Source: Fimicolochytrium jonesii (taxonomy: Eukaryota). From it: a stretch of 64,000 nucleotides of DNA. Position numbers and translations under genes: made by a program. The notes beneath the pieces are model-generated. The model was not told the DNA's origin. It worked only from the letters and a program-made list of their open reading frames with translations, and did not search any database. Below are positions 1 to 64,000 of this stretch, piece by piece; positions within the stretch are counted from its first letter, which is position 1, and each line of letters opens with the position of its first letter. The stretch is taken from positions 1,550,001 to 1,614,000 of the forward strand of contig NW_026515669.1 in assembly GCF_025526975.1 (NCBI RefSeq). Reading direction: 5' to 3'.

Positions 1-135
1 GCGTCCGTCTCACACGTCATCCGGTAGTTTTGCGTATTGGACGTACGGACTAGAACATGAAGATTAACAACTTATTGAGATACGCCGACGTTTCGAAGCT
101 CTCCCTTTTCCTATGCTATCCTATGACCTCAACCT

Positions 136-1087
136 TCATTTGCTCAACTTTTCCGCATGCCACCTCAAATGGTCCTCTACAAAGGTGCTGATGAAGAAGT
201 AGCTATGATCGTATCCTTCCTGCATACGGACTTGCACCTGTACTTTGTCATTCGTCTCTGCGGCACTTGTCAATTTGAAAACCTGCAGCTGTTCCTCGAG
301 GAAGTTGTCGCTGGTGCCTTGATCAACTAAAACGTCGCGTTTGGGTCCGTTATAGGACTCGATCAACGTTGTCGAATCGTACTTGCTCCACGCCGAGGTG
401 TTGGTGGCCCCGAGATAGTTCGAAAATGCCTTCTTGCCCCAGGGCACGTTCATCGGATTCGCTGGGTTCATCAGACGAGATGGATATGATCAGATCTTTG
501 CAAGGTTACAAGGTCGACGGGTTTTGCAAAGTCTCTACGTGGAAGAACCTACCAATAGGAGCGAAAGCCGAGATGCTTTTGTACTTCTCCGGATTCCGGA
601 GACCCAGTACAATCGCTCCATGCCCTCCCATGGAGTGCCCAAATACGCCGACCTTCGCCGTGTCGATTCTCAGGTGTCCCTCCACGGTCTTGGGCAGCTC
701 CTCTGTGATGTACGAGTACATCTTGTAGTTCTTCCACTTTTCCTCTGTCGCATCAACGTAGAATCCAGCGCCTGTCCCGAAATCCCAACTATCGTCTTCG
801 CCCTCAATACCCAGTCCACGTGGGCTCGTATCCGGCGAAACCACGATGAGCCCCAGTTCCGCCATCACGTTCTTGCCTCCGGCCTTTTGCATGAAGTTGT
901 CTTCAGTGCAAGTCAAGCCCGATAGAAAGTAGAGGGTGGGGAACTTGTGGTTCAAGTTGGTTGCGTAGTTCGGTGGCAGAAAGACCGAGTATTTCATTTC
1001 GCAACCGAGAAGCGACGATTGGTGGGAAAACTTCACGACGAAGCCACCGTGCGCTTTGGCGCGAGACAGTTCTTTCGGTGCAGCCAT
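136..1087 (-). CDS. ESD: S-formylglutathione hydrolase (esterase D), 2 exons
   Basis: Motifs LSGLTC, WDFGTGAGFY, GHSMGG (catalytic Ser) and GYDHSYFFI. A GT-AG intron at 462-552 joins APIA/NPMNVPWG in frame. Confidence 0.95.
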
Positions 1088-1408
1088 GCTGGAAGTCGGA
1101 TATTTGCGTTCGATGAGAGCGGGTATGCCGTAAGGTTGACTGGCACTACTATAGCAGGTTCTATATCTGCGTACTGTACTTGAAATCCGATTATTGCTAA
1201 GTTCCTGCTTCCTCGCGTCGTTTGTCAAGCAAGCGTCGCCAAGAGCATCAAGGGAGGATCAAGCGTCGTTTCGCAGCCCGCCAAACGTATGTCGGCGCTG
1301 AGCATTTCGCCAACTTGCGCTTCTTCACATTTGTGCAATTCGCCCGTTGCAACTCGCGGAACTCGCCTTTTGTAACCTCTTGCTTTCTCGTTCTCATCTC
1401 TCTTCGGA

Positions 1409-3081
1409 ATGCCTCCCAAAGAACCTTCAAAGCCGCCTCGAACTCGACCGCCAAACTTTCCGCCCGATTTCTACGCGTGCTACCTACTGCTGTCGCAGAA
1501 GCCAAAATGCGCCAATCACACTTATGTAGGGTCAACTCCGAATCCCTTGCGGAGACTGCGGCAGCACAACGGGGAGATCAAGGGTGGTGCAAAGAAGACC
1601 ATGAGGAAGAGGCCATGTGCGTGTTTCTGAATATATCAACTACGTTGTCCTATTGAAGTTGTTCTCACCGCTGAAAGTGGCCTGCAGGGGAAATGGTTGC
1701 AGTAGTGTGGGGCTTCCCAAACAAATATGCGGCTCTTCAGGTGAGAGAATGCACTAGCTTGTCAATCCTGGTGTTCCACAACTCACGTGTTACGTCGCTG
1801 GATAGTTTGAGTGGGGCTGGCAACGACCAAATCTTTCCCGGCATTTTACCACGGCGTACCCCGGGGTCTATAAAGGATCATGGGCAGAGCAGCTGCTGGC
1901 TATTAAGCTGCGTGTTCTTTCGGATATGTTGCACTTGCAGCAGTGGGCGCGTTGGCCGCTCAACATCCACTTCACGTCGGAGAAGGTGGCGTCAGCGTTC
2001 AATAAGCTTCCAACGGCTCCTCCGCCGCACATCCGCGTCTACTTTGGATCGCTTGTCGATATTATCTCGTACATCCCATCATGTGGTACGTCACGTCTTC
2101 TTGTATTGTCTTTGAATTCAGGCCTAATGCGGCGAGTTTGCAGCCACCAGGCCAGCTCCTATCAGAGACGAATGCGCGCTTTGCCGACAAGTTCTCGACA
2201 CCAGACAGACCGATTCATATGTCGACTGCCATGGGAAGGATTGCGAGATGCAGGCACATCTCCTTTGTATGGCAGATCATTTCTTAGTGACCGAGCAGGA
2301 ATTGGATCGAAGCCGTGATGAAACGGCAAAGGCCGAACTGCTTCCGGTGATCGGAGACTGTCCGCTGTGCCACATGGAACTTGTATGGGGCGATCTGATT
2401 TCACGGATACGAGAGAGGAGGAATGAGCCGCGCACCGCGGTATCGGACGAGGATAGCTCGGATTCTTCCGGAAACGACTCGGACGACGAGATGAATGATA
2501 TTGATGAGCCCAGTCAGCCAACGACGTGTGAGGAAGATTGCCTGAGAAATGGGGAAGACGGTAGACCGGCCGCTAGACCTATGCGAATGACCCGCGCTGC
2601 CGTGACACAGCAAACCGTCGAGGTCTTCACGCAGCGCCCAGTGTTGGTTCCGACCATGAGGATAAACGACATCGATCACTTGCGGTCGAATGCAAACCGT
2701 ATTCCCCCAGAACCCAATCCAGGAGATCCTCATATTCGGGATCTTCAGATCCCTCGAACAAAATATGTACGTACAGTGGTAAGCAGGAGCAAGGAAACCT
2801 ATGCACCTAAACAGCCGGACACACTGACAAGTCAGCGGCCAAGCCTGCCGCCAGCGGAGCACGTAAGACGAAGAAAATATGTGATCCATATCCCCGTAGA
2901 TAGCGATGACGAGAATGTGCCCCCTGGAATGGACCACCCGCAAGCTGGTATCGATGACGAGGAGACGACAGTATCAGCCCTTGTGGATGGTCTGCAAACA
3001 ATGAGCATTCAGGAAAACGCCGAGCGTAGCTGGAGAGCAGATTCTGTGGAGTCACATGATTTCAATGTATTCATTCAATAA
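1409..3081 (+). CDS. SLX1: Structure-specific endonuclease subunit SLX1 (GIY-YIG), multi-exon
   Basis: YACYLL...[26 protein letters not shown], then spliced [25 protein letters not shown]-terminal RING-like HLLCMA..CPLC...WGDLI. Confidence 0.93.
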
Positions 3082-3197
3082 TACTGGCCGTCCGGTCTCC
3101 TTGTACGCCGCTGAGCACCGATGTTTGGGTTGCCACTGTGGTCTATCCTCCTCATGATACCGAATGTGAATGGTGATACCATTGATGTCGTCTATAT

Positions 3198-4147
3198 CTA
3201 CTTGACCCGGAGCTTCGCCAAAGCCTCTTCGCGGCGGCTCTCGACGAGCTCTCGCTCCTCCTGTCGGGTGGTGTCGTAGGCCACAGTTTGTTGATTCTAT
3301 TCCGACCGAGAAGGAATTAGGTGGCAGGATACGCGGCGTAAATTGAGATATCGGTCCACTTGCCATGGGGTTCTCGGGGGACTTCTTCCACCGCTTTTGC
3401 AGAAGCTGCTTGTATTGCGTTAGACGGAGATTTGGCTGCTCCTCTTTGAGCAAAGGCATCTCTCGCTCTTCGAAGGCCGCCCAGGCACTCTTCATTCTCT
3501 TCTCAGGATGTCTCTCCATCTTGTCCGAGCTCTTCGGTGCCGTGCCCACTCCCGTCGTTAAATCTAACAAGTCCAAGGCCGCATCGATACCGGACGCGGC
3601 GAACTCGGGGATGTCAGCTCGTGCATCCGCTGCAAACGCTTCGTGTCTCTCGGTCCGTTGCGCTGCTTTCTTTGCGCTGCCCTTCAAAGCGGCACCTTTG
3701 GCGGCTATTGCATTGAGCTCTTTCTCCTCCGCTGCAAGCATTGCTTCTCTGTTACGGAATGATCTCAAATGAGCCTTCAATGCCGTGCTATGACGAACCC
3801 GAATACAAAATGCCCACCGTTCTTTCTTCTTCTCTAACAACTCTTGCTGCAAACAGAGTAAGTTAGCTCGTGAAAGGACGGCGAACCAGGAACGGGGAAA
3901 GAAGGTAACCACTGCATACGTCAACCCACCTTCTTCTGCTCTTCGAGCTCCTTTTTCTTATTGCCTTTTGCGCCATCGCTCCACTTGGCACTCTCTTGCT
4001 CCTCTTTCTGTTGTGCAGCCTAATTTGACCCCTCCGTGTTTATGATAGTCCCGCCTCAAGGTGTGAGTACACCGATTCTCCGCATACCTTGGACTTCTTC
4101 TCCGCCTCAGAGGCCGCCTTCTGGGCTACTCTTTCCTTCTTCGCCAT
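3198..4147 (-). CDS. CCDC124: CCDC124/Oxs1/Lso2-family coiled-coil protein, multi-exon
   Basis: Family signature ERHPEKRMKSAWAAFEEREMPLLKEEQPNLRLTQYKQLLQKRWKKSPENP. Lys/Glu-rich N-terminal exons begin at ATG 4147; stop at 3198 after a last intron. Confidence 0.88.
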
Positions 4148-4433
4148 GATGGGTTATCACTTGTGTGCTTTTTTGGGTACGTTGAACCGCGCTGCAAGCA
4201 GTCCGGAGAGTTGCAGCTTCGAAGGGATTCGGAAACGCGTGCCTCAGGCCTGCCTGCGCAGAGTCTCCTCACTTCTCTCACTTTCCCATTCGCATTTCCG
4301 CTGTTGAGTGTTGAATGTTGAGGTCTCTAGGGACGCCGTAGAAGCTCACTATGGCATGTAGTTTTGTACAGTAGATACTTCGGCTCCCATCTTCACTTTT
4401 GGCTAGGACCGTGACATCCTGTAGAGCGGCAAT

Positions 4434-7400
4434 ATGGTAGGCTCCGCCGTCACGTCTTACCATCTTCCTCTGGACTGAGCCTGCAACATATTGCAGATAT
4501 CCTTCACCGTAATCAACCCGGATGTCGTAGTTGAGAGAGATATCCCAAAAGAAGTGAAGGTATAGCAACTTGGTGCTACCGGTCCGTAATGCCAACTGTG
4601 AAACAGCTTAGTGACTTCCTGCTTTCGGAACAAGATCGAGCGAGCTCTCGACGTCTACAACAGGGCTCTTCTTCTGCTCCAGAACAAACGCAGAGCCGAA
4701 GCTCAAGCAGCGCTCGAGGATATCCTTGCCAGAGACGTCTTGCGGGAGAGATTGCCAGCTGCCTCGAAAGGGGCCCATAGCTCACGATTACATGCGCTTC
4801 AATATGTGGTCCACCTCAATTATGGAGGCCTGTTGGAACTTCAAGGAGAGTGGGCCGCTGCTCATCAGCACTACCAGAAGGTACGGATGCGACGGTAGAG
4901 ACCTGTTTCGGGTCGGGTACTGATCACTGGAGCAGGCCACCTTGGTAGATGCGTCGGACGCTGCCCTCTGGTGTAAGCTGGGAAGAACAGCTATGAGACT
5001 TCGCCGCTGGGATGCCGCATGTGCGGCATATTACGACGGACTCCAACGCACCGAAATCAGGGCATTGAAAACACAATGTTACGAGGGCGTTGTCGACGTG
5101 AGTTCGTTCCGGCCCCTGGCATCCTGCCCAACACGGTCTGACGCCGCTTACTCTAGGCGCTATATGAAATGGGAGAGCTCGCAACATGCTTGGACTACAT
5201 CAAGAAAGCTTTGAAGAACGATCCTGCTTGGGAGAGGGGCAATGTGCTGAAACGTCACATTGTGGCGGACTATGCGAAAGGGTTCTCACTGATCAGGTAC
5301 CGGCTTTGACCGCACTCTGGCGTGTATAACGCGCTTTCTAACACAGTCTCCCTGTAGTCTCCAGGCAGATGAAGTGAGTATGGAGGACATAGTGGAATAC
5401 CAAACGGGAGTTCCACAACAAGCCGATAGCATGCTGCAATCCAGGAACCCTGTGCCGTCGGGCAGTGCCAATTATTCACAGGCTCCTCGTACCCTACATG
5501 TGAAGGATCTCACCTGGGAATCCCTCGGGAACGAGCTCATAGACGTCTACGGTGGCTTGATTGGCTCATCAGATAGAACCCCAAACAGTCAAGATGGATG
5601 GCAGCTCCGGCAATTGCGCTTCGAATACGATTATATGGTGAAGGGGCCGTCAACTGAAATACCAAACTCGCAGAATGGCACTCACCCGGCAAATGGTGTA
5701 GACGAAGGAGCTGATGCTGTAATGGAGTACGCCGAACCAGACGTAGCTGACGACGGGATGGGTGACCCCATCCAACCCGACAACGAGAAGAAACGTCAGT
5801 TACCCGAGGCCGATGATTCCAGGCGTGTCTCAAAGCGGGTTCGGCACCGGTTAGAGCAAGAACAGCAACAGAAGACTACGGTTGACGTCGACTTGGAAGC
5901 ACTCATCGATCGATGCCTCCCGAATGGATGCTCGGTGAGGTGCTGCATGCCCTCCGTAGCACTTGGAAAAGCCCAAATGTTCTTGGATATGGAAGTCTAT
6001 CTGTCAGAGTTCTGCGCAAGGATGTTGGCTGCCCCCGTACCGAACGATGTCAACCGCAGATCGAAAGGGAAACGAGACCTACCACGGAGCCTGCCGATGC
6101 GCGGCCCCCACAGCCACTCTTCTGATGAGCAGACACGTCAAGATGTGGCGAACTTTATTGAAATGTCGACTTCGAAGAACTCCGGTATTCTAGATGTCAT
6201 TGCCCGATTTGTTCTGCACTTGCTTTCGGAACTTTGCGACGGCGACGCCCTCGAGAAAGATCCTCAGCCTTTGCGGTCACCTGCCTTGCAAAGCATCATC
6301 GGTGTTATGCTGGTCATACTCCAAAAGCATGATGCTTGGAACACTTTCCTTAGGTCTGAAGATGCACCAGTTTTTGGTCTAACCGAAACCGCTGACAAGG
6401 TCGCACCAAATCTTGGCTCAACCAAAGCTCCTGACTGGGAGATCGAGGACCGACGGCGTAGGGTTTTCGAAATCATCCTGCTTAGCTGCGAAATACTATG
6501 CTCTCAGTGGCTGGACGGTAGTACCACATCAGTCGAGCGATTCGCAGACAATGAAGAAGACCTTCTGCCCATGGACGGAGATGACTCAGTTTCGAACCCA
6601 ATTCACGGCATTTCTGTGCCGCTCGCACTGCGAAAGATTTTGGACTCATTGCATGAGATTTTGGAAAGTGGCGGTGAGAGCATTGGACTGGCTGCAAACC
6701 TCCGTTACCTCTGGGTGCACGGCCGGATCAACGAAGGTTCCGGAGACCACTCTCAGGCCTTCAAAAGCTATGCCGACTGCCGCGAGAAGCTGCTCCACGC
6801 CCACCCGCGCGTGGATGCCCCAGTCCGGAAGGTCGTCATCCCGCATTGTCCTCTAGACGGTGTTATATCTCTGGATACCCTAAGTCGGAAGTCGTTCGCA
6901 TGGGATGTGCATCGGCACATCGTGGACGTTCGAAAGCACTTCGCAGAAGGCGACTATACCAGGTCTGCAATGCTGCTAAGCAGGGTCTTCCTTCAGAGTC
7001 TCTCAGGCGAAGGACTGGAAGGTGACTTCGAAATCGATGAGCGTGAACTACGAATCATGTCCAAGGCCCGGGAAGTTGTGATTCGAGATTACACTTTCAA
7101 GCAGCGGCTCGAATTGCTGAAGATCTTTCGCGAATCATGCGATAAGCTTGGACTAGCGCAACACTCATTCGTTGGGGCGGTTCAGATGCTTCTCGAGGGT
7201 CTGTATCATCCCCCTGGAGAGGATGACGATTTCGAAAACTGCCTCGAAATGCTGGCTAGATCGTTACATCACTGCATCACCTTTATGCAAAGCTCTTCGG
7301 CAGACACCAATGATTGGACTCGGCTCTTGCGAGGATACCCGCCGCATGGTCTACGCCCGAGTGGCACACTCTACGACCAATTCGTGTCCGCCATCTTCGT

Positions 7401-10134
7401 CGCCATGCGGATGACGTGCGCATATCTGAAACACTATCAGGATATCCCAAGTCAGACTCGACGCATCACTATCACCAGACGCATCGCTGCACTGAAGCTC
7501 TTTTCCCTACGAAGCTGGGTCGCGGCGTACTACGTCTCATTCTCATTGCAGCGGGATGAGAGCCGAAAAAGCACTACAAGGCACAACTCGCCGGTTCCGA
7601 ATGGCCGCCACACGGTCAACGGGTCAGAAAACACAGAAGTGTCTGCTGTATCGGAAACCGCACATGAAGAGAATAGAGGTACCGAGTTCAACGGAGACCT
7701 GTTGAGTGTCGCACATACCGAATTGGGAAGACGATCAATGTGTGGTGCAGATGATGGTCTGCTCTTGCAAACCATTCTTCGGAACCGGGCGACAACAAAC
7801 GACGAAGCATTACGTGCGGAATTGCAGCAATGTTACTACTGCCTCTATGGTATCAAGTTCGACCATGGGGCAATTCTCACAGAACACTCGGCAGCGCCGC
7901 GTCCGTTCGATGAGGCCGCTGCTTCCAACGTCTTTGATGCGATTGCAGATACCATGCTCCAGAAACTCAACGTGCGAAACAGCCGCGGGATCACAGGCGA
8001 CTTGAAGGAATGCTTAGACAAGGTCGCGAAAGTCTTCCCCTCCCCGCCGTGGAAAAACGCCCGCGTTTTCCTCAATCGCGAATATATCGATCGCCTCCTC
8101 GAGGAGCCGATCGATATCGCCCAGTTCGCACCAGGAAGGATTCGAAGTGATACGATCCCGGCTTTCACATCTGAAGAGCGCTCTAAAGTATCTCACGTAC
8201 ACTTCAACATCTTCTTCCTGCAAGCGAAGTTGGCCCTAACACAATATCGTTCTCGGGCGCAAAGTTATACCGACACTCATCGCTCAATTTCCATTCTCAA
8301 AGACACTGTCGCCCCACACTTCCTGTTCGATCTGTACATGAACCCGCATCGGTTTGAGAGCTGGTTGCTTCTCGGTATTTGCTACTCTGCATTGATCAAC
8401 GAGCACCTTGCGGGAAGCGCTGCATTGATTGTAGATGCCTCGGACGGGATTCTGGAATGGCAAAGAAGAGCCTTCCATTGCTTTGTTCAGGCATACCGTC
8501 TAGTCGATGAGGCACCGAACAACCATACCGTTGTCACATTGTGGAGCGACCTGGGATTTCTCTGCTATGGCATTGCTTCCAAGCCAATGCATGGAGTGGC
8601 AGCGTACTCAAAGGCTCAAAAGATTCGGGAACTTTGGTTTCGACGGTGCGCAGGAAGCGAGCGAGCGGAAGAGCCACAGCAAGAACCCAATGGAACAGGC
8701 CCCGTCGATGAAGCCGAAGAAGCGGATATTCTCGAGGGCACTGTGGCGGCAATGACTGGTCTGGCGGCATACTGCTTCCGCAAAGTTCAGCGCATGGACA
8801 CCACCGACTGGAAGTTCCCTTTCATGTTGGCAACTCTGTACGCAAAACAGCGGAGACCGCCAAAAGACGTCATCGGCTTGTATCTGAGATCCATGAGGCT
8901 CGTTCCAAGGGACTGGACAACGAAAGACCAGGAGAACATCTTGGATCCGGTGGTGAAGCTGTTGGGATACCTTTGCAAGACCCTCTTTGCGCGGCGCATT
9001 GAGCCACAGGCGGCTCTGGCGGCCATTTCAAAGATCTGGGCCGACGTATACCCTCGCTTCCCACAGCTCCAACGGACGATACCATCTGACGAACGATATG
9101 TGAATGGAGACGATGAAGCAGGGGCTGCCCGTTTAATGGCAATTGACAGAATTTACGAAGCATTGGATCGACTGAGGCCGTTGAATGCCTATCAACACAA
9201 GCCAGTCTTCCGGGTAGGTCTTCTCCTTTCCGCCTTCGCCGGTAGGCGCCGCTGGCTCTGACTGGACAGCTTGGTACATAGATGGCATGGATACAGTACC
9301 GTGTACACAGAAACCCTGCCAGAGCGAAAGACATCTTGAGTAACCTGTTTCGCCTGGACGATAAGCAGCGGAAATTCGTACATTTTTGGAAGCCGGAATT
9401 CGAGAGGTACAGGAATATGAGCGTCGAGACGAGGCCTTCAAGACGCAATATCCTTACTTCCCATTCGATTGCAGACCGGGAAAGCATTTCATGTCGATTC
9501 ACAAGTACACACTCTTCATGATAAAGCTCTGTGTGGAACTCAATGATATTGACGGACTCCGGAGCCTCTGTAAAAAGTTCACAAAGGTGGAAGAGGTTCT
9601 GCTGTGGCCAGATAAGCTCTGGCAAGTGGCGTTCGAGGGCGGTTTGAGGGTAAGAGAAATGATCGCTCGACAACAGCATACGTCGGGCGCTGACTTTTGG
9701 TATCGTATCAGGTGATACGTCAAACCTTTAGTATCAACGGGAATGCATCCTCTCTTTTGCCCGAAACACTGTCTAAAGAAGCGTTCGACCGGCGGGCCCC
9801 GGAAGTAGAGCGTTTGATCCTCACTGCCGAGAACAGACCCGCAGGCTTACAGCAGTTGCTTTGGGGCGTGGAACTTGAAGACCTCAACAAAGGAAAAATG
9901 GACACGAAGGAGCTTCGTGTTCTCATGGCTTCGATCTACAGCAGCATCTTTCTGGACGCCGCCCACTCGATTCCAGAGGCAACTACACAGCCCGGTCCAG
10001 ACACGCTGGCTGCAGACTCGTCGACAAATGGTCTGGACGTCCCGATGGATGATGCGACTGCACCTCCCCAGGCGTCCGTCCCAGTCCGACTCGAAGACAT
10101 CCTGATGCGATGCCGCAAACTCCCCACCATGTAA
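4434..10134 (+). CDS. HIR3: HIR complex subunit Hir3/CABIN1-like TPR protein, multi-exon
   Basis: Spliced N-terminus M|ISFTVIN...KEVK|IERALDVYNRAL, TPR exon (DAALWCKLG...WDAACAAY), QCYYCLYG, DLYMNPHRFESW, WKFPFMLA and RPGKHF segments resemble Hir3/Cabin1. Includes a long exon spanning ORF 5374-9261. Confidence 0.8.
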
Positions 10135-10761
10135 TATACCGATGATACTTCGCTTTTCACAGAGAGTATCGAATCTCGGAACGTCCAAGCATTTTTCCCC
10201 GTCGAGTTTGACCGTTGCAAGAAAATCATCGTAGTTTGTAGACAGGCGAGGATCTTCATCCAATGTAGCGTTTGAATAGAATCTCCACCTTGTACTGTAC
10301 ACGTAAGGCGTATCTTTTGGAGCCGTGTGTCCGAAGATTATTCCCCTCCAATCTCGTAGATATGGTGCCATCACAGGACATGGGGACGTGACAGAAGGAG
10401 CAACGCGGATACGTCACGGTAACCGAACGTGATTGGCTGGGGGGCCGGACCGACGCGTTGGGTTGACAGGACCCTCCTAGCAAGCAGCCATGTGTGCCCT
10501 TCCGCCCCCTCTGGCATGTGTTGCTGCTGTCTAGTATATGAAATCAACTGTGGATATCTGTCCATATCGCCGCCGTTCAGCGAACTTCCTCTCCGCAACG
10601 CACGCCCCGGCCTTCCAACCCTTCCTACACACGTACGTAACTTCTGTGCCCACTCCGCTGCTACTCCGCTTGCCACCTCTTCAGTCTTTTCAAACTCAAC
10701 GCCGCAGTGTAAACCAGCCAAGAACCGAAGGGAGAAAAAAAGCACAAAAGAACCCCCAAAC

Positions 10762-11917
10762 ATGGCCGCCAACCTCACTCAAGCCGGCGGAAGAGCAGCG
10801 TCCCAACCGTCCGTTTTCGAAGCCACCCCAACATGGCGCCTCTTCCACGCCCACCACAAAATCCTACGAGCGCTAGCGTCCGCGATTATCCGGAAACACC
10901 ATGACTTTACATCGACAGGAGGCGCCTCCAGTATCGCTGGACGGTCGGCGTTTTCAAGTATCGGATACGCCGCTCTCCCGTCAGCTGCTCAAAGAGCCGC
11001 GTATCTGCGGGCCATGTCCACGGGAGCTGCGTTGAGCAACAATCACGGGGACCTTGCGGCTTATGTGGCGTTGACCGCCGGGGATCTGGCTCGGTTGATG
11101 GCTGGGAAAGGGTCGTCGTCGGAGATGCTGGCCTGTGGTGCTCGAGCTGGCGGACAGTATGGCAAAGAGCTGGCGGTTTCGTCCGTCGCTCATTTTGGGA
11201 AGGAAGGGCTTCTTCGAGCGTTGCAGCGGACGCTGCTTGCTATTATTGCGCTGAGCAAGGAGTTTTTGGCCAACCCCTGGGTTGACATCTCTGTCGTTGC
11301 CGCCGCTCTGAGCGCCCTTTCTTGGCTATACGTACGGCGTCTCCCCAACTCGTCACGATCTGCCCAAGCCGATTTCGATGAAGCGTTGCGAGTCGCAGCT
11401 CTAAATGATCCGACAAACCCAGACGGCATACTCTTCAATGAACCCCCTGAAACACCCGTCCCGATACCGTCCATTCCCGACCCGACGCCACAAGAAGCGT
11501 ATATATCCCAACTGGAATCGCAGAATCGATCCATGAATGATCAACTTCAGAAGCTGTCGGCTCGCGCCACACAATTGGCGGAGGCACTGGAGAGAAGCAT
11601 AAACCATGTGACGGATGTGGAGACACGGTTGGGATATCAGGGAAACGTCATTGAGCGGCTGGAGGAGGAAAATCGGACCCTCCGAACCGTATGTATCATG
11701 GGTGTAAATCTGACCGACTTGCCATCATTTGATCTAACATGTTTTGATACAGCGACTGGAAGAAATCCTCACAGCGTCAATGCATTCGGAGCTTAGGGTC
11801 CCTTCCGTAGTCTCACGATCCTCGGCAGGGTCCGTCGCATCCGTTCCGCCATCTCCGAGCTTGAGCTCATCTGATTCGTACGAATGGGTTCAACTTCCTG
11901 AAGCGTCACTCACTTAG
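10762..11917 (+). CDS. Hypothetical membrane protein with coiled coil and C-terminal Ser-rich W-x-x-L motif, 2 exons
   Basis: ATG 10762, hydrophobic segment WVDISVVAAALSALSWLYV and a heptad coiled coil. Phase-0 intron 11689-11752 (GTATGT, CTAAC branch, AG). The last exon ends SSSDSYEWVQLPEASLT*. Confidence 0.7.
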
Positions 11918-12605
11918 GAGCAATCACGAAACCCAACGCTCTTTATGGGCAGGGGCGCCTTGTTTCTTGTTGCATCATCGTTTGGTATTGTAGTATAAGT
12001 ATATCATCTGTATTTTGTCAAAACGGGTGTAGTACCCCATTCATTCTTCCTGCGTCGGAAGTTCCGGTGCTTGTGTACTTTTCTTGGGCAGGCTCGGAAT
12101 GAGGGAATGGTGCATATGCATATGCATTACGTTGATGCGAAAAAGCCTAGACTACGTTCAGCCTTACAGCTGTCCTCATCGATTCACATCGAGTATCTAA
12201 GAGATAGTTTTTCGGAAACGATACCGCGCAATATACAGTACAGTATGTTTCTTGGTTCTCGTAACGGTTGCAATCACAACATCAATTGGAACTCTGATAT
12301 CGATCGTGCCCAGCAATCACTAGTACTGGGACTCTGGTGGCCTTTTACACTACAGTAGATCTATGAAAACCACACGCGGTCGGCGGACGGGGGATGATGC
12401 GGGCTCAGGCCGATGACGATGCAAGACGACACTGCCCATCTGCTATTTCGGCTCTTCATGTCGGTGTGTCTTACTACTTGCCCGATTCAGAACTGCAAAT
12501 ATATATATACGTACAGTATGTCCGGGGGGAACCCCTGAACGCACCATTTGACAGGCAAGCGATTGCGGATGTGCGGGCAATGACATCACAGCGGGCGTGT
12601 TGGGG

Positions 12606-12620
12606 AGAACTTTCTCGAAT
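12606..12620 (+). promoter_or_regulatory. Heat shock element (3 x nGAAn)
   Basis: aGAAc-tTTCt-cGAAt is a perfect alternating triplet about 400 bp upstream of the Hsp40 ATG. A probable 5'UTR intron lies at 12782-12843. Confidence 0.75.
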
Positions 12621-13002
12621 CTCTCAGACGCCGGACGACGCGTTGGTCCGCCACAGAAGAAACACTGAGGCACTCCTCAACGGGCAAGCCCACCTTCCAC
12701 CTGCCCCCGCATCGCCACATCTCCTCGTTTTCTTCCTCCCGAACGCTTCTTTTCCCTCAACCAGGCCGTGTGATAAAACAGGTGAGTGGGGTGCGATCGT
12801 CTCCACACTCTTAGTGCACACCCACAATCACTTGGAACACTAGCGAACCACTCATCTCATACAAACTGCTTTTGGAACTTGCGTTCGGAAAACTCATCCT
12901 TTCACCTACCCTACCTCCATGCCAGTTCGAACATACGGAGCTCGTGACAGTCCCTCAAGCGAAAACACATCCAACAAACGCGCCCACACCGACTCCGACG
13001 CC

Positions 13003-14178
13003 ATGGGCAGAGACTACTATTCCATCCTCGGTGTGGCAAAAGACGCCGACGAGGACGCCATCAAGAAAGCATACCGGAAAGCCGCGCTAAAGTGGCATCC
13101 AGACCGTAACCCAGACAACAAGGAGCTAGCCGACAAGAAGTTCAAGGAACTCTCCGAAGCCTATGAAGTCCTATCCGACAAACAAAAACGAACCATCTAC
13201 GACCAGTTCGGGGAAGATGGATTGAAGGGCGCTGCAGGAGCCGGTGGTGCAGGGCCAGGTGGTTTCCCAGGAGCCGGCGGTGCCGGCGGATTCCCCGGCG
13301 GCTTCCCTGGCTTCCCTGGCTTCACGTCAGGAGGAGGTGGTCCAGGTGGTGCGCGCACATTCAGCTTCAACATGGGCGGACCAGGCGGCGGTGGTGCTGG
13401 ATTCCGACCGTTCCAGCCGTCCAACGCTGAAGACATCTTCCGTCAGTTCTTTGGAGGCGCCAGCCCGTTCGGCGGTATGGGCGGCGGAATGGGATCGGAT
13501 TTCGATGACGATGAGGGTGGAATGGGCGGAGGAATGGGTGGCATTCCTGCCGGTTTCTTCTCTCGCGGGGCTGGAGGACCAGGTACCGGCGCACGCGGTG
13601 GACCAGGTCGCGCAGGCGCTCAAACTCCCTCCGCCAGCTCCTCCGTTCAACGTCAACTCCCTGTCTCACTGGAGGACCTAAGCGCAGGTGCCACCAAGAA
13701 GCTAAAAGTCACCCGCAAGAATCTCGACGGCACATCATCGGAAAAGGTCCTCGCGGTGCAAATCAAACCGGGATGGAAAGCAGGGACAAAGATCAAGTTC
13801 GCAAAAGAAGGCGACGAACTACCCCCCCAAGGCAGCGGAAACGCCCAAGACATCGAATTCGTCATCGAAGAGAAACCCCACCCGAATCTCAAACGCGACG
13901 GCGACCATCTCCGCACAGACCTCACAATCGACCTCGTCGAAGCCCTCACCGGATTCAAGAAGCAAGTACCCGTCCTCAACGGCCGCACCGTCGAGGTATC
14001 CGGCGCGCAAGGTCCCGTACCCGCGAAACCGGGAGAGGAGATCGTCGTTAGAGGGGAAGGCATGCCCATCTCGAAGCAGCCGGGCAAGAAGGGGGATCTG
14101 ATCGTCAAGCTGAATGTCAGGTTCCCGCCGACGATCTCGCAGGCGCAGAAGGAAGGCGTCAAGAAGCTTTTCGCGTGA
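13003..14178 (+). CDS. SIS1: Class B Hsp40/DnaJ co-chaperone (Sis1/DNAJB type)
   Basis: J-domain [10 protein letters not shown]...WHPDRN, G/F-rich linker, CTD with [10 protein letters not shown] and GEGMPISK; no zinc finger. Confidence 0.93.
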
Positions 14179-15055
14179 GTAGATTACGTAGAGATACCAA
14201 CCGCTTTCAACGCGACATCACCGACTGCCCTTTTCCCCTTCTGTCACTCTTCGGGACAGCACCCACCCGTTTCCTGATTCAAAACGCAACACGCCGGAGG
14301 ACATACCACCTCCCCTACCTCGGCGTCCACCACCATCTTCCACCGTGCCTCCTCAAGGCTGCCCGCTCCCTCAACAATCACGACCTCCCTTCACGTGCGC
14401 ATCACCGCCACTACCGCCACGCCCTCGCCGTCGTTGGTGGAAGCTCTGACCGCTCTCACCGCGGAAACCGGTGTACGTCAGATTCTCTCGGCCTTGTAGG
14501 CATATTGTATATTTTCCTCCGCATTTTGGCTTTGTATTCCATTGTTGCTTTTGCCCTTTTTCAAAATACCTTCGTCAAATAATACACGATCTTTGGCTTA
14601 TGTCGCGCAAATGTTCTTTCTTGCATGATGCTGAGTTGAACCATATCTTTCGTTGTGTTGCGCTCAATGATGCCACGCGCTCTTCTCCCACCTCCTCATG
14701 CATGGAAGTGAGGTACGGTAATATCTCGAGTTTTGACGGGATTTTGACAGCCTTGATCTATACAGTACAGCCGAATGAGACGGCACTTCTTCGAACCTGT
14801 GATCAATTGAGATCCCGTTTTTCTAATTTCCATGAGGAACTATTTGTACAGATTCATAGACAACGCCGGATTGCGACGCTGAAAACGCCCGCTGGGGCAT
14901 CGAATGGGATGATATATACTGTCAACGAGGTCTACCTGTGGACTAAAAAGGGGCTAGTTGTCAAAACCGGGAACTGAGATATGTACAAGACGTTGCGAGG
15001 GGATATGCAAAGCGCGGGGGGGGTGTGGATCACTGAGACCGAGGATCGGTTTCGT

Positions 15056-16115
15056 TTACACTGGAACGGGCTCGGAAGAAGCCCGAAACACGGTCTCCAT
15101 GCGTTTAGCGTATATGTAATCAGCCAATCCACGCTGGAAGGAGAGAAGCGGGATGAGTATAATCGCCGGAGGGAATGTCAGGCCCGCTCTAGAAAACATT
15201 TTATGTCGGGAGCAGAAAACGTACCATGGCAATGATCGTGCCCAGCACCGACAGAAACGTGGGTAACCAGATCCCTTGCGGAACGTCGTCCTGGTCCGGG
15301 TTGGATGGGTCGTAAGGGTCGTAGCCTTTGCTTGCTTCCTCGTCGGCGAGGCGGCCGGAGATCATTGCTGCGTAGCGGAACAGTGTTAATCCGAGGCCGA
15401 CTCGTGCACCTGGAGGATAAATTGGATGTGTCAATGTTTCGAAAGAAGCCTTAGGAAACTTGAAGCGATTCATTGACAGGAAGAACATACCAGCGCGTGC
15501 AGCATGCGACGTAGCCAGCATCGCCGTAACCAAAAACCCCACAAAATCAAACGCCGCCGCAATCAAAAAGTTGACAAAAAACGTGAACCCATCCCCGACA
15601 GGCATCCCCTCAATCAGGAACTCCCCATCCTCGCTGATAGACGTCGCCGCCATCACGACGGTCGTCTCGCCGTACGCGGGCGCGGGTTGGTCCGCTATTG
15701 TTTCCGTGTACGTTGGGGGCTCGAGTTGTTCGAATTCTTTGACGACCCGCGGGATGTTGTCGGTGGTGTCGGTGGTGGGTTTGGCGAAGAGATTGCTGAA
15801 GACACCGTCGTTGACTGCGGGGGAGAATGGGCTTCGACTTCTGCTGCTGCTTCCGGTGGACGAGGGATGGACACCACCGTGTTCGAACGCCGCGAGCTCG
15901 GCGGCAGGAGCCACATGGTGGGGCTGCTCATTGGCTTCTTCGTCCTCCCTCCCCTCGTGTGCTTCTACGTCTTCGTCATGAGGTGCAGCGAACAACACTT
16001 CTGTCTCCTCGAATTCTGGGGGTGGGATGCCAGAAATGTCTTCCTCCTCGAATTCTTCCTCGCCCGGGATAGTCGCCCGCTCGTGATGGAATGGCAGTGC
16101 CTGATATCTGGACAT
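15056..16115 (-). CDS. BSD2: Bsd2/NDFIP-like Rsp5 adaptor membrane protein, 3 exons
   Basis: NDGVFSNLFAKP, PPTY (PY motif), IEGMPVG, FVGFLVTAMLATSHAARAG/ARVGLGLTL; last exon RGLADYIYAKRME. Confidence 0.85.
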
Positions 16116-16586
16116 TATGGTAACTGTTGTTGCGTAGCAGGTCGTTGCCTTGTATGCAATCAATGTTGCGTGAAGCGCTCCCTTCCCGAAGGACCTTCGC
16201 TGTTAGTGTATTCTTGTAGACCTCCACAATGCCAAGCCTTGCAAGTTGAAATTGACTTCCGGCGGACGTGATGAAATGGAACCGGTTCCGTGACTCACCG
16301 CGGATCTTGAAACACGCCGCACCCGCCGGGAACCGGGCAGTAGTAACCGTGACTTCCCCGTCCGGTTTAGGCGTGCAGCAAACAGCACAAGTCCAGACGA
16401 GTAAGAAGTATGATGTAAAAGTAAGGATATATACGTATATACAGGTGAAATGCCTATGTAAAACTTGGAGCCCCGATCCTCCGAAACACAAGCACCAGCC
16501 GAAAAAGAGGCATGCCCTCGGGGCGCTAAATCTCGTAGCCTAAACGCTTTAAACAATCGATCGGTCAATTATCACACGATGCCGAC

Positions 16587-17678
16587 TCATGAGGCTATAG
16601 GTGACCGCTTCCGTCTGTTGACTTGCGATGATGGTGGGGACTGCTGTAACCCCAGCACCACCGCCGCCTTGTCGTGCGCGATTCCAACCCGCAAGGATTT
16701 CTCTGTCACGATATGCGTCTCTACTCCCAACACTTTCGCCGCCTTGGATTCGAGCGCTGGCGCACTTGGCGCAGCGGTTTTCGCAAACTCCGCCGGTGAA
16801 ACCATGGGAACTCCCGTCGGCTGGCCGTTCTTCATCTTCCGGAATGCCATTCGCAACAACAGCCCGAACCAGTAGACCTGCAATCCGCAATGCGCGTACG
16901 CAAGGACCGGGAGCAGGTAGTACATTCCGGTTGGCAATCCATTTTGGATCAGGTACGCGTAGTACGTGGGAAGGTGCATCTGCACATGTCTCAGGATGAA
17001 CAGGTTTCCGACGATCCTCGAGATGAAGAAACCAATCACGAAAATGGCTTCATTGGCTCCGTACGCCCAGTGTTTCTTCAGGTTGTGCTCACCCATCAAG
17101 AAGCGAGCGTTCAAGAAGGGCGTGGTGATTTCGTTGTTTAGGAAGAGGCACATGTACACGGTGCCGTAGTGATATTGTACGCCGATTGTGTACGCTAATA
17201 TGATGGTGAGGTGGTGGAACAACATCGACCCGATGGGAGCGGAAGAAACCTCATGCGAGGATGGCTGCAACCACTTGTAATAGCACAGACGCATCAGATC
17301 GAAAGACAAGTATCCAAGCGTAATAGCAAGGTAAAAGTCATTCCTGAAGCTGTTGAGAAACGCGTAGTCGGTCGGTACTTTGAGGAGGTGCTTATCGTTC
17401 TGGTACCAGGAAAGGCAGCCGAAAGCCGCCATACAGGCGTGCAGTGTCGAAGTGGCTCGATTCGCCCATTCTTCTATGTTTGATACCGGAGCATTGGGAG
17501 CCAGCAGACCGAGCGAAAATCGGTTGGCTGGTGTAAAGAGGTGGTGGGCGGTCTGATAGCACGCAAAGAAGAACAGGACCCAGGATGCCACGAGTTGTGG
17601 GAAGGCATAAGCTGGGTTTGCGAGGAGCGCTAACCGGTAGTTGTTCTCCGTGAGAATGATGTTGTCGAGGAAGGACAT
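16587..17678 (-). CDS. TLC (TRAM/LAG1/CLN8) domain membrane protein
   Basis: Multi-TM ORF with GYLSFDL, MLFHH, EITTPFLNAR, FFISRI and LQVYWF motifs. Confidence 0.88.
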   Translation of the reverse strand: MSFLDNIILTENNYRLALLANPAYAFPQLVASWVLFFFACYQTAHHLFTPANRFSLGLLAPNAPVSNIEEWANRATSTLHACMAAFGCLSWYQNDKHLLKVPTDYAFLNSFRNDFYLAITLGYLSFDLMRLCYYKWLQPSSHEVSSAPIGSMLFHHLTIILAYTIGVQYHYGTVYMCLFLNNEITTPFLNARFLMGEHNLKKHWAYGANEAIFVIGFFISRIVGNLFILRHVQMHLPTYYAYLIQNGLPTGMYYLLPVLAYAHCGLQVYWFGLLLRMAFRKMKNGQPTGVPMVSPAEFAKTAAPSAPALESKAAKVLGVETHIVTEKSLRVGIAHDKAAVVLGLQQSPPSSQVNRRKRSPIAS

Positions 17679-18717
17679 TCTTTCCTGATCGACTTTGGGA
17701 ACTTCCGCCTCGATTTCGAACCGGTCGTGACGAAAAAAGAACTACGCCCGCTGCTCAGGGCAAATACAAAATCGCCAGGGTATGCTATAACTGTCTACGC
17801 TCCCTGAACCTTCCTCTGTGTGTATACCCTCAGTGTATATACGATTTTTGGGCCGTTGCGTGCTGGGGGGGGGAAAGGTGGTAAATATGAAGGGAAGGAA
17901 GGAAAGCCAACCAGCGTTTCGGCGCCGCGTCCTATGTAACAATTTCAGCCTCAAATATAGCTCCTCGGCCGTTCAAGCACAGACAGCACCGCCGCAATGG
18001 TACACGCTGGTCATACGGATCTACCTTCTACCACTGGGCTGGTGAGTTATACATCCTATCTCTGGCCCCCGGGCGATCGTATGTTATCCCTGTTCGGGTC
18101 CGGACGCCCGCCTCCGCATTTATCCGTAGTACATACACGGCAGGGACGGCACGGCGCCTTGGCACGTTGCACCCTACCGATCTCATCGATTGGCCCTCAC
18201 CAGAAAACCATAAGGAAAATCCCTCTCGATCGGCCAGGATCCGCGTAAAGGATCGTCTCACTGTCGAAGCCCGGCATCGCTGTCGAAGGCAGGAAAACCG
18301 GCGCCAAAAGCTGCTGATTCAATTCGTACCGTTCGTAACTGGGGAGCGTACAGTACTTATAAACTGCTCATCGTCGATCAGCAGTGAAGAACGGCATTCT
18401 CCGTATCTCGGTGCTCAGTTAGCCGGCAATCCGCCCAACTATATAAGAAGGCGGAGAAGAGCGCCGTCGAGACCCGAGGGTTCTGCGGTACTCACGCTCT
18501 ATACGGACAACATGCTGATATTTCAACTTTTTTTTTGAAATACGGGGACGTACAATCATGTTATTATGCAATTTGCAACTATTACATGTACAGGTCCGGC
18601 CTGAAAAGTAAACAATGGGTATCTATGTCGATGCACCGACGACATTGCGTTCGTAGCTATCTACTCAACCCAATCCTCCGCCACCCTCTCCTCAACAGCA
18701 TTGCTTGAGGCAAACGC

Positions 18718-19551
18718 TTAGGCGCTGTTGGCGGCGATGGTGCTCTTGATCCAGGGGACGAAGCTGGACACACGAGTGTAAACACCAGGGACACCGGGCT
18801 CGGCGCAACCGTCACCCCACGAGGTGATACCGTGGACATAGAACTTGCCACCGGATGTCGTGTACAAAGGACCTCCGGAGTCACCCTGGCAAGTGTCGAC
18901 ACCACCATTCTTGGCACCGGCACAGATGTTCGAGTCGACGATGTGGCCGGCGCTTCCGTGACCATCGTAGTAGGACTTGCAGGCAGCGTTCGAGACGATG
19001 GGGACGCTGGCCTTCAAAAGCACGCGGGAGTCGGAGCCGCCCTCAGAGGTGTCACCCCAGCCGGCAATCTGAACGGTTCCGCTCTGGGGAACGACGGGAG
19101 CGTCGTAGATGCCGACGGTAAAGTCGGTGGGGCCGTAAGCCTTGTCGAGCTTCAGGAAGTACAACGCGATGTCGTTGTGGTTGAGGTTGTCATCGTACTG
19201 CGGGTGGATGACGATCTTCTTGATCGAGTAAACCAGACCCTTCTCGCTGGAGTCCGACTTGGTCTTGTCGTGACGGTGGACATGGACCTTCGAGTTGGTG
19301 TAGGAGCCACAGTGGGCGGCGGTGAGGAAGACGTTGGGGGCGATGATGCTGCCTCCGCAGTACTGTCCGGGAGAGCCCCAGAGCGGGTTGGTCACGTAGG
19401 CGATGAACGGAATGGTGTAGGGAGTGACCTGGGTTCCACCGACAATGGGGGCTCCGCCTCGGCCGATGAGGGGAGGGCTGGGGGTGGCGGCGGCGTACAC
19501 GGCCGGGGCAGCAGCCAAGGCGCTGAGGAGGAGGCTGGTCAAGGGAGCCAT
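18718..19551 (-). CDS. Secreted trypsin-like serine protease (S1A), intronless
   Basis: Signal peptide, IVGG activation site, catalytic triad TAAHC / DIAL / DTCQGDSGGP with Asp at S1. TATAAAA lies about 90 bp upstream. Confidence 0.95.
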   Translation of the reverse strand: MAPLTSLLLSALAAAPAVYAAATPSPPLIGRGGAPIVGGTQVTPYTIPFIAYVTNPLWGSPGQYCGGSIIAPNVFLTAAHCGSYTNSKVHVHRHDKTKSDSSEKGLVYSIKKIVIHPQYDDNLNHNDIALYFLKLDKAYGPTDFTVGIYDAPVVPQSGTVQIAGWGDTSEGGSDSRVLLKASVPIVSNAACKSYYDGHGSAGHIVDSNICAGAKNGGVDTCQGDSGGPLYTTSGGKFYVHGITSWGDGCAEPGVPGVYTRVSSFVPWIKSTIAANSA

Positions 19552-22500
19552 TGTGTTTGTTCGGTGGGTGGGGCTGGCGATGAAGGAAGGATGAGAGGAT
19601 GAGGAATCAAGAGGGACCCAGGTCGACCTGCCCGGCTTTTATATCCGACGGACCATCGATGTCGCTAGAAACCTTCAGCCTACGCTGATGCCAGCAGTGT
19701 AGTAGACGGCATATTCTCGAAAAGCCTGCTGATGCTACGTTCGTTGCCCACCAAGTATTTGATCAAGGATCGGAGTTTTCACGGCCTGATTGCTCGTGTA
19801 ACTCCCCACTCAAAAAGTGTATGCTGGATATCGACGCCGCCCCCAATATCGACTGGATCAAAAAGTCTGGCGGGCATGCTGCCCAGGGCTACTGTCATCG
19901 TGACATTCCGAGGCTCTAATGCAAAAAGATGACCAACACGTTGCTCCCTGAATTCGGATCAGAGGCTCACCTGTACTTTCCGTTGGTACTAGCTCCCCGA
20001 ATGGCCGATGTCGGTGTCTATACCCAATCGCAGGGGCCCTGCCCCTAGTTCAATGCCGCCAGGCTATGATGCACACATGCTAGCCATTGGCGACCATCAA
20101 TACTGAAGAGCGTACTTTTAGTACCCTTACCGCGGAGAGCGCCGATCTCTGGAGAGAGCGATAGAGGATATCTTCCCCTGGCTGCAAGCGGCGATATCAA
20201 GCGATCATGATCACCCCCGTTGAGCAAGATGGTCCAAACGCAAGCACGGGTGACGTTGCTGCCTTTACGACGTCGTGTTGGATTGGTAATTTAGGCAACC
20301 TCCAAGGCTCCAAGCACTCCGCGGCGTCCCGAACGTTCTAGGACTGTACCGGACGGAGCCTTGAGGTTGCCAATCCGCAAGTGTGAACGTTAAGGAGAGT
20401 CTTGTCCGCGCAGTATCGGAAGACGCGTTTGACAGTCGGACAAAATGCTACCTGTCCGACTGTCCAAGCGATCAAACGATCAAGATTCAAGATCCCTTGT
20501 TGTTCACAAATCACGGCGTCCATGCTGCCCATGACTGGTATTGCCTTGCTATATATATAGTACATATGAAAGGAACACTCTCACGATGGAGGCATCCAAC
20601 ATGTGTACAGTAGGATGTAGGCGGCGGGCGCATACTGTACAGTATGCGAGTACAGTATGTACATATCCGTTGAGGCTCTCATTGTTGCAGCGGCCGGGTG
20701 TTCAATTCAGTCGTGAACGAGAAGCCGAAGAAGCCGATGCAGCGGAATCAGAGGTGATAGAGAAGTAGTGTGAACATGGTGAAGATGCGCGTGGACCATG
20801 AAGTGTGGGCGCATTCGCCCGACGTGCCCGACTCGGGGCCGACTGGACGCAGTCCCAAATCTCGGATCTACGTAAGGGCAATGATGAGAGGTGAGTTCGC
20901 GGACTTTTGTGACGGAGCTTGCGAAGGAATCGACGGGAATGAACATGTGAACCAGAATGTGAACTTGAAACTTGCAAGCCCAACTCACCGCGTCTGCAGC
21001 CAACAGCGTTGGCGTAAACCTCTTGTGCTTCTTCTTTCGCTGCTCACAGTACAGTATATCCCGCCTGCACTGGAGTCTGGCGAGCCTGCCTTCGGATGGT
21101 TGAAATTCATGAGCGGTCTCCAATGCTGAGTTTTCCGAATCGCGTAACCGAACATTTCCGTTCCCAGTCTTACTTCCCACAAGGTCACGAAGCGCTCCCG
21201 GAATGCACTGCGGACGTGACGGCATAGCGAAAATATAAAGGAGGCTCCTTCAAGATATCCCTGGTTGGAACGGATGGAATGCGACCGTGCGCCTCAAGTC
21301 ACGCCGCCTGGGTCAAGGCAAAGCGAGGAATACCGTCTGTTGTTAACGACTTTCCCCATCACCGAATTATACCTCCGCAGCGAGCAGGGTAAGCCGCATC
21401 GCCTGGATGCGTAATGTACAGTACGCGGGATTCACTGAAGAAGACCGCTACCGGACAGTGTTCGGATCCATTCTCGAAGGCAATCCATCACATTCCGGGG
21501 GAAGATGGCAAATGGAACGGGACGGATGCGCCACGGTCCTGGATGAAGTTCGGCGCTGAGACGTTCACCTTCTCGCCTTCTGGACTCCCGTTTGCTACTT
21601 TGGGAGCGAAACATGCGATGGAGAGCCGCACAATAATATTCTTTGATTTGTGGAAATCCCGCACAATTACCATATGACAGGAATCGCTCGCAAAGCCTGC
21701 CCTAAGAGCGGAAACTGTTTCTTAAAACCATGGGACAAACTCCCTATCAAATGTGGATGCTCCAGGGCCCGAAATTGCTGGATTCCGAAGATGAGCTGCC
21801 TACGCTTACCGTGTTCGTGAAATATGGATGAGGTCAAGAAACGGGAGCCGATGTCTTCCTCCTCCTATATATCATCCTCTCACGGAAGCAGGCACAGTAA
21901 CTCCAGGCAGCACTGGACGTACAGATGATTGCAGGGCATAATCCGGGTTAGATTGAGCCGGGTTCAGAGAGAGGCAGAATTTTGGCCCCATCTGCACAAG
22001 ACAATTCCCATCTGCTTCGATATGTCCTAGCCGTGCGAGCTTTGTTGCCTCGTGCTCACATGAGAGGTTTGGTTTAAAAATTCAGGAATGGTTGCACGAC
22101 TCATTAGAGAGGAGAGTCAGCGCTATGAGGTTTTCTCGGTAAGCGGGTTACAGCAATAGACTCATGGAGCCAACAGCCAACGTCCGAAAAAGGTTCGGAC
22201 GACTGCCGCCCAAAGGTCAAAAAACACGTCCACACCTGACCCCACAAGCGCGTTGGTGTAAAAATGTGCGAATTTGCTGCAGCTCCTCGTGACGAGGGAG
22301 GAGCCGCACAAATGTGATGGATGACGCGCACACGTCTTGCGCCCCAAGGGAAAGATCTCAGCGCGCTATGAACGCGAACAGATGGTGACGAAATGCGGCC
22401 GGCTGCCACGGCGCCGGGCACAAAAATGGCCATTGTTGTTGCACGGCAATGTTTCAAGACTTCTTTCCGGAGAAAAAAGCGGAACCAAACGCAAGTTACG

Positions 22501-23193
22501 GTTTGGTTGGCCAGTGCAGCTATTCATGGTCCCGGATGGCTGGTACGAGGGTGGCTGGTGTGTAGCAATGCACAAGCTGAGCTCGGGTCCGGAAGAGAAA
22601 TCCTCTCAGCCTCGTCGTCCATGGCGGTTGAAGGAGGTCACACGGTGTCGGAACGCCTGGCTCGGTCCAACTGAAAGCTCCCTCGGGCAAAAACATAATC
22701 GAAACACGCGAAAGCCCACGCAAGCCAGAAGCGCAAAAGTGAGAACATGGATATCCGCACACCTGCAAAGCCTGCAGGGCAAGGTTAGCCCTCGGGATTC
22801 CTTTCACACCCCACACATTTTCGACATGTGCGCCAAGAGGCCTCAAAAAGTTCAACCCCTGCTGACCCGCCGCTTCGTGTTTTGATGCACTCTTCCTCGC
22901 TTCTTGCTTCGCAACCCGCGCGCTACATCCACGATTCCGTACGGACAACTTCGAAGGCAGGCGTTCTCAGAAGCGGCTTGCTTCAGTTTTTGGTGATCAA
23001 CGTTTTGGCCCGGGCGCACTGTAAAAGCATTCGCTCGAAAAGTATAAATCAGCAAGGCCGGCCCCACGTCCTCTCATCCGCACCTCGTCCAACAAGTTTC
23101 AACGACGTCAACGCGAGAAGCAGGCTTCTCGTGCACCCATCATCCACTAGTCCACATCACCATTCACATTCCCAAGTGATATAGCCCGTTGCC

Positions 23194-24129
23194 ATGTCCT
23201 TGGAGTCGCAAATCAGTAAAGACACCGTCGTCGATGTCGCCGAGCACGATGTCATCAACCACGTCAAGCTGTCACCGCTCGTTCGTTTGCGTCGCCAGAT
23301 GAGGTGAGATAGTTTTCATCGCCGTGTTTCATCCAGAGGAACAGTCGAACTGAATGAATGCGACTTTTCATCACCCAGGGAAGAGCTTGCCGAATTTTTC
23401 GGTACCTTCATCTTGATCATCTTCGGAAACGGCGTCTGCGCACAGACATCTCTCCACAAAAACACGGGAGAGTACTTATCCATCAACTTCGGATGGGCGA
23501 TCGGTGTGTTGATGGGCATCTACGTCAGTGCGGGGATATCAGGTGCACACCTGAATCCCGCCGTTACGATCGCCAATGCCGTCCATAGCAACTTCCCCTG
23601 GCGGAAAGTCCCCCGCTACTGTGCGGCCCAGGTGTTGGGCGCTTTTATGGGCGCCGCGATCGTATTCGCTAATTATCACTCTGCACTCGACGCCTTCGAC
23701 GGAGGTGTTCGCCAGACGACTGGCGACTTAAAGACCGCCGGCATCTTCGCCACCTACCCCCAGGCCTACCTGACCACCGTCGGCGCCTTCTTCTCGGAAT
23801 TCATCACCACAGCTGTCCTCATGATCGGGCTCTTTGCCATCGGCGAGAGCAGGCACGCTGACCGCCCCAAGTCCCACTCCGCCATCGCCGTCGCACTGCT
23901 GATTCTCGGTCTCGGTATCTGCTTGGGCGCTCCCACCGGCTACGCCATCAACCCTGCCCGCGATTTTGGCCCCCGTCTCCTCACCCTCGTCGCCGGCTGG
24001 GGCACGGACCCCTTTACGGTTAGCAACTACTACTTTTGGATCCCAATCGTTGGCCCCATCACCGGCGGTATCTTCGGAGGCTTCGTATACCAGGCTTTTA
24101 CCGAGTATGACAATGCCCCCATATTGTAG
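23194..24129 (+). CDS. Aquaglyceroporin (MIP family), 2 exons
   Basis: ISGAHLNPAVT and GYAINPARDFGPR; Asp after the second NPA-R marks the glycerol-facilitator type. Intron at about 23304-23378; TATAAA at 23043. Confidence 0.93.
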
Positions 24130-24776
24130 TTTTTTGGTCGTTCCTGTTTCGTTTAAGATGGACAAAGTGTACATAACTCTCATACCAAATTTGTAATACA
24201 TAATCTCTCGTCAAGTTCAGATAGCATCGGTACGCCGTTTGCTTGTTAGTCCGCTGAGTCATAGCTGCGTCGTTGGAGAGTGTATGTGTAGGCGATATTT
24301 GAGCGTGGGAACGGGAGAATGGGGGAGGTCCAGAAAGGTAGGAAGGTTCTAAGCTCAACCCGTCAGAAGGACAAGTGAATATGCGGGAGACCAGGACTGC
24401 CCTGACACTATGGAATCGTAACTGATCTTGCCTTCCCCTTCAAGTCAGAAACTCTTCCACGCTGAATGAAGCTCGTCGCGTTCTTCCCACACGTTTCGGA
24501 CATGTCTGACGAGGGCGTGCAGGAGGGAGATGCATCATGAAGGCACACTGAAATCAGCACGAAGGTAACGGATGTTTAAAACCCTTCAGGACAGCCAAAC
24601 GCTAGGATTTGCACTCATAATATGTACGCAGTATATATTAGGTAGGGAGGTAGCTCACAAAACCGTTCACAAAAAAAGCGACGGTCAGATGTCAAACGCG
24701 CCTTTCCCGCTTCCAAAAAAACATCTTGCACCCAAATACTCTTTCTACAAAAGACACCTCAGCGTGATGTGAAGTT

Positions 24777-27171
24777 TTACTTGGCGTGGTGATAGATAAC
24801 GCCCGCCTCGTCATCCAGCTCTTCGTTCTCTGCGAGCACGGCCATCAGGACGTTGAGGATGCTGCCTGCTGGATACCATCTGGGTGCCAGCAGTTGCAAT
24901 ACTTTGAAGTGCGCCTCCAAATGTGGGCGGAAATCGCTGCCGAAGTGTGGTGGAGGTTTTATCCTCATTGCGATGACCAGCACAAGAGCCGAGTAGAAGC
25001 TGAAGAGCGCGAGCCACGGACCTTGCGTGAGACCCTCTGGGTCAAGATCGGCAATTTTGCAGAGCAGGGCGGCGTTGCAGATGGCGTGGTGGACGCAGAT
25101 GTTGTATGCTCCAGAAGCGTATCCCTTTGTACCGAGTTGCTCTGATGGTGAGAGGGAAGCGAAGCCAGTATCGAGAATGGTCGGCAGGTGGAGAGAGATG
25201 TGCGCTGCGTGGTAGTACACATGCATCGTTACGAGCTGCCATGATGGCGGGCTCTGACTCGCTGGTGACGCCGCAAACTGGTTGATTCGATCGATGTTTT
25301 GAACCCAGTCGGGTAATGATGAGAACCACGCAGTCAATGCGTTCTCGAGCTCCGAGATGGACTCCATGCGTGCTCGATTGATTGCTGCCGTTGGATGTAC
25401 GTCTTGAGAGGCGATCTTAGCCGCGCGCTCCGCCATCGACCATGCGGAGCCTCTCAGCGCCTTGATGCGCGCGTATAACTTGGTCAGTGTCACCATGTTT
25501 TCCGCGCTATCGAAGTCTTCACCAGGTACGAAGGCACTCAACCGAGGAAGGCCGTCGAGGGTAGCAACCGACTGGAAAAGGGCTTCTGGAGCCGGCGCTC
25601 GGGGGGTAGGTCTCCAGCCTTGAAGGCATGGAGTCCGTTCAGTCAACGGGTGATCTCGCCCATCTATAGACGGCGCCTCAGCAGGAGTGGGTATGGCGCT
25701 GATGATATCCAGCTGATGGAGACATGCAAGTTAGCATAAGGTTCGGCCAAGAGTTAATGCCATCGATGAAGTTACTTACCGACACGAGCAGCCACCACAC
25801 CCTTCTCCGGGTCTCTTTCAATAGCCACGGTAGCACACCGTGCACTTCTTCGACATCAGGATCTATATTCAGGTTGATATGCCGCGCAATTGACAAAGCC
25901 TGCGCAAGGTAAGCGTCTTTCGAGGATCCTCCTGTGAACCGAATGTCAGCAATGAGGCTTCACACAAAAGAGCTGAATGCATTTGCAGCAGGACAACAAA
26001 CCTCTTCCACTTTGGGAAACCGCGCAAGCTAGCCACACCGTGCCAACAACCAAGTCAAGCGATGGCTCGTTGATGATGGTGTCAAGAATCTCTTGTCCCC
26101 GTTTTGCGTATGCATTGCCAGCAGCATACGTTGGCAGTCCATTCTCAGCCATGAACCGCTTGATAGCTGGATGATCTGAGAATGGTGCAGCCATAGCACA
26201 CATTCCCATGACGAGAAACTCTGAGTGGCTCGGTCGCTCCAGGCACAGTTTCGCCGTGATTGTGCTGTCGTGGTAAGGGGAAGCCCATATGCTGTTTTGT
26301 ATGAAATGGGGGAATCACATTAGTCAGATCATGGCAGCGTCCATCACGATGTAGGGCGCAACTTACAGTGGATTTATGATGCGAAGGAACAGACGCACCA
26401 ACTCCATTTGCAGGTCTGGCGCAAACAGATCGTCGTGTGCAAGGAAAGGACGAGCCACAGAACGCGATGGTGATACCAGCTCTGTCACCGTCCGGACATA
26501 ACTTGCAGATAGTGGTGGTAGGTCTTGCTCCGCACGACTGTAACTGGGTCGATGGCTTCTTCGCATGTCCTGATTCTGGTGTTCACGAAGCGGAGTTGCC
26601 GGAGAATCATCTGGTTGCCCTTTGTTCTGCAACCAGCCTTCGACTTCTCTGACTCTGGCTTCCAGCATTCGAACGTATCCTGCCAGCATGGCGGTGATCA
26701 ATTAGTCCAAAGGATCGAGCCTCCAGCTTTCTCGGATGTTGTAGAGCCTCACCTGTCGTGTCGTAACGCCTCCCGCGTCTACTTGAACTGTTTGTGCGCT
26801 CCGATCCGCCGTACGTGCAGGTGTCTCCAATGTCGTGTTTGACGCAAGCAGAACATGCCGGCTTGCCCGAGTCGCACTTGATCTTCAATCGGTAGCCTGC
26901 GAGAAGATGGAAACCATTATCAGCACCTGTTTTATATCTAAGCGGCGGCACTAAGCGCAAATACGGTAGTCCTTCACTTACATCGATCGCAGGCCCAAAC
27001 CTTATTGGCGCCAATAGCATGTCTGAGGCGTTGTGCGGTGCGATATTGACGAGAAGCTGCTGTGCTGGCTGCCCCAGCTTTCGGCCTAGAGTCCGACACG
27101 CTGTCTTCTGGTCCTGAGAGTTCGTCGCTATAAGCGCGGTGAAACGAAGTGTTTCCCACGCTGTCCGGCAT
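24777..27171 (-). CDS. Zn(II)2Cys6 fungal transcription factor, multi-exon
   Basis: Spliced ACDRC..LKIKCDSGKPACSACVKHDIGDTCTY, dimerisation helix YVRMLEARVREVE and middle homology region ETRRRVWW. Confidence 0.88.
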
Positions 27172-28228
27172 CCTTCCCTTATTTATCCACGTTTCGGTGT
27201 ATTTGAATTCGTATTACTTTTGAAGCTGGACTACGTTTAGAGACGGTATTAAGTGTGCGCTGGCCGAGAGTGTTATTCAGCACTGAGATAGAATTGGCTT
27301 AACGCAAGGACGAGGTATACGAGAATGCGAGAGCAATTGTGTTAGACTTTTCCTGTAGGAAGGGTAAGGGGTTGGGGTTGGGGCGCGGGGGGCGTGCATG
27401 CTGTACTTATGTACATGGATATATTTCCGGGGGAGGGGATCGGTACCGTGCCTTTCTGTTTGTCCACGGCTACCCTCCGATGAAGGTCCGAGCCGAGAAA
27501 AGTATGATGTACGCGTGGATCGACCATGAGGCACAATGGAGCGGCAGCCGGAGGTCTCGGGGAGTGAGCGCGCCGAGACGTCCAAAGGCATATGGTTTGG
27601 CGTATCGTGAATATCCGCCGCATTTCTTTGAACGTTTTGGGCAATGAGGATCTCGATTTTGATTAGGGGTCCTGATTCGGAGGTGCGCTTCCGAGTTACA
27701 TTTTGCGATTCCATTCCCTCCTCAATGCTCCTCGGATGCTGAAGAATGGGTTCCTTGGTCCGGAGTCCCGCGTCACTCTTTCCGGTTACTAATGGTCATA
27801 TGGATCGAGAAGCGTATGGCCAGTGAACAAGTCGGAGCTCAAAAATGATCTGCAAAGGATCTACTTGCATGACGTCATAAAGTCAAGGGAAGCACATTTA
27901 CCGGAGAACCGGAGACAAGATCCGCGGTACAGTACAGAAATTTACGCCATGGGAACAAGGGGGGCATTACTGCCGCATTGCGGCCCGAAAGAAATGAACA
28001 ATCGAACGATACTCGGCGCTGTGGCAAGAACGCAAATATCCCGGGTCTGATGAACGTTAAAATGTGGATCCCGGACTCGCTACGTACGACGGACATGAGG
28101 GGCAAAACCCAAAAGATTCCCGCGATATCTGTCGCCATGCATGCACTGGTAAGGGACTTCAAAGGAAAGAAATGCAATATAGACTCCAACAAAGAGAAAT
28201 CTGGACCAACGTCGGCCCCCCCTTTATG

Positions 28229-28273
28229 TATACATGTCTCCCTTATACATGTCTCCCATATACATGTCTCCCT
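28229..28273. repeat. 3 x 15-bp tandem repeat TATACATGTCTCCC(T/A)
   Basis: Three direct copies start at 28229, 28244 and 28259, in a divergent intergenic region. Confidence 0.9.
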
Positions 28274-28720
28274 GATGGACCTGCCCCATCTCACCAAAGC
28301 GAAGAAGGTTGTCTGGGGCAGAAGGTTGTCGGGGTTGTCGGGGGCGGTGTCTTAGATGTCGTCATTATCCAAAAACTGATATCCGGGTACTTTCCGGCCT
28401 GCGTAATAGTCATTATCACAGAGATGTGTCACGTGACGAGGAACTGACGGCGCCGTCAAATATGTTCTGGAACCCGATTGACGATACGATCACGGCCTTC
28501 GACGGAAAGCGAAAGCCCATTAAGCTCAATCTTACACGACCCACACAGGGCGAAGGGTCGCGTATTCAAGATGCAACTCGGTTCAGAGGGCCATCGGGGA
28601 GGAAGGGAAAGGGGGGGGGTTTTGGTCTAGCTTATCTACCAGCGTGTCCCTTGCAGTTCAGCAGAGGACAATACTTTGTCAAAGTCGAATGTCCACCGTT
28701 GCTAGCAATCGCCTCCCAAG

Positions 28721-31700
28721 ATGGCTGCAATCTTCCACTTCCTCTGCGTGCTCTTGACCGCTGGAGCTGTGGTAGCTGCGGGCTCGCAGTTCAACCTGAC
28801 CATTCTCACCACTTCCTCGACTGCGGCGGAGGTCACGCAGCTGCCTTCCGGTCGAACATATGGAGGGTACGCCACACTTCAGACGGCCCTTTCGAAAGCC
28901 AGGGTATGTGCGGCTTGCAGTGTCCCTTCGCTGAGCTGCGCACCCTAACTCCCACAGCAGGTCAATCTCGCCAGCACATCGACACCGACTTTGGCCATCC
29001 ACGGCTTATCTGCGCTGGGGATGTACTCGTTTTCTCAGTACTACAAAGGTCCGTTCCCTGAAGATTTTTGGACCTAAGCCCACGTCTCAATGGTCTGGGC
29101 ACTTCTGTAGGCAAGAAAGAAGCCACGTACTTGAGCAGACTCGGATTCCAGTATACTACATTTGGAAGTAGAGATTTGTTCCATGGAACGGAGGTCTATG
29201 CAAACAACTTCCTCAACAACACGTCAGTTGCATGCATCTCATCAAACACATGGATCTCCAAATCCTCGGCATTGTCCAACCTTTGTCAGCGCTACAAGGT
29301 CACCACATTGACCGATGCAAACACGCAGACGACCTTCAAAGCCGCCATCGTCTCGTATGTGGTCACAGACTTCTGTAGTTTCACATTTTGCGCCGAGTCA
29401 GCATCCTCGCCTGCTCAAGTCAAGGTGTTGGACATAATACCCGAAATGACGGCGTTCATACAGCAACTGCAGTTTCAGGAGAACCCGGATGTCGTTATAG
29501 CGATGTCGAGTGGGTTAGATCTCAATGGGGACCTTGCTATTGCGTCCGCGGTGCCTGGAATAGATGTGATCATCACGAGCGACGATAAGACAGTGAGCTC
29601 GAAGAGTTTCCCGATAGCTGCTACTGGAGCTGAAGGTGAGAATCTGGATCTGATATCTTCTTTGCGCGTTGAAATTGAACGTAAACATGGCGTGCAATAG
29701 GCGGACCCGTCCTCATAGTAGCTGACATGACACCCGAAGGCGTACGCGGCCTAGCCCGGGTGGATCTGCAGTGGAGGAACGGTTCCTTGGCCGCATGGTC
29801 TGGCACCCGGGACCCGTTGAATTCCTGCCAAGGCGATCCGTCTCCTTTGGCAACATGCATTCCGCCCGATGCGGCGTTCGTATCTGACATTGTTGCGGAT
29901 TATGTGGAAGTCGATAAGGCGTTGGAAGTCGTTATTGGAAGCACAACGGCGCTGTTGAATGGCGCCCAACTTCCGAATCACCCTTGCAGGAGGAGCGACT
30001 GCACTGCTGGGAGCGTTGTCTGCGATTCCATGTTGTGGGTGACCGACGGTCAGTGCGATGCTGCGATACTCAATGGCGGGAGTATCCGGGATTCACTTCC
30101 TGCTGGTAATGTGACCATGAAGAACATCATGGGGATGTTACCAAACCACAATACCATCTCGGTGACTCGTTTGAGGTATTTATTGCTTTGCCGCGAGTTA
30201 GTTCATACGAGTGGCGGTCACATGCTGAGCTTTTCGCAGAGGAATAGACGTCTTGGATGCATTATCCAGTGGTTTGAGCAAAGTCTTCCCACAGGGGAGT
30301 GCTGGTCGCTTTCCCCAAGTGGGTAATATCCATTATACCTACAATGTCAACAACAAGCCGGATGCACTTCGCCTAGTGTCCGCACAAATCTTCAATCGCA
30401 CCCAGGGAACGTATGTCGACATTGATCCCAATGCGATATACAATATCTGTGTGAATGACTACATGCTGAATGGCGGAGATGGGTATTCGATGTTGCTGAC
30501 CAATGCTTTGAGCACCTTCTCTCAAGGCACACAGTTGGATGTCGCCCTCAGGTCCTATATGGCGGTAAGTTTTGGGAGGGCAGGAAGTGTGGGTCATGCT
30601 CTAATGATGTGGATTGTGCAGGCCCAGTCTCCCATATCTCCTCCGGCTGGTCAACGTATCCTTGACCTTTCCACGACGAGCCCATCCTCCCCTCCGCTCT
30701 TGGGGTCTTGCAAATTTGCGACATCTGTGACCAACGCTTCAAGCATCCTTTTGGACCCTTGTGATGGAGGTTTGTAATATGGCTCTGCTGCCTTAAACGC
30801 AAATATTGAGAACTCATTGCTGCACCTTCATCAGGATCCCGTTTCCGGACGAATGTCTCCTGGACAATCACGCCGACTATAACCTCCCTGCGCTCCATCA
30901 ATCTGTCATTCGGAAACTTTACGATGGATCCAACCACGGACGTCCTGTATCTATACAATCCGGCGACCAACCAGCTCCTGCAAGTGCGCTCACCCGCCGA
31001 CAACGTCTCCATGGTCCCAGCGAACTACACATCTCTGCCGTCATCAGTTGGCATCCCAAATGTAGTGTCTGTAGGCGTGCGATTCGTTGCAAATCGCCCG
31101 CTTACCGGCAGCGGGGTGAAGCTCAGCTACGCCGCTCATGACGGCTGTCCCGGAGGATACATTCTTGACAACGGCAATTGCGTCGGTTGCCCAGCGGGAA
31201 CATACGCCGGGCTCCTCGATGTTCAATGCACTGCGTGTCCGGCTGGGAGCGTTACGACCACTAGCGGGCTGGAAACGTGTGCTGTTTGCCAAGAAGGGAC
31301 TTTCAGTGACGCGGCAGGGAGAACGCAATGCCAGACGTGCGACAGGGGCCGGATATGGATTTCGTCGACGCAGTGTCAATGTGCTGCTGGCACCTTTTTC
31401 AATGATTTTACCTGTCTGCGTAAGTCTATTCCGTCTTCTCGTGAATCTGGGTCCCTGCTCATATGCTGACTGGTTGGTCGCCGATACGACAGCGATTGGG
31501 TCAGGCTCGTCCCAAACCGGGCAGATTATCGGAATAGCTCTTGGTCTGATTGTACTAGGTGCCGGTATTGGATTTTATGTCTACAGGTATGGCTACTCTT
31601 GCGGTTTTCATTTCCTTCGTTCTGCGCCAACCCTGCGTTGTACCCCAGGCGACGTATGGCGGCCATCAAACGGAGACAGATGGGAACGTCGAAACAGAAA

Positions 31701-32762
31701 GCGTAAGACTATCTCGATGCCATAATTTCTATGTTCTGATAAAAAGCTGAACTTTTATGGTAGGCTGAAGGCTGATGTTGCCATGAAGCGCCTGGTGCAC
31801 GATATCGTCTTGTCCGTGATGCAGATTGGAATGGACGCAGGAGAATGTGCGCTGGATTGGTATGTTTTGACCTCGACGTTGTATTGGGAGCTTCAATCTC
31901 CCGGTCACTTATAAAGTACGCTACAGGCGCGCGTTTCTCAGTGTTCCCGAAGATGAAGGAACCAGACTGTTCTTCATTGTCGGATGTATCTTCCAGAGTT
32001 TGTAAGATCACTATGGTACTCACCTTTCCTCTCGCATCTGAACTGATTGTCTCATCCGCATAGGATCACACTTCTGTCCGCCGCGCTACGAATCTACAAC
32101 ATCCAGCGCCTCTTCCGGACGCGTTCTTCTGGGATCAAGCTGATAGCAGCCGGCGCGCGGACCACATCCGTCGAAGCATTGAAGCGCATCCAGGACGCTG
32201 AGAACGACCCTGATCTGCAGCTGTCGCTTCTTTCACTGAACAGTTTGCGCCAAAAAGTGATTATAACCATCGCGGTCGCTGCTCCGGGCATGGTGAAGAG
32301 TGCGATGATGCTGCTCGTCAGTATTGTGGTAGCGAAACATCAAGGGAGCGGTAAGGTGTCTTGCCTCATTTCCCTACTTTTCAATAGTGCGTGTATCTTG
32401 ACCTTTTGAACTCCATAGGCCTCACCCTTTTGCTCGCGTTTGGCTTCAGTTGCCTCGTGTTTGCCATCAACTTGCAAGAAACGTTAGGATGGTTTCACCT
32501 TCGGGATACATACAGGAAAGAGAAACAAGCAGCCGACACCAAATTGGCCAGTCTAGGACTTCGAAGGCCAGACGGGTATCATCACCGCACGCAGACCGAG
32601 AAAGATGCGGTCGACTACTCGGATGAAGAATCTAAGGCTGGGGGCGGCGGAAAACGCAGAGAAATCGAGGCCCCGGGAGGGGAGACCCCCTCGCCGGTAG
32701 ACGGGGTTGCGACTGAAAAACATATAGCATCCCATGCATTGGAAGACGAAGAGAACCCATAG
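28721..32762 (+). CDS. Receptor-like membrane protein: signal peptide, degenerate 5'-nucleotidase (both domains), CUB-like, Cys-rich repeats, multi-TM; many exons
   Basis: 5'-NT C-domain motifs NGGSIR, GRFPQV and NDYMLNGGDGY. CUB-like VSWTIT..INLSFGNF..DVLYLY..VRFVAN..GVKLSY. CPAGTY/CPAGS/CQEGTFS repeats. TM IIGIALGLIVLGAGIGFYVY plus further hydrophobic exons up to stop 32762. Exon chaining was done manually. Confidence 0.78.
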
Positions 32763-33661
32763 AGAGATTGACGTCTAATTCCATCGCATTTGACTTTACT
32801 CGTTGATGCTCGTTCCCTCGAAACTTCATACCCGGAAACGAGTGTGTTTGAGACTTTGAGTCGGTGAGAATTTGACGCGTTTTATTTGATATTTTTGCCG
32901 GTTCGCCGCTTCTTATATCGCCCACCAGCCGCACCGGCTTCCGTGGGCGTCCCGCTGGTGGGCATGCAGGTTACTCAGAACATGCACGACTGGTAGTCTA
33001 GTATATATTTAGAAAGGGAGGGGCTACGGCATCCCCGGTTACATACCTACAAGTTCAGTTCCCCTGCCCGTCAGCATCAACCTCATAATGTTGGAATGGA
33101 AACTAGGCAGAAGGGCTTTCTCGCGAGGGGAGTTCAAAGGTACTGCAATTGTATTGAGGGGGTGTGATTGTTGTGGGCAAGTATCGCTGAAAGGTTATAC
33201 TTCATCTATCAATTTATAGGAGGGGAATGGTCGTCCTCGCTTCAGGGCCGCATGGACCGAGAGACTCTCAAGGCTAGAATACAGTACTTGAACTCAACCG
33301 CCGGTAAGTCCCCATCCCTTGTACAGTATTGCGAGCGAAGCGAGCAGAGAGGTGCCACCAGAGAAGAGAGCAGCAAAATTGAGAACGACTCATAGCACCG
33401 CTGGCGAGTTGCAGGCAATGTCTGCTTGCAGCGTGCCCTGATCTATTGCGAGCAAACTGCGAGCATCGCATGTGTCGGACGACGATTTCTTGTATCTTCG
33501 TAATCGATGCAATGATGATGGTGATGCCACTTTCTTCATAGTATACCTAATCGGCTGTCTTATTTCTGCATACAGGCAAAAAGGTTCCAGCCAACATTTG
33601 GTACTCCCTCCCTCCCCTAGTTATCTTCATCATATGGATTTCTGTCATCTTTGGCGTCGTA

Positions 33662-35217
33662 ATGAAGGGAAAGAGCTGCTTCGACAACAATTCTCAACCA
33701 TCGTCCGATTTCACCTTGCCGTCCGACAGCAAGCCTTCTGCGTCTGCCGCCTTCCTCCCGGCGTTCCCGTCCGTGGTACCTATGAGTACGCCCGCTGCTG
33801 CTGCCAGAACGACTACCGTACTTGTGTCCGTGACGGGCTCGGCATCTGTGCCGCTTGCAAACGCCACGCCAGCACCTGCCACACTATCGCCTGCCACCAA
33901 CACCAGTCCCAACTTGCCACCCGCGGACAGCCCTGCCCCCAGCAGCAGCAGCAATGGCGGCGGAAGCACCAGTGGCGGTGGCTCTTCGTCTCCGCCGTCA
34001 TCCTCCGGGCAAAAAGATATAACTGCATGTACATTCGCTTGTCCGAAGCCTCCGTTCGGTCAGTGCACGCAGCCCGTTAGTTCAGACGCTTATTGGGCCT
34101 GCCGCCAAGAAATTTCAAAGCCCTGGAACGACTGCGTCGAGAGGTGTTATGGCAGGACACCATCCAAGCGTCGCAGCCTCCACCGACGAGACTCGTGTAC
34201 GAGTTCAACACCTTTCAACGGGTAAGTCATGAGGGCTTGGGTTCGTTTGGCAGGCGGTGCTGGAGGGGCCGATTACAGTGAGAATAAACGACGAGCATTC
34301 GCATTTTTCGCGGCCGAAGACTCGCGACTTGCGCCATAGGCGCAAGGACCTGATCGCGAGCAATATCCTGCGGTCAACTCTCCAACTATGTGCCGGCGTT
34401 ATCTCATCGTTCTGTTTTCTGTTCTCGTCATTCATTAGCTTCCTCGTTCCCATCATCATCGTATTTGTCGCGTTCATTGTCGCCGGGGTGGTCATCTACT
34501 TTATGCGACAGAACGATTTGACGAACGCCAGAAAGGCAACAAGGAAAGCTCTGGAAGTCCTGAACGGTCAGGATAATCCCCGCGGTCTATTCTGGAGGTA
34601 CAACGAGATGAAGAGGACGACGACGACATACCAAGGGGGTCGACGTACAGGCCAAACGAAGGAATACTTTCCGGTAAGATACTTGATTGCACCCACACCA
34701 CCTGTTTTGGTTCGCCTCGCTAATTAAGCTCTCATTCCCTATATCGCAGATGGCGGAACTGGAAGTCATGCCCATCCCGTCCTTTTCGCTCTCTGGTATG
34801 GACGACGCAGTGTTTACGCCGCCGATGGCGTCCATGTCGCCTCGTGTTGGAACGGTGTCACAGAGCGAGTTCGCCGCGCCCTATGCGTACCAGCAGGCCC
34901 CGTTGACGGGAACGTCCATGGCGCCGCGTACGCAACCGGCGGCAGCCTTCGCGGCCCCAGCACGCCCGGCCTCATCGGCTATATCCATGTCGTCCGTCCC
35001 GGGACCCTCGCGTCTGCCTCCAACAAGTACAAGACAGTACCTGACTTCCTCACCGTCCGCCAATGAAAGGGAAAGCCACGGATCGTCCGCGAACCCGTTT
35101 ACGGACGACGCAAACCTCGCGGATGAATACGACCCAGAAGCCCCGCCGCCCGCTTACGACTCATTCTCTCGCCCGTCGAGACCCGCTCAACAGTCGTCGA
35201 AAAGGGGAAAGTTTTAG
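33662..35217 (+). CDS. Hypothetical single-pass membrane protein (Ser/Thr/Pro stalk, Cys motif, TM, C-terminal PPxY); 5' exons upstream unresolved
   Basis: Three ORF pieces joined by GT-AG introns (about 34223-34438 and 34674-34749). TM FLVPIIIVFVAFIVAGVVIYF; tail APPPAYDSF. Confidence 0.6.
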
Positions 35218-35863
35218 GAAGCGAGACTTTCAGACCGGTAAATGCTGGTGCCGCTGGTCCGGTCCCGACATGTCTGGGTTTCTGATTTGCATTTAGCCAT
35301 ACATCGGCGTTTTGTGTTTTTGCCCCTCCGTCTTCTCAGGGGGCATCATTCATACATAGTTTGGAACATCGTGCACGATTGTTAGTAGATAGTTTGATGC
35401 GTATGTAGATATGGTACATTCCTGGGGTTGGAATACGGCGTAGACGTGAATGCCTCTTGTTTGCAATGATATACCAACACTTGCAAATTGCAGTTCGGCC
35501 AGCGAAACTGTGCTTCGGAAAATATCATGGGCCAGGACGGACAGATGGTTCTGATGTCCGAATCCACATGCTAATCTCATCACTTCTTCCACAGTCTAAC
35601 GTCCAGCCCGTAAGAAATTTCATCGACGCATGATAAGGCACCAATTCAAAGGAAACATTTCAAGTCGTTTTTGCTTTTGCTTTTATTGCTTTAATTACAG
35701 GGTAGGGGTAGCACGCCGACGGGTAACAAGTGGGAGCACGGCACACGCGCAAGGAGGGGGTTGAATTCGTGTTTCCAAAATTGCGTTTGTGCGGCTATGA
35801 GGATGAGGGATGATAGGAATTGATTTGTGTCTGGTGGGGAAGCGATGTTCGCGGATAAGCAGC

Positions 35864-36250
35864 TCATGCGGAACCCTCCAACTTCCTCCTCTCCTCCTCG
35901 GCGGCGACAATGTCGGCATCCTTTCCTTGGTTGAAGGTGGCCTTGATTTCTGCAATCGTTGATGGATCGTCAATGTCCGTAAAAACTTACGTAGGCGGAA
36001 GTACTATTGACAGGTCCACCCTGACCATAAACACCTCCCGTCTGTGAAAACAAGCGATATCCGGAAACTCACCAGGCTTCTTCTTTTCCCATTCAGCCTC
36101 AATCTCCTCCTTTGCGTTCTGGGCAGCCAGCTTGGCGGCGGAACCGGCGTGGGTGGCGGCGTTTCCGGCCAGCTGGGCAGCAGCGTTGGCCTCAGCTTGA
36201 GCGGTGTCGAGCTCAGCGTTGGCGACGTTCTTCTTTGCTTGGGAGGCCAT
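35864..36250 (-). CDS. Small Ala-rich hydrophilin/LEA-like protein, 3 exons
   Basis: MASQAKKNVANAELDTAQAEANAAAQ...; donors GTGAGT and GTAAGT; last exon ...DIVAAEEERRKLEGSA*. TATAAAA at about 36365-36371. Confidence 0.6.
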
Positions 36251-37513
36251 TTTTGATTTTGTTTGGGGTGTAATGAGGACGGTGGGTTTCAGAAAAAGGG
36301 TTTGCGTTTTGTGGGGTTGCTGTTTTCGTTTCTGTTCTGAACAGGGAAGTTGGGAGGGCCTGCCTTTTATAAAGAGCTCCTGAGCTCGCAGCCCTCCAGG
36401 ACTGAATACGTCATGCCAATTTCACAGACGCGCCTGTCACGATCTCACAAGCCCTCCGCAACCTTGCGCGAGACAAGACAATAGGCGTGACGTATGATGA
36501 ATCTCGGCCCTTCTCTCCTTTCCACCAAGCCCCCGCTGTCCCAGAACCCAGACAGACCCAAGCCCTCCCGGACTCCCGAATCGGCTCTTACTCAGCCCTC
36601 CCCCGCCGATCGTCGTCCTTTCGGAGTCTCCACGTATGCCCAAGGCCCATGACTTGCAAGTTGACAAGGCCTGCATTTCGCCATTTGAAGTTCTAGATCT
36701 AAGCTCAAAACGGGAGGCGAAAGGATTCCAAATCATCGCAAAGGCGCTCCGTTTTTGGCATGGTGCGGATGTTGAGAAGAGCCGACAGGCCATGCACGCG
36801 AGCAAAAGCTAGCACAGACTTCACCGACTAACTTCCTCATGCATTCAGGTACTTAGTTCTCAGAGGTTTCCTGGCGAGGAAGCGAACGCCCAGCTGGTAG
36901 CGAGTAGGCGACGGCTGAGAATGTTCCGTTGCTGGCGAGTGTTGCCTCTCGCCGACCCGTTGTGAATGAGTCTTGCTCCATGTCCAATGCGGCCAGAGTG
37001 TGGGGGTTAGGGTTAGGATGAAATAGCTGTTTGGCTTAAATAACCGCGCGTAACAAGAACCGTGGCATGACAAGCCTGCAGCCAATCAGCGACGCGACAA
37101 TTTGGAAACGGGACGTGAGCAGATGCGCGCCCTGCGGGTTGCTGCACTTCGGCCGGTGGGGAGAACGGGTGAAGAGTCTCGACTCTCGAGACCCATAGTA
37201 GACACAAGCCGACATGGCAAGAGCGGCCCACACCGCATGAGATACTGTACTCTAAAAGTCACAAGGATATCCAGGGTCGGAGTAGATAAGGAGGACAGGG
37301 CGGGCCTTGGCACCACTTCCGCTTTCGTGCAATTCAAGAACATTTCTGTGTAAAAACTTCCTCACCAAAAGGTTCCCGCAATTGGCCAGGATATCGCCAA
37401 GTGGATACTAGATAGATACGAAGAGGAGTTGCAGTCGAAACCCAGACAGTAGAACACACGGGCGAGGCCGTCGTCGAGCAGTTCAACAACGTCGAACAGG
37501 GAGTCCAAAGGTC

Positions 37514-40500
37514 ATGAGTCCCACGCAGTCAGCGGAACCCGACTTGGACCCGTACTTGGCGGGTTTTCAAGCCGCAGCCCGCACCCTATTCGCAGAGCAG
37601 GATGCTCGTACTCGACAGCTCCTGCAGGAGCAAGAGGAGCGCTATGAGCGGAAGATCCATGTCATGCTGCAGCAGAACACCCAGCCGGTCTATGTTGCGA
37701 ACCCGCATATGTCTGGCGCTATGTTCCCGCAGCTCGGACCTCCCGGCCAGCAACTTCAACCCCACCAGCAGCTTGCACCACAGCTTGGTGGATTTCAACC
37801 ACAGCTGGTTCTCCCGCCGAATCAGCTAGCTAATCAACATACGCTGTTGACGAACACATCTGTACCGTCCAGCTTATCGCCATATGGATTCCCAGCCGCA
37901 TCTCCGATGGATTCCCACGACCCTTTCGCCACTTATACCACCATCCCCGGGACTACCAATCATTCCACCCTTTCAGCGCCAGCGTTCTCCTACCTCGACA
38001 CGCTGAATCTCGACACGGACTTCAATATGCTCACTGAACAGATATTGGACGCCTCGGGCGTGATCCCAATGGATCTTCACACACCTTCACTAACATCGGT
38101 AGCAGTGAAGTCTGCTGACGGCAAATCAAAGTCGAAAAAGTCCAAGCGTAAGGCGTCAGTGGATAACAGTGTCGGTGGCTCAGTGGAGGGTGCCAGCAAC
38201 GATACCAGCTCCTCGAAGAAAAAGAAGACGAGCAAAGGCGACGACGAAACAAAGACAAAGAGGAAAGCTCGGACGAAGTCCGTATCGAAGGCCGGCGCTG
38301 CCGTCAAATCGCCAACTCTGGCGACCGGTGAGCCCATGACAGAGTCGGCGCCTGCCACAATCAACGGTACACTCAGCTCGGCCCCGGGTTCGGTTGAGCC
38401 CGCAGTGTTCATCGCGGCTAGTGCTGAGAGCACATTAGCGCCTATGCTTCAACCCATTGCGACGTCCGCACTGCCCTTACCGGACGGCAGCGCCTTCGCT
38501 CTCACATCTGCACCAGCATCGATGAGCCCGATGACACTTCCCGCTGGAACCATCCCAGACGCAACACAGAGTCCGGCGATGGTACCCGCCTTCCAGATGG
38601 CGTTCAGTGCGGCACCAACAACGCCTGATTTGACATTGTATTCCGAAGTAGCACCCGACCATGGTCCCGTGTCTGCGCCAGCCGCCACATCCTACGGGCC
38701 ACCGCTGGCGATCTTGCCGGCACTTGCAGATGCCCCGAAAGAGGTCCCTCCGGCAAAGCTGCCCTTACCCCGCCTGGCCAAACCAGTGCAACCACCTCAA
38801 CACTTCCTCGCAGCGCAGATCCTGAAGCACCAGCGGAAAGTAGCCCACAACGCGATCGAGCGTCGATATAGGAACAACATCAACGATCGTATCACCGAAC
38901 TGCGATCAGTCGTTCCCGCATTGAATGGGCCGAAGATTCGGGATGCAAAGGGTTCAAAGAGGAACCGTCCTGAAGACGAAAGCAGCTCCGAAGACGAGGA
39001 CGAAGGCGAACTCATCGACGGTGTTCCCGCTGCTAAGAAGCTCAACAAAGCGACGATCTTGAAGAAGAGCACGGAATACATCTTGCACTTGAAGTCTTCC
39101 AACGACATTGTCCTGGATCAGAACGCAAAGTTCAGGGAAATCATCCGATCTTTAGGCGGAGCTGAGATCCTTCGCCAGTTCGATGCACTCCAGACCCATC
39201 AGCAGCGCGCCAGCATCCAATTCGCTCATCAGCAGCAGCAGAACGACCTTGGCAATCACTCCTCCAACGACGAAAGGACCGCGCCGATCTCATCAGAGAG
39301 CTCAGCCTCTGGCTCTCCATCACCCGAGCCAGCCAGTCCTCGCGACGACGGTCAAAGCTTGAAGATGATGGTTCTCTGCGGCATGTGCGTCGGCATGCTT
39401 TGGGCACCAAGTCCGTTCGCCAACGCCGCGGACCATCACCACGGAATGGCCAAGGTGTTCGGAAACCCCAACACATCGTCAGCCATTGCGAACCTCGGAT
39501 TTGTTGCCGCCTCACTTCCCGTGCTCTACCATGTCGCTCAGATCTTCTTCCTTATCTTTGGCATGTTCCGCGTCTTCCGATGGGCCTCCCCGTCATTGGG
39601 GGCCGGTGTCACTTCTCGCATGGCGAATGCGTCAGCCGAAGCGCACGCACTCGTAAGTGATGCACCGTACGAGGAGCGCTATAAACAGTTGTGCACTGTA
39701 CAAGGCAGGAAACTGGAGCATGCGGGATGGTGGACAGTCATCTTGGAACTGCCAAGGTACTTTGCATCGCAGTACCTACCTGCGCGAAAGACGTCGACCG
39801 GTGTTGCGAAGTTGTCGTTGATCGTTTTGGAAGCTAGTCTTCGAGGTAAGTGATTGATCTGTAAGACACCCATGTCCCGGATTCTTTGCTAACCACCATA
39901 TGCCCGCTATAGAACCGAAATCGTTGCCGCCAGCGCATCGCGTATACCTCGCACTCAACACGTTGAGCCTGGTCAACCGCATACCAGCAAACTCGGCTGA
40001 GCTCGTCTCGTTAGGACACTTCCAGGCAGCCGTCAGTCTGCGCGTCGCCCTCACTACCGTGAAGTCTCCCCTCGCCAGCCGCATTCTGCGTTCCCGCGCC
40101 GCGAAATGGTTCTCGGCCGCGCTGAAAACCGATAACTTCGAATGGGCTAAAGGTGTTGAGAAGGCTGACCTCGTCACGACTTTCGAGAGTGACGCATGGA
40201 TCGACGTTGCGGATCCGGTACGATCTCTGAAGGACGCTGCTGGCAAGCTTCAGATGCGTCAAATTATCTATCAACGCGACGCCATCCAAGCACTGCGTCC
40301 CTTGCCGTCGCCCGGCACATCGGCTGCGCTCACTCTTGTTGAGAAGGTCCTTGGCGCGTCGGCTAGCCGCAAACATCCCGCCTTGGTGGTCATTGCGCTG
40401 TATGCCTCGGGCTCGACGCAGGAAGGCACCAATATCGTCGCTCACCTGATCTCTGAAAACCAGCTGAAAGGCACCGTTGGGCTGGCCCTGTTGACCTACG

Positions 40501-40931
40501 CCGCAACAACCGCGATGGAGTACGACAACGAAGACTATGACGCTGCGAAAGCCGTCGCCGCCCTGAGCAGGCTCGCGGACGGGTTGGCCGTCACCTTATC
40601 CCCAAAATCATCCCGCCTCAACACCGTCACCCTCTCATCGCAGAAAGCCGACGACATGAACAACCTCGCCGAGTTCCTCGCCATCAGCTGGGCCGTGATG
40701 GGCCTCAAACGTTTTGTGGAGCAGAGCAACGCGTCTGTCGCTGTGGGAGCGGATTGGGGTGCATCCGACCCGATCTTTGAGAAGTGCATCAGCCGCTGCG
40801 GGTACAAGCTGAGGACGCTCCTTAGCGCATTGGTGGAGGGTGCGGAAGACTCTGTGCAGGGTAGGGCTACTGCGAAGGAGTTTGTACGGATTTACCAACG
40901 TCTGTTTGATGGGAGCAATGCCCCTTACTAG
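37514..40931 (+). CDS. SRE1: SREBP-family bHLH transcription factor, 2 exons
   Basis: bHLH RKVAHNAIERRYRNNINDRI carries the SREBP-diagnostic Tyr, followed by KLNKATILKK, a zipper, two hydrophobic segments and a C-terminal domain. Intron at about 39846-39911. Confidence 0.88.
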
Positions 40932-41460
40932 TAGACTTGGGTCGTAGGGGGGTTATGGTTGCCGGTTTTGTTCTACTGTGGTTCTCCTTTTTTGTCACAA
41001 TCAATATACATCTATTACTTGTCTTCGTAAGCACGAGTCTCATGCAAGCCAATTGCCAATTGCTCCATTCTTCCACTCTAGTGAATTGTCTTACTGGATG
41101 CTTCTCATGTATGGACGGCGAAGGAGCCCCCGGGCCCTATTAAGTCATAGGAACTTGGAACTTCGACAAGTCAGCGCAACGTCACGTGAGATATCAGCGC
41201 CGGGGTAAATATTAAAAGGCCAAGCAAAACGCGCTGTTGTGGTCGTACAAATGGGGACTTACGACCCCTGCACCAAGCCCCGTTCCGGCGCGTTTGGACT
41301 CACTGGTGACGTTGGATTTTGCAAAGGAAAAGCGCAAAAAGGGACCATCGATACAAAAGCAAGCAACCCCACCTGCGAAGCATTGCATTCCCCACCAACG
41401 ACCATCCCATTTTCCCACGCCCTCAAACTCACCATCAAACCCACCAACATCACTGCAAAC

Positions 41461-42348
41461 ATGGTCGCCTTTAACAACGTCGCGTTCCTTGCTGCTGCTG
41501 CCTTCATCTCTACTGCGAGCGCACAGGTCACTCTCCCCGGTGGCGCTCAAATTCCGGGCGTGCCAAACCCTCTCCCTGCGCTCACATCGGTTGCCGGTCA
41601 AGTCACTTCCGCCTTTGGAGTTGCCACTTCCGCCATCGCTGGCGTTGCCACACAAGTCGCTGGCGCCGCCACACAAGCGACGTCTGCCGCTGGGGCTGCC
41701 GCTACTACCGTCGCTGGTGACTGCCCTGTGGTACGCTTCATGTTTGCTTCCAACGGCCATATTTCTTGTTCCTCATGCTAACGTTTTCTTTCCCGGATTG
41801 CAGTTCGACCTTTGCAAGAGCAACATCAACATTGCCACGACCAGCACGTGCGACCCCTTGCAGAAGACTAACGTTACTTGGTACGCGGACTGTGAATGCA
41901 GGTTCGCCGTGAACATGAAGTAAGTAACATTTTTCGGGTCGTAACCTTCCTGAAGAAGAGGGTGGCCAGCTATTCGCCTCGCAAATTGCTGACTCTGGTC
42001 CCTTTCAGGAACTGCTACTCTCAGTGCCCAGGGAACGCCAAGGTTGAGGCCGAAGGAGTTGCTTACCAGACGAAAGTCGTCGCCCTGTGTGCAGCCGCCA
42101 ACCTCGACGCCAACCACCTTCCTCCAACCGCCCCCTGGATCATCTCCTCCATTGCTGTCCCAACGGCTACCGCTACCGCCGCCGGTAACACCGTTGCCGC
42201 CCCCGCTATCACTGCTACGTCCGTTGCTTCTGCGGCTGCTACCGCTACGCCTTCCGCGGGTGCGAACTCTGAGGGCTACACTCTTGGCGGTTTGACCGCC
42301 ATCGTTCCGATTGTTGGTGCTGCCCTTGCAGCGGTGCTCGTCTTCTAA
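41461..42348 (+). CDS. Secreted, probably GPI-anchored Cys-rich and Ala/Thr-rich cell-surface protein, 3 exons
   Basis: Signal peptide MVAFNNVAFLAAAAFISTASA, 8-Cys module, Ala/Thr stalk and hydrophobic C-terminus. Confidence 0.75.
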
Positions 42349-43620
42349 AACTTCACGGACTTATTTTTCCTTCCTTGTACTGAGGCACTGATGTAGATTT
42401 AGAGACATCGCGCGGCGTAACATATCCCTTTTTCTACATAATGCAGACATTTGTATATTTCTTTTAGTTTTTCTTAATATCAGCTTTTTCCACATACCTG
42501 TGACTATCATTTGGGCACCTGTCGCTGCGAGGTTGGTGTACCTTTCTTCCCTTAGCGAATAATGAGAAGATGGGAAAGACAGAGAACTGCGGCAGCATCG
42601 TCCACACCTATCTCAATTTCAAAGTGTTTGCTGCAATACGTACCTTCCCAACCTCAACGCCTAGGTCTGCACCTGAACGGTAATTGCCCGCCGATGTCCT
42701 ATACATGCAGAAAAACAATGCGGCCGGCGACTCCAACTGGTGATGTAGAGGGATCATGCCTTAAACATAGCTTCGAGAGTCCATGATTATATATGCGGCA
42801 TGTGTGAGAAATGTCGATTTGGGGACGCGTCGAACTGCTCATAAGCGACGAGCGCGTCCCGCGAGCCCTTTTTTACCCCTGTAAAATTACCAAACCGTTT
42901 TCCTTCCATGGACGGTGAACCCGACCCGCAGAAGGGACTCGACCGTAATTACCGCATCACACGCCTCCGATGGGTTCTTTGCCAAAGACGCACATCAAAA
43001 CAAACATGTACGGGACGATGGGGTCTGCCAATATCCACATCAATCGCCCCTGAGTTGTTTGCAATACAAAGTCCGTGACTCCTGCAAAGTCCCCGCCAAC
43101 CATACCCACCAGTTAGCGGATGTGTACTTCATTTACTCGATCGTGTTGAGGCTGCGTCCGTTTTACTTTTTGGGCGGGATCACTACCTCTCCTGGTGGCA
43201 GAAGCTCTCGTTCCTCCTTCCCTTCGCCTCCGAAAAGTGGATTCCTTGGGTTTTGCACCAGCAGAAAAACGTATATATTCCGCGAACGTAGATCCTTTCC
43301 CGCCTTGCTCGACTCCTTGTGCAAGCACGCAACGGATCCAGTTTCATCCGGTATACGGCATTGTAGGACCTCTCTCTTGAAACCTACCGCAGGACGGTGA
43401 ACACGGCGAGAATCATAAGTTACCGAGGCTGCGCAACAGGATCCTTCGCCACCGTCGACATCTTCATTTGGACTACTTAAAAAAGCATCGGCTTCCTGCG
43501 TCTCTCCGTGCCTCCGTCCTACAGCACAACAATTGCAGACCCACCTGTGAATGGAGGCACTCTTCCGTCCTGTTCTTCTGTCATCTTGCCCACGCATTTC
43601 GCGCTACGAATCTCGCGACG

Positions 43621-45815
43621 ATGTTGACGCGTCGGAGCCCGCGGAAAGGTAACGTGTCATGGTGCATTTCGCGCATTGGAGATTAGCATGATGCTAACGA
43701 AAGGCTTCTTCCATCACCAGTGACCTTTACCATTCAAACAGCAGCAGTGCTGCTATTTGCGACCCATCCTGGTCTGGCAAGCCCATTGTTTCTCGACGTT
43801 CCGACACCCGCCAACGACTTGGCCCCGGCAATTCCAACCCTGCCCCCGCTCGCCACGCCCTCTGCACCAATAGGCACCGGCTCGACCCCTACTCCTCCGC
43901 AAGCTGCAAAGGTCTCTAGTGGAGTACCCAGCCCTCCGGCGACCGTGCAAGGCAGTAATGTTTCATCCGCGATTAGCACCGTAACCCCCGAAACAGACGC
44001 AGGAAGCGAATTAACTTGCCCCGATGGACACTATGCAAACGCTGAGAATACCAGCTGTCTGCGCTGTGATGCGTCCTCCACCAATGTCGTTACGTGTGAA
44101 AATACGCTGGCGCTGCATGCGAATGCTTTGAGGCCGTCGTCTTCGGAGATGGGAGCGTGGGCGCCAGCCGTAACGGCAGCCGTGGTTGGGATTCCTGTGT
44201 TGGTTTGCATCTGCATTGCGTTGGGGGCGGTTTGGTGCATATGGAGCAGACAAAAGAAGGCGAAAGGGGATCTCTTCGGTAGTAAAATGGACTCGCTTAA
44301 AGGTACGCCTAATCAGGATTGTCCTATATGATATCGATTTTCAAGCTGATTTTCGTCTATGGAACAGACTTCAGTGAAAACAGCAATCTCCCAACACGGC
44401 CTCAGCGGGCATGGAGGAAGCCTGGTGGCTCCGTGCGCGTGGGCGGGATAAAGGAACCACCTCTTGTGAAAGATGAAGCCAGCGGGCAACGAGAGAAGTT
44501 CATGGACATGGTCTCAAAGGCGTGGCAAGGGCCATTGGAGCCTGATCGAAAGACTGCAAAGCCCGCGCAACCATCAGCAGCACTCTCCGCGCCTCATTCG
44601 AATGGAAGCGAAGGAGGACTGACAGCAGATGAGCAGCGAAGCGCTCTCATTCCAACGATCACGCACATACCAGAGCTTGCGAGAGATCTGGAAGTACCGT
44701 TATTTGCTGGGAAGTCGTATCAGCCTGAACGATTTGCTGCACAGAACATCCCAACCATCCAAGTACATCAACCAGACAGTGCACCCCCTTCCGGCTTCAG
44801 CTCAGGGTCCTCCGCGACGTCGAACAGCTCGTATAATTCTCAAGGCAAACCCCGAAAGCCCATCTTAGCCCACCGCGAGAGACAAAAGCCTCGCAACCCC
44901 GGCGGCCGAATCTACGATGATGTCGACACCGGTCGGTCTGTGAACCGGGAGCTTATTCGCAAAGCCGCCCTTGACGAATTTGCCTATCAGCAACATAAAA
45001 ACAGCAGTGTGAAGTCGTCCACACCATCGGCAAGCGTGGATGGCTCTAACCCCAGCGATAACACACGGGTCAACACTCCTGCAACCGACCTGATGACAGC
45101 CAACGACGACGTTCCGCTGATCAACTTCGTCGGTCCAAGACCAGCTGCACCAACCGTCCGTCAGGACCCTCGCGTTCTTCGCCTCCATATCGAAAGCGGC
45201 ACATCATCCTCCCTCAGCTCTTCGGGGTCCTCCTTCAGATCGGAAGCATCATCAGCCTCGCGCCTTCCCTCGCCCAACGGGTCCACGAGCTCACGGGAAG
45301 CGATGCGTGCTCGACGCGATATGTGGGAGAACGCGTTGTTTACGCCAGGTTCCATGTTATCGCCGGTTCCGCCTTACGCGGCCACAGGCGTTCCGATGCT
45401 GATGCCTCACCCGCCTCCTCCGATCTTAAGCTCTCCGGATCCGTACCACCCGATGATGGGAATGCTCAGCATACCACCGCCATACCAGATCTATTTCGAC
45501 CAGCCTCAGTATGGCTTCGCGTCCAACTCTTCCACCACATCCTCATCCGCGGCCAGTTCCGCCTCGTCGTCGACGGATGACAGTCGCAGGGGTCGTCGAC
45601 CAGGTCGGACCCGCGATAGAAGTCAAGAGACGTCCCACGACCACCCTGACACCGCAGCTTCGCGTTCTGAATCGCGCGCACGGAGCACCTCTCGATCTCG
45701 GTCCCGCTCACGGCGTCGAGATAGATCCCAGCAGCCGAGCGATCGCGTCATGGATATCCGGATGCAGAAGCAACGCGTGCTCAATGAGGAGTATCGGAAG
45801 CTGCAAAACAAATGA
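43621..45815 (+). CDS. Hypothetical single-pass membrane protein with long low-complexity cytoplasmic tail, 3 exons
   Basis: Signal-like start, Pro/Thr stalk, CPDGHY..CLRC motif, TM AAVVGIPVLVCICIALGAVWCIW; the tail is the 44319-45815 ORF. Confidence 0.62.
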
Positions 45816-46258
45816 TGTGGACTGCCACACTTACTCGCACGGTTGGATGTTCTGTTCGGATTGTTGTTCTTATGCATGGTGTGTTCATATGTCTGTTCTT
45901 ACGGGTCAGTGGCTACTATAGCCTGACCCCACCCCTGTGAATACAGTAGAAACTCATCCCTTGTGTTGTTGTCAATCGGTTGTATGTACATATATATATG
46001 CAAATGTCAATAGTCCATCCGAAACTTCCATTGATAGTACGTAAGAGGACGGCAAAAGTAAAACGCAGATGACAAAGCACCCAATAAATGTGCGACGGCT
46101 CGGAGGCGCTGAATCACGTGCGTTGCTCGAATATAGATGACATCATAAAGTCTGTAGATCCACAACTCTCACTTGGCAGCTCAACGCGTCGGGAACTTCG
46201 AGGGAAGACGCCTGTCACGCGCCCCATCCACACGTCACCGTCACCGCGAATCAGGGAT

Positions 46259-46279
46259 GGGGGGGGGGGGGGGGGGGGG
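46259..46279 (+). repeat. Poly-G tract (about 21 nt)
   Basis: Uninterrupted G run in intergenic DNA. Confidence 0.9.
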
Positions 46280-46999
46280 AACGCAGAGTCCTTCCCTCTC
46301 CCTTCTTGCTTACCCGCTGATGAGGGAGGGATATTCCTGGATTGATGAGAACTGCATGCAATCATCCATGCAGCATCATAACTGGCTCATGAAGGTGGGG
46401 AAAAGGACACCGCTCCCTGCGTATCGATATTTCCGTGCAAAAAGGATAAAATCGTACGTAGGATTCTTGATCCACCCGCTACGCAAAGATAGGAAAGCCT
46501 CACTTGCAAGATCCGCACGGTATCCGTCCAATAATACTTGCCAGGTGTTTCCTCACTCGCAATACATACATCCACTCGGCGCAAGCAGCAAGCAGCACCA
46601 GCAGCAAACGGCTGTCTCGTCTTTCCGAGCGTTATCACCATTTGGTGTTCCTTTTCCACTCGTTGAACGAAACTTTATCCCACATACGCATACTCGGTTC
46701 GGTGTCGCAACCTGACCTATCTGTGCATACCGCCTTCCCTCCCCAAAGTCTTCGATTCAAGTTGCAACCACGTCCACACATTCTCGTCGGGTACGATTCT
46801 CGTCTCTTTCCGATCGGTCCTGACAACTTTCTACGGTTCGAAACCTTTCTGGTGAGTGAAGAGCTCTTCAGGCGGACTTGCCACTTGCAAGGTCTTCTCC
46901 AGAGTGTTTGCCTGCACGAGTTGCACTTGCGAGTGATATCCCGGTTTAGCTCACTCTTCATCACTACCTCATAGCGTCGCCTAAACAACCAGTATCGCA

Positions 47000-49662
47000 A
47001 TGACCGAAGCGTTAGACATCTCCGCACCGTTCAATGTGCGTGGGCACAAGAACCATGCTGCCATTTCCGTCCCTTTAAACGTCGCGACGAGCCCGACAAA
47101 ATCTAACGATGTTCACTTGCAGGCGGTTTCGTCGCCTCGCAGGAAGTTGTCAGTAATGGACGTCGCGACGTCGCCTTTGGCGGTGAACTTCCACACCTGG
47201 CGTATAAACGCGCTCACCACCAACGCATTTCGTCAATGCCAGTTCCTTGAGCACGCAAAAAAGACGTTTGACGAAGCCGGTGCGGATTCCGACAAGAAAG
47301 CCATGCGCATGCTCAAGGATCTTAGCTTTTTCAACTCGTCGCGGCCTTCGAGCGGATCCTCGCGTCTTTCCGAGCAGGCCCCCAAGTCGACCTACAGTGC
47401 GCTTCGAGCTCTCTTGACTACTCCCGTCTCTGCCCTTGGCGACGCAGAATGGCTTTTGGCCATCAAAACGCTTCTCGAGCCGCAGCCGGAGCTGTACGAG
47501 GAGTTCAAGGAAGCATTTGGCATACGAGAAGACGATCACACCCCGCATGATGTGGATGAGGCGTTCACTCCGACATCTGCCGCAGCCGCTGCTGAGACGG
47601 GCAAACCCTTCGTCCGTCGTTCCAGCAGCAAAGTGAAATTCGAAACACGAGAGGTACAGAATGCGGGCTCGGATGAAGATATGCCAACCATCCTTCACTA
47701 TCCTCCCACCCCAGCTGCGGTCGACCTGCGTGAGTCTCCTTTCCTTTCCATCTCCGAATGCAGATCCCCAACCCCGATGAGCCCCGCTGGACCCGCCGAC
47801 AAGTCTTTCGCATTTGATGCCACCGCTCCGGCCGCCATCCCTGAGCAGGAACAGAACGAGGTGTGCTTGAACGGACACTACATCGCCTACGACTTGCATG
47901 TGGCCATGATGGACAGGCCCGGCGAAATGCGGGAACTGATGGCAAGGAACCCCGAACTCTTCGAGAACATTCGTAATAGCTGTTGTGCGGATGACGATCG
48001 GTGGATCGAGCTGGAAGACGTGCTGTTGACATCTCGAGAAGAGATGGATGACTTGACTTGGATGCACACGATCGGAGACCACATGGGCAACAACCCAAGC
48101 TTGTTTGCAATGCTCAAAGAACTAGTTGGCTATGACATGCACGAGGAAGTTGCGGAAGAAAGTGAAGACGAGGATAGCGATCTATATGATGAGGAAGACG
48201 ATACCTTCGAGAAGCCTGAATGGCTTGACACGGTCGTCAAGATGCGGGAAGCCCCGGAGATCATGCAGCGGCTTGAGAATGATTGTAAGCGTCAATGCTC
48301 TGTGTTGTTGACCGCCTTTATCCTGTATATGAGAACTCACACCCATCTCTCTCAGATCCGCAATTCTTTGCCAATGTCAAGAAAGCCATTGCAGCGGAGG
48401 ATGAGACGGAATACTCCCACTTCCTCAGTGCGTTTTACAGTCCTGCTTCGACCATGTCTGACCAGGAGTGGGAACGCGAGATGCTGCGGTATCTCGCACG
48501 ATCCAAGTCGCTTCTCAGCCAGCTTCGCGAGATTGCCCTCTACGAACTTGACGTGGATGAAGATAAACCGGAGCCGGAGACCAGTATCTTTGAGCCTGCC
48601 GTCAAGGTCGACTTCTCATCGCGTCCAGCACCTACCCAGGCTCAAGGACCAGCGTCCAAGATCGAAGTGAAGGCCCGTGCCGACCCTTCGGCTACGAGGG
48701 ACTTGGAAACGGACCACCCACTCTTCTTTAACCTGCTGAGGAAGCAACTCACATCTCGTGACGAATACCATCGCTTCCTCCGAGCACTCTACGCTCCCCG
48801 AGAACACATCGCCGACGACAAGTGGGAAGCGTTGATTACACATCGCTTCCTCTCGGGCTCGCGGCGCCTGCGTCAGATGTTCCGTGAAGTCGTCGACGCT
48901 ATGGTCATTTCCACGTCCGAGATTATGGATTCGGACGATGAGGAATACCTTGGCCGATTCGAAGCGCCGATTCGAGGCGTCAGTGATGCCCGTGCGCGCA
49001 TCCTGCGACTCGAGCTTGCCGCTCCTGAACTATTCAACAAGATAAAGCGCAAGCTTGGCGACCAGTACGGCCGCTTCAAAGCTCTGCTCGTCACACCACG
49101 GGAGGAAATGAACGACGACGAGTGGGCCGAACGCATCGAGACGTACCTGGAGAGTGATATCCAGTTGTCGACCGGGTTTGCTCAGGTCGCCGGCATCCAG
49201 CAGTTGCGGAAAGACACTGCCAGCAAAAGCACCGCTGCGGCAGAAGAAGGCACCGGCGAGATCCTCTCCACGAGTCCATCATTGCAATCCGCAGCGCCTG
49301 TCATCGCACCTGTCCGCCCACCATCCCCCACCTCCTCCACACATTCCGGCCAATACGCCATCCGCGAGCAAATCGCCTCCAGCATCGGCCAGCTCGACTG
49401 GTTCCTCGGGCTGAAATCCGCCGTCGATGACGATAAGGTGTTTGGAAAGCTCCTCCATGGCCTCATTGAGAAAGAGGAGACGGAGAAGATCGCGCATCGC
49501 GACGACGCCACCCCGAGGTCTGAGGACCTCTCTGGCGGTATTCTGGAGCATGCCAACGTCTCCAACGACAAGCACGTGCTTCGGGAGTTGTTGCACGAGG
49601 TATTGCCATCCAATTCTGAGGTTGCTAAGCGTGTCGAAAGCTGGCTGGAAACATTGCCTTGA
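47000..49662 (+). CDS. Hypothetical protein with five ~60-70 aa helical repeats (PAH/harmonin-homology-like), 2 exons
   Basis: Two long ORFs joined by intron 48286-48355. Repeated pattern PxFF..I/VK......Y..F...L..PREE..D.EW...I...L....L...F. Confidence 0.72.
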
Positions 49663-50245
49663 GCTGGAGGGAATCCCCGTATTTGCCTATCTGTTCACAA
49701 TGCCTGGGCCGCGGGCGTATCATTGTCATTCCCTTCCGATTCGCTGGCTTTGTATCTTCTTTCATTTTCGCTTGTAATAATCTGCAATTTTGAGCCTTTT
49801 CATATCGGTGACCTTTTGTTCTCAACTTCACCAAATCTTTTTCCATTGTCCTCTCGGAGCCAAAGATGAGCATCTGGTCAAGACAGAATGTATTCCCATT
49901 TTACGTATTACAGTGCCCCGGAGAGCACGTTCAGATGCAAGCCAGCGCCCGACAGGTGAGCGTAACACAGAGGAATGGATGAGGCCTCTGTACATATTAC
50001 CATACATCTCCAAAGGCATCCGTTTCTGTAACGACTGCTACAAATTGTACATTGCTCACATAACATACATACGAAACCCAAATACGCCGGTCTACTTATG
50101 CTGCGCCAATTTCTAGCACTTCAGAGGTGACCGATTCCACACGAGCCTGATCCAGCTTCTCAGGCTGCAGTACTAAGAGAAGATGTGATAGCGTTGCCTG
50201 ATATCGCTGAACAGGATGTCTCGATCCGGAGAATCGGCAAGGACG

Positions 50246-51685
50246 TCAATGTTGAGTGATCCCGCGTGGGCTCTTTTCAGCGGCTGAGGCTGCGGTCCTG
50301 AGAGAAGACGTGAAAGGGCTGTCGGAGATCGCCGAACAAGAAGCCTCGCTTCGGATGCTGCCCAACGACGCATGGCTATCAAGCCCACGCGATGATAAGG
50401 CGTAGTTCCCAGTCTGCGGCTCAGTGCTTTTCGGGGGTGCACATTCCTGAACGTAGTCCCCAGCTGGCGGTTCCGAACGTCGTCCCGCGCTCACGTCGAC
50501 AAAGGAAGCTTCCAAGTTTGTCGTTAAGTTGATATGTTCCGCTGCAAACTGAGCAGCTTCGATTGTCTTGAATTCCGCATATGCTATGCTGGTGCCATCT
50601 TCGAAGCGGCTATACGTTATCTCCTTCGCATTCTCGTACGAGCCAAGCCATTCCGTGGATCGTTTCTTTCCAAAATTGGTATTGAACAACATCGTCTCCT
50701 TAAGATCGACCTGTATGGCGGCAGAGGGGTTGGCATCCGCCATTTTGAAAGGGGCTCGTTCGGGTGGCGACACCATCTCGGCTGTGGCTGGGGTATAACC
50801 CTGCACAGAGGAAACGATTTGAGGAAAGGGACTGATGTAAGCGGTGAAAGCGGGCCTTCGTCGGTCCCATACCTCGATATAACGAAAAAAGCGCCTGGCC
50901 GAGGGCGGATCGGAAAACGTAGCGATGCATTCTATTTCGGACAAGAGATCCACCCGCTGCCAGCCCCAGAATGATGATAAGAGATGCATGAGAACTATTT
51001 GGGAATCAAAATCGTTACGACTTCTGTCTTGACCATTTGAGTGGTTTCCATCACAACATATACCAGCCGGTTCATCGCCATAGGGGGTGACACGAACGCC
51101 GCGTGCTTTACTGTAGAGATCCGGATTCGTCACTTTGCCGTTTTGCTCCGCCAGATAGTCCCCAAAGTCGTCCAATTTCGAGATCGGTTCCGTGGGATTC
51201 CCGTACCGATCGACAAAGTAAGGCAGCAAATTTGTTTTCGAAGTGAGGTAATCGATGAAGCTAAAAGCGTCGTGAGTTGACTTAAATTTGACAACGTTCC
51301 CACGAGGAAAAGCTCTCCCTTGATCATATCCTGGTTGTCGCTGCGCTATCTTCTTTACGACCGAAACTGGCAGAAAGTTTCGAGGTATATAGACATATGG
51401 CGACTCGACGGCAACCGAAGCGATGGGAAACGGGCCGTTCTTCGGGTTCGCAAACGACCACTTATCCCAATGCAGCTTGACACGAGCATTAAGTTTCAGG
51501 TTGAGTGTCCCCAGAGCACGAACGGCGTTGGCGTGCGAGGTGAAGCATATGAGATGGAAGTGTGGGAACCAGAATATTTGTGTGAAGTCCTCGAACTCTT
51601 CGCAGGCTATGAGCAAATCGGCCTCATCCACACCTCTAGGCAGAGGCGGGCGGACCACTAGTCTGGATAGCTGTCCGACATCCAT
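50246..51685 (-). CDS. Hypothetical protein with several degenerate RRM-like modules; 5' end unresolved
   Basis: 479-aa ORF with repeated RNP1-like plus helix motifs (LICFTSHANAVRAL, VVKFKSTHDAFSF, IATFSDPPSARRF, AYAEFKTIEAAQFA). Confidence 0.6.
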   Translation of the reverse strand: MDVGQLSRLVVRPPLPRGVDEADLLIACEEFEDFTQIFWFPHFHLICFTSHANAVRALGTLNLKLNARVKLHWDKWSFANPKNGPFPIASVAVESPYVYIPRNFLPVSVVKKIAQRQPGYDQGRAFPRGNVVKFKSTHDAFSFIDYLTSKTNLLPYFVDRYGNPTEPISKLDDFGDYLAEQNGKVTNPDLYSKARGVRVTPYGDEPAGICCDGNHSNGQDRSRNDFDSQIVLMHLLSSFWGWQRVDLLSEIECIATFSDPPSARRFFRYIEVWDRRRPAFTAYISPFPQIVSSVQGYTPATAEMVSPPERAPFKMADANPSAAIQVDLKETMLFNTNFGKKRSTEWLGSYENAKEITYSRFEDGTSIAYAEFKTIEAAQFAAEHINLTTNLEASFVDVSAGRRSEPPAGDYVQECAPPKSTEPQTGNYALSSRGLDSHASLGSIRSEASCSAISDSPFTSSLRTAASAAEKSPRGITQH

Positions 51686-52079
51686 AGCGACGTTGCTGAA
51701 AAGGAGAGAGGTGACTAGTCCAAGTTCACAGCAGCGTTAAGACCACCCAAAGATGGACTTGCTCTTGCTTTGACGCGAGGAGAGCCGATTCGCGAACCGG
51801 AAGATTCTATTGACCGCAAGGACTTCGAGATACCTGTCAAATGCTGGGAAGTAGGAGCCACACCGTTGAGATTTGCAAACTCAACGACCCGCTTTGCCGT
51901 AATCCTTTGCGATGCACAGTCCAGATGGGGAAAGCAACAGGGTCTTGCTGTGCTGTCGAGCCTGACTTGACGCGTCTCTTACCACAAGTTGCCATCATCG
52001 GCGACGCCTCAGGCAGAGGTACAATGATGTGGATGGCAGATAACCACCACGGAAAATGGGATGGGGTGAGGATTCTAGA

Positions 52080-53197
52080 CTACCTACGGTTACGGGAGAA
52101 TACGTCTGGTCTGCGGCCATTGCCAAACACCACCGAACGCACAATCGAGAGGAAATTCTTGGTGCTCAGGACGTCCCGATTGTGCACTCTCATCCGTAGT
52201 CGTAGTGGTCGTCTTCCAGGAATCTCAAATGGCGTCCAGTCTTGGTTGATACATTCGGGGTTGGGGCAACCCACCAATCCATGGACGTATTCCATTCTTC
52301 CCTTTCTAGCTTGCCACAGCCGAGATGACAGCCGGCGTCGGATGTTTTTCTTCACACGCCCGTGGCAGTCTGGGCACACAGCGGCGACAGCGGGATAGTG
52401 GGGACAGCGGCGACAGCGGCGACAGCGGGATAGCGGGATAGCGGGGACAGCGGGATAGCGGGGACAGCAGGGCAGTAGTAATCAGCTGAAACTTACCGAA
52501 ATGGCCGCTCCTTCTTGATGTCTCGACAGAACAAGAGGTCACGCTTGCCCGGATCAATGCTGACAATGTTTGGAGCCTCCCGTAGTTTGGCGATGTGGTG
52601 CTCAAAATACAGCTGCTTGACTTCTTCCTGCATTTGGGCTTTGCTGCGCTTCTGGGCGCGATGGCCGTACTTGAGCCCTGGCTTCTTGAAGTGGATGGTA
52701 GCGGAATACCCGTTTGTGCTGATTGACACATCAAATTTGAGACCAAGCTTCTTTCGATCCTTGAAGACCTTGTCCTGCAATCCGTCATTCAGCAAGGTGA
52801 GGTGAGTGAAATAAGTGCAGAGGGATAGAGACTTACATTCACGTTGAGAAACTGCCCCCACAGCTCCCGCTTGCGTTGATCGGTGAGTTTCCCCATGCGA
52901 TGGCAGCCCAAGGCCAGGATATGAGTGGTTGGGATCTTCGTGTCGAGCCGAACAGATGACTGGATTCGAGATTTGCGCAGCGGGATAGCGGAAAACAGCC
53001 GCATTCCATGGTGCTCATAGAGGCGTGAGAGCTCACAATAGGCACCTGTGATGAGGCGAGGCAGGTGCGGACCATGATTAGACAAAAGAGGAACCCGCGG
53101 GGAGGGGGGGGCCAGAAATATACTAACTCACCTAAATATGGCATTGCGTCCACCGCAAGGCTGTATGCAAGCGGCTCATCCTGGGGAGGAAACAGAG
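52080..53197 (-). pseudogene. Fanzor1 (eukaryotic TnpB-like RNA-guided nuclease) remnant; intron-containing, internally deleted and interrupted by LTR insertion
   Basis: Spliced translation gives FSAIPLRKS..VRLDTKI, FDVSISTNG, RuvC-I VSIDPG (D at 52553-52555), zinc finger CPDC...VHGLVGCPNPEC and RuvC-III HNRDVLSTKN..GRRPDVFSR. In-frame introns at 53046-53131 and 52775-52836; a third donor at 52496. The RuvC-II region is absent. Confidence 0.85.
52378..52475. repeat. Imperfect 8-9 bp tandem repeat (CGG[C/G]GACAG / CGGGATAG) at the Fanzor deletion junction
   Basis: About 11 units read directly from the sequence. Confidence 0.88.
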
Positions 53198-53728
53198 TGT
53201 TATGGACGACGCGTCCATACCATGCGCTTACCTCATGACAGCATCCCAACAGTCAGTCAATGTCAATTCCCTGTCAAAACCTGACATCTGCCAAACCTCG
53301 CAGCCGCACGCAGCCGCGCTACCCCACACCTGCCACTGCCTTCATTTCTCCACTCAGCCGCACGTAGCCCCACCTCCCAACACTCGGCGCTTACAAACCC
53401 TTCTTCATACTTCCCCACGTACCCGCCCACAGCCTCAGCGTAGCCACCCCATCCCCAGTCTTCTGTTTCTATGCTTCCCCCACCCTTGGCGCTTCTCTTG
53501 GCTTCCCTCTCATTCCGCACCCTTCTGCTTCCCCACGCTTCCCCAGCCTTCCCAGAAAAGCATAAATAGCCGCCTCCCCTGAGCTCCCCACTTCCTGATC
53601 CCCCAGCAGATCAACACCAGTTCTTCCTAGTCTTGTTCTAGTTCTTGTTTCGGTCTGAATACCATTACCTGTCAACAACCTGCACCACAAGTCGCCTCTA
53701 TTTCCGTCGGCTCCGCCCATTCTTAACA
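53198..53728 (+). repeat. 5' LTR of element 1 (about 531 bp)
   Basis: TGTTA...TAACA termini and a TATA-like CATAAATA at 53561. The right boundary is inferred from the inverted terminus and adjacent PBS. Confidence 0.78.
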
Positions 53729-53779
53729 GTTTGATCTGCTCAACAACCCCCAGCCACTGTGCCTCCACGCCAAATCACC

Positions 53780-54706
53780 ATGTCCGACGCCCTTCCCCTC
53801 ACGGCCGAAGCCTGGCAAGCCATGTGCAATGCGATTGACGAACTTCGAGCGCAGAATACCACCCTACAAGCCGAACTAGCGCAAACCCAGACCACTGCCC
53901 CTGCCACTCACGCCCCCGAACCCAAAATCAGTCTCCCAGACAAATTTGATGGCACCCGAAGCAAGTTCCGTGGGTTCCTCAACCAGATCCGGCTTATGTT
54001 CGCCCTCCAACCCAGGCGCTACCCCAACGATCAGACCAAGATACGAACTATTGGCACCTACCTCACTGGCACCGCCCAGGCCTGGCTGGCGCCCCTTGTC
54101 GAACAAGACCATCATTCCCTTACGAACCTGGATGATTTCATCCAGCAAATGCAAGCAGTCTTTGGAGACAGCGACAGGATCCGCACGTCCGAAAACAAGC
54201 TCCAGAACCTTCGACAAACCCGTGCAGCAACAGAGTATGTAGCTGAATTCCGACAGCTGCAATGCGATGTGTCGTGGAATGACCAGGCATTGATTGCCAC
54301 CTTCCGTCGCGGCCTCAAAGAAGACGTCAAGGACTTAATGCTCACGATGCCCCCTACTGCCTCAATCGACACCGTGATGGAACAGGCCATCCAATGTGAC
54401 AACCGATTGTTTGAGCGCCATCTAGAGCGAAGCAGGAACCGACAGCCATATGTGCCAGTTACCACTAGCCCCACCCTCATGAGCCCCGACAACCGCCCAG
54501 ACGACCCTATGGTCATTGACGCCGCTCGTCCGCGAGGACCCCTCACACCGCTAGAGCGCCAACACCGCATCACAAACAAACTTTGCCTCTATTGTGGTAA
54601 ACCTGGCCACATAGCCAAACTCTGCCCAAACAAGATACGCACGGCGAATGTCGCGGTTAAGGAACCTGCACCCATCCAGGATTTTGCCCAAGTCCAGCTG
54701 CAGTAA
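53780..54706 (+). CDS. gag: Gag of element 1
   Basis: PDKFDG, LRQT..ATEYVAEF, FRRGL and zinc knuckle CLYCGKPGHIAKLC. Confidence 0.93.
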   Translation: MSDALPLTAEAWQAMCNAIDELRAQNTTLQAELAQTQTTAPATHAPEPKISLPDKFDGTRSKFRGFLNQIRLMFALQPRRYPNDQTKIRTIGTYLTGTAQAWLAPLVEQDHHSLTNLDDFIQQMQAVFGDSDRIRTSENKLQNLRQTRAATEYVAEFRQLQCDVSWNDQALIATFRRGLKEDVKDLMLTMPPTASIDTVMEQAIQCDNRLFERHLERSRNRQPYVPVTTSPTLMSPDNRPDDPMVIDAARPRGPLTPLERQHRITNKLCLYCGKPGHIAKLCPNKIRTANVAVKEPAPIQDFAQVQLQ

Positions 54707-57700
54707 AGGCCGAGCAGCTGGGCAACACCTGTCCTGGGCCTTCTCACCACGCAAGTACTGCCAAGGGAGAAGCCACAAAACCTTGCACCGATCCTGGCAT
54801 CTCCAGCAACACCCTTCTCCTGACCACCAACAATGTCAATCTCCGATCTGAGATACCCTCACCCATGCGGATCTTGGGCCCATCCTCACCATTCGAGTAC
54901 CCTGTTACCCTGCAGATATTGGCCCAGCGAGCTCCAGTTCAGCTTTCAGCACTACTTGACACCGGTGCGATGTCGTGCTTCATCGACGAAAGTTATGCCC
55001 GCAAGCACCGCATCCCACTTGTCAAGAAGGAGGACCCCATTGCGCTTGAACTGGTTGACGGACGTCCCAGCCATGCGGGCTCCATTACCCATCACACCCA
55101 ACCTTTGGGCATGTGGGTCAACGACCATTTTGAGGAGGTGGTATTCCATGTGACATGTTCCCCGCATGCGCCAATCATCCTGGGGCTTCCCTGGTTTGAG
55201 CTCCATGATGTGGAGCTACACTGGAAGACTCGCACTCTTTGCGTCCGCTGCCATTGCGGTTTTGGACAATACGCCTCCTGGGATGCCCTGCCAACAGAAC
55301 CTAGCCCGAAGCCCTCAAGAACCCCTGAACCTCTGATCCGTATCCATCAAGACGAGATTTCAGTCTCCCTAGCCCAGACACCCAACACACTGGACCCAGT
55401 ATCCACACCGATCCACGTATCGTTTATCAGCGCCCCAGCCTTCCGTGTGGCGGCAAGGCATGACCAGGCATTCATTGCCTACGCCAATCCGACCAAGTCA
55501 GATTCCCAAGCCCTGGCGACCACTCCTCCAAAAGATCCGAAGGCCATCATTCCTGAAGAATACCAAGATTTTGCGGACGTCTTCACCAAGAAGAACGCGG
55601 ATACCCTCCCAGAGCACTGACCCTACGACTGTCCCATCGACTTAGAAGAGGGCAAACAGCCACCGTTCGGCCCGATCTATAGTCTCAGCGAGCCTGAAAT
55701 GCAGGCACTCTGTGACTACCTTGAAGAGAACCTGGCTAAGGGGTTCATCAAGCACTCCAAGTCTCCCGCCGGTGCCCCAGTCCTCTTTGTCAAGAAAAAG
55801 GACGGTTCCCTCCGTCTGTGCGTCGACTATCGTGGACTCAACAATATCACCATCAAGAATCGCTATCCCTTGCCCTTGATTAACAGCATCATGGATCGTC
55901 TTCGAGGGGCACGCCGGCTCACCAAGATTGACCTCCGGGGAGCCTACAACCTTCTTCGGATCCGGCCAGGGGATGAATGGAAGACAGCGTTCCGATGTCG
56001 CTACGGCCTATTCGAGTATAATGTCATGCCGTTTGGGCTCACCAATGCCCCTGGAGTATTCCAACACCTCATGAACTGACATATTCCGTGACATTCTCGA
56101 CGTTTTTGTTGTGGTCTACCTTGACGACATTCTGATCTTCTCAAAAAACCCAGAAGACCACCCCAATCACGTCCGAGAGGTGCTCTCACGACTCCGCCAG
56201 CACGGGCTGTATGCGAAACCGGAAAAATGCGAATTCAACCGTGACTCTGTTGAGTTCCTGGGGTTTATCATCTCCCAGCAAGGCATTTCCATGGACCCAA
56301 AGAAGACGGCTGCCATTACCGAATGGGAACCCCCGACGAATGTCAAAGGCATCCAGCGCTTCCTTGGTTTTGCCAACTTCTACCGGCGATTCATCAAAGG
56401 GTACTCTGCGATCGTTGCACCCCTGACCACGCTCACTCGCAAAGACTTGCCATTCAAATGGACCCACGCTGCACACCTAGCTTTTGAAACCCTCAAGAAA
56501 GCCTTCACCTCCGCACCTATCCTGACTCACCCCGACCCTGACAAGCCCTTCATTGTCGAATCCGATGCCTCCGACTTTGCCCTTGGCGCCGTCCTCCTTC
56601 AACCCGACTGACACAGATCAACTCCACCCCGTGGCCTTTCACTCCCGCAAATTTACTCCTGAGGAAATCAACTATGAGATCTACGACAAGCAACTCCTGG
56701 CTATCCAAGACTCATTTGCTCAATGGCGACACCACCTCATTGGTGCCCGCCACAAGGTCATCGTTTACTGTGACCACAAGAACCTCCAGTACTTCATGAC
56801 TACCCGTACCCTCAACCGCCGCCAATCCCGCTGGTCAATCTTCTTTGCTGATTTCGACTTTGTCATCACATACCGCCCTGGTACCCAGCAACACCAAGCT
56901 GACGCCCTCTCTCGTCGCTCTGAATACGAGCTAAGGGAGGGGGAAGAAGCATTCCGCTCCCAGGAAACCACGATCCTCACCCCTGACCACCTCCGCCTGG
57001 CCGCCACTTATCTGACCCCACTGGACTCCTCGCTCCTTGACCAAATCAAAGCTGTCCTGGCATCCGATGTGTTTGCGCAAACCATCCGGCGACAGCTTAG
57101 GGCCCCCATTGCCCAGCAATCTCAAGAAGACCAAGAACGGATAAAGCGATTCTCCGAGGAAAATGGGGTTCTGCTGTACGACAACCTTGTCTACGTCCCC
57201 ACCAACAAGCTCCGTGCTGGGATCTGCCGGGACATGCATGACACGCGTTTGGCAGGACACTACGGCATGTCAAAGACCCTGGAGCTCATCTCACGCAACT
57301 ACTGGTGGCCTAGCCAGTGGCGTTTTGTCAAGTCCTACATCAGGTCCTGCGATGTATGTGCTCAAGCCAAGACCAGCAGACACAAGCCCTACGGACTCCT
57401 CCAACCCCTGCAGGTCCCTGACCGCCCCTGGGGGTCAATTTCCATGGACTTCATCACGGATCTACCCGCCAGTGATGGGGTTGATTCTGTGCTCGTTGTC
57501 ATCTGCCGGTTCACCAAGATGGCGCACTTTGTACCGTGCAGGAAAACCGCCACCGCTGAGTCAACTGCAGATCTGATCTGGCACCATGTCATCCGGCTCC
57601 ATGGACTCCCCGACGATATTGTATCTGACCGTGGCCCACAGTTCAACTCCCACTTCTGGAAACGTCTCTTGGCTCTCCTGGGAACCAAGGTCAACCTCTC

Positions 57701-58530
57701 ATCGGCGTTCCATCCCCAGAGCGATGGACAAACCGAGCGGACCAATCAGATTCTTGAGCAATACCTTCGCTGCTTTTGCAACTATCAACAAGATAACTGG
57801 AAGGAACTCTTGTCTTCTGCTGAGTTCTCTTACAATAACACCATCCACTCCGCCACCCAGACAACCCCCTTCTACGCCAACTATGGGTTCCATCCTCGAT
57901 TCAGTCTGGCTTCCGCCACCACAACCGAAGCCCTTAATCCTGCAGCCGAAGCTCGTGCCAACCATCTCAAGGAAATCCATGAACAGCTTGCCACTGAGCT
58001 CAAGGAGGCCCAAGGACGCATGAAGCGCTTTGCCGATGCTAAGAGGGCACCTGGCCCAGACATGAAACCCGGGGACAGTGTCTGGCTCTTACAGCGGAAT
58101 CTCAAGACTCTCCGACCTTCCCAGAAACTTGATCACCGTAAGATTGGCCCCTTCACAATCACGGAGAAGATCAACTCGGTCACATATCCCCTCAAGCTTC
58201 CCCCATCCTACAAAATTCACAACGTCTTCCATGTCTCCCTTCTTGAACCACGTTTCACCATTCCGGAGCGAACTGAGCCAGAACCCACCCCACCAGAAGA
58301 AGTCGAAGGACAGGAGGAATGGATTGTGGAAGACATTCTTGACTCCCGTATTCGACGCACGCACCTTCAGTACCTCATCAAGTGGCAGGGATGGCCAAGC
58401 TCGGAGAACACATGGGAGCCAGTGGAACACCTTGCCCGCTGTCAAGAGCTTGCAGTTCCACCAAAAGTACCCCGACAAACCCCGACCAAAGCCTGCCAAC
58501 ATCAAGACAACATCCGGACGCCGTGGCTAA
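54679..58530 (+). pseudogene. pol: Pol of element 1 (PR-RT-RNase H-IN-chromodomain), disrupted
   Basis: [38 protein letters not shown] integrase, SDRG, DGQTER and chromodomain YLIKWQGW..SENTWEP. In-frame TGA at 55618 and frameshifts near 56077, 56610 and 58450. Confidence 0.93.
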
Positions 58531-58557
58531 AGGAGGGGGTGATGTTATGGACGACGC
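58529..58557 (+). other. Polypurine tract and 15-bp stub of element 1 3' LTR
   Basis: AAAGGAGGGGG-TGA followed by TGTTATGGACGACGC, identical to the 5' LTR start. Confidence 0.88.
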
Positions 58558-58768
58558 TGTGGTGCGGTGAGGAAACAGGTCATATTGCCGCAACCCTAAC
58601 TCCCTGCGGTAACCCTACCCCACTAGCTAGTTTATATCCCCAGTCACATGACTTGTTGTCGTATTTTTCTACTTGTACATATCCGCGCGCGACTGCGCCG
58701 GCTTTCTCTTTTCTTCTTTACCCATAATACATCTATATATCCCTGCCTACCTCATTCTGGTGGAGAAT
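58558..58768 (+). repeat. Putative 5' LTR (58558-58754) and PBS (58758-58768) of element 2
   Basis: TGTGGTG...TACCTCA imperfect inverted termini, then TTC and TGGTGGAGAAT, which resembles the complement of a tRNA-Ala 3' end. The partner LTR is outside the window; an alternative end at 58809 cannot be excluded. Confidence 0.6.
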
Positions 58769-59181
58769 TGGGAAGTAGGTGTTTTGGGGACACCCACACC
58801 GTCGCTACAACCGCAACAAAGAAGAGTATCCGTTCTTCCGTTTCGTCCATACTTGGTGTACCGTTTTGAGCATTCCACGCCATTCCCGCCACTTTCCGCG
58901 TGGCTATAGCGATTTCCTTAGTTACCGGCGGCGATCCCCGGCATCCATCCATCCATCAGTTCCCGACAACAATCCACCAATCTGACGAGGGCTTCCTAGG
59001 CATCATCGTCCCGGCTATCCATTCCCGCTGAGTATCCATTGATTGGACCACTCTCCGCAACGATCCATTCATACACGTCGTCGTCCCGTGAGAAAAGCCC
59101 AGCTTGAGGTGCAGCCTGGATTTGGGCACTCGCAACAACACAGAAACCGTACTTTTCGTAACCGTCCGTCGAGAATATCCA

Positions 59182-60947
59182 ATGGCGTTCCCTGGCACTC
59201 CCGCCTTCTTCGGAAGCAACGATTGGCGTGACACTCGTCCTCTTTTTAGCGACACCCAAGAAGACAATGAACTCAGCGAGCACGACAGCAGCGACGGCCA
59301 CTCCGCTTGCGCCTGCGCTACGGAGTCCGCGCGCGCGCGCATCGACGCCTTCCTTGCCCGCTCACAAATCGAGCATGCGGGTGTAAAGATCGGATTGTAT
59401 GGCGCCATTTCGCATGTCGATGCAGAAGTCCTTGTCGGCTTGCTTCAATTCTGTACCGATATGGGCATTAGCTTCGATTCAGTATGTGAAGGCTTAGCGG
59501 ACGGTACCCTTGATCGAGTCTACGTCCAATCCCTCAAGTTCGCACTCGACGCTCATCCCGCGCAATTCGCCCTCCGTGAATTTGCGAACGTCGTCAAAAC
59601 TGCCACTGTTTGGCATCTCTCGCGTGATCGCTACCATGCCGGCCCGCATGCGGCGACTCGTCCTCAGTCGGCGCCCTCGAACAACCCTACTTCTCGTCCT
59701 CCGCATCGCGCTGGTGCTATACCTTCGGCACCTGTAGCCGCTGCCCCTCTAGATGGCGCCGTTAGTCAACAGGATCTCGTCACGTTGATGTTCCGCACCC
59801 TCGAACAACTTCAGCGCACCCCGCAGACAACCAATTCACAAGCGTCACTCAACAAAGGCCTGCCCAAATACGAAGGCAATAAATATCATCAGGACTCGTC
59901 ACGAATCTTGCAATGGCTCCGCACCTTCGACAAGCTCGCTGACTCTTGCGGCGTTCAAGAAAAGGACCGCTTCCGTTGGCTGTCTAAGGCGATTGATGAC
60001 AAAGACCAGCTCACTTGGACATGGTTTACGTCGTATCAAGGCAACACCCAAGATTGGAACCACGTTCGTACCGATATGGTTTTAGAATGCGCCTCGTCGG
60101 TCGACCGCGACCCGTCGCTCCTCGCCGACCGCATCTCAACCTTCCAGCGCGCTCCGGGGCAAACCATTCGTCAGTACGGCAGCCTATTCTTGTCATTAGT
60201 TTACGAACTCGAATACCTCAATAAACACATTGCAACGGTCGCTACGGAACTCACCCGGACCCAATTGCTCGAGCTTTTATCCGCGGTCTAGGCGATAGTG
60301 CTACGCTGGCGCACGCGCTTGGTTTGCCGAACTTCAACCAGCTTCCAATCGAGGAGTTGATTCGGGCTTGCGCCGATTACGCCGAACGCAAGGACGCATA
60401 CTCAGCGCCAAACGTGCCGTATCAGGCGTCGACTCGTCCATCGTACCCCGCACCGACGGCTACGAACATCCCGGGCACCAACAACCAGTATCCCTCAAAT
60501 GCGCGGAACCAGCGTCCTTCGGTACCTCGCGCACAGCCCGCTCCACGGGTCTTGCAACCAGCGCCGCAAGCTTCGGCCCCGACGACTTCGGCGGCTCCGG
60601 CAGCGTCTGGTCCGGATGACTTGACTGCCCGCATGCGCGACCTTTCCATCAAGACCGCCGGTAATAGCAACCAGTATCCTCCGGGCCTTCCCAGCGCGCG
60701 CCCTCAACGCCGCGACCGCGCCTGCTTTCGTTGCGGACAATCCGGCCACATCTTCAGGGATTGTCAATCCACCACGAAACTGGATACCTGGCGTGGGTAC
60801 CAGTTAGCGGCCGCCTTCTACCCCGAAGAAGTCCATGAGTACGACGAAGATCATACCGAATATTACTCGATGGTCCTCCGCGATGTGGGCCACTACTACG
60901 CGGACCCGGAAGACCAGGATTTTCCCAATGGGAGCTCGGAGCAGTAG
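59182..60947 (+). pseudogene. gag: Gag of element 2, with one frameshift
   Basis: LPKYEG..WLRTFD and FQRAPGQTIRQY. Adding one T to the run at 60275-60278 restores LELFIRGL. Zinc knuckle CFRCGQSGHIFRDC. Confidence 0.82.
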
Positions 60948-63900
60948 GGGACTCCGACCTCCCGCAATACGATCCTCCGGATCCCCGCCCAATGTCGTTG
61001 GCGATTTTTATGGCTGAGAAGAGAAAAGCGGATGAGCTCCCGTCCGAACCGGCTTCGAAATGACTGAACACTTCGACGCACCCGATGCCCTTCCCGGCAC
61101 GGCCCCCGCTCAAGACTCGTCCCTCGGTGACGCCCGCCCGCCCGCCGGGTGTCCTTCCTTCACGTTACACTGTCGGTCAACAACAGAGTACGCCGATGCC
61201 GGCGCGGTTTCCCCCGGTACCTCCCCCGCCGACCAGATTACCTCCTACACCCATTGTCGAGTTACCTCGCGTTACTCCACCGCCTAAATCGGTACGCTTC
61301 AACACTCCCACCAGTACACCGATGGAGATCGATCCCCGGGGGACATCCGGTCCAACCCGACCTGCCGCACCGCACAAGCCGCCGTCACCGATTGTTCCCA
61401 CCCGCAAGTCCCCCTCACCGCCGCCCCGCGCCGATTCCCTGGTCGGTGATGACGATCCGCGCATTCCTGCTCCCATCCGTGCGCTGATTGACAAGAAACA
61501 ATTCGATATCGTCAACTTCCTCAACGAGACTGAAGTGCGCGGACTTACTCTTGCCGACCTACTCCAATGGAGCCCGGCCTTACGCGAACGCCTCCGCGAC
61601 GCGATGAAACTCGTCCCCAAGGTGCGCCGCGCGGCTCTATGTTTTCGCGAACCTCTACTTGGTGCCTGGCACCCTGACGCTGAGCCTCCGGACCATGACA
61701 GCGACAACACCCTCAACGGACGTCTCGACTTTCACCTCAAAGCTCTCTCCAAGGTTGATGTTTCCGCAACCGGCACCCATTACATGAACGCGCTCATCCA
61801 GAATTCGCCCGCGAAGTGCCTCTTCGACGGTGGTTGCTGCTTGATCGCCATCAGCGCCGAGGTCCGCAAGCGCCACCAATGGACTCTCACCAAGGTTCCT
61901 TCTACCTTTCATTTGCGCCAAGTTGACGGTTCCGCTCCTAAGCTCGAGGGAGAGGTCCACAACCTCGTCGTCACCATCGAGGGTCATCAAGTTCCGATCA
62001 ACGTCCTTTCCATCGTCGGAATGGACGCCGAGTGCTTACTAGGTCGTCCATTTCTGGAGATGGTAATGGGCATCACCCATTGGAAGAATTCCATTTACCA
62101 TTTCAAGATTCACGGCTCCTGGATCCTCGTCCAAGGTAGCACTGGAGAGACGCGCGAAGTCCGTACCCTCACGGCGGCCGAGGAACGTGAATGGGATCAG
62201 CACGGTCGTACACCCCTTCTCGATATCACTCCTCCGGCGCCACGCACCCGTTCCCAAACCAGGCAAGCCAACATCTCCTCATTGATCGCTGACGGCTTCA
62301 AGGTGGAGATCGATCACACGGGCGATCAGACGCTCGCTGACATTCGTAGTGGCGCTCTCTTCGGCATACTACAAACTGAGCCCTGTCCACCCCTACCCGG
62401 CGACTACTATTCCCCGGATTCCGATCAGATGGATTTCCGCATCAACCTGCTACGCACCTTCGCGAATGCCCCGGTCCCCAACCAGATCACCGTCCCGGCT
62501 TTCCGACAACTTAAACAGGCTTTGCAACTCGAGCCCAAACTGCCCGAATTCACTCTCCCCGCGACACATGAGTTCCGCTTCCTCACGTGGAATGTTAATT
62601 CTTTGCGCAACCTCGTCCGCAAGGGGGTCGACCTGGGCTCCCTCTTCAACCGCCTGAACCTCGATATCGTTTGTTTCCAAGAAATCAAGTGTTCGCGTTC
62701 TTCATTACCGCTGTCGCTCACGGACATTCCGGGTTACCGCTCCTTTTGGTCGCTCAGTGAGACCAAACAAGGTGTCAAAGGCGTTGGGACGTACGTCCGC
62801 GCTGAGTTAGCCGCTACGCTACGCAAGGTCACAACCGACGCTGATCTACCGATCGACCCGGACGCCGATTGTGAGGGCCGTGTTCTCGCCCTCGACTTCG
62901 ACCAATGCACCGTGATCAACGTCTATTATCCGAACGGCGGGATGGGCGACGCTGATCAACAGGCTCATGCGATTACTTCCAAGATCGCCCTCCATCAGAC
63001 TCTGCTTCAGATCGCCACCGCGGCCCGGACGAGCGGACGACACGTCATATTCGCCGGCGATTTCAACGTTGCGCATACCGATTCGGATGTTCACCCCAAC
63101 CTGAAACACCAGATGCACACCGGTGTGACCCCAGCGGAGCGACAACTGCTCACGCATTTGACCGATCACAATTTCGTCGACACTTACACTACCTGCCACC
63201 CTGACGCGCCGGCCGGTGATGGCTACACCACATGGTGGTTCTCCAAGCACGCGCGCGAACGGAACATTGGGCTTCGACTCGATTATGTCTTCCTCGGTCT
63301 GCCGGATGCGGATTATACTCCTCGTATCACTTGCAATGTCCTGCACGAACTCCACGGCTCCGATCACGTTCCGCTGTTATTCACCCTACGCACCATAGTC
63401 AAAGAAACGATCCCCGAGTATCACGCCAAGATGTCGTCGTTAGTCAACGCTTCCCCGGAGTACGTTTCGCCCCTAGCCCCCCGCGACTCACCTACGCTCG
63501 TCCGCCAAGTCGCCGGCATCACTATCGAGTCGATCACTGCGCGATCCATACGCCCGACACCCATGCGCCCACTCAAGGTCGGCACCCGCACCTTCCAGGT
63601 TGCCGAAGATTTACCACCCGCGGTCGTTACCGAGTTAGAACAACTTCTTCACGAATACCACGACGAGTTCTGCAATAAAGACGAAGTGCCCCGCACCTTC
63701 AAGAACGTGCCTGAAATGAATCCGGTCTTGAAGCCCGACCATACCGGTCAACGCAAACTCCCTTTCCCGAAAACGCGCGCGCACAGCCCCAAGGATACCA
63801 AGGTGTTAAACGAATGGTGCGACCGGATGCTCCGGTGGGACAAGATCGAGCCGGTTACCGATCCCCCAGTGGTCGCTGCGCTGCCCATCGTCGTCTACAA

Positions 63901-64000
63901 GAATGGTGTAGCGCGGGTATGTGCGCACTTCAAGGTCAACAGCGAGATCCAAGCTTTCCGGTACCCCATCATTCCCGCTCACCTTACCTTGCAACGTGTC
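60917..64000 (+). pseudogene. pol: Pol of element 2: protease - exonuclease III/AP endonuclease - RT (partial)
   Basis: Manually translated frame (codon starts at position mod 3 = 2) has one TGA at 61061, then is open from 61064 to the end. Protease CLFDGG (61826)...LLGRPF, EEP domain 62573-63388, and RT start LLHEYHDEF...KIEP...PIVVYKNGVARVCAHF. Confidence 0.88.

What the first reader, a model, noticed from the sequence alone, without database searches (positions are those of the whole stretch)
28721..32762. Catalytically dead 5'-nucleotidase ectodomain fused to CUB, Cys-rich repeats and a multi-TM module: candidate extracellular nucleotide receptor
Seen: the 5'-NT fold motifs are in register but all metal-ligand motifs are replaced. 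LTILHTNDxH becomes LTILTTSST, DAGD becomes HGLS, GNHEF becomes GSRDL, ALSH becomes AMSS and GGHSH becomes TSDDK. The substrate-binding C-domain motifs (NGGSIR, GRFPQV, GGDGY) are well kept. A CUB-like domain, Cys-rich repeats, one TM and about four further hydrophobic segments follow. Established: the 5'-NT C-domain binds the nucleoside and the two domains move as a hinge. Inference: a clamshell-type sensor for AMP/ATP/adenosine, architecturally analogous to class C GPCRs but built from a different fold, perhaps for zoospore chemosensing.
Basis: partly seen in the sequence, partly recalled or inferred. Interest (0 to 1): 0.78.

Follow-up and report, generated by a model that had tools for sequence, protein, structure and literature searches.

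The report
Dead nucleotidase fused to half-scramblase
Fungi with swimming spores share a surface protein whose nucleotide-cutting enzyme domain has lost its metal site but keeps part of its binding pocket and is joined to a membrane domain predicted to resemble half of an animal lipid scramblase, so it is likely a previously undescribed kind of sensor for nucleosides or nucleotides outside the cell.

Summary
A 13-exon model (28721-32762, +) gives one open 1093-aa protein: signal peptide, 5'-nucleotidase (5'-NT) two-domain clamshell, CUB domain, Cys-rich stalk, one TM helix and a four-helix membrane module. The public annotation splits it in two (875 + 214 aa), but 9 full-architecture relatives from Spizellomycetales, Blastocladiomycota and one unnamed record are single proteins, and the exon that neither public model translates is conserved. 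Metal-site loss is family-wide (0 of 10 keep D85, H220 or H243), so this is not decay. The ribose and base residues N390, F500 and D506 are kept in 10 of 10. New here: the membrane module looks like one repeat of the XK-related (XKR) lipid scramblases, with three acidic residues in XKR8 register and an invariant Lys near the Xkr4 E310K activating position. That match is only suggestive (Z 8.6-11.4, tied with generic bundles, no sequence hit). Most likely a nucleoside/nucleotide-binding sensor coupled to an XK-like output; ligand, output and zoospore role are untested. I found no description in print.

The parts
28721..32762 (+). Whole gene, 13 exons (28721-28903, 28958-29048, 29111-29635, 29701-30175, 30240-30564, 30622-30769, 30835-31419, 31493-31586, 31649-31702, 31764-31859, 31927-32001, 32064-32350, 32419-32762), 1093 aa
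   Evidence: open frame, 12 GT-AG introns; exon-by-exon identity to 6 orthologues
28721..28783 (+). Predicted signal peptide (aa 1-21)
   Evidence: hydrophobic N-terminal segment; coordinates
28787..29876 (+). Metallophosphoesterase-fold N-domain of 5'-NT with the dimetal site replaced (aa 23-325); R112 at the catalytic-His position, invariant D249 at the H243 position
29928..30666 (+). 5'-NT C-terminal substrate-binding domain (aa 343-548): R363, N391, R396, Y499, D505 kept; N415 replaces the stacking Phe
   Evidence: Pfam 5_nucleotid_C E 1.6e-32; residue table
30700..31142 (+). CUB-fold domain (aa 560-685)
   Evidence: fold match of orthologue model to Kremen, neuropilin, cubilin CUB domains, Z 10.8-13.9
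31143..31494 (+). Cys-rich stalk (aa 686-778), ephrin-receptor-like repeats
   Evidence: Pfam PF07699 E 2.9e-7; similarity to mastigoneme Mst1 repeats E 9e-15
31522..31797 (+). TM1 (aa 788-808) and very basic juxtamembrane helix (aa 809-838, 10-12 K/R in all 7), the best conserved stretch of the protein
31798..32477 (+). Four-helix membrane module (aa 839-999), predicted single XK-like repeat: acidic helix with D840, D851, E854, D858-W859; TM3; long cytosolic hairpin; TM4 with P958-x3-K962; TM5
31927..32001 (+). Exon 11, translated in this frame by neither public gene model, yet conserved (9-14 of 24 residues identical to 6 orthologues)
32478..32762 (+). Conserved post-membrane helix (aa 1000-1032) and a poorly conserved, predicted disordered tail

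Best explanation
The gene encodes one conserved surface protein of zoosporic fungi whose 5'-nucleotidase domain lacks the metal site and likely binds an outside nucleoside or nucleotide without cutting it, and the binding would be relayed through a CUB domain, a Cys-rich stalk and one membrane helix to a membrane domain predicted to be half of an XK-type lipid scramblase. Shown: the fused layout, its conservation across two fungal phyla, loss of the metal ligands, retention of the ribose/base residues, and an acidic membrane helix plus an invariant membrane Lys. Inferred: (1) no hydrolysis; (2) ligand binding closes the two-domain clamshell as in CD73/UshA, with R112 and D249 possibly taking over contacts in the old metal site; (3) the motion pulls on TM1 and its basic cytosolic helix, which runs straight into the four-helix module; (4) the module, alone or as a dimer that would rebuild the two-repeat XK shape, disturbs the bilayer (lipid scrambling or an ion leak) or recruits a cytosolic partner. 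The Lys may be a built-in stand-in for the Ca2+ that bridges TM1 and TM3 in Xkr4, which would leave the ectodomain as the switch.
For: One open 1093-aa frame. Nine relatives carry ectodomain and membrane module in one annotated protein of 1038-1270 aa (P0002-4, P0016-18, P0020, P0023, P0024), from Spizellomycetales and Blastocladiomycota. Metal and catalytic residues kept in the family: D36 0 of 9, H38 0 of 9, D85 0 of 10, N117 1 of 10, H118 1 of 10, D121 0 of 10, H220 0 of 10, H243 0 of 10 (Asp in 10 of 10); the 10 comparators keep D36, D85, N117, H118, D121, H220 in 10 of 10, H243 in 9 and H38 in 6. Pocket residues kept: N390 10 of 10, aromatic at F500 10 of 10, D506 10 of 10, R395 8 of 10, R354 7 of 10; these bind ribose, base and phosphate in CD73 (passages of PMC12586806 and PMC7508162). 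The 9 dead ectodomains in the tree fall on one side of a 100/99 branch against the 10 comparators. The membrane part is more conserved (50-75% identity) than the N-domain (36-48%). XK likeness: Xkr4 is rank 1 of 48,161 chains for the module (Z 11.4, rmsd 3.1, 147 aligned); XKR9 Z 10.7 and XKR8 Z 8.6, rmsd 3.0, 152 aligned, each with the N-terminal repeat; ungapped reading from the XKR8 range start puts D12, D26, D30 on D, E, D; the acidic pattern is in 12 of 13 proteins that cover the helix and PGxxK in 11 of 11 that cover TM4; the best family-bearing Atlas hit is XK-related (0.83, 25% of members). E310K makes an activated Xkr4 Ca2+-independent (passages of PMC10495444).
Against: No binding, activity, expression or localisation data. 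F417, one of the two base-stacking rings, is Asn in 7 of 7 Spizellomycetales proteins, and R354/R395 are lost in 3 and 2 of the 3 distant relatives: the pocket differs by clade and the ligand may not be a nucleotide. The public annotation splits this locus into 875 + 214 aa and one Geranomyces annotation is split too, at another place. The XK match does not stand out: Xkr4 is tied with designed bundles, talin and other four-helix proteins, designed bundles score up to Z 12.8, Foldseek gave no E below 0.001, profile searches found no XKR sequence in the PDB up to E 10 or Pfam family, and the Atlas score is under 0.9, a lead only. The acidic residues of XKR TM3 (E137, E141 in XKR8) that scrambling needs (PMC8500837) are absent as acids; the Lys sits 2-3 residues from that position by ungapped count, so the E310K equivalence is inferred. 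This protein itself lacks the Pro three residues after the Lys that 10 of 11 relatives-plus-self carry. Purified XKR9 showed no scrambling (PMC8298096), so the fold does not guarantee the activity. Models are of orthologues (P0017, P0004), mean pLDDT 74-75.
Confidence: 0.45

Rival explanations
1. The protein is a surface sensor or adhesion/scaffold protein, but the old 5'-NT cleft now binds something other than a nucleoside (a sugar, sugar phosphate, amine, cation or a protein), or serves only as a structural spacer.
For: F417>Asn in 7 of 7 Spizellomycetales; phosphate arginines variable in distant relatives; invariant new Asp at the H243 position and a kept acid at E119 could bind a cation or amine; CUB and ephrin-like repeats are typical protein-interaction modules.
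Against: The three ribose/base residues N390, F500, D506 are kept in 10 of 10 across two phyla, and the distant relatives keep both stacking rings.
Confidence: 0.25
2. The working part is the membrane module, a lipid scramblase or small ion/solute path that is constitutive or controlled from inside; the ectodomain and TM1 act as a fused chaperone or anchor, as Basigin does for XKR8.
For: Membrane part is the most conserved region; XK-like fold and acidic helix; XKR8 works with the single-pass protein Basigin (PMC8298096, PMC10495444).
Against: A mere chaperone would not need the ribose-binding residues kept in 10 of 10; only one of two XK repeats is present and the TM3 acids are missing.
Confidence: 0.13
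3. The ectodomain is still an enzyme with changed chemistry (one metal held by D249/D113, or metal-free), tethered by the membrane module.
For: Invariant D249, acid at 113 in 10 of 10, Arg at the catalytic position in 7 of 10.
Against: Five to six of six metal ligands and the His-Asp pair are replaced, and the replacements differ between clades, unlike an active site.
Confidence: 0.1
4. The locus is two genes (875 + 214 aa as annotated) or a decaying copy of a 5'-nucleotidase.
For: Public annotation P0001 and P0019; split annotation P0028/P0029 in one Geranomyces assembly.
Against: Intron 10 has canonical GTATGT...CTACAG ends; exon 11 is conserved in a frame neither model uses; 9 relatives are single proteins; the two annotation splits fall at different places; ligand loss is shared by all 10 family members.
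Confidence: 0.05

Closest known systems
Ecto-5'-nucleotidase CD73 / UshA / Thermus 5'-NT (PF00149 + PF02872; PDB 2z1a, 7qgm, 1ush)
   Same: Two-domain fold over about 500 residues (Z 34.2; E 6e-30); N390, F500, D506, and here R354 and R395, kept.
   Different: Dimetal ligands and His-Asp pair replaced; F417 is Asn; continues into CUB, Cys-rich and five predicted TM helices.
XK-related scramblases XKR8, XKR9, Xkr4 (PF09815; PDB 8xej, 7p16, 9boj)
   Same: Four-helix module superposes on the N-terminal repeat (rmsd 3.0-3.4, 145-153 aligned); three acids in the register of XKR8 D12, D26, D30; kinked third helix with Pro.
   Different: One repeat instead of two; Lys instead of the TM3 glutamates; long cytosolic hairpin; fused to a large ectodomain; no detectable sequence similarity.
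Class C GPCRs (recalled; analogy only)
   Same: Clamshell ectodomain, Cys-rich stalk (weak NCD3G match below cut-off), multi-TM output.
   Different: Clamshell is a 5'-NT fold, not a Venus flytrap; five predicted TM helices, not seven; an added CUB domain.
XKR8-Basigin complex
   Same: XK-type membrane body plus a single-pass helix bearing an ectodomain (PMC8298096).
   Different: Here fused in one chain; ectodomain is enzyme-derived, not Ig.
P2X receptors of zoosporic fungi
   Same: Putative extracellular-ATP sensors reported in Spizellomyces, Allomyces and Batrachochytrium (passage of PMC3853471), which makes purine sensing plausible in these fungi.
   Different: Unrelated fold; trimeric two-TM channels.

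Membership tests
Active 5'-nucleotidase (CD73/UshA) | Metallophosphoesterase N-domain plus 5'-NT C-domain fold | tested here: met
Active 5'-nucleotidase (CD73/UshA) | Six metal ligands D36, H38, D85, N117, H220, H243 (roles partly recalled) | tested here: not met
   0 of 6 kept in this protein; at most 1 in any of 10 family members
Active 5'-nucleotidase (CD73/UshA) | Catalytic His118-Asp121 pair (recalled) | tested here: not met
   Arg and Phe here; D121 kept in 0 of 10, H118 in 1 of 10
Active 5'-nucleotidase (CD73/UshA) | Substrate pocket R354, N390, R395, F417, F500, D506 | tested here: inconclusive
   5 of 6 kept here, F417 is Asn (roles)
Active 5'-nucleotidase (CD73/UshA) | Hydrolyses nucleoside monophosphates | not testable with these tools
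   needs assay
XK-related (XKR) family | Four-TM repeat fold | tested here: inconclusive
   Xkr4 rank 1, Z 11.4, but tied with generic bundles; XKR9 Z 10.7 (63), XKR8 Z 8.6 (119); Atlas 0.83 (118)
XK-related (XKR) family | Two internal repeats, eight TM helices (PMC12334663, PMC8298096) | tested here: not met
   only four helices after TM1
XK-related (XKR) family | Acidic residues on TM1 (XKR8 D12, D26, D30) | tested here: met
   D840, E854, D858; pattern in 12 of 13 covering proteins; register by ungapped count from the aligned range, no residue-level superposition available
XK-related (XKR) family | Acidic residues on TM3 (XKR8 E137, E141; Xkr4 E310/E313) | tested here: not met
   no D/E in TM4 of 7 of 7; invariant Lys instead
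XK-related (XKR) family | Sequence match to PF09815 or to solved XKR chains | tested here: inconclusive
   no hit; profiles were shallow (6 and 12 sequences)
XK-related (XKR) family | Lipid scrambling | not testable with these tools
   needs cell or liposome assay
Class C GPCR | Venus-flytrap ectodomain and seven-TM domain | tested here: not met
   ectodomain is 5'-NT fold; five predicted TM helices

The most novel reading that the evidence does not exclude
An ancient fungal receptor class in which a disarmed 5'-nucleotidase clamshell senses extracellular adenosine or nucleotides and directly gates a half-XK lipid scramblase (or ion path) that carries a built-in Lys in place of the Ca2+ bridge of animal Xkr4: a ligand-gated scramblase, used by zoospores for chemosensing or settlement.
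Probability: 0.15. Interest if true: 0.93.

Novelty: categorically new. Interest (0 to 1): 0.74.

Why it matters
The rating refers to the architecture; the function is untested. I found no described receptor that uses the 5'-NT fold as a sensor or a single XK repeat as output. If it senses nucleosides, it names a candidate for how swimming fungal spores detect damaged cells or food, testable in Spizellomyces. If the membrane module scrambles lipids, it is a natural minimal 'half-XKR' with a natural E-to-K change, a direct test of whether the N-terminal repeat suffices for scrambling and how XKR proteins are switched on. It also corrects a split public gene model.

Tried and rejected
RNA evidence: no RNA holder listed, so splicing is not confirmed by reads. 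No whole genome was held, so copy number and the presence of an active 5'-NT paralogue in this genome are unknown; no second copy in the window. Homodimer prediction of the membrane module: no verdict. Foldseek on the module: only generic bundles, none below E 0.001. Profile of the module against PDB sequences: EphA2 TM peptide (E 0.07-0.09) and acetylcholine receptor gamma subunit (E 0.014), rejected as weak and topologically inconsistent. First Atlas search (P0002 795-1050) gave unnamed clusters at 0.82 or less. Metagenome contig scan with the module alignment: 367 pattern matches, none confirmed. A search with the dead N-domain exon found only the protein itself among 1076 candidates. No Dikarya hit among 1.84 billion representatives (10 hits at E up to 0.001), but the profile had 6 close sequences, so absence is weak evidence. 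The long upstream frame 28276-29061 and opposite-strand ORFs were not pursued because the ATG at 28721 gives a signal peptide matching orthologues. phmmer aligns motif II one residue off from MAFFT (vs 88); either way no Asp is present. Rows left out: P0012 (1287-aa fusion) from all alignments, P0016 from the tree and from the D36/H38 counts (it lacks the N-terminus), P0027-P0030 from the residue table; the tree had no active eukaryotic 5'-NT as comparator, so origin (for example from bacteria) is not addressed.
Full report
Gene structure. Reading the window (three-frame view) and joining exons at canonical sites gives 13 exons, 12 GT-AG introns of 54-73 nt and one open frame of 1093 aa from the ATG at 28721 to the stop at 32762. 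A database protein, P0001, is identical over its first 858 residues apart from one residue at the first acceptor; it is annotated in the chytrid Fimicolochytrium jonesii (Spizellomycetales). It ends at 875 aa because it reads into intron 10, and the rest of the locus is annotated as a separate 214-aa protein, P0019, whose last 209 residues equal model residues 885-1093. Three things favour one gene: intron 10 has ordinary ends; exon 11, which neither public model translates in this frame, is 9-14 of 24 residues identical to six orthologues, like its neighbours; and relatives are single proteins. No RNA run was listed, so this is not confirmed by reads.

Family. Searches found six full-length orthologues in Spizellomyces, Powellomyces, Thoreauomyces and Geranomyces (1038-1140 aa). 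A profile of their membrane part against 1.84 billion representatives gave 10 hits: P0002, the two pieces of this locus, three more full-architecture proteins (P0020, unnamed, 1174 aa on a 3668-base contig; P0023 Blastocladiella; P0024 Sorochytrium) and four fragments (P0021 Borealophlyctis; P0022, P0025, P0026 unnamed). All named sources are zoosporic fungi of Chytridiomycota or Blastocladiomycota (for four of them; the rest by their genus names). In the Geranomyces variabilis cluster 3 of 5 members are full length and 2 are halves of one split annotation, broken inside the CUB region, not at intron 10.

Ectodomain. Both 5'-NT domains are present by sequence and by fold of the orthologue model (P0017, mean pLDDT 74.8). 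The residue table (CD73 numbers taken from the chain numbering, metal roles partly recalled) shows the dimetal site gone in the whole family: D36 0 of 9, H38 0 of 9, D85 0 of 10, N117 1 of 10, H220 0 of 10, H243 0 of 10, and the catalytic pair H118 1 of 10, D121 0 of 10, against 9-10 of 10 in the comparators except H38 (6 of 10). H243 is Asp in all 10 and H118 is Arg in the 7 Spizellomycetales proteins, so the old site is altered in a conserved way. In CD73, D506 and N390 bind the ribose, F417 and F500 stack the base, and R354 and R395 reach the phosphate and ribose (passages of PMC12586806 and PMC7508162). The family keeps N390, an aromatic at F500 and D506 in 10 of 10; R354 in 7, R395 in 8; F417 only in the 3 distant proteins. 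So the distant members look like nucleoside binders (both rings, fewer arginines) and the Spizellomycetales members keep the arginines but lose a ring. A tree of 19 ectodomains separates the 9 dead ones from the 10 comparators with 100/99 support (no active eukaryotic enzyme included). The loss is old and shared, not decay of this copy. CUB is confirmed by fold and the Cys-rich stalk by Pfam.

Membrane part. After TM1 comes a stretch with 10-12 K/R, then four long helices. The first is acidic (4-5 D/E, all four of this protein's on one helical face); placing it across the membrane puts both basic loops and the tail inside. Identity to orthologues is 64-75% in the juxtamembrane helix and 50-65% in the module against 36-48% in the N-domain. 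Before the fold results I noted that the acids have the 14+4 spacing of XKR8 D12, D26, D30 (recalled, then checked in PMC8500837; note written after one search came back); a D-x13-[DE]-x3-D-[WL] pattern occurs 3 times in the 127,996 six-frame residues of the window, one being this gene. Fold searches then returned Xkr4 (Z 11.2-11.4, rmsd 3.1-3.3), XKR9 (Z 10.7) and XKR8 (Z 8.6, rmsd 3.0), always the N-terminal repeat. Counting without gaps from the start of the XKR8 range puts D12, D26, D30 exactly on D, E, D; for Xkr4 the count is one residue off. The Atlas's best family-bearing cluster is XK-related (0.83). Against this, the Z scores are tied with or below designed bundles, talin and tektin, Foldseek found nothing significant, and no sequence profile reached an XKR. 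I put homology to the XK repeat at about 65%. The TM3 glutamates of XKR proteins are absent; instead a Lys in a PGxxK motif is present in 11 of 11 proteins covering the helix, with a Pro three residues on in 10 of 11 (Met in this protein). In mouse Xkr4, D123, D127 and E310 bind Ca2+, and E310K lets an activated mutant scramble without Ca2+ (passages and abstract of PMC10495444). The Lys lies 2-3 residues from that position by ungapped count, so the equivalence is an inference.

Mechanism. The simplest reading that uses all conserved features is a receptor: a binding-competent but disarmed clamshell, a stalk, and a membrane module with a buried polar site. I give about 0.7 to 'sensor or adhesion receptor of some kind', 0.45 to 'nucleoside/nucleotide sensor with XK-like output module', and 0.15 to the full ligand-gated scramblase reading. 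Purine sensing is plausible in these fungi since P2X homologues were reported in Spizellomyces, Allomyces and Batrachochytrium (passage of PMC3853471). A zoospore role rests only on the distribution.

Literature. Searches: SPPG_01727, 0 papers; chytrid/zoospore/chemotaxis/receptor/nucleotidase, 36 papers, 20 listed, none on this protein by listing, one read by passages (PMC6572847, unrelated cytosolic enzyme); inactive nucleotidase-domain receptor, 7 listed, none relevant by listing; XK-related in fungi, 15 of 145 listed, none containing the term; Xkr with protist/chytrid/fused/half, 0; pseudoenzyme receptor with 5-nucleotidase, 0. All papers were seen as listings or passages, none whole, no supplements; most subscription journals are not covered. 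PMC12334663 and PMC8298096 passages supply the two-repeat XKR definition. Earlier notes of this scan report half-XK modules fused to LRR or Venus-flytrap ectodomains in protists and in bacterial surface proteins; they are unchecked AI notes and were not tested here, but suggest the half-XK module may be a recurring receptor output.

Verdict. Real, conserved and, as far as these searches reach, undescribed architecture; not a member of the active 5'-NT, XKR or class C GPCR families; function inferred.

Noticed in passing
window 37412-39853 (+): bHLH protein (Pfam HLH E 8e-16) with a Tyr in the basic region and hydrophobic segments after it, resembling an SREBP-type membrane-tethered factor (resemblance recalled).
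   Followed up: partly
window 53735-58724 (+): Ty3/gypsy chromovirus-type retrotransposon (gag, RT, RNase H, integrase, chromodomain) whose pol region is spread over several frames.
   Followed up: partly
window 61064-64000 (+): Long ORF with an aspartyl-protease-like stretch followed by an APE-type endonuclease, probably a non-LTR element running off the window; the protease next to the endonuclease is unusual.
   Followed up: no
window 33551-35217 (+): Next gene downstream: predicted small membrane protein with a Ser/Pro-rich stretch, a six-Cys domain, a TM helix and a Pro-rich tail; no Pfam hit for the two ORFs scanned.
   Followed up: partly
window 23308-24129 (+), 24777-27182 (-), 18721-19638 (-), 12844-14175 (+): Ordinary neighbours: aquaporin-family channel, Zn2Cys6 factor, trypsin-like protease, DnaJ protein.
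   Followed up: partly
window 28227-28275: Three short near-identical tandem copies of about 14 bases upstream of the gene.
   Followed up: no
P0011, P0013, P0014, P0015: 5'-NT-like proteins with Tyr or Phe at the H38 metal-ligand position, a separate branch in the tree.
   Followed up: no
window 5293-9258 (+): 1322-codon open frame with no Pfam match.
   Followed up: no

What the first reader, a model, noticed from the sequence alone, without database searches (positions are those of the whole stretch)
52080..53197. Intron-rich Fanzor1 RNA-guided nuclease remnant hidden across short ORFs
Seen: removing two canonical introns yields a continuous PLAYSLAVDAMPYLGAYCELSRLYEHHGMRLFSAIPLRKS...LNVNDKVFKDRKKLGLKFDVSISTNG...VSIDPGKRDLLFC. 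A downstream piece encodes CPDC, CPNPEC and NRD. Established: DPG, zinc finger and NRD in this order define TnpB/Fanzor RuvC domains, and chytrid Fanzor1 proteins are programmable nucleases. Inference: this copy is dead because RuvC-II is deleted and an LTR element is inserted. At least three introns in 1.1 kb suggest an old, well-assimilated lineage, and intact relatives may exist in the genome.
Basis: partly seen in the sequence, partly recalled or inferred. Interest (0 to 1): 0.72.

Follow-up and report, generated by a model that had tools for sequence, protein, structure and literature searches.

The report
Dead intron-split Fanzor1 copy in chytrid
This is a broken copy of a chytrid-fungus jumping gene for an RNA-guided DNA cutter (Fanzor1): it has lost a catalytic residue and is split by retrotransposons, while several sister gene models keep all three catalytic residues and part of its guide-RNA scaffold likely survives behind it.

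Summary
Confirmed. Removing two GT-AG introns (86 and 62 nt) gives 183 stop-free residues that align without gaps to a 761-aa paralog (159/183). Three pieces each hit SpuFz1 (E 1e-14, 2e-10, 2e-16). The copy is dead: 146 codons are deleted, including the catalytic Glu (SpuFz1 E541), and a Ty3 chromovirus sits in a REC-domain exon, with a second LTR element nested in it. The neighbouring gene equals a Fimicolochytrium jonesii model (432/432). Among 46 F. jonesii Fanzor models, 17 keep D-E-D. New here: a SpuFz1-like omegaRNA start motif and hairpin lie 23 nt after the stop. The 'old lineage' inference is only partly right: the copies are young (85-95% identical), and these three introns are absent from SpuFz1 and from 9 of 11 related loci examined. 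Intron-rich Fanzors and Gypsy-interrupted copies are already in print, and the scan noted dead Fanzor1 remnants in other genomes. Verdict: new member of a known kind. Side lead: the nested LTR element encodes an exonuclease III domain in its pol.

The parts
53132..53197 (-). Fanzor1 exon remnant (REC domain), cut at its 5' side by the LTR insertion
   Evidence: 22 residues match paralogs, 22/22 in several and 21/22 in P0033; frame runs up to the LTR edge
53046..53131 (-). Intron A, 86 nt, phase 1
   Evidence: GTGAGT donor, TCACAG acceptor, CTAAT branch-like site; 14 of 17 paralog models join as here, 3 deviate at this junction
52837..53045 (-). Exon, REC to WED region
   Evidence: hits SpuFz1 8GKH, E 1.8e-10
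52775..52836 (-). Intron B, 62 nt, phase 0
   Evidence: GTAAGT donor, TTGCAG acceptor; 23 of 29 models join as here, 6 lack a few residues starting exactly at this junction
52497..52774 (-). Exon, WED and RuvC-I; catalytic Asp of DPG at 52555-52553 (equivalent of SpuFz1 D383)
   Evidence: hits SpuFz1, E 1.3e-14; catalytic residues named
52383..52496 (-). 5' part of intron C (phase 2) with a low-complexity tract of 8-9 nt units; no acceptor left
   Evidence: GTAAGT donor; tandem array 52378-52475; 30 of 32 models join PF to RYTS, and P0011 reads through similar low-complexity sequence here
52380..52383 (-). Deletion junction: 146 codons missing (P0033 516-661), including catalytic Glu656 (SpuFz1 E541)
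   Evidence: 146-aa gap against 11 of the 12 F. jonesii models compared, 155 aa against the twelfth
52080..52379 (-). 3' coding tail: zinc finger (CPDC, CPNPEC), RuvC-III NRD (Asp at 52175-52173, SpuFz1 D606), stop 52082-52080
   Evidence: hits SpuFz1, E 1.9e-16; 95/99 to P0033
52029..52057 (-). Likely omegaRNA scaffold start and stem-loop 1 (TTTTCCG-N5-GTTRTC at 52056-52039)
   Evidence: same motif and spacing as SpuFz1 and ghost scaffolds listed; only match in the window at up to 1 mismatch; hairpin z -3.34; similar start and hairpin after the stop in L002, L003, L006
51980..52028 (-). Predicted stem 2 and right end of the element, ending in TA at 51980 (uncertain)
   Evidence: would give a 78-nt scaffold against 75 nt in SpuFz1; this fold is not the minimum-energy one; no paralog DNA to confirm
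53198..58557 (+). Ty3/Gypsy chromovirus inserted in the Fanzor exon: 5' LTR 53198-53728 (TGTTA...TAACA), gag, broken pol with chromodomain, first 15 nt of 3' LTR at 58543-58557; candidate target duplication CAGAG at 53193-53197
   Evidence: Pfam gag, protease, RT, RNase H, integrase, chromo; LTR ends and in-frame TGA at 55618; pol split over four ORFs
58558..64000 (+). Second LTR-type element nested in the 3' LTR of the first, running off the window; the 5' half of the Fanzor would lie beyond it
   Evidence: 3' LTR match to the 5' LTR stops after 15 nt and a new TG-start begins; zinc knuckle, protease, exonuclease III domain
50246..51685 (-). Neighbouring host gene, start 295 nt beyond the predicted right end; not part of the element
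   Evidence: 432 of 432 residues identical to F. jonesii model P0095, with two introns of 69 and 72 nt

Best explanation
This is a catalytically dead copy of a multicopy, intron-containing, SpuFz1-like Fanzor1 element of the chytrid Fimicolochytrium jonesii, broken by a 146-codon deletion and a nested retrotransposon insertion, with its guide-RNA scaffold likely still lying after the stop codon. How the family works (inferred from SpuFz1): an intact copy is transcribed and spliced to a protein of about 760 aa; the protein loads an omegaRNA made from the element's right end plus about 15 nt of flank, cuts DNA matching that flank next to a TAM, and so would favour restoring the element at emptied sites. 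The copies share introns, so they likely multiplied as DNA with a transposase supplied in trans (inferred; none was seen). History of this copy: shown are the deletion, the LTR insertion in a coding exon, the decay of that LTR element and the later nesting of a second one; inferred are CpG-methylation-driven decay and a deletion starting in the repeat tract of intron C. The order of deletion and first insertion is unknown.
For: Pieces hit SpuFz1 separately; paralog P0006 hits it at E 3.5e-139; the AlphaFold model of P0033 matches 9CEU at E 1.7e-49, TM 0.89 by target length. Gap-free splice to paralogs and a constant 146-aa gap holding Glu656. In the quick tree the copy falls inside the F. jonesii clade (support 100), sister to a Gaertneriomyces protein (99). 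17 of 46 models keep DPG, DEY and NRD motifs. 8 of 21 residue differences from the paralog majority are CpG-type transitions against 4-12% expected (P 1e-6 to 1.5e-3); CpG o/e is 0.84 in the remnant and 0.74 in the first LTR element against 1.02-1.08 in host DNA. Private changes at otherwise invariant positions, for example Leu to Pro (0 of 22) and Gly to Val (0 of 30).
Against: The paralogs are automatic gene models, many partial or chimeric; intact ORFs at DNA level are not verified. The whole omegaRNA candidate does not fold better than shuffles (z -1.45 to +0.80), and the motif pattern was written after seeing the window and the SpuFz1 scaffold. The tree is the quick one; the careful search did not finish. 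CpG classes are judged from amino-acid majorities, not from ancestral DNA.
Confidence: 0.92

Rival explanations
1. Dead protein, living guide: the locus works like an S. punctatus 'ghost', making an omegaRNA that loads onto Fanzor from an intact copy and aims it at the empty allele just upstream of the neighbouring gene. This is compatible with the best explanation and adds a function.
For: Scaffold start motif and stem-loop 1 are kept; ghost omegaRNAs of S. punctatus work with SpuFz1; complete-looking paralog models exist.
Against: The element's own promoter would lie more than 10 kb away behind two opposite-strand LTR elements. The loop differs from SpuFz1 at G17 and G20, which contact the protein. 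Stem 2 is not well supported. The locus shows methylation-type decay.
Confidence: 0.12
2. The deletion is an assembly error at the low-complexity tract, and the copy is broken only by the LTR insertion.
For: The junction lies at the edge of a tandem array.
Against: The missing part is at least 438 nt of unique coding sequence, which repeat collapse would not remove. Many other models of the family are also partial. The copy would be dead anyway.
Confidence: 0.04
3. A domesticated nuclease-dead Fanzor that acts as an RNA-guided DNA binder.
For: The zinc finger, two catalytic Asp residues and the scaffold motif remain; no stop codons in 282 retained codons.
Against: The WED/REC half is cut off by more than 10 kb of retrotransposon; the deletion removes the bridge-helix region and much of RuvC; exon 3 runs into a stop two codons into intron C; private damaging substitutions.
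Confidence: 0.02

Closest known systems
SpuFz1 / Spu-1 element of Spizellomyces punctatus (PDB 8GKH, 9CEU-9CEZ; PMC10432273, PMC3627910, PMC11423790)
   Same: 44% identity over 641 columns between P0033 and the S. punctatus protein P0048; same fold; D-E-D triad positions; zinc finger; omegaRNA start motif right after the stop; multicopy family with partial copies and Gypsy/Ty3 insertions (11 loci with embedded genes in S. punctatus).
   Different: SpuFz1 is a single intronless ORF; this family has at least three introns in the part seen. F. jonesii models carry an extra N-terminal stretch of about 130 residues, Pro-rich, predicted disordered (pLDDT below 50), with a basic RRKRRK motif. TAM-contact residues Q129, Q130 and Y345 are kept, but N133 aligns to Ala and R96 to Gly in a shorter loop, so the TAM may differ from CATA. 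This copy is dead.
Intron-containing Fanzors in general, e.g. CrFNuc of Chlamydomonas (PMC10530073)
   Same: Spliceosomal introns in a multicopy Fanzor; densities up to about 9.6 per kb are reported, against about 3 in 1.1 kb here.
   Different: CrFNuc copies are tied to Helitron2; no transposase association could be tested here.
Ghost Spu-1 elements (PMC10432273)
   Same: omegaRNA scaffold without a working nuclease gene.
   Different: Ghosts are a distinct 550-nt family with their own ends; this is one decayed full-length copy, and expression of its guide is untested.
Parasitella parasitica Fanzor1 (PDB 9CF0-9CF3)
   Same: Fungal Fanzor1 fold.
   Different: About 20% identity in the structural match, with a large RuvC insertion absent here.

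Membership tests
Fanzor1 (SpuFz1-like) | Sequence homology to a characterised Fanzor1 across REC, WED, RuvC and zinc-finger regions | tested here: met
Fanzor1 (SpuFz1-like) | Fanzor1 fold with enlarged REC lobe | tested here: met
   model of paralog P0033, not of the remnant: best matches SpuFz1, then PpFz1, then GtFz1; Fanzor2 9B0L far lower
Fanzor1 (SpuFz1-like) | Rearranged RuvC triad with the Glu a few residues before the zinc finger | tested here: met
   met for the family: 17 of 46 models, Glu656 and Cys663 in P0033 (definition)
Active Fanzor1 nuclease (this copy) | All three catalytic residues in one uninterrupted gene | tested here: not met
   Glu deleted with 146 codons; LTR elements in the REC exon
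Fanzor1 (SpuFz1-like) | omegaRNA scaffold between stop codon and right end | tested here: inconclusive
   start motif and stem-loop 1 present; stem 2 and 3' end unsupported by folding statistics; no Rfam match at gathering score
Fanzor1 (SpuFz1-like) | Multicopy in a eukaryotic genome | tested here: met
   21 hits among 81 candidates, all labelled F. jonesii; 46 models gathered
Spu-1-type TIR element | About 30-nt terminal inverted repeats and TA duplication | not testable with these tools
   left end lies beyond the window and no genome is held; no TIR pair found in the window
Fanzor1 (SpuFz1-like) | RNA-guided, TAM-dependent DNA cleavage | not testable with these tools
   needs a bench assay on an intact paralog
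Ty3/Gypsy chromovirus (first insertion) | LTRs, gag, PR-RT-RH-IN order, C-terminal chromodomain | tested here: met

The most novel reading that the evidence does not exclude
F. jonesii holds a young, still-active Fanzor1 family that gained three spliceosomal introns and a disordered N-terminal arm after parting from its relatives and reads a TAM other than CATA; dead copies such as this one keep making guides and act as ghosts in the making, aiming intact Fanzor at empty alleles next to host genes.
Probability: 0.12. Interest if true: 0.6.

Novelty: new member of a known kind. Interest (0 to 1): 0.32.

Why it matters
The remnant itself is an ordinary transposon relic. Its value is as a pointer. 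It marks a Fanzor1 family close to SpuFz1, the Fanzor already engineered for human-cell editing, with complete-looking paralog models, changed TAM-contact residues and a readable scaffold start, so a new orthologue with a possibly different TAM can be tested directly. It also offers a case for dating intron gain inside a DNA transposon. I found no paper linking Fanzor to this species: the listings show none, and supplement searches found no Fimicolochytrium. That absence is weak, since one search did not find Spizellomyces either.

Tried and rejected
No whole genome was held, so tBLASTn for paralog DNA, left end and ghosts could not be run. Sequencing runs: none was listed, so no reads were laid; no RNA holder listed. 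Pfam and NCBIfam gave nothing above cut-off for the pieces or paralogs; the precomputed family PF26935 shown did not appear in my scans. Rfam gave 5 matches, all far below gathering score. My first reading, that the LTR sits in an intron just before an acceptor, was wrong: those bases are coding in the paralogs. The idea that the repeat tract is filler DNA made at the deletion was dropped because model P0011 reads through similar sequence at the same junction (weak, protein level only). tBLASTn of three full proteins found no other Fanzor piece in the window. A TIR search in L002, L003, L006 and L012 gave nothing convincing. MAFFT alignments of four omegaRNA candidates were out of register, so no covariance model or pair count was made; the comparison with SpuFz1 is by eye. 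One search used exon ends off by one base and was redone. P0041 (an unrelated 51-aa cluster member) was dropped before the census of 46. The atlas search did not complete. No complex prediction was run.

Full report
Observation. The minus strand of 53197-52080 carries four coding pieces. Two complete GT-AG introns of 86 and 62 nt separate the first three; the host gene next door has introns of 69 and 72 nt. Joined by coordinates, the three exons read 183 residues without a stop and align in a single gap-free block to paralog P0033 residues 333-515, 159 identical. A third donor, GTAAGT at 52496, opens a low-complexity tract that runs straight into the codons for V-C-P-D-C; the 99-residue tail matches P0033 662-761 at 95 positions.

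Identity. Exon 3, exon 2 and the tail each find SpuFz1 (PDB 8GKH) as best hit, at E 1.3e-14, 1.8e-10 and 1.9e-16. A search with exon 3 gave 21 proteins among 81 candidates, all labelled Fimicolochytrium jonesii, at 80-98% identity; this is a spizellomycetalean chytrid. The neighbouring gene at 51685-50249 is identical over 432 of 432 residues to an F. jonesii model, so the window is of that species or indistinguishable from it here. Paralog P0006 matches SpuFz1 at E 3.5e-139. The AlphaFold model of P0033 (mean pLDDT 78, residues 1-129 below 50) matches SpuFz1 structures at E about 2e-49, then PpFz1 and GtFz1. In a quick tree of 40 rows the window copy lies within the F. jonesii clade (support 100), sister to a Gaertneriomyces protein (99) and apart from the S. 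punctatus clade; the careful tree did not finish.

Why it is dead. SpuFz1 uses D383, E541 and D606 (passages of PMC11423790; section 10 of PMC10432273). In the alignment these fall on DPG, the Glu of LLDEY, and NRD. The window keeps the first and third. The gap between exon 3 and the tail is 146 residues against 11 of the 12 F. jonesii models compared (155 against the twelfth) and holds Glu656 of P0033. At the other end the frame runs up to 53197, where a Ty3 chromovirus begins: 5' LTR 53198-53728 bounded by TGTTA and TAACA, candidate duplication CAGAG, gag, and a pol broken by a stop and frame changes. The insertion is in a coding exon of the REC domain. Its 3' LTR matches the 5' LTR for 15 nt at 58543-58557, then a second element begins and runs off the window, so the 5' half of the Fanzor is not visible. 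Of 21 residue differences from the paralog majority over 282 columns, 8 are CpG-type transitions, against 4-12% expected under three transition biases. CpG is depleted in the remnant (0.84) and the first LTR element (0.74) but not in host DNA (1.02, 1.08) or the second element (1.27). I read this as decay under methylation; that step is inference.

The family. Searches gave 46 F. jonesii models after dropping P0041. 17 of 46 keep all three catalytic motifs, and 6 of these also hold the REC motif NLKVN (P0006, P0033, P0034, P0038, P0042, P0046); P0033 (761 aa) looks complete. Nine long models are 85-95% identical to each other. Long models start with about 130 extra Pro-rich residues. Of the TAM-contact residues named, Q129, Q130, R291 and Y345 are kept in P0033, while N133 aligns to Ala (16 of 17 models with this region) and R96 to Gly in a loop five residues shorter. 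A different TAM is therefore plausible but untested.

Introns and age. Paralog models mostly join at the same three points (14 of 17, 23 of 29, 30 of 32), and the exceptions deviate at those junctions, which suggests that the other copies have the same introns and spread as DNA. SpuFz1 is one ORF (passages of PMC10432273 and PMC3627910; native DNA cell of 1917 letters in the supplement). Of 36 metagenome loci I examined 11: nine align across all three positions with no insertion of 10 or more residues, L020 covers two, and L013 is inconclusive. L001, L002 and L003, and probably L005, share a different phase-1 intron near P0033 residue 273. So introns are old in this clade, but the three in the window look lineage-specific and the expansion is recent. 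Intron-rich Fanzors are known, up to about 9.6 per kb (section 6 of PMC10530073).

The omegaRNA. The SpuFz1 and ghost scaffolds in the supplement of PMC10432273 begin TTTTCCG, five stem bases, then GTTGTC. The window has TTTTCCG-N5-GTTATC 23 nt after the stop. It is the only match in 64 kb on both strands at up to one mismatch, with 0.09 expected and 9 of 100 shuffles reaching one; an exact match within 100 nt of the stop has a rough chance of 2e-6, but the pattern is post hoc. The five stem bases differ from SpuFz1 yet still close a hairpin (z -3.34 for a 34-nt piece). L002, L003 and L006 show a similar start and hairpin after or at the end of their ORFs, though with z near 0. Longer stretches of the window candidate do not beat shuffles. 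A stem 2 ending in TA at 51980 would give 78 nt, but costs 4.6 kcal/mol over the minimum as I drew it, and a variant lies within 1.2. The scaffold start is likely; the right end is a guess.

Mechanism. By analogy with SpuFz1 and the restorative-homing model (passages of PMC13565253), intact copies would make a spliced nuclease that loads the right-end RNA, cuts sites matching the flank and helps the element persist. No transposase is encoded in the Fanzor models, as for Spu-1. This copy cannot cut. It could at most donate a guide, as ghosts do; I give that 0.12 because its promoter is cut off and it shows decay.

Novelty. S. punctatus already has 42 full or partial Fanzor loci, 11 with embedded genes including Gypsy/Ty3. 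The scan's own notes list dead Fanzor1 remnants in other fungi (unchecked); look-ups by sequence and by place gave nothing. I found no description of the F. jonesii family in search listings or supplements. One scanned supplement of PMC10432273 could not be read, and I did not see the supplements of the bioRxiv preprint 10.1101/2023.08.09.552727 (passages only), which may list it. Verdict: a new member of a known kind, dead at this locus, interest 0.32.

Papers seen: PMC10432273 (passages, section 10, supplement rows); PMC10530073 (passages, section 6, supplement search); PMC3627910, PMC11423790, PMC13565253, PMC3248453, PMC5029228 and 10.1101/2023.08.09.552727 (passages); all others as search listings only. 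The term self-priming for Tf1-type elements is recalled, not from a call.

Noticed in passing
window 58558-64000 (+), ORF 61064-64000: The nested LTR-type element has an exonuclease III / AP-endonuclease domain between protease and the start of RT (TIGR00633, 173.9 bits against cut-off 99). Environmental polyproteins P0098, P0102 and P0104 show the order PR, EEP, RT, RNase H, integrase, and P0102 and P0104 have a weak Dam methyltransferase match (29.7 and 27.5 bits, cut-off 28.1) after the EEP domain. A second F. jonesii copy is 99% identical over 508 aa (P0096). Listings of five paper searches and passages of two papers showed no description; Repbase was not available. Possibly more novel than the Fanzor and worth its own follow-up.
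   Followed up: partly
window 53605-53615 and 53729-53740: The sequence after the 5' LTR is complementary over 10 nt to a stretch inside the LTR, as expected for a self-priming, Tf1-type primer site (term recalled).
   Followed up: partly
protein P0077: Another F. jonesii model ends its Fanzor part five codons from the insertion site seen here, followed by residues compatible with a TGTTAT LTR start: possibly an independent chromovirus insertion in the same exon.
   Followed up: no
protein P0013: Model joins a tyrosine-recombinase-like region (weak PF00589) to Fanzor exons; probably a chimeric model across a nested element rather than a partner recombinase.
   Followed up: no
L001:640-705, L002:1230-1295, L003:3185-3255, L005:380-565: Four environmental Fanzor1 loci share an intron at the same position in the REC domain; L002, L003 and L007 also break near P0033 residue 698.
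   Followed up: partly
L018, L020, L021, L028, L029 downstream of the ORF: A separate Fanzor-like family shares a conserved non-coding tail; L020 and L021 diverge at one point, which marks a right end and probable omegaRNA.
   Followed up: no
window 50246-51685 (-): The neighbouring gene found only its own F. jonesii model among 6358 candidates of similar length and no Pfam or NCBIfam family.
   Followed up: partly
window 50153-50230 and 50278-50355: A 78-nt direct repeat at 76% identity around the end of the neighbouring gene.
   Followed up: no
window 28229-28273: Three tandem copies of a 15-nt unit.
   Followed up: no

Follow-up and report, generated by a model that had tools for sequence, protein, structure and literature searches.

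An ExoIII/Xth-family nuclease lies between the protease and reverse transcriptase of a family of Ty3/Gypsy-order LTR retrotransposons

An EEP nuclease is treated as a mark of LINEs. In the 64,000-nucleotide stretch of Fimicolochytrium jonesii DNA analyzed here (the window), a sequence-only reading had placed such a domain within the pol frame of an LTR retrotransposon, between the aspartic protease (PR) and the reverse transcriptase (RT), and had likened it to cellular Xth/APE1 repair enzymes. This locus raises the questions of whether the nuclease is a regular component of an LTR element, where it came from and what it would do there.

The pol polyprotein frame occupies positions 60992 to 64000 of the forward strand and runs off the end of the window. 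A single frame from 61064 to 64000 carrying PR, nuclease and RT had been described; this layout held, but 61064 is not the start of the frame, which is already open at 60839, contains an ATG at 60992 and is interrupted by a premature TGA at 61061–61063. The stop-free portion that follows (61064–64000) encodes 979 amino acids and is still open at the window end. A sister protein, P0003, has Arg at the position of the TGA. Because of this premature stop, the window copy is unable to produce the polyprotein on its own. The protease (61787–62059, forward strand) has a D-G-G motif whose Asp codon is at 61826, and was matched by Pfam gag-asp_proteas at amino acids 242–332 with an E value of 3e-4 that is under the curated cut-off. 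This motif reads DGG in both F. jonesii copies (the window and P0003) and DSG in the full-length relatives described below. The RT start (63560–64000, forward strand) was aligned to residues 920–1067 of one of these relatives, P0156, and the window ends before the YxDD motif. Although no Pfam family scored on the last 147 amino acids of the frame and their match to the RT of a neighboring chromovirus was weak (E 0.008), they were 32% identical to the RT start of P0156 (E 8e-19). The RT of the relatives is of the LTR type, and the alignment supports the description of this segment as an RT start. The window frame is collinear with the full-length relatives over 934–1018 aligned residues at 25–27% identity.

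Between the protease and the RT start, the forward strand from 62573 to 63388 translates to a 272-amino-acid domain in which we found each of the EEP motifs previously quoted from it. We identified it as an ExoIII/Xth-family (EEP) nuclease from Pfam, TIGR00633 and PDB matches and from an AlphaFold model. Pfam Exo_endo_phos matched along its entire length (E 2e-23). The xth equivalog TIGR00633 scored 178 bits (cut-off 99), whereas the LINE-type profile Exo_endo_phos_2 reached 26 bits, under its cut-off of 27.4. The best PDB sequence match was the Mth212 ExoIII (E 6e-39). All 57 PDB matches at E 0.001 were named as ExoIII, APE1, APE2 or Crc, and none of them was named as a LINE endonuclease. The AlphaFold model (pLDDT 78.6) matched ExoIII/APE1 structures at a TM score of ~0.76, and the fold matches listed for it were ExoIII/APE1 chains. 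These results support the sequence-only reading in assigning the domain to the cellular Xth/APE enzymes and not to the LINE endonucleases.

The sequence upstream of pol indicates how this copy came to lie where it does. A degenerate chromovirus, a Ty3/Gypsy element with a chromodomain, extends from 53198 to 58557 on the forward strand and was recognized by Pfam matches to gag, PR, RT-RNaseH, integrase and Chromo. Of its 3′ LTR, no more than the initial 15 nt are found in the window (58543–58557); they are identical to 53198–53212 and are preceded by a purine tract. A 197-nt TG...CA segment (58558–58754, forward strand) begins exactly at this LTR break, and on that basis we read it as the probable 5′ LTR of a separate second element, the nuclease-bearing one, inserted 15 nt into the chromovirus 3′ LTR. 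Five of the first six bases at the termini of this candidate LTR are complementary, and it contains TATATA at 58734. Its 3′ boundary was inferred because no second LTR lies inside the window, and a repeat search within the 64 kb returned no LTR pair of at least 40 nt. The CA end is 3 nt before a probable TGG-led primer-binding site (PBS) read directly from the sequence (58758–58768, forward strand), which, judged by tRNA identity elements, is probably tRNA-Ala-like. A gag-like ORF follows (59182–60947, forward strand). It is split between two frames by a frameshift break near 60225–60290, and contains a CCHC zinc knuckle at ~60717–60767 (zf-CCHC, 23.4 bits; cut-off 20.8); it gave no capsid match in Pfam, and its single-sequence model had a pLDDT of 42. 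At the gag-pol overlap we identified a candidate −1 ribosomal frameshift site, GGATTTT (60917–60923, forward strand), presumably a slippery heptamer of the −1 type, with pol in the −1 frame; a hairpin downstream of it had a z-score of −1.09, within chance. With both a gag frameshift and an early pol stop, the window copy is broken. Its YxDD motif, RNase H, integrase, polypurine tract, 3′ LTR and target-site duplication would fall past the window end.

Because the window copy is broken and incomplete at the window end, relatives carry much of what can be said about the element. In a HMMER search against 1.84 billion representative sequences, the best 150 of 5392 matches were examined; eight of these were relatives with the nuclease and a profile search added two more, giving at least 10 relatives whose nuclease is 30–100% identical to that of the window copy. 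Two are from F. jonesii, one is from Gaertneriomyces and seven are from single metagenome or run contigs. In all, 11 proteins have the nuclease at the same in-frame position; they come from sources of four kinds and include two named genera. The xth profile scored over its cut-off in eight of nine relatives, the ninth being the truncated P0009. P0003, from F. jonesii, differs from the window copy at 9 of 761 residues, has no stop at the position of the TGA and ends earlier; its sequence identifies it as another copy, or an allele, of the window element. P0005 is an F. jonesii form that is 55% identical and of which the nuclease region alone is known. P0009 is a partial sequence from Gaertneriomyces semiglobifer, which belongs to a different family of Spizellomycetales, and P0006 and P0079 are partial members. 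Five members have an AT-leaning amino acid composition, unlike the chytrid members, which suggests that they come from other hosts.

Three relatives (P0007, P0155 and P0156; 2053–2186 amino acids) are full length. Each is a single ORF with the order PR-EEP-RT-RNaseH-integrase-SH3, and the catalytic motifs are intact in all three: DSG in the protease, D...YRDD in RT, D/E/D in RNase H, and HHCC and DDE in the integrase. YRDD was found in all four RT-bearing members. The best solved-structure match of the RT-to-integrase (IN) region was Ty3-G (E 6e-36), and a search with the P0006 RT led to generic LTR-type RT clusters. Comparison of P0156 with P0007 and P0155 gave 45–50% identity in the nuclease, close to the 50–51% of RT and higher than the 28–31% of the linker between PR and EEP. 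Flanking regions matched one another in 10 of the 11 members and matched none of 167 other EEP proteins.

Other searches placed limits on the family. RT of the family was only 23–27% identical to the five nuclease-less RTs that were found, and an RT-only search among proteins of up to 1201 amino acids did not recover a close nuclease-less sister; most members were found with nuclease-containing queries, so that nuclease-less sisters are under-sampled. Viral contigs had no match to the nuclease-bearing element. In metagenome contigs, the 80 loci examined out of 186 matched the nuclease only, with no PR, RT, RH or IN match at E 0.01 in any of them; these loci look cellular because the nuclease alone matched. 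The 14 phage records were ordinary Xth matches at 26–31%, and a protein-cluster atlas gave no usable match for amino acids 230–979 of the window frame. Retention of the nuclease in at least 10 relatives, three of them with the complete PR-EEP-RT-RNaseH-integrase order, together with their LTR-type RT-RH and DDE integrase, confirmed by sequence comparison that this layout is a family trait of Ty3/Gypsy-order LTR elements rather than a one-off chimera.

We next considered the origin of the nuclease. By plain similarity its best solved matches are to archaeal Mth212, and a prokaryotic donor was therefore a candidate, but forcing the element-borne nucleases to group with prokaryotic rows was rejected (p-AU 0.022). 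Forcing them to group with APE1-like rows was not rejected (p-AU 0.17). The element-borne nucleases formed one clade both in a FastTree analysis of 178 rows (SH 87) and in an IQ-TREE site-mixture analysis of 55 rows chosen from the 178 (92/94), in which P0003 was omitted as a near-copy and the bootstrap was not fully settled. In the 55-row tree this clade joined eukaryotic APE2-like rows at 94/94, both the clade node and the joining node being below 95 in bootstrap. The group labels in these trees relied on length and tails, on zf-GRF and on the earlier tree; the cellular rows were picked by likeness to the query, and LINE endonucleases were not among the rows. The domain had been called typical of APE1/Xth enzymes. 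Membership in the Xth/APE family stood, whereas in the best tree it groups with APE2-like proteins and the APE1 pocket is lost, as described below. From these data the nuclease was likely captured once, long ago, from a host repair gene, and a eukaryotic APE2-like gene is the favored donor. No family member gave a zf-GRF match.

The active site was then compared with those of characterized enzymes. The catalytic residues N68, E96, Y171, D210, N212, D283, D308 and H309 (APE1 numbering) are kept in every member that covers them. Two pocket positions are changed: the column equivalent to APE1 F266 is T or A in all 10 members covering the site, two of which are near-copies, and at the column equivalent to W280 each of the 10 has L, M or F, with W in none. 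In the window nuclease the replacements are F266 to T and W280 to L. All 10 members retain W267. Of the 130 APE1-like and prokaryotic rows, 125 had an aromatic residue at 266 and 120 had W280; the 37 APE2-like rows were mixed at the pocket columns. The 10 members that cover the site thus lack the abasic-site pocket that marks the APE1 subfamily. The reported APE1 F266A mutant has a 20–50-fold higher exonuclease rate (PMC5785985), and APE2 proteins are described as having no abasic pocket and preferring exonuclease substrates (PMC5785985, PMC6122073). Because the pocket residues are lost and the catalytic set is kept, these published mutants favor a bias toward 3′-5′ exonuclease activity. An exclusively exonucleolytic enzyme is argued against by a report that ExoIII with the second aromatic residue alone, and hence an open pocket, retained both exonuclease activity and AP incision (PMC8887469). 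The residue by which Mth212 reads uracil is reported to be Arg209 (PMC6202378); the corresponding residue of the window nuclease is Ser, which speaks against a uridine endonuclease of the Mth212 type. We predict that the family nuclease is an exonuclease-biased enzyme that perhaps keeps some AP incision.

Our model, which we hold with moderate confidence, is that this APE2-like nuclease, captured once, works inside the particle to trim the 3′ ends of cDNA copied from the element itself. Gag-Pol of an intact element would carry the nuclease there together with RT. The protease may then release the nuclease, as the sequence-only reading proposed, or the domain may remain joined to RT. Acting as a 3′-5′ exonuclease/3′-phosphodiesterase, it would trim mismatched, untemplated or blocked cDNA 3′ ends. 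Stalled or mispaired primer ends would thereby be reset during reverse transcription, and the reset ends would let synthesis, strand transfer and integration reach completion. Among the roles suggested earlier, 3′-end trimming is thus the one that we favor, and processing of abasic or deaminated cDNA less so given the loss of the APE1 pocket. In a stronger form that we advance only tentatively, the family would be an undescribed old LTR lineage in which RT has its own APE2-derived 3′-5′ editing exonuclease, on or beside RT, and a lower error rate than that of retroviruses and other LTR elements. Several considerations weigh against trimming. An unchecked 3′-5′ exonuclease behaving like ExoIII could erode the ends of linear cDNA. 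The nuclease is also less conserved than RT in one pair, P0007 and P0155, with 49% identity against 73%. Finally, in P0015 and P0031 the nuclease is kept next to a Dam-like tail without RT-RH-IN, and a purely RT-coupled role does not account for this.

These two proteins count in favor of an action during or following integration, or on the chromatin of the host, in which the nuclease would process the gapped intermediate, prepare target DNA or oppose silencing together with the Dam-like domain. P0156 also has a Dam-like C-terminal end (29 bits; cut-off 28.1), and APE2 is reported to resect at nicks and short gaps (PMC6122073). Of the nine differences between the window copy and P0003, eight are possible as single transitions and six of these are at CpG, which hints at host methylation pressure. 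However, the integrase HHCC and DDE motifs are intact, and ordinary Ty3/Gypsy elements rely on host repair to close the gaps. In P0007 and P0155 the Dam-like tail has degenerated, and the nuclease adjoins RT rather than integrase. We regard this explanation as unlikely, although of the alternatives to cDNA trimming it survives best.

A somewhat less probable alternative is that the nuclease handles base damage, namely abasic sites or uracil in cDNA, as a functional stand-in for dUTPase. The domain had been said to occupy the slot in which some retroelements carry dUTPase, and it does share the PR-RT position reported for the dUTPases of rotifer, basidiomycete and planarian elements (PMC5408684, PMC6431247). 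The uridine endonuclease Mth212 is among the best structural matches, and the AP incision retained by ExoIII with only its second aromatic residue is consistent with such a role. Loss of both APE1 pocket residues in 10 of 10 members and of the Mth212 arginine in the window copy argues against it. In addition, no glycosylase accompanies the element, and incision at abasic positions would tend to destroy cDNA that is still partly single-stranded.

It is very unlikely that the nuclease replaces a core function, either RNase H or, by LINE-like nicking, target-primed insertion. ExoIII has an RNase H-like activity, the adjacency of EEP and RT copies the LINE order, and RNase H of the full-length relatives is weak in Pfam (20–23 bits, under the cut-off). 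Nevertheless, the RNase H D/E/D and integrase DDE residues are intact in all three, and a TG...CA LTR and a PBS lie upstream. Of the RNase H-like and integration-assisting roles proposed by the sequence-only reading, replacement of either enzyme is thus not what the relatives show. Least probable, and already largely refuted, is an accident of some kind: a neutral passenger, a piece of a nested LINE, an assembly error or a chimera that arose only once. In its favor, the window copy lies nested and is broken, each of seven relatives is a single metagenome or run contig, and Exo_endo_phos is reported sporadically in Kuafuortervirus LTR elements (PMC11673190). Against it, the 11 proteins share one in-frame position down to ~30% identity with catalytic residues intact, and the xth scores, the sub-threshold Exo_endo_phos_2 score and the absence of a LINE name among the 57 PDB matches all point the other way.

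If cDNA-end trimming is correct, it would provide an editing step for elements whose RTs normally have none; to our knowledge, LTR and retroviral RTs are taken to be without proofreading. A family with a fixed, cellular-type EEP domain of predicted exonuclease bias in a Gypsy-order pol would allow a direct test of whether editing or cleaning of cDNA ends is of benefit, and offers enzymology a natural pairing of RT and exonuclease. It also carries an annotation risk. Copies in two chytrid genomes are annotated as host 'Endonuclease/exonuclease/phosphatase' genes, and EEP plus RT would steer classifiers toward LINEs.

The layout had been thought to belong to no described family. In the openly accessible papers we found no catalogue entry for it and no account of an LTR pol with an xth-type domain fixed in it; one may exist in Repbase Reports, in GyDB, in journals behind subscription or in the bulk of the supplements. 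A conserved PR-EEP-RT layout in an LTR pol is thus apparently undescribed. In the accessible portions of four papers (PMC3248453, PMC10799480, PMC2774666, PMC5029228) the EEP domain is tied to LINEs or goes unmentioned. A related case is that of the Kuafuorterviruses, in which Exo_endo_phos is called sporadic: 15 of 21 mentions in the supplement are of the LINE-type Exo_endo_phos_2, frequently accompanied by a second RT, although three rows list protease, then Exo_endo_phos(_2), then RT (PMC11673190). Judging by these descriptions only, we read the Kuafuortervirus domains as nested LINEs. Those elements (Troyka) have animal hosts and IADD, VADD or LADD according to the same source, whereas the named hosts of the present family are chytrids and its RT has YRDD.

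APE-type endonucleases of LINEs and Helentrons likewise place an EEP fold upstream of RT on a mobile element. In the present family, however, a cellular xth-type domain has become fixed, and the element retains a DDE integrase. Assignment of the element to the LINE/non-LTR class was rejected on the sub-threshold Exo_endo_phos_2 score, the LTR-type RT-RH and this integrase. Among cellular enzymes, APE2/Apn2 is the sister group of the family in the best tree (94/94) and shares with it the lack of an aromatic residue at 266, an aromatic residue at 267 and the lack of W280. It differs from APE2/Apn2 in having no C-terminal zf-GRF and T or A rather than C at 266, and the element clade is not nested beside the named chytrid APE2 (P0134).

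Captures of other enzymes by retroelements provide a further comparison. Rotifer LTR elements are reported to carry a DEDDy exonuclease as ORF3 (PMC5408684), and AlkB in an orchid Gypsy element and DNMT and Dam in retrotransposons have also been described (PMC9289625, PMC5890265). As described in these sources, such elements likewise stably captured a nucleic acid-processing enzyme, but the enzymes have other folds, and DEDDy and AlkB are separate ORFs, whereas here the domain is inside pol beside RT. In the LTR elements reported to bear dUTPase (bdelloid Juno, Vesta and TelKA, basidiomycete Metaviridae and the planarian giants), the captured enzyme does occupy the same slot between PR and RT (PMC5408684, PMC6431247). 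dUTPase cleans the nucleotide pool, whereas the family nuclease is predicted to act on DNA ends. Finally, the gag-like ORF with its CCHC knuckle, pol in the −1 frame, PR-RT-RH-IN(-SH3) order and the probable TG-started LTR and PBS resemble those of Ty3/Gypsy (Ty3-G) elements, from which the family is set apart by the ~270-amino-acid ExoIII-family nuclease between PR and RT, by YRDD and, in some members, by a Dam-like end.

The protease motif of the nuclease-bearing LTR retrotransposon reads DGG in the window (61826-61834) and DSG in its relatives. At the position of the reverse transcriptase motif, whose usual form is CVDYRxLN, the window copy has CAHFKVN (63925-63945) and the relatives have CFNF/YxIN. 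This departure from the usual form is a family trait rather than decay.

Two further relatives are short (P0015, contig of 3721 nt; P0031, contig of 1636 nt). Each retains the nuclease in frame and then jumps directly to the C-terminal tail. Compared with the full-length relative P0155, P0015 is missing two segments: about 150 aa that hold the protease, and about 925 aa that hold the reverse transcriptase, RNase H and integrase. Such forms may have arisen by deletion, or they may represent subgenomic RNAs produced by splicing.

The chromovirus that received the insertion in its 3′ LTR (53198-58557) is degenerate, carrying frameshifts as well as a stop codon near 55620. Its CpG observed/expected ratio was 0.74, compared with 1.2-1.37 for the nuclease-bearing element and 1.03 for the first 50 kb of the window. 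This lower ratio hints that older insertions in F. jonesii are subject to CpG methylation. At 52390-52470, a CAGCGG-based unit is repeated imperfectly in a short tandem array. Ordinary host genes occupy 506-41000 (Pfam: esterase, SLX1, Ccdc124, DnaJ, NEDD4/Bsd2, TLC domain, trypsin, aquaporin and bHLH); a 1322-aa frame (5293-9261) and several 450-560-aa frames (44313-51736) had no Pfam match.

The pol of P0156, another full-length relative, ends in a Dam-like N6-adenine methyltransferase domain (residues 1939-2006; PF05869, 29 bits against a cut-off of 28.1), to which the TIGR01712 match was weak. The Dam-like match in P0031 (470-510) was also weak, and the domain is degenerate in the tails of P0155, P0015 and P0007, the third full-length relative. 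Dam domains are on record in DIRS elements.
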